NCBI GenBank assembly: GCA_977017575.1
Contig: CDRNVI010000159.1
Coordinates: 1-55,953, forward strand
Source: Paramoeba atlantica
Lineage: Eukaryota > Protista > Discosea
DNA: 55,953 nucleotides
Direction of reading: 5' to 3'
Each line of letters opens with the position of its first letter. Within the stretch, counting starts at the first letter, position 1. The position numbers were made by a program, and so were the translations under genes. Of this stretch, positions 1 to 55,953 are shown one piece after another. A model generated the notes under the pieces. The model saw only the letters and a program-made list of their open reading frames with translations, was not told the origin of the DNA and ran no database searches.

Positions 1-660
1 AGATGAGAGAGGAGCCATACAGAATATTGTGGAGGGAGAGAGGAGAATAGATCTGTTACATCTTTTTTTTCGCTCTCTGATAAAATTTCTCTCTTTTCTT
101 CTCCTTCCTAATGAGAGAGATTATTTAAATAAGAAAAGTGAACAAAAAGAGATCAGCGTTTCCATTGGAAAAGAGAGAGAAACCAAGAGAGAGGAACGGG
201 AGAAAGGAGAAGCTCCAGCACGTAGAAGAGCATTTGCAATTTGGGTTCTTCCCATCCACACTGCATAATTTAATAACGTTGTCTTTTGTCCTCTCGCTTC
301 TATTTCTTGTTTTTCCTCTTTTCCTTCGGTTGCCTTTTCTTCTTCTGCTCTTTGTCTTTTCTGTGAAATGAGAAGGTGAAAGAAAGAAAAGAAAAGATTG
401 AAAGAGAAATAGAGAGAGGAAAAACAAACCAGAGAAGAAGAGAGAAGAGGATGAGGAGGAGAAAGAAGAACATCCAAATCAAGAGAACTCAATTTCACAA
501 TCCCAAAAAGAGAGAGAACATTTTGATCAATCGCAGAAAGAAACTCTTTCTTTTCTTTCTCAATTAAAGATCTTCGTTGAGTGAGGTTGTGTTTTACATT
601 GTATTGTGCTTTATCTCTTGTTTCTCTTCTTCGAACTCCTGGTCTTCCTTTTCTCCCCAT
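1..660 (-). CDS. Ankyrin-repeat protein gene, 5' part (runs off the left edge); probable exons 660-430, 360-184, 107-<1
   Basis: Minus-strand frame contains TTLLNYAVWMGRTQIANALLRAGASPF, matching the ankyrin consensus. GT..AG introns with polypyrimidine tracts at 429-361 and 183-108 keep the frame open. The start ATG at 660 is inferred. Confidence 0.6.
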
Positions 661-1182
661 TTCTTTTCTTTCTTTTTTCTCAAAACCGAAAAACCCCTTC
701 AAAAAAAGGGGTTTTTTTGAAGAGACGCCGAACAATTTTCGACAAGTTGAAGGAACTGCCCAGGGGTTTTTTGTTTTTTTTTTCACAACCAACTCAATTT
801 GTTAGATTAGTTGAACAATTTTTTGATTTTTTGGAATGTCAAAAAAAAACTGTTTTACCCCCCCAATTTGAAATATCAAATCAAATTCCTGAGAGTTGCT
901 GAACCATTTTCTCAAAGTTTTGAAAGAAGAAAAGTTTCTCTTTCTTCATGAAGGAATTTATTTCGAGAGAGCTCTTGGGATTCAAGAGCAAACGCAACTT
1001 CCATTAACATCAAAAACCAAAAATCGAAAAAAAGGGAAAACTGGTGCACCAAAACAAAAACCTTCTTCTTGGTGGGGAGGGTAAAGAAGCAATCTTTCTC
1101 CAAAGAAGAAGAATAAGAAGCAATCTTTCTCTCCAATCTACAACAGCAGTAGTACTTGTTGATATATTATTGAAAAAGATTT

Positions 1183-1515
1183 TTATCGAATTGTTATGGA
1201 AGGCTTGGCAAGCCAATTCATTGAAATCTCTTCAAGAAAATTGCGGACATTCATTCGTTGGTCTCCCTGAAGCCAAATGACATTCCCCAATTTAGGATCG
1301 TCAAGAATTGTCCCGTTACAGAAAAAGATTTTTTTCCATGCACGAAGAAGCTTCTTACAATTATTATTGTTAATCATATCGAAAGGCAATCCCTCGACCG
1401 TTGTCACAACCCTCCTACCCCCACGTTGTTTGATTCGGATTTGAACTGAATTAAATCTTGTTTTTCTAAGTTTGTCTTGAATAACAAAGGGATCCAACTG
1501 ATTAGGATCACTCAT
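1183..1515 (-). CDS. SUI1: Translation initiation factor eIF1 (SUI1)
   Basis: 110-aa intronless ORF with VQIRIKQRGGRRVVTTVEGL, KKIFFCNGTI and VIWLQGDQR, the hallmark eIF1/SUI1 motifs. No internal stops, and CpGs are retained. Confidence 0.88.
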   Translation of the reverse strand: MSDPNQLDPFVIQDKLRKTRFNSVQIRIKQRGGRRVVTTVEGLPFDMINNNNCKKLLRAWKKIFFCNGTILDDPKLGNVIWLQGDQRMNVRNFLEEISMNWLAKPSITIR

Positions 1516-1789
1516 GGAATGAACAAGAAAGGGAGAAGGGAGTCGAAAAGAAAAACAAAAAAAAGAAATAGAAAAAGTTTGTTTTATTCTTTTCTTTATT
1601 TAGTAATGTGGTTTTTTCGGCAAAAACTATCTTCTTCAGCTAAAACAATTTTTGTACAATCCTTTGTGCCCACAAAATCTTTCACTTCTTTGTTTAACCA
1701 GATCTTCAGTATGGAGTGGTGCATCTTTACTACTAATACAAACAGAACAAAGAAACGGATCAGTTTAAATTTCCTAAATGTGGCTCTTC

Positions 1790-2653
1790 CCAATATTGGT
1801 GAATTTACAGGCTGTCTGAAAGGAATGCAATGCACCAGATCAATGATGAATGAGATTGAAGTTGTTGGGGATTGTATGATTCTCACCAAGGCTGCACCTA
1901 AAACCCATGCCATCAAAAACTACGCCTTGAATGAACTACTTTGTGAAATCCGTAAGTTAGCAATGTGCTTTGATGAGATAGAATTCATCCATGTACCCCG
2001 AGAACTTAACAAGCGAGCTGATGCAATTGCAACTGCTGCAAGTTGGTCTAAAGAGGATGGAACATGTGCTGTGAATGACTATCATTGGGATCCAAGATCA
2101 CAACATGTTGCAGAAACCAGTGAAGAGTGGATTATTTTGAATTCAACCCTGTGGAACTGGATCAATTCCCCTCTCACCCATGACTGGACTTTCCCCATCC
2201 CCCCAGGGAATTTTGTAAGGAAATTCCAAGGAAACACGGTGACAACCCCCCATGTTTTGTTTCTGGCCCAAACTGCTCTTGAGAATGCTCTAATCCTCCC
2301 TGTAATAATTACTAAAGATATCCAAGGATGGTTCCATCAGTCCCAAGAGAGCAATCTGGTGAGGAGCTTTATCGAGGAAGATTTTTGAAGGAATGTAATT
2401 AACTTCATAGAAACCTCCAAACTGAATTCACTCCCTGGTTTTAGAAGGTGGACAATCAAATGCAGACCCCTTAGTGAGAACTAAAGTTGGTAAAGAAACT
2501 CCAATGCATTTCATGCTGAAGAGATCTTTGGATCTAACTCTTAATTTATCTCCCCTCCCCCCCCCCTTTCTTCCCCCCTCTTTTCCATCCTAGAGATGGT
2601 TTTTTAACTCTAATAAATGGCACCTGGTGTCTGAACCTTTTAAAAAAAAAAAA
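1790..2653 (+). mobile_element. 5'-truncated LINE 3' end (RNase H domain, C-terminal tail, 3' UTR, poly-A), copy A
   Basis: Encodes NIGEFTGCLKG..VVGDC..HVPRELNKRADAIA (RNase HI motifs), homologous to the end of the full-length LINE ORF2. AATAAA at 2612 and poly-A at 2642-2653. Near-identical to the minus-strand copies at 20441 and 21665. The 5' boundary is approximate. Confidence 0.85.
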
Positions 2654-3300
2654 TCTCACAACCTAACACCCTCCCCAAGTGTACATTTCTACTGAAAATT
2701 ACATGACAAAACAAAAATCACAACAAAAACAAAAATAAAACTTCCAACAACCACTTACAACAACATTGCAGAACAAAAATAATCACTTCTTTTGACAAAA
2801 GTTATATTTCTTACTCATTGAAGCCTTCAGATGATATTTTCAAATCAAATCACCAGTAAAAAAGTCAGTTACAGGAATCCATGACTTTTCATCAAACCCT
2901 TTCCACTTAACTCAATATTCTTTCTTGCCAACAGAACCACAATCTTCTAAAATTTTCTCAACTTTATAAAGTTTTTCAACTTTAACTTCAACTTTTACCA
3001 CTTTCAATTGAAAAATTGGAACCTTGTTAGCATAGAGGGCCTTCATTAAATAAATCAAATAACTTTTAGTCTTTGGATCGTAACTCTTAATTTTAAAAGA
3101 TTTTTTCCATTTCTGTTGCCATTTTGTCTTTTTCACATCTACTTTTTTCATCACAGTTGTTCCAACTTTTACACAAAGGCAACAAGCATTACTCTTCTAA
3201 TACCTGGGTTGCTCTTATATGTATTTGATCATTTCCCAAAGTTAACCTTTGATTCTCTTCCAATCTCTCTTGTCAGATCAACTGAAATTCAAAAGAGACA
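2654..3300 (-). pseudogene. Remnant of a second gypsy chromovirus: integrase C-terminus, chromodomain, PPT and first bases of the 3' LTR
   Basis: Minus strand reads KLYKVEKILEDCGSVGKKEY*VKWKGFDEKSWIPVTDF (chromodomain), preceded by an SH3-like KWQQKWKKSFKIKSYD segment. This is followed by the PPT GGGGAGGG (2677-2670) and TGTTAG.., which is cut off by the LINE poly-A. Confidence 0.7.
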
Positions 3301-3919
3301 GACAAAACAAAAGCAAAACCAAATCAAAGATCAAATCAAAAATGTAAATTTATTCAAGGAAACAAACAAAATGAACATTTGCTCAAGAGAGAGAATGTGA
3401 GGGCAGTGAATAGACAGTTGAGATGTAATTGTGACAAGAATAAAAAGAAATACAAAAACAGTGTTTTTGTGGAAAGAAACAAGGACAAAATCAAATCAAG
3501 AAGGGATAAAATAAACATCAGGAAAAATAGAAAAAGGAAAAATAATACAAAGGGGAAAAATACAACAAAGAAAGGGAAAAAAGAGAAAGAAAGAGCAGTA
3601 ATCAATTGGAATCCATTTCTCTTGTTTATTGTTGTTCCTTTGTACAACATGCAAATATGATAACCAAGCCTCTTGAAAGAATCTTGCATGAGAGATACAT
3701 GAATGTTTGTTTTTTCAGATTGCATTGAAGTATTCATTGGATGGAGAGAACATAATAGTCTTTTTAGTTGAAATGTTTATTTCTTTAGGTCAAAACATGT
3801 AGAGTAGTAAAGGAGTTTTTATTGTCTTTATGAAGATTATTCATATGGAATAATCAACTAAGATTTTAATAAAAAAGCAATAAAAACTCACTCAGTCTTT
3901 TTTTTCAGTTTCTTTTTTT

Positions 3920-4238
3920 ATGGTTGATGCCATTCACCACCTTTGTTATTTACGAATGGTAGACACAAACCAGGATCAGAATAGAATTGCTGTGTTGGAG
4001 GGGCAGATGAAAGAGCTAAAACAGTTACTTGAAACTAAAGAGGCAGAATTGAAGCTTGTAGCTGACCAACACCCCTTGGTCTACAAAACCACAATCCAAA
4101 ATGTGAAACCAACTGTGGTCCTTAAGCAGCTCCTTTATAATATAGGCCCCTGATCCCTTGAGTGTGACTCCTATGACATAAGGTTAGTTGATAAGTACAT
4201 TGATAAGAAGACAGTTAAGATGCCTGAACTCTCACTAG
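3920..4238 (+). pseudogene. 5' half of a coiled-coil ORF interrupted by the gypsy element (continues at 20131-20440); possibly gag-like
   Basis: Removing 4239-20130 restores a continuous frame (..KMPELSL-DI*AEVRKNNSLRAKASGIHSSMQ..). The only breaks are TGA/TAG stops explainable by C>T. Family unknown. Confidence 0.5.
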
Positions 4239-4429
4239 TGCAATGGAGAAATCGATGACTCCTTGATAAAGACATCTATGCCTTTTTGATTTACTAAATA
4301 AAGAAGAATGAGTGCTGATGTGGAACCACCAAATTCTGAAACGGTCCAACATTCACTTTTCAAATTCTCAAATTGCACAACAACATTTTGATTGCTTTTA
4401 TTATTCACTGTAAAAACTATCATTTTACA
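4239..4429 (+). repeat. 5' LTR (191 bp)
   Basis: TGCAAT...TTTTACA. It differs from 19936-20126 at 10 positions by my count. Confidence 0.95.
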
Positions 4430-4431
4430 TT

Positions 4432-4449
4432 TGGAGGCTCCAATGGGAA
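4432..4449 (+). promoter_or_regulatory. Primer binding site, complementary to a tRNA-Thr-like 3' end
   Basis: TGGAGGCTCCAATGGGAA lies 2 nt after the LTR. Its complement TTCCCATTGGAGCCTCCA resembles eukaryotic tRNA-Thr 3' ends (..TCCCAGTGGGGCCT-CCA, U73 discriminator). Confidence 0.7.
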
Positions 4450-6041
4450 GGGATAAAGATAAGAAACAAAAAGAAGAGACCCCTAGTAAGACGAAAAAGT
4501 CACCTAAGAAACATCCTGGAATGCCCAAGCTCAGTCCTCCTTCTCTTGGTGAAACTCCCAGTGCTGAAAGTGATTCCCCTCTTGATTTTAGTACCCCCTC
4601 TCCCCTTCATTCTGATCCTTCTGGTCTTCTTGATTCCTCGGAAATGCAACTAGTAGTCATAAATGGCACCCTTTACCAGCAAAAGGTCAATGACAAAGGT
4701 AAAATTGAATTGATTCACCTGCCCAAAGTTGTGGTTGCTGCTTCGAATATGGGTGTGAGATGAACTCTGATCCAAGAACTCGATCAAAGTATCTTTTCAT
4801 CTTCAACAACACAAAACCATCATTTGGGAAAGGATGCTTTGGTACTGATACTGGATGAGAAATCCTTTGTGGCTGACAAAGCTCTCCAACAATCAATCGA
4901 AAGAGCGATCGATGGCCTCTCAAAGAATCTAACCAAAACAGAAAAGCTTGATGCTCTTTATCAAGTTTGGAAAACCAATGGGTGGCCAAATAATGAACTC
5001 GCTGTAACCCTCGCACGACCCAAGTTGATAGCATTTGGACTTGACATCATTGGTCATCCTCAAACCTTCCAGAAGTTGGTTTTTGATCTCTGTATGGCTT
5101 CAAGTCACATTTACAAACCCCTTGATACTGATACAAGTGCTCTTTACTCATACAAGTTCGATATCTCTGAGGACTTCATGACTCATACAATGAAGTTCTT
5201 GAACATTGCTGTCAAGGAAAAGGGGAGTGAGGACACCCAACTCGAAGAAGTTAGAGACATTTTCAAAGCCCAAGTACAAGATTCTTTGTACCATTGGGCA
5301 TGGGAGGGAGCAAAAGCTACAGCTAAAGGAGGTGACATGCTTTCTATTGCTCTGACTGTCTAGTACCAAAAGGACTACCCAATGAAACAACTCACTGATA
5401 AGACCTGAAACTCCCTTTCATTAGCCTTGAATCCTAATGGACAAGAGCTGAAAGAGGCAAGAAAGAGGGCATGGGAGTTGCAATGCTGAGCCTGTGAAGA
5501 CTTTGGTCATGTACCCAAAAATTGTCCTTTGGTGAAAGAAGTGATGCAAAAAGGGTTGAAATATTGCTGCCATTGTGGTAATCAAGACACCCACATTACG
5601 CAATGCTGCAAAATAACCAGAAAAAGGAAAAGAGAGTTGAAAGATCAAGGTCCAAGAGGACAACAAAAACAATAAGGTCAAGGTTCAAATAGAGACCAAG
5701 ACCTACATAAAAAAAGAAAACAAAAATTTGAAGAATTTGCCCACAAAATGGATGAAAAGATGAACCAACAATTCAATGAATTGAAAAGTCTCTTCATACA
5801 AAGTAGTGGTCAAACTCAACAAACTCCAATAAATCATGATACACTGTATTTTGATCTTTCTTGTAAAAATTCAAGTAAAAATCCTTCTCCACAAGAGAAA
5901 GAAAATACACAAGAGAAAGAAAATAGACAATTTATGGATGTCCATGATATCCCAACTGAACATTACAAAATGGCAATTAATTCTCCAGAATTAACCAATT
6001 CAGAACCCATTCGCATTCTCTCCTTAAGTCAAATTGAATAA
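4443..6041 (+). pseudogene. Gypsy gag (degenerate)
   Basis: ATG at 4443. ORF pieces 4392-4763 and 4824-5363 are in one frame. CCHC knuckle C*ACEDFGHVPKNC at ~5480-5530. Confidence 0.8.
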
Positions 6042-6059
6042 AAAGGAGAAGAAAGCTGT

Positions 6060-8470
6060 GATGTCAGGGGACCTCTGGAATTTGAGTCAAAAATAGACAA
6101 TCTAAATTCAACAACATGCCTTGACACAGGATCTGGAATTAATGCAATCAATTTACAACAATTAAAAAGACCTGGTATTCAAATATTAAGAAGAAGAAAA
6201 ATCCATACTTTAAAAGTCACAGTTGGAAATTCTTCTAAAGTTGTTGTAAATGAAGAAGTTTTACTGAGAGTAAAATTCTCACATTTTGAAGCCAATTTAT
6301 GGTTCTTCATATTTGACCACCTTCCTATTCAAATGTTGATAGGCTGGCCAGCTATGAAAAGACTAAAACTTGGAATGGATGGCAATTATATTCTGTGGCA
6401 AGAAAAAAAGCTTGTTCAGGCAAAGCCAAAAGAAAATAATCTTCAAATGAATGAACTTAGTCCGGACTTGGAACTTCTTGATGACAGAAGGAACTGAAGA
6501 AGTAAGACCCTGGTCACAACAGCAGTAACCAATGGCATTCCCCCAAGATCAGCTGTGATAGTGCCACTCACAGCAAAAGAACAAGTCTCATCACTGGAAT
6601 GTTTCTTCTTTCCAAGAGATAGTGGAAAAGGCAAATTAATTGCTCCACAAGGTCTTATCTCAATTACCCAAAAAGAAAGACCTGGAAGAAAGAAAAACAT
6701 CTATCAATCAAACATATTGGTAATTAATCCAACAAACAAATATGTAAAACTTAAAAAAGGATGGGAACTTGGTTCCATACATGAGATTAATGATGATGAT
6801 GTTGAACAAACAGAACTTCTTCAAATATCAAATTGTTTGCTCCTTGATCTTCAAGATATTCAACCTGTAAAAAAGGTGAATACAAAAGAACAAGATCAAA
6901 AATCAAAAGAAAAGAAATCATTTAATTCAAAAGTGGGAGCAAACTATTTTAAAGCTCTCAACAGCCCTTGGCTTGGTGCTTGGGTTGCTAAAGAAAATAA
7001 GATGTTGTTTCTTAAAGAGGGACGAAAACGCAAATTTTCAGAAAATTTTACAGAAGAAATCTCCCTGATTCAAAGTCAAAAACAACCCAAAATAAATCCA
7101 ACAATGGAAACAGATGCTTTTGATGAATCAAAGATAAATCAAGTTTTTGCTTTCCTTGCAAATCCAGAAAATGAACCACCAGATTTTGGTGAAGAAAATC
7201 AAATGAAATCTGAATTAAAAGAAGCATATGAGACATTTCAAATCAATGCTACAAACTTGAATTCTCAACAACAAATTAAATTAGCAGAACTGCTAACTGA
7301 ATTTAAAGACCTTTGGGATGAACAAAAAAGAGAAGGTCCATTGACCTGAACAACAGCAACAGAGCATAAGATCGAAACTGATGCAACTGCTAAATCGGTT
7401 TGCACAGTTCCTCAAAAAACAACTCCTGCTGAAGATTACATTATTTGGAAATATATTGATAAAATGGTGAAAAAAAAAGTAATTCAACCTTCAACCTCAC
7501 CATGGGCTTCACCAATTCTATTGGCAGACAAAAAGAATGGCAAAATCCGATTTTGTGTTGATTTTTGTCGTCTTAATAATGTCACAAAGAAGGATGCATA
7601 TCCTCTTCCAAGAATAGATACAATTCTTGGAGCCCTTGGCAATTCCTCATATTTCTCATCAATTGATCTGATGGATGCCTTTTGGTCAATTCTGATCCAA
7701 CAACAAGATGTTGAAAAAACAGCTTTTACAAGCAAATATGGACTTTGGGAATTTCTCTCAATGCCATTTGGATTGTGTAATGCTCCAGCAACACAATAAT
7801 GTTATATTGAAGCTGTATTGAATGGACTCATATGGAGATGCTGTTTTGCATATGTTGATGACATTATCTGTTTCAGCAATTCCTTTGAAAAACATTTAGA
7901 AGACTTGAGGGATATACTAGGAAGACTAAAGGAACATAATTTAATTTTACAACCTTTAAAATGTTCTTTCTGTAAACCAACTTTTGAAATACTTGGCTTT
8001 GTCGCTACAAAGGATGGTTTATCACCAAATCCAAAAAAGGTTGAAGCAATCCAAAATTATTCCCTTCCAAAATCACCAAAGGAGGTTGAGATATTTATAG
8101 AAATGGTTACTTGGTTGAAAAGATTCATACCAAACCTCTCCAAATTAACTTTTCATCTAAGAAAAGCAAAAACATTAAAAGAATCAAGATTTTTCCTATC
8201 AGAAAAAGCTGAAGAAGAATTTCAAATACTGAAAGACATACTCAAAAAAGAAACCTGTGTAGCACATCCAGATCTCTCAAAAAGATTCTTCATCCATGTT
8301 GATGCTAGTTCTCAAGGTCTTGGAGCTATCCTAACACAATTAGATGACAAAGGTTATCACAGAGTAATTGAGTATGCTTCAAAGGCATTAACATCAACTC
8401 AACAAAAATATACTAATCCTGTCAGAGAAGGATTAGGAATTATTTGGGCTTTAAAAAACTTTAAGTATTA
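6060..8470 (+). pseudogene. Gypsy pol, N-terminal part: aspartic protease, RT, RNase H
   Basis: LDTGS at 6120-6134. SPWASPILL, RFCVDFCRLN, MPFGLCNAPAT, and YVDD at 7851-7862. VDASSQGLGAIL..YASKAL..WALKNFKYY. Confidence 0.93.
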
Positions 8471-10881
8471 CACCGCATCCGATTTTTGAGAAAATGCGAA
8501 TTTTAAAAATAAAGTTCGGGCCCATTTTTTTTGGTAGCAATCCGGTGTTTAAAGGTGTCGTAAGCAACTTTTTGATGGTTGTTAAGGTGGTAATTTTGTG
8601 TTTTTTTTTCAGATATCAGATGCACAAACCCAGCACCCATAATTCAAAATCCATTTTCATTTTTCAAAGACTGTGTTTCCAAATGTAACTCAACTTGGTT
8701 AGCTCAAAACTTGGTGTATTTTCCCATCCTAAATAAAAGAGAAGAGAAAGCCCAATATCTTTTTTGTCACGATGAAGAACTGTCCCACAAGCAATTGAGA
8801 GCCAAAATTCTTCAATCAAGCAAAAATCTTTGTTGAAAGAGTCTTCGAGAAGGAGTTCAGGTCCGAACAGAGTGAGCAGTTTGTTTAGACATTTGAGAGA
8901 AAAACAAAAAACAAGAAGAAAAAAAAAGAAAAAAAAACAAAGGACTTGAACTAAATCGTTTTGGCTGTATTTTTCGAATAAAAAAAAAGAAAAAAAGTAA
9001 TCTGAAAAGAATCCAAGATGAAAATTGCTAATTTTTTTGCTTTTTTTTCTTTTAAATTTTTGATTCTTTTTTCAAAATGCTTGCCAGATTCAATCTCAAA
9101 AGAAAAAAATGAATTCAATCACAAAAAAAGAAAAGAAGGAGATTAAAAATGGAATTCTTGCTCTGTCAACCAATTCCCCATGATTCTTTGTTTTCTTCTT
9201 CATGGACATTATCACCAAAAAACCCTTTTCCTCTCTCGATGTTATTGTTTCCTCCTGTTCGTTTTTCAGAGCCATCTAAGGATAGTTATTCTACTCTCTC
9301 TCTCCTCCTTCACCTTTATTATTTGATCATTTTTGTTTTTCGACTGCACGAGAACTTGTAAAAACAAATAAGAGTTTGGTGTCTTGGAAAGTGCTTGAAG
9401 AGAAGGTTGTGTTTCCGTTTGATCATCTTGTTTTTCTTTTTCTTTCTTTTTTTTCTTTCGTTTTTCTCCCCTTTTTTTCTTTCTTTTTTTTTCTTCCTTT
9501 TTATTCTTCCTTTTTATTCTCTCTTTTTTTCTCCTTTTTTCTCCTTCCTCTTTTTTCTTTTCTTTTTTTTTTTATTATTCTTATCATTTTTAAAAATATC
9601 TTTTTTGAATCCACACAATACAGATTTCTAAAATTGTTGGAAGAATGAGTTGAAAGAAAGCAAGTGGTTCACATGGACTCTCAAAACCAATGGATTATTC
9701 AAAACTGGGACAACCACATTATTTTAACAAGGAAACCAGGAAAAAGCACTATTGTTGTTGAGAACTTATTTTAAAACCAAACCAGTAACAGTTTCTCCCC
9801 AAAATCCATCGCCGGCTTTGGAGCAGGAAGTTTTGGAAATGGAATTTCAAACTCTGGTGATTTCAAGTGTATTGGCTCCCCAGACAAAGGATCTAAGACT
9901 CACTGAAATATCATCACATCATTTGGATTTTTTAGTAACCCATATCATTCATCATCATATTCACAAACTGTGCTTGTTTCAAATCATCAGATTTCTCAAG
10001 GTTTTGAAAGTCTATTTATTAAATTTTAAGAAATTATAATCCTTCAAAACACACACAAAAAAAAAATGAATTAACCTTTTCGAATCGCTTTCTTCACAAC
10101 TCGCTTCCCAATGGGCAGACAATGAACGAGTTCTTGAATCAGTCTTTTTGAAATGCTGGACTTGAACTTTTCAAAAGTTCAAGTTCAGTGTTTCAAAAGG
10201 TTTATCCTCTTTAATCCGTGTTCCTTCATACCTTCGAAGAGATAAACCACTTTAAAGTTTGTAATCTCTTCTGTTTTCCTCTTGATTTGAGATGTAAAAG
10301 CTCTCCTTTCCCATTGTTTTTCATGAATAACAGAAGTGTTGATGATTGGAAGTTGTTCTATTTTTGTTCGGAAGAAAAATTGAAAAATTGTCATTTAAAA
10401 AGAAAGTTAAACCAGGTTGTTTTGTCCTTTTGACTTTTTTAATCTTTTTGATCTCTTTCCAAAAATCTTTTTGGTGTTTCTGTGAGATTCGGGTGTGCCC
10501 ATTTTCAAAAAATTGCCCAATCTATTTATTCTTAGACTTTAGAATATGGAGAAAAAAGTAGAACCAAAATAGAAAAGGACATCTTCTCTTTCAAGGGGAG
10601 ATATTGGCAGTTTGACCAACACTTTTTTAACACTTTTCAACATCTCTCCCATAAAAGTTGTTTTTTTGGTTCTTTAAAAATACATTATTTCAAAGAACAT
10701 CAAAAAACGAATCAAAATCAAAAAACAAACCTTGAAAAGACTTCAAACAAAGACCAAAAAAGTGGATGGCAGAAGCGAAGAGAAGCACGAAAGAAAAACA
10801 CGAGAAAACACAAGAATGCAAACACCGTCCAAAATAGGGACTCAAAAAAAGTGCGCGATTTTTGAAAAATCGAATGTGGTG
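8471..10881. mobile_element. Non-autonomous TIR DNA transposon (2411 bp) with CACC termini and 4-bp target duplication; Chapaev/CMC-like
   Basis: Left end CACCGCATCCGATTTTT; right end reverse complement CACCACATTCGATTTTT. ATTA is duplicated at 8467-8470 and 10882-10885. Excision restores gypsy RNase H codons K-Y-Y-V-H-G-R. No transposase is recognisable inside. Confidence 0.9.
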
Positions 10882-11197
10882 ATTATGTTCATGGAAGAGA
10901 ACCGATTGTAGTTTGCAATTGTTAAGCTCTGTGCTTGGTCTTCTCAAGAACTGGAACAAAAATCCTTGAACATGCAATGTTGTGTGATTGGGTTGCCTAA
11001 ACATTAGAATATAATCCTCTTATCATACATAAACCTGGAAAGCTGATGGCTATTCCAGATGCATTGAGCAGGCACTTTGTTGGATACAAAAACAACAAAG
11101 ATGAAAAGAAAGATTACATGACAAATTGTTTTGAAAAAATAATTGACCTTGTGCTAAACGAAATGTCAAAAAGCAGAGCAATGTTGAGGCAAAAAAA
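10882..11197 (+). pseudogene. Gypsy pol continuation: RNase H C-terminus and tether
   Basis: YVHGREPIVVCNC*AL...LEYNPLIIHKPGKLMAIPDALSR matches the end of gypsy RNase H. Confidence 0.88.
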
Positions 11198-11299
11198 AAA
11201 AAAAAAAAAAAAAAATAGGGGGTTCAAGATACAATTGTCTGAATTTTCTATCTTTTGTTGTAGTGTGTATTCTTGTGGCTGGTTGCCACAAAAAATATT

Positions 11300-13488
11300 A
11301 TGGAAACCTCTTCACTCAGTGTAAAGGAAGGAGAGGGTTTTCCTGCCAGAAACGCCTGGTCAGGATGAGCAGATAGTGAATCATTTGCTCAAGTTGTTAA
11401 AAAAAGTGAAAGAAAGAAAAAACCTCTTAAAACCAAGGAAGGCCTTCCAGCCTCCAAAGGTCTCAGCAATGTGTTACACAAGATTGATCGGAACAATGTC
11501 AGACTATACCAAGGTTTAGTTATGCACCTGAACCCAAAAACTGTTGTTGGAGCCAAGTCAAGACCAACAAAGTTAGTGGGATCACTGGATTTTAGACTGG
11601 GACTTTCCAACTTCAACAAGGTTATCAAAGCGATTGAAAATGTGACTTCTCTTAAAGGGAAGATTTTTGTGAACATCAAGCAGGGCCATTTTGTGATCTC
11701 AACGCTTGAGAATATGGATGCTGCCAGTGTAGAAAAAGAGTTTTTGAACAAAGGTGATGAATTGGCAAAAAAACTCAAGAAATCCTTTGTCTGGAGGAAC
11801 AATGAGGATGCAAAAGTGTGGGGACTCAAAATCAGGGTTCCTTTCAAAGCCGAGGGTGTGGAGTGGATCCAGAATCTTTTTGCTGGCCCAAATTCTCTTC
11901 CGAGACATAACTTGAAGGAAGTAGTTCAAATAGCCCAGAATTGTATTGTTTTGGTTTATTGGACCCCAGCGAGGCCCTTTGATAAAGTGGTGAAATGCCC
12001 CACTTGCCAAATTAACCATTCTGCTTGTTTGGATTGTTTATTTGAAATTTTACAAAAAAAGGATCCAAGTGAAGTTGGCAATATGGTGAGAACGGAAATG
12101 TATTCGATCAACACCTGCGACCCCAAAGGAGTTAAGATAAGAAAACAAGCTGCCAGAGATGGTGTGCAATTTAACTTTGTCTTGCCTGAAGGAGTCCCCT
12201 CATCCTGTACCCCCCTCGGTAATACTGGTGAGTCTATGGTGGTGGGCCCTGAGAGAATAGATCAAACTCCTCCCAAGTCACAAGCTTCTAAGCCTGCTGA
12301 AGGTCTCTCCCCCATTGGTGTTAAAAAAGTTGGCTCAAATTTACCTGTACATAATGCTGGTGGCCAAGGGTTGGTGTCTTGCTTGCCTAATGTTATTCCT
12401 GCTGAACCTACCCCTCCGAAGGGCCCCCCTCCTGTGAAGAAGAGCCATAAAGTTGTACCCAATAACTTCAAAGTTCCTTCTTCCACAACTAAGGGATCAG
12501 CTGGTCAAAGGAGTTCCTCTGTGGGTCCAGTCAAGCGTGATGCTGCAGCTCTGAGTAAGACGAGCTCATTTTCTCCCATTGGGACCAAAACCCTTTCTAA
12601 AATTAAAACAATAAATGGGAGCAGCAAACAAGGTAGTGGTTTCTCAGCACCCCCATATTGCCAGCCCAGCGATCACAAGCTCAACCAAAAAAGAAGGGTA
12701 CCCGGACATTGGTGAATACATGTTCCAACCCAGTAGTCTCTCCCTTTAAGTCTGCTTCTTCACAACCAAAAGAGACTGTGGGCAAGTCAAGAAATTGCGC
12801 TGATTCTGTGATCCAGAAGAAGGAGAACAGAAGAAACCAACCTGTTTCCAGCCCTGCTCCCATCTTCATCAATGAAGAAGATTTACTGGTCAAAAATGGA
12901 TTGGTGGAGGAACTTGACAATAGAAGGGAGGTGAAATCAATGTTAAAGAAATTGAATCTGAACATTGAATGGGCAAGCGCAACCGAGGATTTCGGAAGAG
13001 TTTATGAAGGGCTGGAGAACAGCTCAATCTTCCCAGAGGATAGGAGATTAAGGTGTCAAGCTTTCTATTTGGTTGAGTACCTTGTGAAGACAGGATGCAC
13101 TAAGAGGAAGAAGGGCGGATCAGAAGAGGTGATTAATGTTAGAGTAGGGTGGGAGAAAGGAAAGAATGAGAGTGAAGAGGAAAAGGGAAAAATATCGCAA
13201 AAGAAAAGAAAAATCGCACAAAAAAAGGAGAGTGGGGAAAGAAAGCCGGTGAATTTTCCAAATGAGGAAGGGGTGGGTGTTGTTCATCCACTTATGGAAA
13301 AACCCGAGGAAAGAGGTGGTGGTGTCCAAGACGATGTCCCTTTTTCCTTTTCGTTTGAAGGGTCAGATATGAGAGTAGAAGGAGAAGAGGAGGAAGAGGG
13401 TGATGCTATGGAGATTGAAACGAACAAGGAGTTTGCCAGAACAACCCAAGCAAGGAGAGAGAGTGAGGGAGGGAAGTCAGTCGTTTAA
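11300..13488 (+). pseudogene. LINE ORF1 (one premature TGA, one frameshift near 12660-12715)
   Basis: ATG at 11300 is in frame with the 11471-12715 ORF and continues in 12658-13488. Contains a Cys-rich VKCPTCQINHSACLDC segment and a basic/acidic low-complexity tail. Its position ahead of ORF2 is typical of ORF1. Confidence 0.75.
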
Positions 13489-13575
13489 AAAAAAAAAAAA
13501 AACACAAAAACACAAAAACACAAAAATACAAAAACACAAAAACAAAAACAAAAAAAAAAAAAAAACAAACAAACG

Positions 13576-16500
13576 ATGACTAAACTCAGAAAGAAGAAGA
13601 ATAAGAAGAGAAAGGAAAAGAGATTGGTGGATATTAGAAGTAGCTTTGGTGTGGGCCCCCAGGTAGCTCCTCTCCCAACAACAAACTTGCCTAATGTATC
13701 CCAGTCAGAGTGCCTCCCATCAGGTCCTCTGAGTGAGCCTGGAGTTGACCCCTGTGATAGGTCCTCAGCTAATTTAAGTGAGAGTGATGAACATAGGTTT
13801 CCTGATGCACGTGTTATTTCCTGGAACATGAATGGGATTCAAAATTTCGAAAAATTGAGAACCCTTTGGAAGATGGCTGGGAGTTGTTGGCCTCTTTTCA
13901 TTTTGATTCAAGAATCTCACTCTGATTTTGAATGTGACCTCAATCTCATCAGGAACCAATTGAGGAAGTATATTTGGTTGAGAGACAACTCCTTTGGAAA
14001 GAGGAGGGGTCTGCTCATTGGAGTTAAGCAAATGGAGGGGGTGAAAGAGATTTCTCCCTGTTTCTTTGACCAGACCATGAGTGAATTATTTGGTGTTCAT
14101 GTGACTATTGGATCAACGAACTATTCTGTCCTGAATATATACTGTCACCCTGACCTCAAAGTAGCCACCATCTTGCAGGAGGCTGCTCAATTCTTCAGTC
14201 AGAACCCCAGGAGTATAAATATCTTTGGGGGTGATTTCAATTGGGATGTGAAGGAAAAACAGATGGGGGAAATTGAAAAGTGTTGTGCTTCTCTCTGTAT
14301 GTCACGCTTGAAATGGGATGAACCCACCCATTATAAAGGGAGGTGTATCAACCATATCTTCTTCTTCTCGTCCAAGGCTCCATTAAAACGTTTGTTTATC
14401 AATGCCATCCCATCTGGCTTTAAAGATCATGCACTGCTGATTGGAGGATCCTCATTTAAGGAATGGGAGATTTGGGCGAATAAGAAATCCATCCCTGAGT
14501 ATCTGATTAATGACTATGGGTTCATCAACACTCTTATTGAGAGGATGGGTACCTTCTCCAAGGGTGATGATCCCAATGAGTTTTTGACCAGATTTAAGAC
14601 CACAGCTTGGGAATTAGTTCCCTACTGGAGAGAAAGAAACACTGAGGCGGCATTGTTCAGAGAACTGTGGAAGATCCACTCTCTTGTAAGATCCCTTTGC
14701 AATTCTCGCATTCTTAGGAAATCTACTGTCCAGAGGCCATACTCTTCCCTTGAAATGGGTCTGTTGGACCAGGCCTCCCTTGGTTGGAAGGGTCTGAAGG
14801 AAGGGAAGTTGTGGAGGAGAGGAATAATCCCCAGAATGATTTCTACAGTGCTCAAAAAGATTGAATGTATTGAAGGACAGTTGGGGATCTTTATTGACAG
14901 TCACCCTGCAAGGCCTAAAGTGAGATCATCCCCAAGGGTTAAAGGAATTGTTGTGGATAGGGTCATTTCCAGAGATAATGGTGTGGTCCAGAAAGCAATT
15001 AAAGAATTTTGGGGGAATCTTTTGGGCTCAGTGAGGCCATACAACAAGGACTCTCTCCAGAAGCTGATTGAGAACCATAAACCTCAGTTTCCTAAGGTTG
15101 ATTACCATGTTGTTGATGGGGCCAAGGTTGATAAACTGCTGTGACGGTGCAATAATTCAAGTGCTAGCCCAGATGGTATCCCCTTTGCTCTCTACAGAGT
15201 GACAAGTGAACAGCTGTGTGATATGTGGTGTAAACTTATCCAGAGAGCTGGGGAATCAATGGATTTCCCTGAGTTGTTTGGGGAGAGTCAACTTGTGTTA
15301 CTATCTAAGATTGAGAATATTTCTCGTCTTGACCAATTTCAACCAATAAGTATACCAATTCTGATTATCAGATTGTGATGAGATATTGGGCCAAATGGCT
15401 GATGGAGAGTGCCAGAGAGGTGATTTCCCCAGAACAAAATGCTATATTTGCTGGAAGGTCCATTGATAATGCAGTGGAATCGATACATGATGGGTTTATG
15501 GAAGCGGTGGCGGAGGGCAAAGACATGACCATCCTCCAAACTGATTTCTGTAAGGCCTATGACTATGTTAACCATGAAGCCCTTATGGAGTTGCTGATTG
15601 GGTTGAATGCTCCACCCCAAGCCCTTGAAGTGGTATCTAAAGTTCTGTGAAAGTTAGATACATGGCTCCCAACTGTAGGATTGAATGATAAGACACAGAA
15701 GGAAGCCATCAAGAGCCGGACTGGTGTGCAACAAGGCTGCCCCATTTCACCTCTTCTGTTCATTATTCTTTTTGATGTTTTATTGGTTAGTTTGAACAAT
15801 GGGGGTGACCTTGAGAAGTTTGCTGGGTTCATGGATGACTTAACCCTCCTCCTTCACAGGGTCCAATCCATAAATTCCTTGACCTCAATCTTCCAAGAAT
15901 ATGAACAAGGAACCAGAGCCAAATTCAACTACAACAAATGTTTTGTATTGTCAACTGAAAAATTCTCTCCTGTGGGCCCTTGGGCTGAAATGCCTTCAGC
16001 TAATTATTTGAGAGAGGAGACTGTGTACTTGGGAGTTACAATTTCTCAAAGAATGAACCCAACTAAAGACTGGGAAGGGGTGATCAAGAAAATGCAGAAG
16101 GTTGGAACAGCAATTAAGCAAAGGAAAGGCAGCTTCAAGGAGAGAGTCCAGATGATCAATACTTACCTTATTCCTTGTATGGGTTATTTGGCAAGATTCA
16201 AGCTTATCTTGAAAGCTGTCTCCTCGAAGATGTGGAAGGCCATTCGTTCAGCCTTAGGCGCATATGCAAATCTAAAGTCCTGTGTAATGACCTCCCTACA
16301 TCTCCCTTTCTTTGAAAAACCCCAAGTTAGACACCCTATTCTGTTTAACTGGGCTCTGCTGATATTGAGGAAACCTCTCCAAGATCATTATAGGAATCCA
16401 TTGTCCATTGGGGCCATGAGGATTGATGCTTTGGAAGCTAGTGGTGCTATCTCAGAACAAGTGAGGATGGGCTCCAAAACCAAGAGATCCTTCTCTCTCC

Positions 16501-17931
16501 TCTCTCAGAACATTTCTGTGGGAGTGGAGAATTTCTATGTGGGGGATGGGTGCTTGAAATGTGTGATCTATAATTTGTCTCTTCCACAAAGACCCCAGAT
16601 TAAGCGGAACCTTTTGAAGTTCTTTTTGAGGGGTCTTCCAACTGTGGATAAGATTGCCCATTTTACATCTGTGAGTCCACTTTGTCGGCTGTGTAGGAAA
16701 GCCAAAGAGTCAAGGGTGCACCTCCTTGAAGGATGTCTGAAAGCTAAGGCAATTTTGAAAACTATTGGGAGGAGATGCTTTGTTTTAAAGATTCCTAGGT
16801 GGGAGAGTGTTGACTTTGTGTGTGGATTTATGAACTAGTATCTAAAGAAGGCTGAAGCATCTGCAGTGAGTGCAGCTCTATTGAGCTTGTGGATCACTGT
16901 ATGTGCAGAAGGATCAAAGTTCCCAAGCTTTGCTGTTAAAATTTTTGATGAAATTGCTAAGACAAACAAGATGATCCCCAAACAAACTATAAGAAAGGCT
17001 CCCCCCAAAGGTAAAAGAGAAGTGAAACAACCAAAGTTCAAGTACCCTGCCTTGCAAGTGTTTTATGATGGCTCTGGGCATGTAGATCCCCACATCGAGG
17101 GATCTGGGTATGTGATTATTAAGGAAGGTTTGGAGGTTGGAGGTGGTTTTGAAACAATCCCACTAGGCTCAAATAATTTGGGTGAGTTTTCGGGATGCTT
17201 AGCTGGTCTACAACAAGTTATTGGCTTTGGGCAACATGTAGAGATGGTGGGAAATTGTAAAATTTTGACTGAGGCAGTGCCTAAGACGAAACTGATTGAT
17301 AACTTTGAGCTCAATGAGATCCTATCTGAGATCAGAAATATTGCTGAAAGTAAATTTGCCAAAGTGGAGTACACTTATGTGTATCACGAATTCAACAAGA
17401 GGTCAGATGTGATTGCAACAGCAGCAAGTCACTCTGAAGAGGATGGGATGGAAGCTGTGTTTGATAGGAACTGGGATCCAAGATCGAAACAACTAGCAAC
17501 AACCAGTGAGGAATGGATTATTGAGAATTCCAAGCTGTGGAAGTGGGTGATGGAACTGTTGGATTTGGATTGGAGCTTCCCTATGAAGAAAGTTTAGTTT
17601 AAGAGGAGGTTTAAGGACAAGGTGATTACAACTAATAATGTTTACTTCCCAGTACAAGCTGCACTGGATGGGGCAATGATTTCTCCTGTGTTCATTTCAA
17701 ATGATATTGTTAAGTGGTTTCCAGAAAGAGCTGCACCTGGAGAGATGTTAGAAAGTTTTGTTGAAAAAGAAAACTGAAAATGGAGAAAGGAGTATGAGCA
17801 AGCAAGGAACCATTGGTTGAAGAGTGCAATGAGACCTTCCATTGTAAGGAAGATTATTAGGCCTATTAAGGCTGTTGAGAAGAAAAGAATTTTGAGAGAG
17901 ATTCAAATGAGAAATAGAAAGAAACATTAGA
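13576..17931 (+). pseudogene. LINE ORF2: AP endonuclease, reverse transcriptase, CCHC zinc finger, RNase HI-like domain
   Basis: APE motifs ISWNMNG, LIQESH, GGDFN, INHIF and DHALL. RT motifs PDG, DFCKAYD, QQGCPISPLLF, and FMDD at 15828-15839. Zinc finger CRLCRKAKESRVHLLEGC. RNase H motifs FYDGS, NNLGEF, VGNC and NKRSDVIA. Broken by isolated stops and a 1-bp deletion near 15355. Confidence 0.93.
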
Positions 17932-18071
17932 GCTTTTGGCCACTAAGTTGGCACTGAAGTGGGTTGATCCTACTTGAAAATAATAATTTAATTTAAGTAT
18001 ATTCTTGGGTGTCCAGATTACACTTCATTTCAATAAATGGCATCTCTGATGTCTAAAATTAAAAAAAAAAA

Positions 18072-19770
18072 AGAGCAATGTCAAGACAAAAAAATATTCT
18101 TGAAAAAATAGAGGCAATTGATTCTTCACCAGACCAAACATTTGATCTCCCTGAGGTCAGAACACTTTGGCAAAAAGGTGAAGAACTTTCTCAAGGGGAG
18201 GATACCATAGAGGTTGATGGAGACACCATAGACCGTCTTCTTGTTCTGCTTCCTTTCTTGACTTGAGCCCAAAGATATGACAAGTTTTGCTCAAAAATCA
18301 TCAACTACCTTTATGGGATACTCCCAAAACACCAGTCAGAACTTAGAATGCTGCAAAGACAAGCATTCAAATACTGGATTGATGTGAATGGTATTTTAAG
18401 AAAGATTGATGAATCAGCTCCAGCCAAGACTGGACCTCCTGTTGTATTACCTTGAGCACTTTGGGATGATGTCCTAAAGGCCTATCATGACTCCCTTGTC
18501 TCTGGACATCAGAAGTATGAACATCTCTATCAAGCAATTGCTGCTTCTTATTATTTTCCAGGTATGTCCCTTTATATTAAAGGTTATTGTCATCAATGCT
18601 TGAATTGTACAATCAATTCAAAAGGAAAGACCTTGACATCTGAATTGAACCCATATATGGCTTCATACCCTGGAGTCACTGTCCACCTTGATTGTACAAA
18701 AGGCTCAAAGACTTCAGCCAGGGGAAATACTCATTTATTGGCAATTGTGGATAACTTTTCTGGATATCTGAGGTTATATCCAATCCCTCAGCCCACTGTG
18801 AAGGATGCTGCTGGAGCTTTATTGCAGTACATTTGCATAAATTCAATGTCATTGAAGATTGTTACTGATAACAGACCTGAATTTGCGAACAAACTCTTTA
18901 CTGAATTATCTAATTTGATGGGATTGAAACAAACCACAATTTCTCCTTATAACTCTAAGAGTAATGGTCGAGTAGAATGGACACACAAAGTCACCAAGTC
19001 AATTCTATGAGCCTACATGGACAAATTTAGAGATGACTGGGATTTATTAGTGCCTTTAGTTGAGTTTGCCTTCAATACCTCTCAATCTTCATCAACCACA
19101 TATATGCTCTTTCAAGTACATTTTGGACAACCACCAATTATGCCTCTCAATATGATGTATGGGTCAGTCTATCGGCTGTATGTGACCAGAAATGAATATG
19201 TGAGCAAACTTCAAACCAACCAAGATAGAGTCATTGAGTGGGTTCAAGCTGAACAATTGCAAGTTGCTGAAAGTCAATCTGAACTCTATAATCAAACTCA
19301 TAAGTCAAGGATCACACAACTCAAAATTGGTGATCATGTATTGTTAAGAAAATTCGAAACAACTACAGATGAAGCTGATCTTGGAAAGAAATATCAAACC
19401 TTATTCCATCAAAAAGTGTATATGGTTGTGGGAGATTATGAAAATGGAAGTTATACATTACAAAATCTATCCTGAAAAGATCCTCCATTCAAAGCAAACA
19501 TCTCAATTATTAAGAAACTTCAATTCCATCATGAGATTAACCTGGACCCTGGATCAAACGAAATTGGTCTTAAAGACTCCTCTGGACCAAAGAATGTCTC
19601 CTTTGATAATCATGGATATGATTTTGAGATTGAAAAAATCCTGAACCATGCTGTTCATAATGGAGAACTCTTTTACAAGATTCAATTTAAAGGATTCTGA
19701 AAAACATCAGCTGAATGGTGCTGAGCAAGTGATGTTGATGCTGAGGAGCTCTTAGATGATTATCATCTGC
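18072..19770 (+). pseudogene. Gypsy pol, C-terminal part: integrase and chromodomain
   Basis: HHCC motif YHDSLVSGH..CHQC. DDE core VHLDC / IVTDNRPEF / NGRVEW. Chromodomain FEIEKILNHAVHNGELFYKIQFKGF*..EW at ~19620-19750. Confidence 0.92.
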
Positions 19771-19928
19771 ATAACCCCATCAACTTTAATATACTTGGTG
19801 CTGATCATGAAGAATCCCAAGTGGCTTCACCAACAACTGTTCCAACTGGTCAACCTGCTAATGAGTCTACTCCTTCTTCCCCTCCTTCATCTTCAGAAAT
19901 ATCTGAGGAGCCAAGGTTTTCATCATGT

Positions 19929-19935
19929 GGGAGGA
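19929..19935 (+). promoter_or_regulatory. Polypurine tract
   Basis: GGGAGGA immediately before the 3' LTR TG. Confidence 0.65.
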
Positions 19936-20126
19936 TGCAATAGAGAAATCGATGACTCCTTAATAAAGACATCTATGCCTTTTTGATTTACTAAATAAAG
20001 GAGAATGAGTGCTGATGTGAAACTGCCAAATTCTGAAACAATTCAACATTCACTTTTCAAATTCTCAAATTGCACAACAACATTTTGATTGCTTTTATTA
20101 TTTACTGTAAAAACTATCATTTTACA
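19936..20126 (+). repeat. 3' LTR (191 bp)
   Basis: Direct repeat of 4239-4429, followed by the CTAG target duplication. Confidence 0.95.
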
Positions 20127-20130
20127 CTAG

Positions 20131-20440
20131 ACATCTGAGCTGAAGTCAGAAAGAACAATTCTCTAAGGGCTAAAGCATCTGGAATTCACAGTTCCATGCA
20201 GGTGATGGGAAAAGTTTTTTGTGTACTAATGGCCATAGTTCAAGCAGATAATGATACAAAGCTCAAGAGATCACTAAACACTATTCTCTTATCCACATCC
20301 ATGGAAATGACTCGACTTGTAACAGACCTCTAGAATGTTGGCAGAGAAGCACTTGATGTCCTCAAAGTCTCTTTAAGTGAAAAGGATCTGATTTCAACCA
20401 AAGATGATGAAGAATTCCTAAAACAAAAGAGGGACAATAA
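20131..20440 (+). pseudogene. 3' half of the ORF interrupted by the gypsy element; cut again by LINE copy B
   Basis: In-frame continuation of 3920-4238 across the CTAG duplication. It ends abruptly at the poly-T of copy B. Confidence 0.5.
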
Positions 20441-21161
20441 TTTTTTTTTTTTTTTAAGGTTCAGACATCAGGTGCCATTTATTAGAGTTAAAAAACTATC
20501 TCTAGGATGGAAAAGAGGGGGGAAGAAAGGGGGGGGGGAGGGGAGATAAATTAAGAGTTAGATCTAAAGATCTCTTCAGCATGGAATGTATTGGAGTTTC
20601 TTTACCAACTTTAGTTCTCACTAAGGGGTCTGCATTTGATTGTCTGCCTTCTAAAACCAAGAAGTGAATTCAGTTTGGAGGTTTCTATAAAGTTAATTAC
20701 ATTCCTTCAAAAATCTTCCTTGATAAAGCTTCTCACCAAATTGCTCTCTTGGAACTGATGGAACCATCCTTGGATATCTTTAGTAATTATTACAGGGAGG
20801 ATTAGAGCATTTTTAAGAGCAGTTTGGGCTGAAAACAAAACATGGAAGGTTGTCACTGTGTTTCCTTGGAATTTCCTTACAAAATTCCCTAGGGGGATGG
20901 GGAAAGTCTAGTCATGGGTGAGAGGGGAATTGATCCAGTTCCATAAGGTTGAATTCAAAATAATCCACTCTTCACTGGTTTCTGCAACATGTTGTGATCT
21001 TGGATTCCAATGATGCAGCAGTTACAATTGCATCAGCTTGTTTGTTAAGTTCTCAGGGTATATGGATGAATTCTATTTTGTCAAAATACATTGCTAACTT
21101 ACAGATTTCACAAAGTAGTTTATTCAAGGTGTAGTTTTTGATGGCATGGGTTTTGGGTACA
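20441..21161 (-). mobile_element. 5'-truncated LINE 3' end, copy B
   Basis: Poly-T at 20441-20455 followed by the reverse complement of copy A. Carries an internal deletion of ~40 bp near 21013. Confidence 0.88.
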
Positions 21162-21664
21162 CTAATTAGGATTTAGGGCCTAATTACTTCATTTTGAATT
21201 ACTTTTTTTTACAATTTAGAAAATCAAGACTGGTAGAAAGATGTGTCTCATTTTTGTCTTTCTAATGGTATATTTTTTTTAAAAATCCGAATATGTCACA
21301 AAAAGTTATAGGCAGTTTACGAAGAGGTCTTATGTATGAAATTCACATATAATAATAGGACTTTAAAGTGACACCCTACATATTGAGGAAACAAGTGAGC
21401 TGGGACTCATTTTTTTTGATAATATAATAAAAAAAACTATTTTTTAAAACTTGAACCAGTCAGATTTTTGATTTTGTCTCATAGAACAAAAATAATTGAG
21501 AAAACATTTATATGATTTTTACATACAAACATATAATTTTAGTCTCCTCCCTACATTATCAGGTCATATATAAAATTTTTTATGGTTTTCCCTATACATT
21601 GTAAAAAACTAATGAATTTTTTCAAAAGATTTATGAATCAAATCAATTAAGGTAACAATTCTAT

Positions 21665-22432
21665 TTTTTTTTTTTTAAAGTTTAGACACTAGGTGCCATT
21701 TATTAGAGTTAAAAAACCATCTCTAGGATGGAAAAGAGAGGGGAAGAAAGGGGGGGGGGAGGGAAGATAAATTAAGAGTTAGATTCAAAGATCTCTTCAA
21801 CATGGGATGCATTGGAGTTTCTTTACCAACTTTAGTTCTCACTAAGGGGTCTGCATTTGATTGTCCACCTTCTAAAACCAGGGAGTGAGTTCAGTTTGGA
21901 GGTTTTTATGAAGTTAATTACATTCCTTTGAAAATCTTCCTCAATAAAGCTCCTCACCAAATTGCTCTCTTGGGACTGATGGAACCATCCTTGGATATCT
22001 TTAGTAATTATTACAGGGAGGATTAGAGCATTTTCAAGAGCAGTTTGGGTTGGAAACAAAACATGGGGGGTTGTCACTATGTTTCCTTGGAATTTCCTTA
22101 TAAAATTCCCTGGGGGGATGGGGAAAGTCCAGTCACAGGTGAGGGGGGAATTGATCCAGTTCCACAGGGTTGAATTCAAAATAATCCACTCTTCACTGGT
22201 TTCTGCAATATGTTGTGATCTTGAATCCTAATGATGGTCATTCACAACACATGTTCCATCCTCTTTAAACCAACTTGCAGCAGTTGCAATTGCATTAGCT
22301 TACTTGTTAAGTTCTTGGGGTACATGGATGAATTCTATCTCGTCAAAGCACATTGTTAACTTACAGATTTCACACAGTAGTTCATTTAAGGTATAGTTTT
22401 TGATGGCATGGGTTTTGGGTGCAGCCTTGGTG
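21665..22432 (-). mobile_element. 5'-truncated LINE 3' end, copy C, with 16-bp target duplication
   Basis: Poly-T followed by the reverse complement of copy A. AAGGT(A/G)ACAATTCTAT is duplicated at 21649-21664 and 22433-22448. Confidence 0.9.
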
Positions 22433-23424
22433 AAGGTGACAATTCTATCCAAAAGAGACGAAAAACATCAAAGCGTAAGGTGTGCTAAAAAAGAAACTTT
22501 TTGTTTTTCTTTGATTTTCTCAATTCTTTTTTTTGATTGTGTGTGAAAAAATGAAATGATTGATCTGGTGGTGTTGTTTTTAATAGTTTGTGAATAAAGA
22601 AAAAAGAAAAAAATAACAAACTAAAACATTCATTTGAAATATGAAATAAAAAAGTTCATTGGTAAATCAAACAATCTATCATGTATCTTTCCAAACCTTT
22701 CAACTCTTCTTTTCTTTCAATTTCTTTCTTTTCTCTTTCTGTTTTTCTGTGTTTTTCTCACCTGCTGCTTTCTTTTCTGAAAAAGAAAAAAAAATCCAAT
22801 TCCCAATCAAATGTTGCCACATTATCCATTTTCTTTTTCTTTTTTTGGTTTTTTTTTTTGGTTTTTTGTTTTGAACAGTTTTTTTTTTCTTTTTTGTTTG
22901 TGAGAAAGAAAGAAAAAAAGAAAAAGAAAGAGAAAGAGAAAGATTCAACAAAAAAAAGAAAAAAACAAAAAAAAATAAAGAAAAAGGATTGTATGATCAA
23001 AATTGATTGAAAAGATCCAAATGCAAACCAAAAATAAGATTAAAGAAGAAAAAAAGAAAAAAAATTGAATTTGTATTGGTCCTATCTTGATGGAAGCTTG
23101 AACAACTAAGAAAAAACAAGAACATTTGAATTCTTTTTCACCTCCTTATCAAATTTCAAGAAAAAAAATCACACCTAAAATAAAAATCAATTTTTTGGCA
23201 AAAAAGTTTTTCTTTTTTGTTTTTTGTTTTTGTTTGATTTTTGTATTTGGTTTTTGTTTTTTGAAAGATGAAAAAAATAGACTTTTAGAAATTAAAAGAT
23301 TTTTGGTTTTTTCAATGTATTACTTTTATATTAAAAAAGAGAAATGAAAAACCAATCTATTTTTCTCAAAGTGAGAAAGATAAGAGAATTCATAAGGTTT
23401 ATCTGGTAATTTAATTCTTCAAGG

Positions 23425-23665
23425 TCTCTTCTTTCTTTTCTTTTTTCCTCTTCTTTTTTTTGTTTCTTTTTTTCTTTTTCTCTTTTTCTTTTTTGTTTCT
23501 TTTTTCTTCTTTTTTCTTCATCTCTTTTTCTTTTTACTTTTTTTCACACATTTTTTTTTTTTTTTTTTTTTCCTTTTTCCTTTTTTTTTTTCTTTTTCTC
23601 TTTTTTCTTTTTCTCTTTTTTCTTTTTCTCTTTTTTCTTTTTCTCTTTTTCTTTTTTTTTTTTGA
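23425..23665. repeat. T/C-rich low-complexity tract
   Basis: Almost exclusively T and C, with (TTTTTC)-type iterations. Confidence 0.8.
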
Positions 23666-24002
23666 AAAGATTTAGAAAAATAAAAAACTAATTCTTTTTA
23701 TTCTCAAAATGAATAATAAAAAAAGTCAAAAGGGATTCATTTTCTTTTGTGTTGAGTAGGAACAGGATTTCTTTTTTTTCAATGGTTTTTTGATTTCTTT
23801 TTTGATTTTTTTTTTTCTTTTTTTCTCATTTTCTTCTTTTTTTTTTCTTTTTGTTTTTTTTTATTTCTTTTTTATTTCAGGGTTTTGAAAGCTTAAAAAT
23901 ATGAAAGTTTGTTTTTTGTTGTTTCTTTTGAGTTTTAATCTTTTTGTTGATATTCAGAATTTTTTTTGTTTTATTTTTTTTTATTTTAATTGTTTTTTTT
24001 CT

Positions 24003-25857
24003 TTAGAAAGTGTTTTTTATCATTGAAAATGATATCATCTTATTCCCTGTGATTTACTGTATCCAAAGAATCCTATTTTTCTCTCAGATAAAGTACAATG
24101 TGATGTGATGGGTTAGAGGTTCAGTTTCTTTTTTCCAACATTTTTTTAAACAATATTTAAATAATTAAAGTTTTAATGTTTTTTCCTTCAGAAACTGTTC
24201 TTTATCATTGAAAATTATATTGTCTTATTCCTTGTAATTTATTGTATCCAAAGAAATCTATTTTTCTCTCAGATAAAACACAATGATGTGATGTGAGGGG
24301 TTCAGTTTTTTTTTTCTGATATTTTTCTAAACAATATTTAAATAATTTTGTTTTATTGTTTTTTCCTTCAGAAACTGTTCTTTATTATTGAAAATAATAT
24401 CATCTTATTCCTTGTGATTTACTGTATCCAAAGAAGTCTATTTTTCTCAGATAAAGCACAATGATGTGATATGAGAGGTTTAGTTTCTTTTTTCGGGTAT
24501 TTTTTTAAACAATAACTAATTACTTTTTTTTATTATTTTTTCCTTCAGAAACTATTCTTTATTATTGAAAATGATATCGTCTTATTTCTTGTGATTTACT
24601 GTATCCAAAGAAGTCTATTTTTCTCAGATAAAGCACTTGATGTGATGTGAGGGGTTCAGTTTCTTTTTTTTGATATTTTTTTAAACAATAACTAATTACT
24701 TTTTTTTATTGTTTTTTCCTTCAGAAACTGTTCTTTATCATTGAAAATCACATCGTCTTATTCCCTGTGATTTATTCTCTCCAAAGAAGCTTATTTTTCT
24801 CAGATAAAGCACTTGATGTGATGTGAGGGGTTCAGTTTCTTTTTTTTAATATTTTTTTAAACAATAACTAATTACTTTTTTTTATTGTTTTTTCCTTCAG
24901 AAACTGTTCTTTATTATTGAAAATCACATTGTCTTATTCCCTGTGATTTACTCTCTCTAAAGAATCCTATTTTTCTCAGATAAAGTACAATGATGTGATG
25001 TGAAGGGTTCAGTTTTTTTTTTTCAGTATTTTTTTAAACAATAACTAATTACTTTTTTTTATTGTTTTTTTCTTCAGAGAGTGTTTTTTATTATTGAAAA
25101 TTACATCATCTTATTCCTTGTGATTTACTGTATCCAAAGAATCCTATTTTTTTCTCAGATAAAACACAATGTGATGTGATGGGTTAGAGGTTCAGTTTCT
25201 TTTTTCTGATATTTTTTTAAACAATATTTAAATAATTAAAGTTTTAATGTTTTTTTCTTTCAGAGAGTGTTCTTTATCATTGAAAATAACATTGTCTTAT
25301 TCCTTGTGATTTACTGTATCTAAGGAAGTTTATTTTTCTCTCAGATAAGCACCTGATGTGATGTGAGGAGTTCAATTTCTTTTTTTCTGACATTTTTTTA
25401 AACAATAACTAATTACTTTTTTTTATTGTTTTTTCCTTCAGAGAATGTTCTTTATCATTGAAAATTACATTGTCTTATTCCTTGTGATTTACTCTCTCCA
25501 AAGAAGTCTATTTTTCTCAGATAAAACACAATGTGATGTGATGGGTTAGAGGTTCAGTTTCTTTTTTTTTGGTATTTTTTTTAAACAGTAACTAATTACT
25601 TTTTTTTATTGTTTTTTTCTTCAGAGAGTGTTTTTTATCATTGAAAATTACATTGTCTTATTCCTTGTGATTTACTGTATTCAAAGAATCCTATTTTTCT
25701 CTCAAATAAAGCACAATGTGATGTGATGGGTTAGGGATTTAGTTTCTTTTTTCTGATATTTAATATTTAAATAACTTTTTGTTTTAATATTTTTTCTTTC
25801 AGAGAATGTTCTTTATCCATTGAAAAATTGTATTGTCTTATTCCCTGTGATTTACTT
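24003..25857. repeat. Tandem satellite, ~176-186-bp unit, about 10 copies plus a partial copy
   Basis: The unit anchor (TT)CAG(A)AA..TCATTGAAAA..TCTTATTCC..GTGATTTAC recurs at ~24003, 24188, 24368, 24544, 24720, 24896, 25073, 25259, 25437, 25620 and 25798. Confidence 0.93.
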
Positions 25858-25914
25858 TTGCTTTGAAACCACCAAGAAATAAGAGCACTCTTATTTTTTA
25901 ATAGATTGAGATTT

Positions 25915-26065
25915 TTTTGTGCTTTGGTTTTCTTTCTTTTTTTTCTTTTTTTCTTTTTTTTCTTTTATTTTTTCTCTTCTTTTTCTTTTTTTTTCTCTCT
26001 TTTATTCTTTTTTGTCTCTTGCTCCTCCAATCCTTTTTTTTTTCTCTTTTCCCTCTTTCTTCCTT

Positions 26066-26110
<45 letters not shown>

Positions 26111-26130
26111 CTTTTTTCTTTTTGCTAATT
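25915..26130. repeat. Polypyrimidine tract including a long poly-T run
   Basis: T/C-only stretch with a T run around 26068-26110. Confidence 0.8.
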
Positions 26131-27389
26131 TTCCTCTTTTGCCTCTTTCTCTCTTACCAAAGTATTGTTGGGGGTTTAGGGGTAATATTATGGACCACAT
26201 CTAATTAAGTTTACAAGCTTTTTTCCCTTTCCTTTCATTGCTCCTCTTTTTTTCCTTCCCTTCCTCCCTTTCTTTGTGTTCAATTTGCTTTCTTTTCTTT
26301 TGTTTCATCTTTGACACATCCTGTCTGTGTGTGGCCAAAATCTACTCTTTTCTTTTCTGATTTATTTTTTTTCTTTTACTTTCTCTTTTGTTTTTTGGAG
26401 TTTAAAATAATAAAAAAGAAAGGTTAAAGGTTTGTTTTGTTTTTTTGAAAAATCAAAAAAATATTAATAAAAAAATCAATTTTTGATTTGTTTTATTTTT
26501 TGGTTTTTTTGAAAAAAAATGAAAAACACAAACACACAACATAATGATCACAAATGAAAAACAAACTAATATCACCTTAACAACAAACAAAAAAACCATT
26601 AACCCTTTCTTTTATCAACACAACTATTGCACAAGTCTTTGAACTTATGGAGAGTTGACCTCCTCCTTTCAGCAGTGGTGTGGTGCCCCTCCGTCTGTGT
26701 AAAGATGGCAAGAAGATGAAAAATCTGAAAATTGAAACACTAGGGTTTAGAGTTGTTATTTGGTTGTTGTTAGTTGTGTTGTTGCCTCTTTATGCTTGGT
26801 GAATCAGCAAACACTTTTATTTTTTCTTGGAAGAGGAGGGGAGGAGATGTCTCTTTAAGGTTAGAGTTTAGACTTCAATTTTCAGTGTACCAGTAAGCTG
26901 CTTTTTAAATTTTTTTTTTTTGTTTTAAGAACTCTGCCAACATAGCGATAGAGTTTTCTTTTGTTTTCTTTCTTCTCTAAACCCACAAATATTCTAACAA
27001 AAAAAAAACAAAAAAATTCTTAAAAATTCTCAAAAAAATTCTCAAAAAATTCTCAAAAAAAAATAAAAAAAATTCTCACAAAAAAAAAATAAAAAAAAGC
27101 AGAGTTCCTACCCCCTCCCATTTTTCAGGTACAAAAATCTCTTTTTTGAAGATACTTTTTTTTGTTTTTTTTTGAGAATTTTTTGAGAATTTTTTATTTT
27201 TTTTTTTGTTTTTTTTTGTTTTTTTTTTTTATTTTTTTTTTTTTTTTTGAATATTGAACACATTTTTTATGTTAGTTTCTTTCCATGTCCCATAAAGTCC
27301 TTTTTCCCTCTTTTTGTCAAAAAGACCGCCGAACATACTGGTGTTTACAAAAAAGAGAAGAAAAAAAAGCAAAAAAGTGAAAAGTACAA

Positions 27390-28470
27390 ATGACGAATGA
27401 GGACAATTTTTACTTAACAGCATTTCAATGCAACCCCCCTTCCTCTTCTTTACCACCTTTGAGAAAGAAGGAAGAGAAGTTTACGATATTACTACCTTTT
27501 TCAGTTTCTATTCCAGAGCCTTTCAGAAATTATTATTTTTCCTCCTCCATTCTCAGCAGCAGCAACAGAAGCAACCTTTTAAACCCTCTCAACAAACCTG
27601 GAAAAGAATACAAAATTTTTCCCTTTTTTTCACTTCATGAATATCATATCTTTATGAACACAAACCTTCCTCAACCACTTCTAACATTTCCACTAGTTCT
27701 TTCCCAATATTTGAGCATCTTCTTTTTCTTTTTGAAGAATTCTTGTCATTTTTCACAAAAACAAACTTCAAAAAATTTTGATCTTAAAGGAACAATTATG
27801 ATTGGATATACTGTTAATGCAATTAGGGCAACAGGTTTTTTCTTTAATTTTTTTTTCTTTAATTTTTTATCTCTTTTTTCTTTGTTTTTTTCGTTTATCT
27901 TTTTTCTCTAACTTTATTTTTGTTTCTTTTTCGTCTGTTCGTCTTACACCCTAACCCACTCCCTTTAATTGTTTTCCCCTAATTTTGGATTAGGTTTTGA
28001 AAAACCCCACAATTTTGTCCGCCATTTTAGAGTTGCTAATAATCCACTCGAACAAAAAATTCCCCAATGGAAAAAACAATTATGGCTTCAAGGGAAATAC
28101 CTATATTCTCTTCTTGATGATCACTTCACTTCTGGGGAATTTGTAATCTATGTTTCTTTAATAACATTGAATGACCAATTAGTCAAATGGCACTCTAATA
28201 AATGTAATATTACATTTCAAATTGTTATTTTTTTAGGAATGTTTGTCGGTGAGAGTTTTTTTGAATTTGAAGACCCAACAGGAGTATATACAATTCGAAT
28301 TCCAATTATTCCAGGAACAATAATTGTTTTTGATGGATGTTTGTGACATTGAAAAATTGCAATGGAAAGTTTTTGTAGGGAATAATATACTATTATTTTT
28401 TTTAAAAATTATGACCAGCAATTCTCTTCCCTGGATAATATTATGTGGCCTCCTCACTTTTATCATATTT
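27390..28470 (+). pseudogene. TET/JBP-like 2OG-Fe(II) dioxygenase pseudogene, copy 1 (intron 27835-27993)
   Basis: Spliced frame gives KNFDLKGTIMIGYTVNAIRATG/FEKPHNF...VKWHSNKCNITFQIVIFLGMFVGE...IPGTIIVFDGCL*H*KIA. HSNKCN is HxDxxD after G>A changes. Paralog of 46826-48088 with the same intron position. Confidence 0.7.
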
Positions 28471-30459
28471 CTTATAATAAAAATATTCTTTTTTTTTAAA
28501 TTCAAAAAAATTCAAAGATTTTTAATTGTTATTTTTATGGTAGGTGGTTTCAGGGTTTAAGGTTTTAGAAGAAAAAGAATCAAAAGAAGAAGAAAATCAA
28601 CAAACATCAAACACCAATTCACCAATTTTCTCTTCTTGATTTCGATTCAAATATTAATTCTTTGAAAAAAAAAAAAATTGACACAAAAAAACAACAATAA
28701 AAAGATGTCTTTTTATTCAGGACATCAATTTTTTTTTTCATTTTTTTTTTTTTTGTTTTTTTTATTTTTGAAATGAAAAAGGAGGTTTGGATTTTGGGTT
28801 GTTCTGGTGATCCTTTTGTTGTGTTGTCCAATGTTTGGCAGTTTTGTAAGTATTAAGAGGGAAAGGAGAGGAAGAAGATGTGTTATGATGATGGCAAACC
28901 ATGAAAGAAGGGAGGGGGGGGAAAGAAGTGGTGTTAAGATGAGGAAAGATCATCTCACACAATAATTGATACATGTAGTTGTTGTTGTTTGTTGTTGTTT
29001 GTTGAGAGAGCAAACATCAAGCTTTTCAGCAGTGATAAATCGTTTCTTTTTGCTGGTTTGTTCTAATTTGATTATTATAAAAGAAGAGAAATATATCTTT
29101 ACTGACTTATGTAATTAGTGATTTATTAAAGAAAATCAATCAACGGCATTCAAAGAAATTTAGGGTTTTGAAGGGGGGAGGAGAGAGAGAGTGAAAGAGA
29201 CTCGAGAGAAGAGAAAGAAAGAGAAAGAGGTTTCAAGAAGGTTTTTTATTTTTTTTTTTTTTTTTTAATTTAAAACAATAAAATAATATTTTTTTTATTT
29301 TATCCTTCAAAACACTAATTCAATATTCCTTTTTCTTTTTTTCTTTTTTTAAAGGAAGAGACGACAACGATAATATAACAGCAGGAGTTGAATATAATGA
29401 AGAGAAAAAAAAAGAAAAGATTAAGTTGAATACTTAATTTATTTTTTTTTTTCTCTCATTTTGAGTTTCAAAACAAATAAAAATCAAGAGAAAAAGGGAA
29501 GGGGGGTGGAGAGAGAGAGAGAGGAGTTCAAAAGTTGTGTTTCTTCTCTCTCTTCTTCTAATGTTTGAATAATATTGAGGAGGGTTTAAGCTCGAAAAAA
29601 GGTTTTTCTTTTCTTTTTTTGTTTCAAAGAATTCTTTTTATTGTAAAAGATTAATTTTTTTTTTTTTTGAAAAAAAGAAAAACGTTTTTGTTTTTGCTTG
29701 TTTTCTTTTTTTAGAGGTACACATGGAAAGACTAAGGTGTGGTGAGAGAGAGCAAGGACAACGATAACCTTTTTGAAAAGGTTTTTTTTGAATTTTTTTG
29801 AATGTTGGCTTGACTTTTCATTTCACTTTCGTGGTTGGAAAGAGCTTTTTCTCTTTTTGCTAAAAGAGTACACGTGCAAAAACAAAGAGTTTTCTCTCTT
29901 TTTTCAAGTAACCAACAACACCAACTCAAACAAACAAGCAACACACACTCACTCCTCCCCCTCCCTCTCTTCTTCTTTAGACGATTGGTTTTTGAGGTAT
30001 TATTTTCAACACTTCCCTTTGAGTGAATATTGTTTTTTGTTTTTATAAGAGTTTTCTGGTTTTCTGGTTTTTGGTAATGATTAAAAATGAATTTTAACTC
30101 TCTTTTTTTCTTATTGTTAGAAGAGACACGAAGCAGCTTAAGATAAGCATCCTTCCTCCCTTCTCCCTCCCCCCCTTCTCCAATCCTTTAGAAGAAAAGA
30201 GAGCATTATCGCGTGTCGTATTGTATCATATCATATCGTACATTGTGTCTAGGTGTGTGGTGTGTGTGAATTAGTAGAGTACACTCTTTATTTTTTTGTT
30301 GGCCAGTGTAGTGTAGTTCCACACTTTGGTGTGTAATCTTTCACCCAATTCGAGAGAATTATCCATCCACCATTTGCTCCACTCTCCCTCCCCCAAAATA
30401 ATACATATATGCTGGCTGGCTGGCTGGCTGGCTTGTAAAAAGGATTTATTCTTTACAGT

Positions 30460-33400
30460 ATGATGTTTTTCTCGCTTGATCACCTTGTGTTTTCACAGTT
30501 GGTGAAACAAGATTATGATTTAACTCGATTGTTTCCACCACCTCATAATGATGATCTGTTTTCCCAGCAGCAGCAGCAGCAGTATTCTTCTCCTCCTCCT
30601 TTTATGATTGTTAGAGGTTCACAGACTCAATATGTGATTTTTGTGTGTGGTCATAGTTTTATCCCAACTGCTGAAAAAAAGAGTACGAGTACTTCTGAAA
30701 AGTATTATTGGATAAAGAAATCTTTCTTGAAACAATGTCAGACAAAATCTTGCGATCCTTTGGTGATGAAGAGGTGTTCACTTGATTATGTTTCTCAATT
30801 TTTATCTTTCTCGCATATAACTTATCAAAGACTTCCTATCTTCGAAGGAGCTGTTCTACAAGGGACACTTCATTTCTCTTTTTGTTCTGAATGTAATAGT
30901 GTTGTTTGTAAAAGGAAAAGTGATTTATCAAAGAAAAAACATGCAAATGGTTGTACTTGCACTTCTTTGAACAGTCAAGTGGTGGTGGTGTATCAATAGA
31001 AAGGTGTTTTGTTTGATGGGTGTCCAACTTCTTCTTCCTCTTCTTTGTTCGAATTGACAAAAAGAGAGCAGCAGCAGCAGCAACAGAAGCAGTTTTCTTG
31101 TTCTTGTTCTTGTTTCAAGAATTCTCATCATGGTTGTTGTTCTTGTTCTTTCCCTCATTCTTATTGTTCTTCTTCTTTTGAGTCAGATCCTCCTTCTTCT
31201 TGTTGTTGTTCTTTTCTTCTTGAGACAACCACAAGAACAACAACTGACAACTCAACAACAACAACAACAACAACAACAATGAAAACAGAGGAGGAGAAAG
31301 CTGCTGCTGGTACTGCTGCTGCTGCTGGTACTGCTGCTGCTGCTGTTGGAGGAAGGAGAGAAGGAAACAACTCTGTCTCCTCTCTTTGTTTGATGTTGAA
31401 TATGAACCTGAATGAAAAAGATATGTTTTTACCATATGCGTTGAGAACAACAAATTCTGTTGAGAATGGTGGTGGTGGTGGTGGTGGGATTACAGATTAT
31501 TCATTAAAGGAAAGTCAATTTTGACAGAAACAGCTTCAAGCTCTCGATAATTCAGCTGTTGGTTCTTGTATTCCTTCATTCTTCAAACCTTTTTTGAGCT
31601 TCAATGAGATGATACCTTTTTCTTCTCATCACCATTATCGAAATGATGGTGGTGGTGGTGGTGGTGGCAGCAGCAATGGCAGCAACAGAAACAGCAGTAG
31701 GAGTTGTGGTGGTGGTAGTATGAATAAGAATCACAGCAGGTTGTTGTCTGGGTCTGGTGGTGGTGGTGGTGGAATTATTGAACCTTAGTTAAATTCATCA
31801 CCTTATAAAAATCCATTACTGGAGGTTTTGATTTCAGTTCTTTTTGAAGGAAAAGCATTTGTTTTGGGTGAGCTTTCAGTTTCAATGTGAAGAGATATTT
31901 ATTGAATTTGAACAAAAGGAGGAAATTGGGATCTTTCAATGGGACAATCTTCAGATGAAACAGTATTTTCAAAGGTTGGGCAATCAGATCAGACAACAAA
32001 ACAATATGCTTAGCATCTTCTTTCTTTATTTGAGATGATGGGAATTGATGTAGTAAGGGCTTGTGTTGGTGTTCCGGTGAGTGGTGGTGGTGGTGGTTGT
32101 GGTGGTTTTGATGGTTTAACTAAAAGAGAAGCAATTCTTTGGTTGGCTTTAAATATCTTTTCATATGCACATTGCTTGATTGGCTCGAAGTTTATTTCTC
32201 ATTCGATATCCAATGTTGTTGCCAAGTTTCTTCGAAATGGTTCTTCTGTTCATAATGATGAATTCTCCTCTTCCTCTTTTTCGTCAAACCGTTTTTCTTC
32301 TTCTTCTTCTTCTTTATCATTTCCATTGAATCATTTGAAGAAGATATTGTATGCACTTCAAATGATGGATTTATACCTATACCCTCTTGTACTTAATATT
32401 TTTGATGTTAATGTTGATGAAAATATACAAAGTCACATGATTCAGCGCTGTCGTTATAAGATTGTTTATCTTTGTCAACGACTTGGAGAGGAAGAGAAGA
32501 AGCAAGAGAAAAAAAGAAAACCAGATATTGTTTATGAAGTTGAAAAAGAAAAGAATCTTCTTCATATTTCTTGGAAAGATATTTTTTCTTTTTGTTGGAC
32601 AATTTTGTAAGTTCCAGTCATTTCTTCTTCTTCTGTTTCTTCTTCTTCCTCAATAACTCCTCGTCCTACTGCTATTGGAGAAGAAGCAACAAGAATGGCA
32701 GTGGAAAGAGGAGTGGGGCTGATGAGAACAGCAACAGGAGGAGTGAGAACATTGGCAACAAAAACACCAACAACAGAAGAGAGAATAGTGATGGAGATAG
32801 AAAGAGAAGAAGAAGAAGAGGAGGTGGTAATGAGAATGGCAGGAGGAGGAGGAGGAGGAGGAGGAGGAAGAGGAAGAGGAGGAGGAGCATTAACATTAAC
32901 AGAGGAGGAGGAAGAGGGAGAAGAGGGAACAACACCAACACAAAAGCAGGCACCATCACCACCACTCTTATTAAAGACAGTAAGAGGAGTGGGGGGAGAG
33001 GTGAAAATCTATCAATCAACCCTTTCAGCCATTGTTAAAAAACTGAAAGATATTCTTTTACAGTTTCTTCGATCTTTAAAGTTGAATTCCCTGTACCAAA
33101 ACCACGTATGGATGCCAAATGGTCTGGTAATTGCTGCTGCTGCTGCTCCCTCTTCTTCTACAAACAATCCACTGAAACCAATTACACAAAAATCAATTGT
33201 TTTGAATGATGATCTCAGCAACAGCAACAGTGGTGGTGGGGGTCATGGTGGTGGTCATGGTGGTAGTGGTAGTGGTTTTGGTGGGTTCATTAAGAAAGAT
33301 GATTAAAAGCAATTTTATTATTTATACATTCTGTACCACTACTTTTCGTCTGTGTTGACACCTCGAAAATGCGAATTTTCCTCTCTTCATTCACCAAACT

Positions 33401-35781
33401 CATTTTGTCAATGGAAACCAACTTCGAATTACCCAATTGTATTTCTTTTGGATATTAAGAAGAAGAAAGCAAGTCAATTAATCAATATTTCTTTTCTTGA
33501 TAAGTTGGCTTCTTTTTGTTTTGCAATTGATTGATAGTATCTTATTTCAATGAGTGAGGTGGTTTCAAAGTGTGAGACATGGACCTTGGATCCAGTATTA
33601 ATTGATTTGATTCTTCGTTCTCTTTTTCAGATAAGCAAATTACCCTCTGATAAAGTTCTTGAATTTCGAATACTTCAGCAAATGAAGTTAACTTGCCAAA
33701 ATGTTGTTTTTTGTAATGGTGGTAGTGGTGGTGGTGGTGGTGGTGGGGGGGGGGGGAGCGAACAACACTTCCCCCCAAAAAGTTGTTTTGGAGGAAGAGA
33801 AGGAGGAAGAGGTGGTGGTGATGAAATATTTTCTTCCTCTTCTTCTTCTTCTTCTTCATCCTCGATTTTTTCAATGTTAGCAACTGGAAATGGATATTTT
33901 TTTCAAACATTTCGAACCTCTTATGGATTTAAAAAAGAGACAAATGTGGATTTGAAATGGAGTTTCTTGGAAGAGCTTTGTACTCAATGGAGAGATTCAT
34001 TACATGCTGCGGCAACAATAATTTTACCAACTGCTGCTTCCCCCTCCCCTGGACCACCCTCCTCTTCCTTCTCCTCCTCCTCCTCGTTATTGCTGCCTCC
34101 ATTACCTTTTTCTTCTTTGATGACCTCATCATTATAGTATATGGAAGATTACTACAAAGAATTTATTGAGGCAAAGGGATGGAAAGAATTGAAACCAGAG
34201 CAAAAAGAAGATTTGATTGTGATTTCTTTAAATCACCACACTCTTATTTCTCGACCTTGTAGATTTAGGAAGTCAATTTATTATGAGTATTTTGCTTTTT
34301 CTCATGCAAAGATGAGAGAAAGAAGAGGAAGAAGAAGAGAAAACTTAAAGCAACAACAACAACAACAACAATCTGATAACGATAATGATGATAATAATTT
34401 TTTGCACCACCACCATCACCATCCTCTTCTTTTAGTTGTTCCAATGATTGCTTTTAAATTACAATCTCTTTTAATTCTTTCATCTCTTCCAACAATTTGA
34501 TGTGCGATTCTTTGTTCACAATATTTTGAACAACAACAACATCAACAAAAAAAAAGAAATGAGAAGATGTGTGGCGGTGGTGATGATGATGAAATTGATA
34601 TTTTTATTGCATGTCCTGAAGTTTTGACTATGAAAGAATTTATTGAGTGGTTAGATCTTCAACAATATGAACAATAACAAAAACAAAAAAGAACACAAAG
34701 GAGAGGAAGGAGAGAGGAAGAGGAAGAGGAGGAGAAATTTGAAGAAGAAGAAGCTTCTTCTTCTCTCAGAACAACAAATACAAATCCCACCCCCCCCTAT
34801 ATTGCTGCTGCTGTTGCAACTAATTCTTCTTCTTTGGATTTGTTGAAAAAAATCTTTTTGTTTATTTTTATTGATGAAGCTCATCTCCAATGGTCTGCTG
34901 GTCCTTCGTATTGCTTGAGCTATCTTCACTTGAGAACCACTTGTCTTAAAATTGAAGAAAAAGTTATCGAAATGTCAGGAACTTATGATTCTTCAATGTT
35001 TGAAGAAGAGATTAATGCAATTGATTGTGGGAAAGGAAAGAATGTTTTTCATGCAATTCAAGGATCTGTTGATCTTTCTGCTTCTCTTTCGAATTTTCCG
35101 AATGATGTGTTTGTTTATCCTTCCAAGGAATGCTTGGATGGAACAAAAGAAAATCTTCTTACTTATGTTTTAATACAAGTCCCCCGTGCTCAATGTCAAG
35201 TTTTGATTTATTGTCGTACAAAAAGTCAAGTCTCTGAGGTTTATTACTATTTTAAAAAATCTGATAAGTTATTCGTGTGATACTCAGATAAATGATATTC
35301 AAATGTTGTTCTTATCCCCTTTTCTTCAGACTATCGAAACAATTCAACACACTTGGAAAATATGAAATCAGTTCTTTCTTCCTCTTCATCACAACCACCA
35401 CGAAAAGAAGGAACAACAGCGGCAGCAGTGGAAAGTACTTTTATTATCATTGGAACTTCAACAATTTGTTAAGCATGTGACTTTCTAGTTCTTTCTTATT
35501 TATTGATGATGGATGTATCCTTTTCAATTTTGGATACTTTACAACTTTGTGGCTGAGTGACTCGAGGGAACTGAACTCCAGGAAAAATTGTTTTATTTAC
35601 TCCTCCTCCTCCTCCAAAATTTCTTCTTTCTTCAAAAAGGAAAGAGGAAGAAGAGGGTGAATCAATGATTTCATCTAATTCTTTTTTTCCTCTTGTTTCC
35701 TCATTATCATCAACAGTAGCAGTGCCACTGCTCCTCCCTTCCTCTCTTTCTTCTTCTTCTTTTTCTTCTTCTTCTTCTAAT
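30460..35781 (+). pseudogene. Large single-frame gene: Zn-finger + tyrosine-recombinase-like + RecQ-like SF2 helicase (telomere-linked-helicase-like), inactivated by ~19 in-frame stops
   Basis: All ORF-track pieces at 30460, 31009, 31594, 32035, 32695, 33352, 33550, 34141 and 34834 share one frame. RecQ motifs: KELKPEQ, PCRFRKS (from PCGFGKS), VPMIA, IACPEVL, DEAH, MSGT, LIYCRTK, IGTSTIC*ACDF, QLCG*VTR. The RecQ call is strong; the recombinase-like call is weaker. Confidence 0.8.
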
Positions 35782-38700
35782 TAGGGTTTATAGCTCTTGC
35801 CTAGTTCAATCTATTATTTTATAGGTTTAGGCTCTTTACTCCCTTTAAATCAATATTTTTTTTTAAAAGTCTTTTTGCAACATTAGGTTTTCCTGCAACT
35901 TAGAATTTCTTCTTTTTTTTAATTTTTCTTTAAAGAAAAGATTTTTATTTAAAATAAATGGTTGTAAGAGAAAGAAAATGGTTTCTTAAAAAAATTGAAA
36001 AAATAAATTCATTCAATTTATTTTGAAAAATTATTTATTATTTTTTTAAAAAAAACAATTGAAAAAAATTAAAAAGAAAAAAAAAAAATAGAAAACAAGT
36101 TGAAAGAGAAATAAGAAGGATTTAAAGAAAGAAAAAAGAAAAAAGAAAAAAATTCAAACAAAAAAAAGGTTAACAAAAAACATAAAAAAAAAGGAAATAA
36201 TACAATAGAAAAGATTTTAATCTATTCTTCTCTTTCTTTTGATAATAGTAACCAACACAAGGTTCAATTAATACAATAGAAAAAAAAGCAAAACAGCTTA
36301 ACATAACAAGAAGAAAAGTGAAATCCATAAAGTTCACTTAATAATTCACCTTTAAATAAAAAAAAAATAATATAAGAAAAAAAAAAGAAAAAAAATGAAG
36401 GATTTTTGATCTCTCCAAAAAAAAAAAAAAAAATATGAATCAATCAAGAATTGAACCCATCACTCCAGGCTGGCTAAACTATGCACCTCAAATCATGAAT
36501 TTATTAATCATCCAAACTAACCCTATCACTTCCATTCAAGACCTCAAAAAAAAAGTTCCACCTTAGCAAATAAACAGTTCCAACTCAATTTTGAACAAAT
36601 CTTTGAAAATTAGAATTCTGAAAAACAATCTTTCTTTTTTGGAATTCCAAAAAACAAAATACTCAGAATCCAGCCAAACACAAAAAAAAATTCATTTTTA
36701 GAATTTCAAAAAACACAAAAACCTTGTTTTCTCTTGAAAAGATAAAAAAATGAAAGAAAAAAATATAAAAAGATACAAAAAGACTCCCAAACCAAAAAAA
36801 CAACAAAGCTTACAAAAAAAACTTGAAAAAAAGAAGAACAAATCTTGTTTCTCTCTCATTCTTCAACTTTTCTGAAACTCAAAACACAAGAAAAAAACAA
36901 AAAAGAGTGGTAAATCAAAAAAAAAAACCAAAAAAACTGATATGGACATGATTTTTTTTGCAGATTTGAAAGGAATAAACAGGATTGATTTGGATGATTG
37001 ATAAATTCATGACTCAAAGTGCATAGGGTTTAGCCAGCCTGGTGTGAAAATAAATCGATTAAAAGTCTCGTCACAGAAGGATTTTGACTCTCCAAAAAAA
37101 AATTAAAAAAAATATGAACCAATTAAGAATTGAATGAAAAATAAATTGATCAAAATTCTTGTCACAGAAGGATTTTGACTCTCCAAAAAAATTAAAAAAA
37201 AAAATATGAACCAATGAAGAATTGAATCCAAAAATAAATCGATCAAAATTCTTGTCACAGAAGGATTTTGACTCCCCAAAAAAAATTAAAAAAAAAATAT
37301 GAACCAATTAAAAATTGAACAAAAAATAAATTGATCAAAATCTTTGTCACAGAAGGATTTTGACTCTCCAAAAAAATTAAAAAAAAAAATATGAACCAAT
37401 GAAGAATTGAACCCAAAAATAAATTGATCAAAATTCTCATCACAGAAGGATTTTGACTCCCCAAAAAAAATTAAAAAAAAAATATGAACCAATCAAGAAT
37501 TGAACCCAAAAATAAATTAATCAAAAGTCTGGATTTTGACTCCCAAAAAAAAAATAAAAAATTAAAAAATAAGAACCAACCAGGAATCAAACCAAAACAA
37601 AGAGAGGTGTTATATTATTCAAGAGCAACAAATATATGAAAGCAAAACTTTAATAAAAATGGATTGATAATACAACAGAAAAATAATATATTAAATATTA
37701 ATAATAAATAATCATCCCCAAAATATTAATAATTTTCATAATAAGAATTTCACACAAAGAACAAACAAAGAACAATAAATAATTAATCAACAACAACTAA
37801 TTACCATAAAAGAAGTAAACCTGATTTAGCAGCACTCAAAAATGACTCCAAAAAGCAATGATATTTTTGTTCGGGGAGAGGCAGATAGGTGATAGTTGAC
37901 ATCTGACCACAACAACAACACAACAGCAGCAGCAATTGATCATTCTATTTTATTTCTTTAAAAGAGAGAAAGAGAAAAGAAAATGAAAAAAAAAAGAAAA
38001 AAGTACTTGCAAAAGAGATTGAAAAAAAAGAGAGAAAAAAAAATTGCAAGGACGACAAATTTGGGGAGAAAAACTTCCTCTGCCCCACAACTATACTCTA
38101 TTAAAAGAAAAAAAGATTTAAAAAGAGAGAAGAGAGAGAATAAGGTTATTAGAGTTAAAGATGGGGAGATATCAACGAAAGAGAAAAGGAAAAGAGGGGA
38201 AAAGTGAAGATTTGGGGGGGGGGAGGGGGAGGGGGGAAAGGGAAAATGTCAGAGGATTGATGAGATCTCCACAGAAAATAAACAACAAAACAATAAATGA
38301 AAGTCAATCTAAAGATCAAATTGAAAAAAAGCAGAAGGTGTGGTTTATATCAAATAAAAGGAACAACAAAAGAAAGAAAGAAAGAATAGGGTTTTGAACA
38401 AAAGAGAAAATATTCAAAGAGAGAAAACACAGAAAAAATCAAATGTGACAAAAAACAAAAGGATGAATCAAAACACAGCAGGCAGGATTGTTGTTGTTGA
38501 AGGAGCACCAATGAAAGACAAAAGAGAGGGAAAAACACAAAAGAGGAAAACACTTCAAATAAGAAAGAACAATCAAAGTGAGAAGAAAACACAAATTTTT
38601 GAGGAAAAGGTAAGAAAGGAGACAAGAGAAAAACAAAAGAGGGGAGAATCAACTAAGGGGAGATTCGACAGGAAAGAGCAGTGAGAAAGACTTCAAAATG

Positions 38701-38966
38701 AATAGAAGACAACAAAACAAGGTAGAGATTTGAAATACAGAATAAGGTGGAAAGGGAAAGGGGAAAAAGGGAAAAAAGGAAGAGCAAAGAGGACACAAAA
38801 AGAGAAAGAAAAGAATGAACAAAAGAACAAAGAAAGAAGAACAAATAAAAAAGACAAAACAAACAAAAGGATGAAGAGAACCACATCTCAAGCCTCATCC
38901 ATCATAATACCCAAGAAAGGAAAAATAAACATGACAAAAACAAGTGTGACGAACAAAGGTTTAGGG
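35782..38966. repeat. Subtelomeric duplication unit 1 (~3.2 kb), bounded by telomere-like sequence
   Basis: Begins TAGGGTTTA-TAGCTCTTGCC and ends GAACAAAGGTTTAGGG. Colinear with 38967-42438. Confidence 0.92.
37070..37560. repeat. ~92-bp tandem array, 5 copies (unit 1)
   Basis: GTCACAGAAGGATTTTGACTC(C/T)CCAAAA..ATATGAACCAAT..GAATTGAACCCAAAAATAAA recurs at ~37070, 37161, 37255, 37346 and 37439. Confidence 0.9.
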
Positions 38967-38984
38967 TTTAGGGTTTAGGGTTTA
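38958..38984 (+). repeat. Interstitial telomeric repeat (~3.5 x TTTAGGG)
   Basis: GGTTTAGGGTTTAGGGTTTAGGGTTTA at the junction between duplication units. Confidence 0.9.
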
Positions 38985-41900
38985 TAGCTCTTGCCTAGTT
39001 CAACCTATTATTTTATAGGTTTAGGCTCTTTACTCTCTTTAAATCAATATTTTTTTTAAAAAGTCTTTTTGCAACATTAGGTTTTCCTGCAACTTAAAAT
39101 TTCTTCTTTTTTTTTATTTTTCTTTAAAGAAAAGATTTTTATTTAAAATAAATGGTTGTAAGAGAAAGAAAATGGTTTCTTAAAAAAATTGAAAAAATAA
39201 ATTCATTCAATTTATTTTGAAAAATTATTTATTATTTTTTTAAAAAAAACAATTGAAAAAAATTAAAAAGAAAAAAAAAAATAGAAAACAAGTTGAAAGA
39301 GAAATAAAAAGGATTTAAAGAAAGAAAAAAGAAAGAAGAAAAAAATTCAAACAAAAAAAAGGTTAACAAAAAACATAAAAAAAAAGGAAATAATACAATA
39401 GAAAAGATTTTAATCTATTCTTCTCTTTCTTTTGATAATAATAACCAACACAAGGTTCAATTAATACAATAGAAGAAAAAGCAAAACAGCTTAACATAAC
39501 AAGAAGAAAAGTGAAATCCATAAAGTTCACTCAATAATTCACCTTTAAATAAAAAAAAAAGAATATGAGAAAAAAAAAAGAAAAAAAATGAAGGATTTTT
39601 GATCTCTCCAAAAAAAAAAAAAAAAATATGAACCAATCAAGAATTGAACCCATCACTCCAGGCTGGCTAAACTGTGCACCTCGAGTTGTGAATTTATCAA
39701 TCATCCAAACTAACTCTGTCACTTCCATTCAAGGCCTCAAAAAAAAAGTTCCACCTTAGTAAATAAACAGTTCCAACTCAATTTTGAACAAACCTTTGAA
39801 AATTAGAATTCTGAAAAACAATCTTTCTTTTTTGGAATTCCAAAAAATAAAATACTCAGAATCCAGCCAAACACAAAAAAAAATTCATTTTTAGAATTTC
39901 AAAAACACAAAAACCTTGTTTTCTCTTGAAAAGATAAAAAAATAAAAGAAAAAAACACAAGAAGATACAAGAAGACTCCCAAACCAAAAAAACAACAAAG
40001 CTTACAAAAAAAACTTGAAAAAAAGAAGAACAAATCTTGTTTTTCTCTCATCTTTCAACTTTTCTGAAACTCAAAACACAAGAAAAAAACAAAAAAGAGT
40101 GGTGAATCAAAAAAAAAACCAAAAAAACTGATATGGACATGATTTTTTTTGTAGATTTGAAAGGAATAAACAGAGTTAATTTGGATGATTGATAAATTCA
40201 TGACTCAAAGTGCATAGGGTTTAGCCAGCCTGATGTGAAAATAAATTGATCAAAAGTCTCGTCACAGAAGGATTTTGATTCCCCAAAAAAAAATTAAAAA
40301 AAATATGAACCAATTAAGAATTGAACGAAAAATAAATTGATCAAAATTCTTGTCACAGAAGAATTTTAACTCCTCAAAAAAATTAAAAAAAAAAAATATG
40401 AACTAATAAAGAATTGAACCCAAAAATAAATCGATCAAAATTCTCATCACAGAAGGATTTTGACTCTCCAAAAAAATTAAAAAAAAAAATATGAACCAAT
40501 GAAGAATTGAACCCAAAAATAAATCGATCAAAATTCTTGTCACAGAAGGATTTTGACTCCCCAAAAAAATTAAAAAAAAAATATGAACCAATGAAGAATT
40601 GAACCCAAAAATAAATTGATCAAAATTCTCGTCACAGAAGGATTTTGACTCCCCAAAAAAAAATTAAAAAAAATATGAACCAATTAAGAATTGAATAAAA
40701 AATAAATTGATCAAAATTCTCGTCACAGAAGGATTTTGACTCCCCAAAAAAATTAAAAAAAAAATATGAACCAATGAAGAATTGAACTCAAAAATAAATC
40801 GATCAAAATTCTCGTCATAGAAGGATTTTGACTCCCCAAAAAAATTAAAAAAAAAAAATATGAACCAATGAAAAATTGAACCCAAAAATAAATCGATTAA
40901 AATTCTCATCACAGAAGGATTTTGACTCCCCAAAAAAAATTAAAAAAAAAATATGAACCAATAAAGAATTGAACCCAAAAATAAATCGATCAAAAGTCTG
41001 GATTTTGACTCCCAAAAAAAAAATAAAAAATTAAAAAATAAGAACCAACCAAGAATCAAACCAAAACAAAGAGAGGTGTTATATTATTCAAGAGCAACAA
41101 ATATATGAAAGCAAAACCTTAATAAAAATGGATTGATAATACAACAGAAAAATAACATGTTAAATATTAACAATAAATAATCATCCCCAAAATATTAATA
41201 ATTTTCATAATAAGAATTTCACACAAAGAACAAACAAAGAACAATAAATAATTAATCAACAACAACTAATTACCATAAAAGAAGTAAACCTGATTTAGCA
41301 GCACTCAAAAATGACTCCAAAAAGCAATAATATTTTTGTTCGGGGAGAGGCAGATGGGGTGATAGTTGACATCTGACCACAACAACAACACAGCAGCAGC
41401 AGCAATTGGTCATTCTATTTTATTTCTTTAAAAGAGAGAAAGAGAAAAGAAAATGAAAAAAAAAAGAAAAAAGTACTTACAAAAGAGATTGAAAAAAAAG
41501 AGAGAGAAAAAGATTGCAACGATGATGACAAATTTGGGGAGAAAAACTTCCTCTGCCCCACAACTACACTCTATTGAAAGAAAAAAAGATTTAAAAAGAG
41601 AGAAGAGAGAGAATAAGGTTATTAGAGTAAAGATGGGGAGATATCAACGAAAGAGAAAAGGAAAAGAGGGGAGAAGTGAAGATTTGGGGGGGGGGAGGGG
41701 AGGGGGGGAAAGGGAAAATGTCAGAGGATTGATGAGATCCCCACAGAAAATAAACAACAAAACAATAAATGAAAGTCAATCCAAAGATCAAATTGAAAAA
41801 AAGCAGAAGGTGTGGTTTATATCAAATAAAAGGAACAACAACAACAATAAAAGAAAGAATAGGGTTTTGAACAAAAGAGAAAATATTCAAAAAGAGAAAA

Positions 41901-42438
41901 CACAAAAAAAAATCAAATGTAACAAAAAACAAAAGGATGAATCAAAACACAGCAGGCAGGGTTGAAGGAGCACAAAGCACCAACGAAAGACAAAAGAGAG
42001 GGAAAAACACAAAAGAGGAAAACACTCCAAATAAGAAAGAACAATCAAAGTGAGAAGAAAACACAAATTTTTGAGGAAAAGGTAAGAAAGGAGACAGGAG
42101 AAAAACAAAAGAGGGGAGAATCAACCAGGGGGAGATTCGACAGGAAAGAGCAGTGAGAAAGACTTCAAAATGAATAGAAGACAACAGAACAAGGTAGAGG
42201 TTTGAAATACAGAATAAGGTGGAAAGGGAAAGGGGAAAAAGGGGAAAAAGGAAGAGCAAAGAGGACACAAAAAGATAAAGAAAAGAACGAACAAAAGAAC
42301 AAAGAAAGAAGAACAAATAAAAAAGACAAGACAAACAAAAGGATGAAGAAAACCGCATCTCAAGCCTCATCCATCATGATACCCAAGAAAGGAAAAATAA
42401 ACATGACAAAAACAAGTGTGACGAACAAGGGTTTAGGG
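38967..42438. repeat. Subtelomeric duplication unit 2 (~3.5 kb)
   Basis: Copy of unit 1. The extra length comes mostly from a longer 92-bp array. Ends GGGTTTAGGG. Confidence 0.92.
40261..41030. repeat. ~92-bp tandem array, 8 copies (unit 2)
   Basis: Same unit as 37070-37560, at ~40261, 40351, 40446, 40540, 40631, 40721, 40813 and 40908. Confidence 0.9.
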
Positions 42439-44265
42439 TAGCGAATAAAAGACACACAAACAAAAGGAAAAGAAATCAAAAACCCAAAAAAAAAAGGAAA
42501 GGGGGGAGAAGAGGAGAGAAAGGACTAAAACAAAAAAAAAAAAACACTGAGAGGAAACAAAGAAGAAAAACCTGATCACATAGGGGAGGGATAATGTTCT
42601 GAGCAATCCACACCACAATTCTTCCTTCCTCTCTCTCCGTGTGTGGTTTTTGAAGCAATCTCTCACCTCATCAAGATCAACTCTTTTTCTCTTTTTTTTA
42701 CACACACAAAGAAAACAAAAAAAGAGTTGTTTGATGAAAGAAGCAAAAAAAAGTCTCTTCCCCTTGCCGCCCTCCTAACTTTGACTCCCTCCATCACCCT
42801 CCCCCGAACAAGCAATAATTGATCATTCTATTTTATTTTTTTAAAAGAGAGAAAGAGAAAGAGAAAGAGAAAATGAAAAAAAAAAGAAAAAGTACTTGCA
42901 AAAAAGATTGAAAAAAAAAAAAAAGAGAAAAAGATTGCAACGACGACAACGAAAAGGAGAAAAACTTCCTCTGCCCCACAACTACACTCTATTGAAAGAA
43001 AAAAAGGTTTAAAAAGAGAGAAGAAAGAGAATAAGGTTATTAGAGTAAAGATGGGGAGATATCAACAAAAGAGAAAAGGAAAAGAGGGGGAAGTGAAGAT
43101 TTGGGGAGGGAAGGGAAAGGGAAAATGTCAGGATTGATGAAATCTCCACAGAAAAACAACAAAACAATAAACGAAAGTTAATCCAAAGATCAAATCGAAA
43201 AAGCAAAAGGTGTGGTTTATATCAAATAAAAGGAACAACAACAACAAAAGAAAGAATAGGGTTTTGAACAAAAGAGAAAATATTCAAAGAGAGAAAACAC
43301 AGAAAAAAATCAAATGTGGCAAAAAACAAAAGGATGAATCAAAACACAGCAGACAGGGTTGAAGGAGCACAAAGCACCAACGAAAGACAAAAGAGAGGGA
43401 AAAACACAAAAGAGGAAAACACTCCAAATAAGAAAGAACAATCAAAGTGAGAAAACAAATTTTTGAGGAAAAGGTAAGAAAGGAGACAGGAGAAAAACAA
43501 AAGAGGGGAGAATCAACCAGGGGGAGATTCGACAGGAAAGAGCAGTGAGAAAGACTTCAAAATGAATAGAAGACAACAGAACAAGGTAAGGGTTCACAAC
43601 AGAAAAGGGTTTAGGGAAGGGAGAGTGAAAGGGAAGGGGGAAAAGGGGGAAAAGGAAGAGCAAAGAGGACACAAAAAGACAATAAAGAAAAGAACGAACA
43701 AAAGAACAAAAAAAGAAGAACAAATAAAAAAGACAAGACAAACAAAAGGATGAAGAGAACCGCATCTCAAGCCTCATCCATCATGATACCCAAGAAAGGA
43801 AAAATAAACATGACGAAAACAAGTGTGAAAAACAAGGGTTTAGGGTGGCGAACAAAAGACACACAAACAAAAGACACACAAACAAAAGACACACAAACAA
43901 AAGACACACACAAACAAAAGACACACAAACAAAAGGAAAAGAGATCAAAAACCAAAAAAAAAGGGGGGAAAAGAGGAGAGAAAGGACAAAAAAAAAAAAA
44001 CACTGAGAGGAAATAAAGAAGAAAACCTAATCACATAGGGGAAGGATAATGTTCTGAGTTCTGAGCAATCCACACCACAATTCTTCCTTCCTCTCTCCGT
44101 GTGTGGTCTTTGAAGCGATCTTTCACCTCATCAAGATTAACTCTTTTTCTCTTTTTTTTATACACACAAAGAAAACAAAAAAAGAGTTGTTTGAAAGAAG
44201 CAAAAAAAGTCTTTTCCCTTTGCCCCCTGACCGCGACTCCCTCCATCCCCCCCGAACAAGCAACA
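41400..44265. repeat. Second-level ~1.4-kb tandem duplication (41400-42812 / 42812-44265)
   Basis: The block ATTG(A/G)TCATTCTATTTT..CAAG(G)GTTTAGGG occurs at 37931, 41401 and 42815. The following block GCGAA(T/C)AAAAGACACAC..CCCCGAACAAGCAA occurs at 42441 and 43849. Confidence 0.85.
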
Positions 44266-44675
44266 GCATGTTTTTCAAGGTGAAAAACAAAAAAAAAATA
44301 CAAAAAATAAAAGATTTTTGGGCAGTAAAATATCGAATCAGATTTTCTTGTGAGTATTTTTGTTATTTTCATTTTATTGAAAAAAACATAAAAAATAAAA
44401 TATAAAAATTCATCTACTCCAAAGCCGAAAGGTAGTAAAAAGGCTGACGTATATTTTAGAGTGCTAAAAATAAATGATGAATTGCTTTTTCATGTGAAAA
44501 GGTGCAAGACAGCTTTTTCGGGAAGAAAAGTCAAAAAGACCCCTTTTATTTTTTCTTTTTTTTCTTTGTTTTTTGTTGTTTTTTTGGGTGTTTGAAGTTG
44601 CTCAGAGTGAGTTGGGAATTGTATTTTTTAGTCTTGAAATTTGTTCTTCTCTTAAAAGAAAGACTAAAAAAGAAA

Positions 44676-46680
44676 ATGTCTAAGGCGAAAATTCCACAAA
44701 GAAAGAAGAAGTCGCGGTATGGGGACAGAAAGCACAAGCTTGGCAGAGGTCTTGAAAAATGGAATGCTGAACGAGCACAGGCGAAGTCACATGGAAACCC
44801 AAAACCTGGAGTCCAATTTCATCAGGTAAGAATTCCTCAACCCTAATCACAGTATTTGGTTGACAGAATCAATCCAGAATCAGTCTGATGAAGGTATCAT
44901 TGACAATCCACTGCAGCTGAGTGATCAGAGGAGCACCCAACCCAATCATCCCCAATCTCATTCAGCCAACGTCGAAAAAGTATGTTTTTTTAAAGTTTTT
45001 TAATGAAAGAAAAGAAAGTTTCTCTTTTTTTTGGTAAAGAATTTTTTTTAGAAAACTCCAATCGTTGTGGGAAAAGTAAAAAAGGGACAAATAAGAAAGA
45101 GAAAAATGAGTAAAAAAGCGATCTCAAAAATGAAAAGTGAGGCAGGGAAAAAGGGGCAGCAAAGAAAAAAAGAAATTGCACTTGCCCAGAGCAAGGAGAC
45201 TGTGAAGAAGTTTGGTGAGAAGAAACAGAAAGAAGAGGGAAAAAAGAGGAAGAAGAGGGAAAAAAGAGAAGAATCAAAACAGCAGCAGCAGGCTCGACCA
45301 AAAAGAAGAAAAAAGAATGAAGAAGAAATTTCCTTGGGTGATGCTTTGAAGTGGGTGATTGAGAGTCCAGAGTGGAAAAGTTTTTTTAAAGAAAAGGAGG
45401 ATCGATTGATTGAAGATTTTTTTGGGGAGAATGCAATTGTTATTCCAGGAGGGGTTCGTAAAAGTCAGGTTGTCTTACAAGAATACTTGAACTCCCTGCT
45501 GGAACTCCACCCTGATTGGCTTGAACGAGTTCTTGTGTCTCTAGGTGAAGAAAAGATGTTGGGGATGATGAAAAACATGGCCACAAAATTAGAGAAGAGT
45601 GGGAAATCTCAGAAAGAGAAGGAAGCAGAGGAAGAAGAAAAGAGGTTGGAAGAGGGAATTAAGAAATTGTTTGGTGTGTTGCAATTCTCACCGAAACAAT
45701 GGGATCGAGAAATCAGGCCAATTTTTCGAGAGATGTTCCTGCTGAAGAAGAAGTCAAAGAGGGATTCTCTTTTGTCTGGTTCTAAATTGAAGAACTTGGA
45801 GATTGAAGAGATGAGGAATTTGATCGAAAAGATGGGGATTTGTTATGAGTGGCGGAAGTATTCTTCTCCTGACTCTGATGGAATGGGTGGTGAATTTGCA
45901 GTTGCATGGAATTTCACCGATGATTTTTTTCCCTTGGCTTCTCTCTTTCCCTCAAGTAAGAAAGAGACTGAATTTACCAAATAGGGTTTGGAATTCAATT
46001 TTTTTATTTTCACACCACACACACAAACAACAACAAAGTTGTTGGAAAATGAAATAAAATATTTTTTTAAGAATTTTAATTATTCTCTTACACACACAAG
46101 ATGTTAATTGTAACCGAAAATATTGACACTTATGCGCAATATTGATTTTCTGAAAGTGGTGAGAATGAATACACTCAATATCAAGTCAATGTTATCTCAG
46201 AACTATGGTTGCCTCGCTCCCTTGCCCTCTTGATCCCTTTTATGCAAGTCCAAACAAAAGATAATCATGAAGCAATCTCCTCTCTTTTTGTCCATGTTAT
46301 AAAAGAGATGAGATGTCTTCAAGAAGGTTTTGATGTTGAGGTAGAGGAGGAAGGGGGGGACCAAAAAAACTGAAAAATACCGGCTTATCTCAGTTGGGAC
46401 TCACAATGGGCATTTTCGACGAATTGCTCTTGGAATGTCGAGTGCTTCAAGTGCATGGACCCGTTGGGAATTTCTCTGGTCCATCAAACCCAATTGGGAA
46501 TTTTTTCTCTTGAAGTTTCCCCCACATGGCCAAGAAGTCATGGAGTGTGATGAAGAAGATAGGTCTCCGAAATAAACAGAGTTTTCTTGATTCCTCTCCT
46601 GTTGCCATGACCAAAAAAAAGGACATTTCATCTGTCAGAGAACTTTTTAAATTCAATTCTTCCTACCTCCCAATAAAAAA
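44676..46680 (+). pseudogene. Spliced, truncated DDE transposase-like gene resembling RAG1/Transib/Chapaev cores
   Basis: Open 305-aa exon with FSPKQWDREIRP. It continues as LIVTENIDTYAQY..PRSLALLIPFMQVQTKDNHEAISSLFVHVIKEMRCLQEG..AYLSWD, then in another frame RIALGMSSASSAW. This is the order of RAG1/Transib motifs. The third catalytic residue and TIRs were not found. Confidence 0.55.
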
Positions 46681-46825
46681 ATAAAGAAAAAGTAGAAACC
46701 TAGTGATTAAAAAAGCTCCAATTTTGGGAGGAGATTTTTTTTTTGTTGCTTGAGCTTTTTACGGAGCGATTTTTTTCGTTCGATCAACAACGGTAATATT
46801 CGTGAGAAGAAAAGGGGAAGAAGAG

Positions 46826-48088
46826 ATGGCGAAGAAAAAAGTGATGGAGAAGCTCTCTGATGAAGAGGAAGCCAAAAGGTACCATCAGGAGAAAGCAAGA
46901 GAATTTCGCCTCAGAATTAAAAGCTTATCAAAAGAAGAGCGGAAGAACTGGGTCATCAAAAAAAGGGGTCCCAGGAAGAAGGAGAAGGGGAAGCAGGTGC
47001 TGTTGTATCAACAACAACAACAAACTGGCCTTGCCACACCTTCTTTGGAAACAACATTGAAGCCTTCCTTTTCGATCATAATCCCAACACTCTTTGAACA
47101 ATATCCATCCGAATTCCCAGTCTCCAGTTTCTTGCAGAACAGAACCCAATCCAAAAAATCTTTCCTTTTAACTCTTCCGATCTACTCTCTGCGAAAGTTT
47201 CATCTATTTACACAAACAGCCCCTTCTTACCCTCCAAGCACTCTTCTTTCTTTCTTTCAAAAAGAAGATCCACAAAAAGAATCCATCGAACGACGTTTGG
47301 TCATCTTTTCTTCCTTTTTAAAGGAAAATTGTCATGGGAAATTATCCAAATCAAAGAGATCGAAAAACTTTGATCTTGAAGGATCAACTATTGTTGGGTA
47401 CACTGTTAACGCCTTTGGTGCAACAGGTTTTTGTATTTTTCTCATTGGCCAACCCACACAACCATAACCCCACACGCTCACACACACACACCAATTTTAA
47501 AAGGGGCTCGGTAGATCCTCTCTTCTCACATGGTTTTTTTTTGTGTCCCACACAGGTTTTGAGCGCCCCCATAATTTCGTGAAATCTTTGGGTGTTTCAA
47601 AAAACCCTTTGGATCAGGTCACAGTTCAAAAGCAGCTGTGGTGAAAAAAATTGTGGCTCCAAGGAAGTCTCATTTGTGAGCAGATTTGTCCATCCTTTGT
47701 TTGTGGTGAGTTTGCTCTTTATCTCTCCTTGATGACTTCAAATTCGCACTCTGTGAAATGGCATGACGATCCTTGGGACATCACTTGGCAGATTGTGATT
47801 TTTTTGGGGGAGTTTTCTGGAGGGACAAGCTACTTTGAGTTTGAGGACCCAACAAGAAGTTTTACGATACAAATTCCAATCTATCCAGGAACAATCATCA
47901 TCTTTGATGGACAGTTGCCACATCGCAAAGTTGCAAAGGAAGATTTTCATGGATCCCAGTATACCACAATATTTTTTAAAAATTTTGATTGAACGAAAGA
48001 AAAACCAGATGATCTTCTGCTGTGGCCTCCTCGATGCTATTGTTGTTCCTTTCTCCACCGAACTGGAGGGTTTCCAAGTTTGAAATAA
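46826..48088 (+). pseudogene. TET/JBP-like 2OG-Fe(II) dioxygenase pseudogene, copy 2 (intron 47427-47555)
   Basis: WHDDPWD (HxDxxD, 47762-47770), FLGEFSGG, PGTIIIFDGQLPH (distal His at 47921) and GSQYTTIFFK (expected Arg reads CAG). TGA stops at 47642 and 47990. Confidence 0.75.
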
Positions 48089-49378
48089 CTCTCTCTGCAC
48101 TTGGCACCACCCATCACACATCCCCATTTACTCCTCTTCACCAACCCCCAACCACCACACAGTCAACCACACCAAAGCCCCTCTCTCTCTCTCGCACCCA
48201 GATTTTTCACAAAGAAAACTTTTGAGGTGTCCCCTTCACAACAAGTCACACTCATTTTCACTCAGTCCAAGCTCTCACCATGGTGTCCTGCACATCTTCT
48301 TTCTCTTGCTTCCGTTTTGGTGGAAAATGGTCAATTTGGAGTTTCTTGCCACCCCCTTTCAGAACATTTCCAACTTTTTTTGAAAATTTCTCTTCAGCTA
48401 TTTTTTCAAATGAACCTTTGTGCACAACCTCGAATCTTAAGATCTCTTATTCTCCATTCTTGAGTGGAGTTTCCTCACACCGAAGTGAAGGTAGTACCAG
48501 CTCTCTTATGCCCTCTTTTCTCTCCATTCGTTTGATGATTGATAGATCATTTCTTTTTTGTTTTTGTTTTCTTTTTGTTTTCTCCTACTCCCTCCTCTTG
48601 ATGTCCTTTTTGTTCTCTTTCTTCTCACCAAATAAGATTCTAAAATTTTGTTTCCTTAGTTTGAACAGTTTTTACAATGTTTTTTTTGGTTTTCTTTTCT
48701 TTTCTTTCTTTTCTTCTTTTTTCTCTTTCTCTTTCTTTTTCTTTTCTTTTAATTGTTGTTCCAAACTGATTTTTTTTTTCGAAGGGAGATGAGTTTTGTA
48801 ATCAGCAAGTAAATATATTTGTTAAAAAAAAGAATCATATTTCTCTTCTTCAAAGGCTTTGTTGTGTGTTCACTCTCCTTTTCTGGTTTTCTTTTTCTTT
48901 CCTCTTTTCCCTCTCTTTTCCCTCTCTTTTCCCTCTCTTTTTTCTCTTTTTTCCTGATTATGTTTTTTTAAAAAAAAGAGAAATGTCATTGTTATTGTTG
49001 GATAATTTCTTGACTTCTTGTGTTCTGGAAGTGTGCTGCTGTTTCACGACGTGTTGTTCCTAAAATATTCGACAATAATTTTTCAAAAGCCCCAAACAAT
49101 CATCTGGTTTTCTTTCTCTCTTTTTTTTGTTTTTTGAACTGACAGTTCTCTGTTTTTTTTTGTTTTAATTAATCCACACCAACTTCTATAATAATATATT
49201 GTTGTAAAATTCATTGGTTTTATTTTTGTTTTTGTTTTGTTTTTGTTTTACTTTGTATTTCTTCACTTTTCCCCCTTACATTGAACTGAATGAAATCCTT
49301 TCTCTTTTCTTTTTTCTCTTTTCTCTTGTCTCTTTCAGTTCTCATCAGGTTTGTGAGGTGTTTTAATTGATAAGGGTT

Positions 49379-52270
49379 TGTGTGTTGGATTGCAAAGTGA
49401 ATGGACACCAATATTATCAATATATTGAGAGATTGTTTATCAAATATGTCACAAAGATTGCTATTGATCTCCACCACCATCGTTGCATAACTGTTATGTT
49501 TGTTTTCTTTTATTCTCTTCCTCTTTTTTTTCTTCTATCCCTCTCTCATTCCTTTGAACACTAATCTTTTTCTTTTCTCTTTCCCTTTTAGTTCCTTCCT
49601 GCCATATCCCCTCCCCCCACCAATTGTAAGATGAATGGACAGCCTAAAACCCTTTATCAATATATCGAGAGATTGTTTGTTAAAAATATCAAAGTGTGTG
49701 TGTGTTGTGACTCACAAAAATGCTTCCTGATTTGATGTGTTGTTTTGTGTGTTTCCTTCAGGTTTTCCCAAAAGGGTTTAGGGAGCGTTTTGGATGGTCT
49801 TTATTTGTATTTTATCACAAATTGCTGTTGTATTGTTCCTTTGTTGTTAAGATGTTTGTTGGAAATTCATAGAATTCTTAATATAAAAAGAGAACTTAAA
49901 CCAAGAGTTTGTTTTTGTTAATGTCTGATTGTTGAGTTTGTCGAAGGATGCCCCCTGCTCTGTGCTCTATCACCCCACTTCCACCATCATGTTGTTGTTG
50001 TTGTGAATCTCATCGGGTTTTAGTGTTTGTTTTTGGTCATATATGTTTTCTTTGATTCTTTTTCTTTGTGTTTTTCCCCTCATATTTCCCCCTCCATTCA
50101 ATGAAACCCCTTTCTTTCTCCAGTCAGTTTCTGTTTTTCGCAGAAGGGACACACCAAGGGGGGGACACCCTTTTCGCTGTTTTTTTTTTTTGGTTGTCTC
50201 TCTTTGGGTTTGAAGTTGGGATTTTTTGATGGAACTCTGGAACCCCCGTGAGTTTTCTCCTTGAAAGTAGTTGAGATTAACTGTGCATGATTTTACTTTG
50301 ACAAACTAGTGCCTTTCTCTAACTTGCTGGTGTGGGCTCCATTTTTTGGTCCTGGCTACGTTTTGCTCTCCCAAAGCACACTCTTGGAGAGTGTTGAGAG
50401 TGTTGTGCATGAAAGTGTTTGTGTGGTGTTGGATTGCAAGGTGAATGGACACCCTAAACCCTTATCAATTATTGAGAGGTTGTTTGTCAAATATCAATGA
50501 TGTGTGCATGTATTATAAAGATTGCTACATTCATTTTATCCCTCCCCTTTCCCTCCTCCCCTTCCTTCCTTTTTTAACACTAATCTTTTCTCTTTTCTCT
50601 TTCTCCAGAGTTCTCTCTCTCTCGCCTGTGTGTGTGTTTGTTGGGGTTTTAATTGATAAGGTTTGAAGCAATAATTTTTTCACCTTTACCAATTATCATT
50701 GTTGTTGTGAATCATGGTGGGTTTTGTGTTTGTTTTCTTTTTTTTGTTTGTTTTCTTTTATTCTCTTCCTTCTTTGTATTTCTCTCCTCCATAGTAACAT
50801 ACATTACTAATCCTTTCTTTTTTCTTTTCTTTCCCTTTTCAGTTTCCTGAAAAAAGTTCAGTCATTCAATTGACCAAAAGATTGGGTGTTTTTTGTTGAA
50901 TAATTTCAGTACTTTGGGTCTGGTAGCAAATCAAGAAAATTCTTGGTAATGAGAAAATTATTTTTGGTATTAATGTTTATTGAGATAATTTTTATTTGCT
51001 ATTAATTCTTCGGAGATTTGCAAACTTGCGTATTTGGCCTAGAGGAAAAAGATTATTTAATTGGGAATTCCTTCTTTTTCTCTCTTTCCAATAAAAAAAG
51101 AGGACGCGATAAAATGTGAGACAACAATGAGAACAACTCAATAACCAACACCAACAAAGGAGGAGAGAGGGAATATTGAGTGTGTTTATTGCTGATTTCT
51201 TCTTCACACAAAGAGGTTCTTTTTTTTTTTTGGTCTTTTTAGAAGAAAAGAGAGGGAAGGGTGAGGGGAGCAAAGGAAGAAGGTTTAGGTGGTGGTGATT
51301 TCTTTAAAGGAAAGAGAGTAGCTTCTGAAACTTTTGCATATAGGGTTTGTATCAGAAGAAAAGATTCTTCGCAATGTGATAATCAAAATGACAACAATAT
51401 TAGAGTAATGATCAAGCAACTGTGTTGCAGAGAGCTCTTGGAATGTTGTTGCACAAAAGTGATTGTGTGTTGGATTGCAAGGTGAATGGACATTGATTTA
51501 TCAATATTGAGAGATTGTTTGTTAAATCAGTAGAGTGCTTTACAAATATGCCATGGATTACTACTGCCACCATCATTGCATTGTTGTTGTGAATCATCAG
51601 TTTTGTGTTTGTTTTTTACATACTTGTTTTCTTTTATTCTCCCCTTCTTTGTGTTCCCCCCCCCCCTCCCTTGTCTCCTTTTCTCCCCTCTCTCCTTTTA
51701 ACTAAAAAATCCTTTCTTTTTTCTCTTTCTCCAGTTTGCTGAGATTATCGGTGACATATTTAATCAACAATTTGAAACCTTTTATCACTGCCTCCACACC
51801 ATTGCCACATTGTTGTTGTGAATCACATTGGTTTTAGTGTTTGTTTTTGATATTTGTTTTCTTTTATTCTCCCTCCCCTTCTTTGTGTTCACCCCTCCTC
51901 TCTTTTCTCCCTCCATTCAACTAAACCCCTTTCTTTCTTTTTCTCTCTTTCTCCAGTCCTCCGTTTGAGAAGGGACCCACTGATAGGATACCTTTCTTGC
52001 TGTCTTTTTTTTTTGGTCTCTCTTTGGGTTTGAAGTTGGGATTGCCACATTAATCACCACCACAATCATTGCATAACTGTTATATGAAACAGTTTGTTTT
52101 CATGTTTTGTTTTCTTTTATTCTCCTTCCCTAATCCCTCCCCTAATCCCTCCCCTTTCCCTCCTTCCTTTCCCTCTCCTTTCCCTCCTTCCTTTCCCTCC
52201 TTCCTTTCCCTCTCCTTCCTTTTAATACTAACCTTTTCTCTTTTCTCTTTCTCCAGTTCACTGAGATTAT
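49379..52270. repeat. Degenerate, irregularly spaced modular subtelomeric repeats
   Basis: GTGTTGGATTGCAA(A/G)GTGAATGGACA..TATCAAT..GAGA(G)ATTGTTT occurs at ~49380, ~50426 and ~51465, with a partial copy at ~49630. CTCTCTTTGGGTTTGAAGTTGGGATT occurs at ~50198 and ~52018. Confidence 0.75.
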
Positions 52271-53702
52271 TTGTGATTTAATCAACAATTCAAAGTCTTT
52301 TGTCATTGCCAAGAGAGGAATATTGTGAGGATTTGTTGATGAAACATGGCAAAACCTTGATGCATTGAAAAACTAAAAACCAAAAAGAAAATCAACTCTT
52401 TGAGGTTAAAGTGATATTTGGATTTGCTTTGCATATCTTTTTTCTTTGAGCAATTCAATGAAATCAAAAAGCAGCGGTAAAACTATGTGTGTGGGTAGTC
52501 TGTTGAACTGCAAACACTAAGTGTTTGAAACATGAACACTTCAGAATCTCTTTTTGTGTTGAAATCTTTTTTTTTTATTATTTTTCAAAGGGTTTAGGGG
52601 TTTTGTTAAATAAAAAAGAAATAAAGTTTGGTTGGTGTTGGTGTTGTGGTGGCAGAAGAAGAAGAAGGGACTCTCTTCTTGGATGTAGAAGAAATTAGAG
52701 ACTTTTTTTTTATTTTGTTTTGCTTGCAATTTTGGTTGTCAGTGTTGTTGTCTCACCGCTGGAAGTCTGTTTCTAAATTCAAGAGATTCAAATCTGGGAG
52801 GGCCACCACCATCACCGCTATGCTCATGATCATTATTACATTTTTCAGCCATCTCTTCATCTTCATCACCACAAAAGAGAAAGAAGAAACAAAATCCTTT
52901 AAAAAAGGAAGAGAAGGATATCCTTTTCCTTCTTTTATTTATGTTGAACCACATGAACCACAACAACAAAGTTTTCACTTCAAAAAATCACAACAAACAA
53001 CAACAAACCACCAACTTATTCTCTCATCATTTTTGTTTACAAAAGAACCCAAAGAAATCCTGACCACCCTCCTCTTTCTTCAACTTTTTTTTTTCTCTCT
53101 TTCTTTAAAGATTTAACTTTTATTTCTTTCCTCTCTATTACGATTCTATCAGTTCTTGTTTTGTCCATTCATTTTGGAGCCATTCTCACACATCCATTCC
53201 CACTGAACAATCCAACTTCCTTTTCCCCAACTGGCATTTTCTCTATTTTTTCTTCATCTTTCTCTTTCCTCTTCTTTTCTTTCTTCTCTTCCCTTCCTTT
53301 TTCTTTCCCCTTTTCCTCTTGCCTCACCCCTTCTCTCTTCTCTCACTTTCCTTCTTCCTCTTTCTTTCTCTTTTCTCTTTTCTTTTCTCCTTCAGAAAAT
53401 AAACTGGAAAAGAAAGAAAAATAAAGCCCATTCAGAATTTCCTTATATGGGTAAAATATGTGTTGTTCCGCTTTGAATTTCTTTTTCACTTTTCCAAAGC
53501 TTTTGCTTTTTGCAAATATTGCAGAACCGCCCTGTGGTGCAGGAGTCCCTATTTCTCCTTGAAGTTTGCCAATAATGTGAAGAGAATTTATTTTTGTAGT
53601 TTTTGCTTTGAGTCAAATTATTTGAAAGAGAAAGACATGTTGCCAAAAAAGATTTATCACATCCTTGAAAGTAGTTGAAGTTGAAAGAAGGAAAGGGTTA
53701 CT

Positions 53703-54488
53703 TTATTCCAAAGTTTTGTTGAAGATTTGATCAAGGCCACATTGCAATTTTTTTGGAGAAGAGGAATTTAGAAGGGTAGTCTTCCATTGTTGGAGGACAG
53801 ACTGAAATGGGGCTTCATCTTGACAATGTTCAACAAGATCTTTGACTGCTTTGATTGGATAAGTCACCATCTGGAAACCATAGATACTTTCTTGAAAAAC
53901 ATCATTCTCTTGAAAAACTGTGCTGTGACACTTCCAAGATTGGTGGAATGCAAGACATAGAAAGTTAGGATGTATAGTTTGAATTCATGCCCCCCTTCCA
54001 CCATTCTGATGTTGGAAACAAACCAAATCATTTTGTGATAATGGATGATCATGATCACAATCTTCAACATCTGGTTCAACAAAACAGGAATAATACATCA
54101 ATAAACTTGAGTTGTAAATTGGATCTTCTGCATCCACATGAAGACCACAACCTCCATTCTTGGCCAATTTCTTGTATTCTTCTGATGGTCAGGTAGGAAG
54201 CTCTGCTGGTCGAATTGCATGTTGTGAACCAAAAAATAAAACTTTCGAATCTTGAAACAGTCCCTCTGAAGGTGATCGAGGATAAGAGAGACTAAGTAAG
54301 AGTGCTTTTGAAAACAAAGAAGGAGAATGTCGGGAAATGTGATCCTAGAGAAGATCAGGAAAAAGTTTGATGAGGAGAATTGTAATGATTGCTTCGAGAT
54401 TTGAAATGTCAGGTGTTCGAGACAGTCACTGAGATTTTGATTCTGGTAATATGGAAGAAAGCACTTTTTGTTTGTCTGAACTTGACAT
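53703..54488 (-). pseudogene. Third, divergent 2OG-Fe(II) dioxygenase-like pseudogene (HxDxxD..H); may extend further 3' toward ~52700
   Basis: Single minus-strand frame from ATG 54488 with four internal TGA/TAG stops: GCGLHVDAEDPIYNSSLLMYY..LVCFQHQNGGRGA*IQT..LAFHQSWKCHSTV..IYGFQMVTY. Confidence 0.55.
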
Positions 54489-54590
54489 GATTGAGTTTGC
54501 TTCCCTGGACCTGCCCCAAATCCAACTGTTCTGAATAGAACTAAGATTTTCTCATCTTTTCACAAAAATCCGAAAATAAAAAACTAGATT

Positions 54591-55353
54591 AAGAAAGAAA
54601 GAGAGAAGAAAGAGAGAGAGAAGAAAGAGAAGAAGGAAAGAAAAAGGAAAGAAAAAGGAGGAAAGAAAAATTATTATTTGAAAAAGAAAGAGAGAAGAGA
54701 AAAAGAGAAAAAGAGAATAGAGAAGAGAGAGAAAAGAAAGAGAGAGAAAAAAAGAAGAAGAGAGAGAGAAAAGAGAGAGAAAAAAGAGAGAGAGAAAAGA
54801 GAGAGAAAAAAGAGAGAGAGAAAAGAGAGAAAGAAAAGAAAGAGAGAAAAGAGAGAGAGAGAGAAAAGAGAGAGAAAAAAGAGAGAGAAAAGAGAGAAAA
54901 CCATCAATTTGAGTCCCAGAACCAAAAAAAGAGTAAAAAATTTTTTAGATTCCACAGGAAATTCTTCTTCAAAAAGCTGATTTGATAAAAAGTGAGAAAG
55001 AAAAGAGAAAGCAAAAGAAAAGAAAGAGAAAGAGAGAAGCGAAAAGAAAAGAAAGAGAGAGAGAAGTGGAGAGAAAAAACCTTTTCTCTTGCTTCATTTG
55101 TATTTGTTGATTGTTTTGGGCGTGACATTCTTGCTCCTAAGAAAGAGAGAAGAGAGAAGAGAGAAGAGAAGAGAGAAGTGGAGAAGAGGAGAGAAAATTT
55201 TATTGAGAAGGAAAAAGAGAAAGAGAGAAGAGAGAGAGAGAAAAGAAAAGAGAAAGAGAGAAAGAGAGAAAGAGAGAAAGAGAGAAAGAGAGAAAGAGAA
55301 AGAGAGAAGAGAGAAGAGAGAAAGAGAAGGGAGAAAGAGAAGAGAGAAAAGAA
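54591..55353 (+). repeat. Telomere-adjacent polypurine (AG/AAGAG) tract with two short interruptions
   Basis: Almost exclusively A and G on the + strand, apart from ~54901-54990 and ~55080-55140. Confidence 0.85.
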
Positions 55354-55373
55354 ACCTCCTCTCATATCCAGGT

Positions 55374-55953
55374 TTTAGGGTTTAGGGTTTAGGGTTTAGG
55401 GTTTAGGGTTTAGGGTTTAGGGTTTAGGGTTTAGGGTTTAGGGTTTAGGGTTTAGGGTTTAGGGTTTAGGGTTTAGGGTTTAGGGTTTAGGGTTTAGGGT
55501 TTAGGGTTTAGGGTTTAGGGTTTAGGGTTTAGGGTTTAGGGTTTAGGGTTTAGGGTTTAGGGTTTAGGGTTTAGGGTTTAGGGTTTAGGGTTTAGGGTTT
55601 AGGGTTTAGGGTTTAGGGTTTAGGGTTTAGGGTTTAGGGTTTAGGGTTTAGGGTTTAGGGTTTAGGGTTTAGGGTTTAGGGTTTAGGGTTTAGGGTTTAG
55701 GGTTTAGGGTTTAGGGTTTAGGGTTTAGGGTTTAGGGTTTAGGGTTTAGGGTTTAGGGTTTAGGGTTTAGGGTTTAGGGTTTAGGGTTTAGGGTTTAGGG
55801 TTTAGGGTTTAGGGTTTAGGGTTTAGGGTTTAGGGTTTAGGGTTTAGGGTTTAGGGTTTAGGGTTTAGGGTTTAGGGTTTAGGGTTTAGGGTTTAGGGTT
55901 TAGGGTTTAGGGTTTAGGGTTTAGGGTTTAGGGTTTAGGGTTTAGGGTTTAGG
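55374..55953 (+). repeat. Telomere, (TTTAGGG)n, ~83 copies
   Basis: Homogeneous TTTAGGG array to the end of the window, with the G-rich strand running 5'->3' toward the end. Confidence 0.99.

Follow-up and report, generated by a model that had tools for sequence, protein, structure and literature searches.

We wanted to look at two dioxygenase-like genes lying near a telomere, and to ask to which 2OG oxygenases they belong, how they came to sit at a chromosome end and whether proteins of this kind could act on DNA bases. Both lie in the window, that is, the whole stretch of 55,953 nucleotides that was analysed. The initial annotation had read them as paralogous members of a multicopy, transposon-linked, subtelomeric family of TET/JBP-like enzymes.

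Structure and decay of the two copies

The features of the locus are the following.

27390..27834, plus strand: exon 1 of copy A, a basic, Ser-rich low-complexity N-terminal part, ending in ..KNFDLKGTIMIGYTVNAIRAT and the first base of a Gly codon
27835..27993, plus strand: intron of copy A, 159 nt, GT..AG, T-rich, phase 1
27994..28499, plus strand: exon 2 of copy A, a dioxygenase-like domain with the double-stranded beta-helix fold, decayed to a pseudogene
46826..47436, plus strand: exon 1 of copy B, a Lys/Glu-rich basic N-terminus, ending in ..KNFDLEGSTIVGYTVNAFGAT and the first base of a Gly codon
47437..47555, plus strand: intron of copy B, 119 nt, GT..AG, at the same codon and in the same phase as in copy A
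47556..48088, plus strand: exon 2 of copy B, a dioxygenase-like domain with WHDD...PH kept
55370..55953, plus strand: terminal telomere array (TTTAGGG)n, G-strand 5'->3' outward, at the window end

All the motifs listed earlier for the two copies were found in place. The resemblance between A and B is far above chance: exon 2 of copy B matches that of copy A with an E-value of 8.9e-37 and 57% identity, and its exon 1 matches the A-type exon 1 with an E-value of 2e-17. The intron falls behind the first base of one and the same Gly codon in A and B, between ..ATG and FE.PHNF. Intronless relatives, namely a paralogue on contig C156 and metagenome proteins, carry an unbroken GYTxxxxGxxxFxxPH whose spacing is exactly that obtained after splicing, and the predicted intron is supported because these relatives are colinear across the junction. 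Copies A and B are paralogues, and both are pseudogenes. Thus, the paralogous two-exon structures proposed initially stood, but neither gene is intact. Exon 2 of copy A contains three in-frame stops (TGA 28344-28346, TGA 28350-28352 and TAA 28383-28385), and its HSD now reads HSN (Asn codon, 28197-28199), so that the Asp ligand of the HxD is gone. Exon 2 of copy B contains two stops (TGA 47642-47644 and TGA 47990-47992) and has Gln at the conserved Arg position of the family. Exon 1 of copy A is 95% identical in nucleotides to intact copies on C137, C189 and C208, and the intact counterpart of its exon 2 is L002:1420-1920:-. An alternative genetic code with TGA as a sense codon was considered and rejected: the JBP1 and JBP2 genes of this genome and the intact copies have long stop-free frames, and the stops of decayed copies fall on CGA, CAA or CCA codons of intact copies.

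The subtelomeric location was confirmed, since the (TTTAGGG)n array closes the window, copy B being ~7.3 kb and copy A ~27 kb away from it. In the genome, telomere arrays number ~48, a rough estimate from 4582 overlapping pattern matches.

Fold and kinship of the domain

For the fold, we used an AF2 model of the intact exon 2 (pLDDT 93.5, pTM 0.87, eight core strands), whose best structural matches by VIA-align were 2OG oxygenases and cupins, with Z about 7-8. As modelled, exon 2 is a 2OG-Fe(II) dioxygenase-type double-stranded beta-helix with HxD...H, in agreement with the initial reading. This Fe(II) triad is present in the intact A-type copies (WHSD...RLRH) and in copy B (WHDD...LPH), and is lost in the window copy A (HSN) and in the copy on C186 (HFN). 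Across 149 members, the His is kept in 145, the Asp in 143 and the distal His in 141, within the signature HxDxxDIxxQ...DGRxxH...GxRY. The family is large, with 315 or more representative clusters, none of which bears a name, and it lacks a Pfam model; cluster look-ups gave no names for it, and a limited literature search found no description of it. By these features it is a real, Tet-like family of 2OG dioxygenases that has stayed unannotated.

The claim that the motifs most resemble TET/JBP stood in part. When PDB sequences were searched with three family profiles (A1, A3 and A4) at a threshold of E <= 10, Naegleria Tet1 (NgTet1) was the sole match, alone among 2OG enzymes at that limit, with E-values of 0.0088, then 5.6e-4, then 6.3e-4, better as the profile deepens. 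The margin of NgTet1 is modest, and TET2, CcTet and JBP1 were not matched among PDB sequences by the family profiles. Three residues after the Asp, in the HxDxxD/N motif, 139 of the 149 members carry Asp and nine carry Asn; HxDxxD-I of the family aligns with HKDNLD-I of NgTet1, and the genome's own JBP1 has HTDAGD. In NgTet1 and TET2, it is presumably the residue at this position that makes contact with the flipped base. A language-model search also returned neighbouring clusters partly annotated as Tet_JBP (score 0.93, 180 shared features). Contrarily, Pfam Tet_JBP (PF12851) matched 0/149 relatives at E <= 0.01 and neither window copy, nor the intact copy, nor the C156 paralogue. The same model scored 125-139 bits on the true JBP1 (Tet_JBP plus DB_JBP1) and JBP2 (Tet_JBP plus SNF2), which are encoded elsewhere in this genome. 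By hhalign, no significant similarity to the JBP1 domain of the genome emerged, whether a single sequence or an alignment of 61 sequences was used (E 0.054, probability ~1%), and a genome search with the family profile did not recover its own JBP1 and JBP2 genes. Structure did not separate the candidates either: over a wide PDB set, VIA-align placed NgTet1 in a tie with AlkB, P4H and plain cupins, and Foldseek of two models against the PDB gave generic cupins at TM 0.3-0.5 without discrimination.

Other searches gave little. No Pfam model matched any of the exon pieces, the intact copy or the C156 paralogue, a phmmer search of PDB sequences with the intact exon 2 returned noise only, and a word-based protein search with the family alignment recovered near-identical fragments only. 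The Atlas fold search gave mostly unnamed viral clusters. The best phage-family match was phrog_274 (E 1.5e-5), with the uninformative label 'DNA endonuclease V', and tblastn against phage records found no match.

Over ~100 columns (E 6e-4), the family can be aligned with NgTet1 (PDB 4LT5, 5CG8, 5CG9): HxD falls on HxD, with an Asp-Ile pair beginning three residues further on, and the two also agree in the G-F-x-G turn, around the distal His and at the Arg. Both are small single-domain double-stranded beta-helices, and NgTet1 ranked nominally first or close to first among the structural matches (Z 8.1 and 7.7). However, identity is ~14-20%, the spacing from the distal His to the Arg is off by one residue, the N-terminal WSFHxGYT...FxxPH and an invariant DGR are specific to the family studied here, and its subtelomeric clade lacks the Arg. 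Altogether, the sequences weakly suggest kinship with TET/JBP.

These enzymes could instead be protein- or small-molecule-acting 2OG oxygenases, prolyl-hydroxylase-like and unrelated to DNA bases. The Pfam comparison leans this way, as the generic 2OG-FeII_Oxy_3 model (PF13640) matched 14/149 relatives weakly at E <= 0.01 (best 9e-6) where Tet_JBP matched none, and P4H and PHD structures, at Z 7-7.8, are in a statistical tie with NgTet1. Nonetheless, the two PF13640 matches inspected singly reached 18-21 bits, under the curated cut-off of 27, and this model matched neither the window copies nor the paralogues within the genome. No family profile picked up P4H, PHD or AlkB/ALKBH sequences of the PDB, even with the threshold set to E <= 10; for AlkB, the likeness is at the level of the fold only (Z 7.3-8.0), and the AlkB-like model PF13532 matched 0/149 members. 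Together with the HxDxxD-I shared with NgTet1 and the fusion of some relatives to AAA_33/Zeta/P-loop kinase (polynucleotide-kinase-like) and PBZ domains, this makes a substrate other than nucleic acid unlikely.

Spread and erosion at chromosome ends

We counted and mapped the copies in the genome, and the family proved to be multicopy and subtelomeric, as first proposed: there are 10 subtelomeric copies, one internal intronless paralogue (C156) and two fragments. All the subtelomeric copies point outward, and most are found no further than ~10 kb from the end of a contig. Stops or a damaged HxD affect seven of the ten. The three open two-exon copies, on C137, C189 and C208, are 100% identical over 2.7 kb and were therefore duplicated recently. 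The surroundings of the window copies are as follows.

22433..32743, no strand given: chromosome-end block of ~10 kb with copy A
23984-25856: 176-bp satellite inside this block
44505..48512, no strand given: unique 4.0-kb segment, single in the genome, with copy B and a 305-aa ORF (45067-45984)

The block with copy A is 92-93% identical to the ends of C137, C189, C186, C160, C151, C208 and C174, and matches an inner site of C187 at the same identity. Copy A has propagated inside this terminal block by end-to-end duplication, and chromosome ends that broke at varying places just past the gene were healed by telomere repeats. At many chromosome ends of this base-J-type euglenozoan, the gene is the last, or near-last, before the telomere. 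Copy B is an older paralogue (57-65% amino-acid identity), inside a segment that interrupts a subtelomeric repeat unit found uninterrupted at least 10 times elsewhere. Such an arrangement recalls yeast Y' and fungal telomere-linked helicase blocks, where a conserved terminal block in fixed telomere-ward orientation passes from one end to another in copies that are cut short and healed at variable positions. In contrast to these, the proximal gene of the block is dioxygenase-like here, and a limited literature search found no description of a terminal gene of this type.

The initial annotation had linked the genes to transposons, and that link did not hold. Fungal TET/JBP genes are borne on transposons (KDZ, Plavaka and others) (PMC12730594), and the present family resembles them: a small Tet-like dioxygenase has expanded to many copies in one lineage, within DNA that is rich in repeats and also subject to C-to-T hypermutation. 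Besides this precedent, cargo of a DNA transposon could account for copy B and the 305-aa ORF breaking a repeat that otherwise lacks them, and for a piggyBac-type DDE fragment 1.5 kb upstream on the contig of one metagenomic relative; among the neighbour genes of three such relatives, this and an RNase H fragment were the only Pfam matches. But the ORFs next to A, B and the C156 paralogue gave no match to a Pfam transposase. Upstream of B lies an ORF that is single-copy in the genome. The ORF preceding the C156 gene, which is unrelated to it, has a single further copy, partial and degenerate. For the 305-aa ORF, the language-model search gave nothing above noise. Between the outermost 200 nt at either end of the 4-kb segment, no exact inverted repeat of at least 8 bases was found, nor was there a target-site duplication: ~30-38 nt were replaced instead. 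Moreover, the A-type copies travel with a 10-kb block that ends in telomere. Transposon cargo is therefore very improbable here, and unlike the fungal genes (PMC12730594), these would have spread by duplication of chromosome ends.

As for the decay, ~90% of the differences between copies are GC-to-AT transitions. Within the gene, 102 of 106 private changes are of this kind; over 2.7 kb, with non-coding DNA counted in, the figure is 197 of 219. The intact copy has 31 CpG, the worst copy 2. This suggests that a region-wide GC-to-AT transition process (C-to-T hypermutation) is destroying the copies, giving the three stops and lost Asp of A and the two TGA of B, with the three identical copies still open. 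No C5 cytosine methyltransferase (PF00145) was detected in an exon-by-exon scan of the genome; because of this, the subtelomeric hypermutation, which looks genome-defence-like, is left unexplained, and a 5mC substrate may not exist here.

Activity, substrate and meaning at chromosome ends

The Arg of the signature is near-invariant: 131/138 aligned relatives have it, and so does the C156 paralogue. On the last core strand, where an Arg or Lys serves the 2OG C5 carboxylate, Gln is found in the A-type and in B and Met in P0025, and the canonical Arg is absent from every subtelomeric member examined. This clade has gained His-Arg-Lys after the distal His, and the insertion might stand in for the missing Arg. 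Given the missing Arg, the subtelomeric proteins may be inactive, and with the HRK gain, their cofactor use would be altered or lost. One could go further and take the whole subtelomeric clade as catalytically dead, a pseudo-enzyme or junk carried by end duplication, the open copies being the youngest duplicates. The Arg loss, the damage in most copies, the recent origin of the three identical ones and a hypermutation that affects coding and non-coding DNA equally are all in line with this. Yet exon 2 shows a dN/dS of ~0.12 between A-type and B (synonymous sites are saturated), which points to purifying selection in the past, and since both lineages share the Gln, this long selection would postdate the Arg loss. 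In addition, A-type, B and P0025, three lineages that have diverged from one another, all retain HxD and the distal His, and the correlated HRK gain could compensate. A clade dead throughout is thus a doubtful reading, if the most serious of those that compete with ours.

We favor the following explanation, with a probability of about 0.7. Copies A and B would be decaying copies of a two-exon, chromosome-end gene family, related to Tet1 by sequence, spread by end duplication and eroded by GC-to-AT transitions. The ancestral protein, with a basic low-complexity N-terminus from exon 1 and a predicted double-stranded beta-helix with H-x-D...H from exon 2, would have been a functional Fe(II)/2OG dioxygenase, and its substrate was probably a base in nucleic acid, given the putative Tet1 kinship, the P-loop kinase and PBZ fusions and the basic N-terminus.

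Modification of DNA bases, as the initial annotation had it, is a putative function of the family. Base J is telomere-enriched in trypanosomatids, and base J with its two dioxygenases is, to our knowledge, the only DNA-base oxidation system known in euglenozoans. JBP1 and JBP2 of kinetoplastids and other euglenozoans share the HxDxxD with the present family and reside with it in this genome. They differ from it in having a J-DNA-binding or SNF2 domain and in length (890-1040 aa against ~350 aa), with no significant profile similarity. A more far-reaching scenario, which we consider speculative and quite unlikely as a whole, is that the family forms a third, Naegleria-Tet-like lineage of nucleobase dioxygenases beside JBP1 and JBP2. 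Expanded as a terminal chromosome-end gene, it would modify telomeric or subtelomeric DNA (for instance by converting T to 5hmU, or by some other base oxidation with a modified co-substrate site) and interact with the cytosine-deamination-like erosion of the same repeats.

For the window itself, the outcome is the more ordinary one of two pseudogenes. The GC-to-AT hypermutation of subtelomeric repeats is noteworthy in itself for this lineage. Beyond the window, the relationship would provide a name for a large protein family that has gone unannotated, some members of which carry nucleotide-kinase-like and PBZ fusions, and a further Tet-like family at chromosome ends would be a candidate writer or eraser of telomeric DNA marks.

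Two damaged copies at a chromosome end

We examined the two dioxygenase-like genes of the window, copy A and copy B, by translation and inspection. Each has two exons.

Positions in the window of the two copies and of the DNA around them
22433-32743, no strand: terminal block holding copy A, 92-93% identical to other ends
27390-27834, + strand: copy A exon 1, starting at ATG 27390
27835-27993, + strand: copy A intron, 159 nt, GT..AG
27994-28499, + strand: copy A exon 2, ending in TAA 28497-28499
44505-48512, no strand: copy B segment, 4.0 kb, unique in the genome, holding a 305-aa ORF and copy B
46826-47436, + strand: copy B exon 1, starting at ATG 46826
47437-47555, + strand: copy B intron, 119 nt, GT..AG
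47556-48088, + strand: copy B exon 2, ending in TAA 48086-48088
55370-55953, + strand: telomere array (TTTAGGG)n, 83 copies, G-strand outward

The initial annotation had the two copies aligning across both exons, with an intron at the same codon, and placed them in the subtelomere. Translation and E values bear this out: the intron splits a Gly codon after its first base in A and B alike (..GATG before it, FE(K/R)PHNF after it), and the similarity is far above chance in exon 2 of the two copies (E 8.9e-37) and in exon 1 of their kind (E 2e-17). Both copies are subtelomeric, since the window ends in a TTTAGGG array with its G-strand outward. Both are also pseudogenes. Copy A carries TGA 28344, TGA 28350 and TAA 28383 and has HSN in place of HSD, and copy B carries TGA at 47642 and at 47990. 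With 57-65% amino-acid identity to the A-type copies (those of copy A's kind on other chromosome ends), copy B is an older paralogue.

The 45.7 Mb assembly (248 contigs) was then searched with the exons singly. Ten subtelomeric-type copies were found, three of them identical and open (on contigs C137, C189 and C208, the intact A-type), one open yet with the motif HFN (C186) and six bearing stops. All ten face the nearer contig end, which is at most about 10 kb away for eight of them, and telomere repeats are present at the relevant end of six of the nine contigs involved. This count and mapping confirm the multicopy subtelomeric family that had been proposed. Two short C-terminal family fragments, both with a TAA stop, are separate from these ten copies, at C177:284918-285055 and C204:20265-20402 (E 3e-8). 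In the open copies, exon 1 has 184 codons and exon 2 has 167, with the split Gly codon between them. An internal intronless paralogue, 29% identical, was found at 222.5 kb of C156, and in this gene and in metagenomic relatives the motif WSFHxGYTxxxxGxxxFxxPH is uninterrupted. The end of exon 1 (IGYTVNAIGAT) and the start of exon 2 (FEKPH) match these intronless relatives with no residue gained or lost, and this colinearity supports the intron.

Spread and decay of the terminal block

Copy A's block, which includes a 176-bp satellite upstream of the gene (23984-25856), joins telomere repeats at window-equivalent positions 28592 (C160), 28751 (C208), 29656 (C186) and 30452 (C174). On these four contigs it is truncated 0.1-2 kb past the stop codon of the gene. 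Therefore, the dioxygenase-like gene is often the terminal gene of its chromosome end, and truncation and healing of the ends took place at differing points. The TTTAGGG repeat (plant/alveolate type) is also present at the ends of C186, C160, C151, C208 and C174. Elsewhere in the window, two tandem units of about 3.2 kb (35781-38967 and 38975-42439) are 94-95% identical, with exactly three TTTAGGG repeats between them, and each holds a 93-bp satellite (37047-37530 and 40238-40999). Their junction at 38960-38980 has the look of a chromosome end that had once been healed and afterwards took on further sequence, and C187 has a comparable telomere tract in its interior, at about 104.3 kb. The first 20000 nt of the window carry retroelement remnants, namely RVT_1 and RNase H-like ORFs (7818-8489), an RVT_1/zf-RVT remnant (15681-16838) and RVT_3 remnants (1477-2388 and 16866-17597), and inverted or duplicated pieces of about 770 bp are found at 1883-2654, 20434-21161 and 21655-22433.

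To describe the decay, we compared seven distinct A-type copies with their majority consensus. Within the gene, 102 of the 106 changes seen in a single copy are C>T or G>A. Over a 2.7-kb stretch that also takes in the intron and the DNA on either side of the gene, 197 of 219 private changes are of this kind, whether the DNA is coding or not, and AT-to-GC transitions account for 5. The intact copy has 31 CpG and the worst one has 2. The three stops of copy A stand for CCA, CGC/CGA-type and CAG/CAA-type codons of the intact copies, and each TGA of copy B is a single transition from TGG or CGA. The decay is region-wide and not gene-specific, and it resembles a RIP-like or deamination-like process. 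An exon-by-exon scan of the genome did not detect a PF00145 cytosine methyltransferase, which is a non-detection and not an absence. Block copies (22433-32743 and its homologues) differ almost only by GC-to-AT transitions, and CpG has almost vanished from the worst of them.

The annotation had also linked the family to transposons, and for this we found no support. The segment holding copy B splits a subtelomeric repeat unit that is found at least 10 times elsewhere without it. About 30-38 nt are replaced at the junctions, and inverted repeats of at least 8 bases were not found there. The 305-aa ORF of the segment matches nothing in Pfam, has no paralogue in the genome and drew no informative neighbour in a language-model search. 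Upstream of the C156 gene lie other ORFs, which show no relationship to this one and, bar one degenerate partial copy, are single-copy. Transposon carriage is therefore unsupported; the sole hint of it comes from a metagenomic contig, where a piggyBac-type fragment lies 1.5 kb upstream from one relative.

Fold of the family and its possible relationship to TET/JBP enzymes

Pfam gave no match in any gene piece or intact protein. An exhaustive profile search collected 315 representative clusters at E <= 1e-3, of which 179 reach <= 1e-10, and all clusters looked up are without names. Among 149 members, near-invariant columns are H (145), D (143), D+3 (139 D, 9 N), Q (139), the R of DGR (140) and the distal H (141), as well as an Arg in 131 of 138 aligned. 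The AlphaFold model of the intact exon 2, from a 59-sequence alignment, is a helix-capped double-stranded beta-helix (pLDDT 93.5, pTM 0.87). In structural searches, 2OG oxygenases as well as generic cupins came up at Z 7-8; Naegleria gruberi Tet1 (NgTet1) scored 8.1 and 7.7, level with AlkB, a Burkholderia 2OG oxygenase, collagen P4H and others, and Foldseek was equally unspecific. The double-stranded beta-helix fold of exon 2 is thus established, but structure does not separate the subfamily.

The TET/JBP likeness read from the motifs stood in part. With three family profiles, NgTet1 was the only 2OG enzyme matched in PDB sequences, even at E <= 10, with E values of 0.0088 (12 sequences), 5.6e-4 (149) and 6.3e-4 (59). 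This alignment covers about 100 columns and pairs the HxDxxD-I motif, the GxFxG turn, the distal His region and the Arg. A language-model search with the intact exon 2 also matched clusters with Tet_JBP in 27-31% of their members (43 of 100 matches, score 0.93, 176-184 shared features). Against this, Pfam Tet_JBP (PF12851) matched 0 of the 149 members, and hhalign against a 61-sequence JBP1 oxygenase alignment gave E 0.054. PF13640 (2OG-FeII_Oxy_3) matched 14 of the 149 weakly, and the two checked one by one fall below cut-off. In our reading, this is a distinct family at the TET/JBP periphery, nearer the small Naegleria-type Tets than anything else solved, and not a TET/JBP member by the curated definition.

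The genome has canonical thymine dioxygenase genes of its own, which Pfam Tet_JBP matches at 125-139 bits and which the family profile did not recover when searched against the genome. JBP1 (891 aa) combines Tet_JBP with a J-DNA-binding domain (DB_JBP1), and JBP2 (1041 aa) combines Tet_JBP with SNF2 and Helicase_C. Each lies on two contigs (loci C3:215000-222000 and C39:571500-578500, second copies on C30 and C40), suggesting haplotypes or homeologues assembled separately. The JBP1 oxygenase region is 54-63% identical alike to Bodo, Trypanosoma, Leishmania, Euglena and Diplonema, which places the host among euglenozoans but in none of these genera. Kinetoplastid telomeres are TTAGGG, whereas a TTTAGGG telomere here coexists with both JBP1 and JBP2 in one genome. 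The Euglena telomere, reported as TTAGGG (PMC3622300), differs in the same way.

Substrate leads and a probably altered site in the subtelomeric clade

Family N-termini are strongly basic. Four metagenomic relatives (P0055, P0099, P0074 and P0100) are fusion proteins that join the dioxygenase domain with P-loop kinase-like domains (AAA_33, Zeta_toxin, Ploopntkinase3), a recurrent architecture for which no described function was found in the literature. P0055 also matches the PBZ zinc finger below threshold (18.9 bits, cut-off 22.7), and among relatives there is one WWE match and one DBF zinc-finger match. Among phage families, the intact exon 2 matches phrog_274 best (E 1.5e-5, class nucleotide metabolism, label 'DNA endonuclease V'). 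As a lead only, the domain fusions would fit nucleic-acid or DNA-damage contexts.

The near-invariant Arg pairs with an NgTet1 Arg in the profile alignment. At this position all A-type copies and copy B have Gln, and P0025, which represents a third lineage and comes from another assembly, has Met. In all three lineages the distal His is directly followed by a gained His-Arg-Lys, in contrast to the His-Glu found there in other family members. Between A-type and B, omega is about 0.47 in exon 1 and about 0.12 in exon 2 (pN 0.29, pS 0.74, saturated); the latter value indicates that the domain was under purifying selection after the loss of the Arg. Altogether, the analysis finds a genuine Tet-like 2OG-dioxygenase family that is multicopy and subtelomeric. 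We infer that the subtelomeric clade probably has an altered 2OG or co-substrate site rather than being a long-dead protein.

Follow-up and report, generated by a model that had tools for sequence, protein, structure and literature searches.

We have analysed a 55,953-nt stretch of DNA (the window) and suggest that the sequence at 30460..35781 on its + strand is a pseudogene: a copy, decayed and truncated at its 3' end, of a RecQ-type helicase gene that belongs to a multi-copy subtelomeric family encoding a very large protein. We put the probability of this reading at about 0.75. An earlier note, made from the letters of the window, had described the region as a 5.3-kb gene in which zinc-finger, tyrosine-recombinase-like and RecQ helicase modules are fused. 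There is indeed one long hidden frame, but it is not the whole gene: the 3' end is lost at 35781, and what is present is part of a large subtelomeric gene reported at ~2100 codons.

A single reading frame interrupted by stop codons

Frame 1 of 30460-35781 runs through 1774 codons with 19 in-frame stops (9 TGA, 5 TAG and 5 TAA); the remaining five frames contain 49, 86, 92, 99 and 112 stops. We obtained four paralogs, at ~93% nucleotide identity, from the public assembly ENA ERZ24900291, so that the family comprises at least five gene copies. All indels of the window copy relative to the four paralogs are multiples of three and fall within low-complexity tracts, and hence there is no frameshift. 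Frame statistics and paralog alignment together thus confirm the proposal of a single frame kept over ~1770 codons. The peptide positions given for it were also correct, with codon 969 encoding the Arg at 33364 and codon 1155 the Tyr at 33922.

At each of the 19 stops, as far as two or more other copies can be compared, one or more of the sisters has CGA, TGG, CAG or CAA; the stops are decayed Arg, Trp and Gln codons, as had been predicted for Arg and Gln. That sense codons occupy the stop sites in the paralogs shows that the family ancestor had one intact ORF. When the ancestor was reconstructed by preferring C over T among the copies, three stops remained, all of them at sites covered by just two copies. 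The ancestral residues that had been guessed for two decayed motifs, LRQ and GH, are both present in this reconstruction, from which the window copy differs at 136 amino acids, the Walker A motif being among the affected sites.

That 19 stops of all three kinds interrupt a perfectly preserved frame could also be taken as the mark of a live gene whose stops are recoded or read through, by a variant genetic code, editing or programmed readthrough. We consider this highly implausible, and recoding was rejected, since both the sister copies and contigs from public DNA runs carry sense codons at the stop sites. The C>T changes are also found at non-stop positions, where they contribute to the 136 differences and break Walker A. 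The same spectrum is seen in the non-coding flank and in the 3.2-kb repeats described below, the spectrum of the upstream block being contaminated by misalignment. Moreover, other ORFs of the window, the RT and RNase H genes among them, read in the standard code, and the window copy is truncated at its 3' end.

Near-exclusive C>T decay of the copies

Comparison of the window copy with paralog L001 shows that transitions make up 293 of 301 differences, and of 258 polarised single-copy changes, C>T and G>A together account for 244 (95%). In the upstream block, the polarised spectrum is distorted by misalignment in poly-T tracts and was not relied upon. Contigs from three public DNA runs have the undecayed letters at the decayed sites of the window, stop codons included; going from the window to the contigs, each run has A>G and T>C differences at 58-65 places, and differences in the reverse direction at 1-9. 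Each copy has therefore accumulated almost exclusively C>T and G>A changes after the family spread. Among CpG copy-sites ~27% have decayed, and among C sites in other contexts 4-5%, the CpH background being flat. The changes are found on both strands without strand clustering, and the ratio of observed to expected CpG across the window is 0.17-0.31.

In RIP of fungi and in 5mC decay of plants and animals, duplicated DNA gains almost only C>T/G>A transitions. The family described here shares with both the near-exclusive C>T/G>A changes and the creation of stops without frameshifts. It differs from fungal RIP, however, in that CpG rather than CpA is preferred over the flat CpH background, TpA is not enriched (observed/expected 0.43) and the changes do not cluster by strand. 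Classic RIP was rejected on these grounds, and the spectrum is closer to that expected when methylated cytosine is deaminated. We infer that the decay arises as (methyl)cytosines are deaminated in subtelomeric DNA that is repeated and silenced.

A divergent RecQ-type helicase at the C-terminus

The final ~500 codons present are predicted from sequence to encode a divergent RecQ-type (SF2, DEAH) DNA helicase, the core of which lies at 34138..35640 on the + strand and comprises motifs 0, I, Ia, Ib, II, III, IV, V and VI. In the reconstruction, the motifs read KPEQ, PCGFGKS, DEAH..W..YRSSY, LIYCRT, IIGTST..ACDF and QLCG(R)VTRG; motif II is a DEAH box followed by a Y-R-x-x-Y loop, and motif IV contains IYC. 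Motifs 0 to VI stand in the same order as in E. coli RecQ. A blastp comparison with this protein gave E=2e-4 at motif 0/I and one collinear HSP extending from DEAH to motif VI. Smith-Waterman z scores were 6.5 for E. coli RecQ, 1.3 for RhlB, 0.2 for Rep and -0.7 for UvrD, and Atlas protein-language-model features matched DEAD-domain clusters at 0.94, one of them being 'DNA helicase Q5'. Collinear motifs, z score and language-model features agree with the earlier assignment of this module to a RecQ-like helicase. That the motif set is complete holds for the core obtained after undoing C>T; in the window copy itself, Walker A is broken, and motifs V and VI are interrupted by stops.

Pfam, PHROGs and NCBIfam gave no match for ten window pieces and nine paralog ORFs, helicase pieces included; the stop-free pieces split the helicase domain in searches with the DEAD and Helicase_C family models. 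PDB searches of the stop-free pieces, by phmmer and by profile, returned low-complexity or His-tag artefacts only. As no curated family model or PDB search reaches significance, the RecQ assignment depends on the reconstruction, on comparison with a single reference protein, on the reading of motifs and on a lead from the language model. Among 1.84 billion representatives, a helicase-piece query found only a 107-aa paralog fragment. One word-index protein search returned four paralog fragments, and a second returned the query itself as its sole match. A tblastn search found the window to contain no further copy of the helicase.

The region upstream of the helicase

The ~1200 residues before the helicase belong to no recognisable family. 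The proposed zinc-finger module comes down to one Zn-binding-like string, C-x2-C-x15-H-x3-C at codons 142-165 (30883..30954, + strand), which was found by regex. It does not fit the two N-terminal C2H2 patterns published for TLH genes, Cx2-3Cx8-14Hx3-5H and Cx2-5Cx11-16Hx4-5H, neither of which has a regex match in the reconstruction, and Pfam is null for this region.

Directly upstream of the helicase, a ~260-codon region (33280..34059, + strand) carries a tyrosine-recombinase-like motif string, recognised by motif and spacing. Tyrosine recombinases include XerC/D, lambda Int and Cre, and the Crypton and DIRS enzymes of eukaryotes. The string suggested a reading in which the gene fuses zinc finger, tyrosine recombinase and RecQ helicase and supplies the enzyme with which a mobile element would colonise or maintain chromosome ends through site-specific recombination. 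In the reconstruction, R-x-x-E-x-x-x-L, KKKK, R-I-L-R and G-H-x8-Y stand in canonical order, with R969, KKKK at 1000-1003, RILR at 1070-1073, GH at 1145-1146 and Y1155 as the motif residues. The spacings are 32-34, 70-72, 24 and 9, compared with 24, 75, 23 and 9 in XerD, the value of 24 being reached after removal of a ~49-codon Gly/Ser low-complexity insert within box II. The ordered regex chain occurs in 42 of 20000 composition-preserving shuffles, although the regex was set after viewing the sequence. Among ~1755 positions, the K block ranks second, box I 25th and box IIb ninth. In addition, the region occupies the place of the conserved TLH domain of unknown function.

These agreements in order and spacing are not accompanied by any detected similarity in profile, block or fold. 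Intact paralog ORFs across the region gave nothing in Pfam, PHROGs or NCBIfam at E up to 1-10, and a PDB profile search of the region gave low-complexity matches only. An hmmsearch with a XerC/XerD/Int/Cre/FimB/FimE profile scored -2.8 bits, less than shuffles, and the hhalign probability, for six tyrosine recombinases from bacteria and phages, was 0.3%. In a block-PSSM chain test, the best chain lay elsewhere and 643 of 1000 shuffles scored as high or higher; the HxLRH block ranks 817th, and ~0.6 chance chains of the observed ranks are expected. The Atlas features of the region had no usable match. AlphaFold models, for which the homologs were too few to give a usable structure, had a pLDDT of 32 for a 293-aa intact paralog ORF and of 44 for its 145-aa first half, and Foldseek of both low-pLDDT models against the PDB found nothing at E<=0.001. 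The gene also has RxxR in place of HxxR, Arg replacing the first His, and it is box II that holds the 49-residue insert.

We consequently regard it as doubtful that the ~260 residues form a diverged tyrosine-recombinase or topoisomerase-IB-like domain with an R-K-RxxR-H-Y active site: of the module claimed earlier, the R..K..RxxR..GHx8Y pattern and its spacing stand, while the profile, profile-profile, block-PSSM, language-model and structure tests lend it no support. The larger proposal of a mobile fusion enzyme is likewise unlikely, as the copies have at least 13 kb of flank in common, with no element ends or target-site duplications around the gene. If the domain were real, the family would be a recombinase-helicase fusion that cuts and rejoins chromosome-end DNA, the 'TLH domain' of fungal and choanoflagellate TLHs could be an equivalent recombinase domain, and TLHs would gain a concrete mechanism and a mobile-element origin. 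The idea, unsupported here, does point to specific residues that can be checked in an intact copy.

Truncation and proposed spread among chromosome ends

The window ends in a terminal telomere, (TTTAGGG)83 at 55370..55953 (+ strand), with the G-strand on the strand of the gene, which bears out the earlier recognition of a TTTAGGG chromosome end. The window copy lies 19.6 kb from this telomere. Its 3' end was lost at a junction that bears a telomere-repeat relic: at 35779..35790 (+ strand), the gene's poly-Ser (TCT)n tract meets TTAGGGTTTA, with which the first unit of a subtelomeric repeat begins, and the gene is cut at 35781, at a relic in telomere orientation. Past this point, L001 is the only paralog to continue, in frame for 80 more codons until its sequence ends 240 bp on, and these are the codons available beyond the cut for a RecQ C-terminal (Zn-binding plus winged-helix) domain. 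The ~3.2-kb repeat extends over 35781..43846 (+ strand) in 2.3 units (35781-38967, 38975-42439 and 42811-43846), each of which contains 93-bp satellite arrays, and (TTTAGGG)3 at 38960-38980 precedes the second unit.

Upstream of the gene is a duplicated subtelomeric block common to the paralogs (22433..30459, + strand), within which are a 176-bp tandem array (23984-25856) and a decayed 2OG-dioxygenase-like ORF (27969-28496). No Rfam families or tRNAs were found in the window.

Homology between the window and the paralogs spans ~22.4 kb to 35.78 kb, and between copies it extends to 8 kb or more before the start codon. A compact transposon was rejected on this observation. What spread with each copy was thus a subtelomeric block of 13 kb or more, which points to segmental duplication of the subtelomere. 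The paralogs that the earlier note had proposed to seek gave no gene-tight ends to the homology, and the discrete mobile element it suggested is not supported. Each of the four paralog contigs breaks off within the gene itself.

The family might instead be a dispersed set of RecQ-like pseudogenes or repeat cargo that is subtelomeric by chance and has no link to telomeres. The window copy does lie 19.6 kb from the telomere amid debris of LINE, LTR and SINE elements, and this distance is known for the window copy alone, as the paralog contigs carry none. Yet the cut 3' end adjoins a telomere-repeat relic in telomere orientation, (TTTAGGG)3 bounds the units that follow, and every contig carrying the gene breaks in repeats, as chromosome-end sequence would. 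We find a chance location improbable and favour the subtelomeric helicase family.

For that family, we propose that an ancestral intact ORF was duplicated among chromosome ends within the block of at least 13 kb, possibly by recombination or break-induced replication between the ends, and that the repeated copies, once silenced, would decay by deamination of (methyl)cytosine. By analogy with fungal TLH or yeast Y'-Help1 helicases, the intact protein may act at chromosome ends, unwinding intermediates that are G-rich or arise in recombination, and could serve as a backup when telomeres fail.

Comparison with known systems

Families of RecQ helicases linked to telomeres have, to our knowledge, been recorded in fungi and in a single choanoflagellate. 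Should a protist with TTTAGGG telomeres have a family of like layout and setting, either this arrangement would be far older and more widespread than had been supposed, or RecQ-type helicases would have been recruited to chromosome ends repeatedly. The copies also offer a clean natural record of a nearly pure cytosine-deamination spectrum in subtelomeric repeats, with which methylation-based silencing in the host lineage becomes directly testable.

The Y'-Help1 helicase gene of S. cerevisiae lies in a subtelomeric repeat and is spread between chromosome ends by recombination; interstitial telomere repeats are found between Y' units, and the helicase is induced in telomerase-negative survivors. 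The family described here likewise has a helicase gene within subtelomeric repeats and telomere repeats between units, but the Y' helicase is much shorter and remotely RecQ-like, and such induction is known for Y' only. A subtelomeric helicase family of kinetoplastids, compared here by description, is similar in consisting mostly of pseudogenes, sometimes as the first gene beside the telomere; it differs in that its annotation is RNA helicase and that an N-acetyltransferase gene is linked to it.

The closest known kind, compared by published descriptions, is the TLH genes of fungi and a choanoflagellate. TLH proteins have N-terminal C2H2 motifs, then a TLH domain of ~250 aa and then RecQ; their copies are often truncated or mutated, and in Botrytis their distance to the chromosome end ranges from 9 bp to 63 kb (10.1101/2024.02.27.582403, PMC1635262, 10.1101/2022.03.07.483234). 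The resemblance claimed in the earlier note is one of architecture and setting, and fails for the C2H2 patterns, both of which are absent here, as they are from the TLH of U. maydis. The helicase-piece search found a paralog fragment only and thus yielded no sequence link to fungal TLH proteins. The family also differs in its protist host with TTTAGGG telomeres, outside the opisthokonts, and in a decay that is nearly all C>T. As in the TLH genes, its ORF is very large and encodes, at the C-terminal side, a RecQ-type helicase core, whose motifs are present in the reconstruction; immediately before the core is a region of unknown function, ~260 residues here and ~250 in TLHs. It too is a multi-copy subtelomeric family beside tandem repeats and telomere-like tracts, with a telomere 19.6 kb distal and a cut 3' end adjoining a telomere-repeat relic. 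Among TLH copies, truncation through chromosome breakage, transposon insertion and mutation are common, and the window copy is both truncated and mutated.

Results

Frame 1 of 30460-35781 (forward strand) contains 19 stops in 1774 codons (9 TGA, 5 TAG and 5 TAA), compared with 49-112 stops in each of the other five frames. The frame begins with an ATG at 30460 that is preceded by a stop-rich region, and its translation has the peptides quoted in an earlier note on this DNA at the positions given there (R969 at 33364, Y1155 at 33922). That the window represents a chromosome end follows from the 83 TTTAGGG repeats at its end (55370-55953). The gene lies on the G-strand and points outward; 19.6 kb separate its last codon from the telomere.

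An exhaustive HMMER search with a 200-aa helicase piece as query matched a single protein, a 107-aa fragment of 87% identity. Using a second piece as query, we found three further paralog contigs, and all four (L001-L004) belong to one public assembly, ENA ERZ24900291. Homology of the paralogs to the window (~93% identity) starts at about 22.4-26.9 kb and runs to the end of each contig, which in every case falls inside the gene. The window and L001 differ by 301 substitutions, 293 of which are transitions, and their indels have lengths divisible by three and fall in low-complexity tracts, apart from three changes of L001's own: a 2-bp change, a 1-bp change and a 443-bp tRNA-derived SINE with a target-site duplication of ~16 bp. 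This SINE (L001:9432-9874) has an A-rich tail and sits in the helicase region, at window position 34844; a 95% identical copy is located upstream of the gene at L002:4001-4423.

Of the 258 changes that a single copy carries in the five-copy alignment, C>T and G>A account for 244, while reverse transitions number 9 and transversions 5. All 19 stops of the window align with CGA, TGG, CAG or CAA in sister copies. We rebuilt the ancestral protein by taking C in any column that held both C and T, and G in any column that held both G and A, and this rule cleared 16 of the 19 stops; at the three that were left, only two copies cover the position and both carry TGA. Moreover, when Logan contigs from three DNA runs of the same organism are compared with the window, each run shows 58-65 A>G and T>C differences and only 1-9 in the reverse direction; the stops at 30998, 31787, 31888, 31903, 31909 and 32011 are among these sites. 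Since the sister copies and the Logan contigs carry sense codons, the organism has an undecayed version of the gene, from which the window copy derives by deamination. The same sense codons at the positions of the stops exclude a variant genetic code or readthrough. No Logan contig covers 33842-34375 in runs X1, X3 and X4, where both flanks are covered at a word depth of several hundred. As this stretch is the low-complexity part of the gene (poly-Ser, poly-Gln and poly-His), the gap probably stems from assembly or filtering of the repeats rather than from a deletion.

Cytosines were changed at 27% of CpG copy-sites and at 4-5% of CpA, CpC and CpT copy-sites, with only a slight preference for a preceding pyrimidine. 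Strand-coordinated clustering was absent, the alternation of C>T and G>A along each copy being as expected by chance. Across the whole window the CpG observed/expected ratio is 0.17-0.31 and TpG and CpA are in excess, and dinucleotide counts in the window revealed no TpA enrichment. We infer that the decay reflects deamination of methylated cytosines in silenced repeats; fungal RIP and a processive single-strand deaminase both fit less well. The CpG-deamination signature extends beyond the gene over the entire subtelomere, and between units of a 3.2-kb subtelomeric repeat there are 95 transitions and 15 transversions.

This repeat spans 35781-43846 in 2.3 units (35781-38967 and 38975-42439 are 94-95% identical; 42811-43846 is a partial third unit), each with 93-bp satellite arrays (37047-37530 and 40238-40999). 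Telomere repeats in telomere orientation mark the unit boundaries, among them (TTTAGGG)3 at 38960-38980. At 35781, the poly-Ser (TCT)n tract of the gene abuts TTAGGGTTTATAGC, and TTAGGGTTTATAGC recurs after (TTTAGGG)3. Since L001 continues in the same frame for 80 further codons, up to its contig end, where the window enters the subtelomeric repeat, the window copy is cut inside the gene, and the junction bears a telomere-repeat relic in telomere orientation. The junction is consistent with a terminal break in the gene that would have been healed by telomere addition, the healed end perhaps being buried later under further subtelomeric repeats. The same fate has been reported for Magnaporthe TLH (telomere-linked helicase) copies (PMC1635262).

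The helicase domain is broken by the stops into stretches of 58-200 residues, and no stop-free piece reached the Pfam, PHROG, NCBIfam or PDB-sequence thresholds. In the reconstruction, helicase motifs 0 to VI stand in order: KPEQ (0), PCGFGKS (I), VVPTIAF (Ia), ACPE (Ib), FIDEAH followed by W and Y-R-x-x-Y (II and the aromatic-rich loop), MSGT (III), LIYCRT (IV), IIGTST..ACDF (V) and QLCG(R)VTRG (VI). BLASTP against E. coli RecQ (annotated K-12 record) aligned motif 0/I at E=2e-4 and joined DEAH to motif VI in one collinear HSP. Smith-Waterman comparison with 200 shuffles gave z=6.5 for RecQ versus 1.3 for the DEAD-box protein RhlB, 0.2 for SF1 Rep and -0.7 for SF1 UvrD. Language-model features of a real window piece matched DEAD-domain clusters, among them basidiomycete fragments and a 'DNA helicase Q5' cluster (0.94, 173 shared features). 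From these results we assign the C-terminal domain to the RecQ-like SF2 helicases, as a divergent member. In the window copy, Walker A reads PCRFRKS and stops interrupt motifs V and VI, so its helicase is dead.

Just upstream lies a region (33280-34059) in which the earlier note had proposed a tyrosine-recombinase module. The reconstruction contains TPRKCEFSSL, DIKKKK, FRILRQM and GNGHSLQTFRTSY, thus recovering both ancestral residues that had been predicted (LRQ and GH), and the order and spacing of these motifs resemble those of XerD, Cre and lambda Int once a 49-residue Gly/Ser insert is discounted. An ordered regex chain, framed after the sequence was seen, was matched by 0.2% of shuffles. 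None of the tests framed independently of the sequence gave support. Intact paralog ORFs across the region (L004:8768-9646, L002:10657-11994) had no match in Pfam, PHROGs or NCBIfam, and a PDB profile search of the region returned low-complexity matches only. Against a six-member recombinase alignment, hmmsearch scored -2.8 bits and hhalign gave a probability of 0.3%. A spaced block-PSSM chain was equalled in 643 of 1000 shuffles and had its best placement elsewhere; the blocks at the proposed sites rank 25th, 2nd, 817th and 9th, with ~0.6 such chains expected by chance. Atlas features yielded nothing for the region, and Foldseek found no match with two AlphaFold models of unusable quality (pLDDT 32 and 44). 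A tyrosine-recombinase domain is therefore unlikely here; we keep a small chance for it, given that detecting eukaryotic tyrosine recombinases is difficult and that the tests used only near-identical decayed copies.

The gene had also been suggested to form a possibly mobile element. Copies remain homologous over 8 kb or more before the ATG, a stretch that includes a 176-bp tandem array as well as a decayed 2OG-dioxygenase-like ORF and is interrupted solely by copy-specific LINE and SINE insertions, and we found no terminal repeats or target duplications bracketing the gene. These observations lead us to reject a compact transposon and indicate that the family spreads together with the surrounding subtelomere, as do TLH genes and the helicase-bearing Y' element of S. 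cerevisiae. The 176-bp array (23984-25856; 10.4 copies, with a period of 353 also seen) makes up the region at the upstream edge of the duplicated block and is present in L001, L003 and L004. The dioxygenase-like ORF (27969-28496), which lies inside the block and 2 kb before the helicase gene, has a decayed paralog at 47555-48052, labelled TET/JBP-like at first reading. The two are 58% identical in amino acids after undoing C>T and share an HxD...H pattern like that of 2OG-Fe(II) dioxygenases, a resemblance that Pfam and PDB sequence searches did not support. Retroelement debris occupies 1-20000, including an LTR-element RT/RNase H (7818-8489) and LINE-type RTs with zf-RVT and RNase H (15681-17597, 1477-2388); L002:1-3653 holds an intact 1272-aa LINE ORF of the same kind.

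Discussion

The hidden single-frame helicase gene noticed at first reading is real. It is a pseudogene, truncated and decayed by C>T changes, from a family of telomere-linked RecQ-like helicases, and neither the recombinase fusion nor the mobile element that had been attached to it found support.

In T. cruzi subtelomeres, a family of DEAD/H helicases, mostly pseudogenised, may be related. TLH proteins of many fungi and Monosiga brevicollis carry two C2H2 motifs at the N-terminus as well as RecQ motifs, with a TLH domain of ~250 residues directly preceding the helicase, and many of their copies are truncated, transposon-hit or mutated (10.1101/2024.02.27.582403, PMC1635262, 10.1101/2022.03.07.483234). 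The reconstruction differs from them in not matching the published C2H2 patterns. The family resembles them in its helicase, its multi-copy subtelomeric setting and its damaged copies, and, by position, in a ~260-residue region where the TLH domain would lie. The telomere-linked RecQ-like helicase family described here is of a known kind, found in an unexpected lineage.
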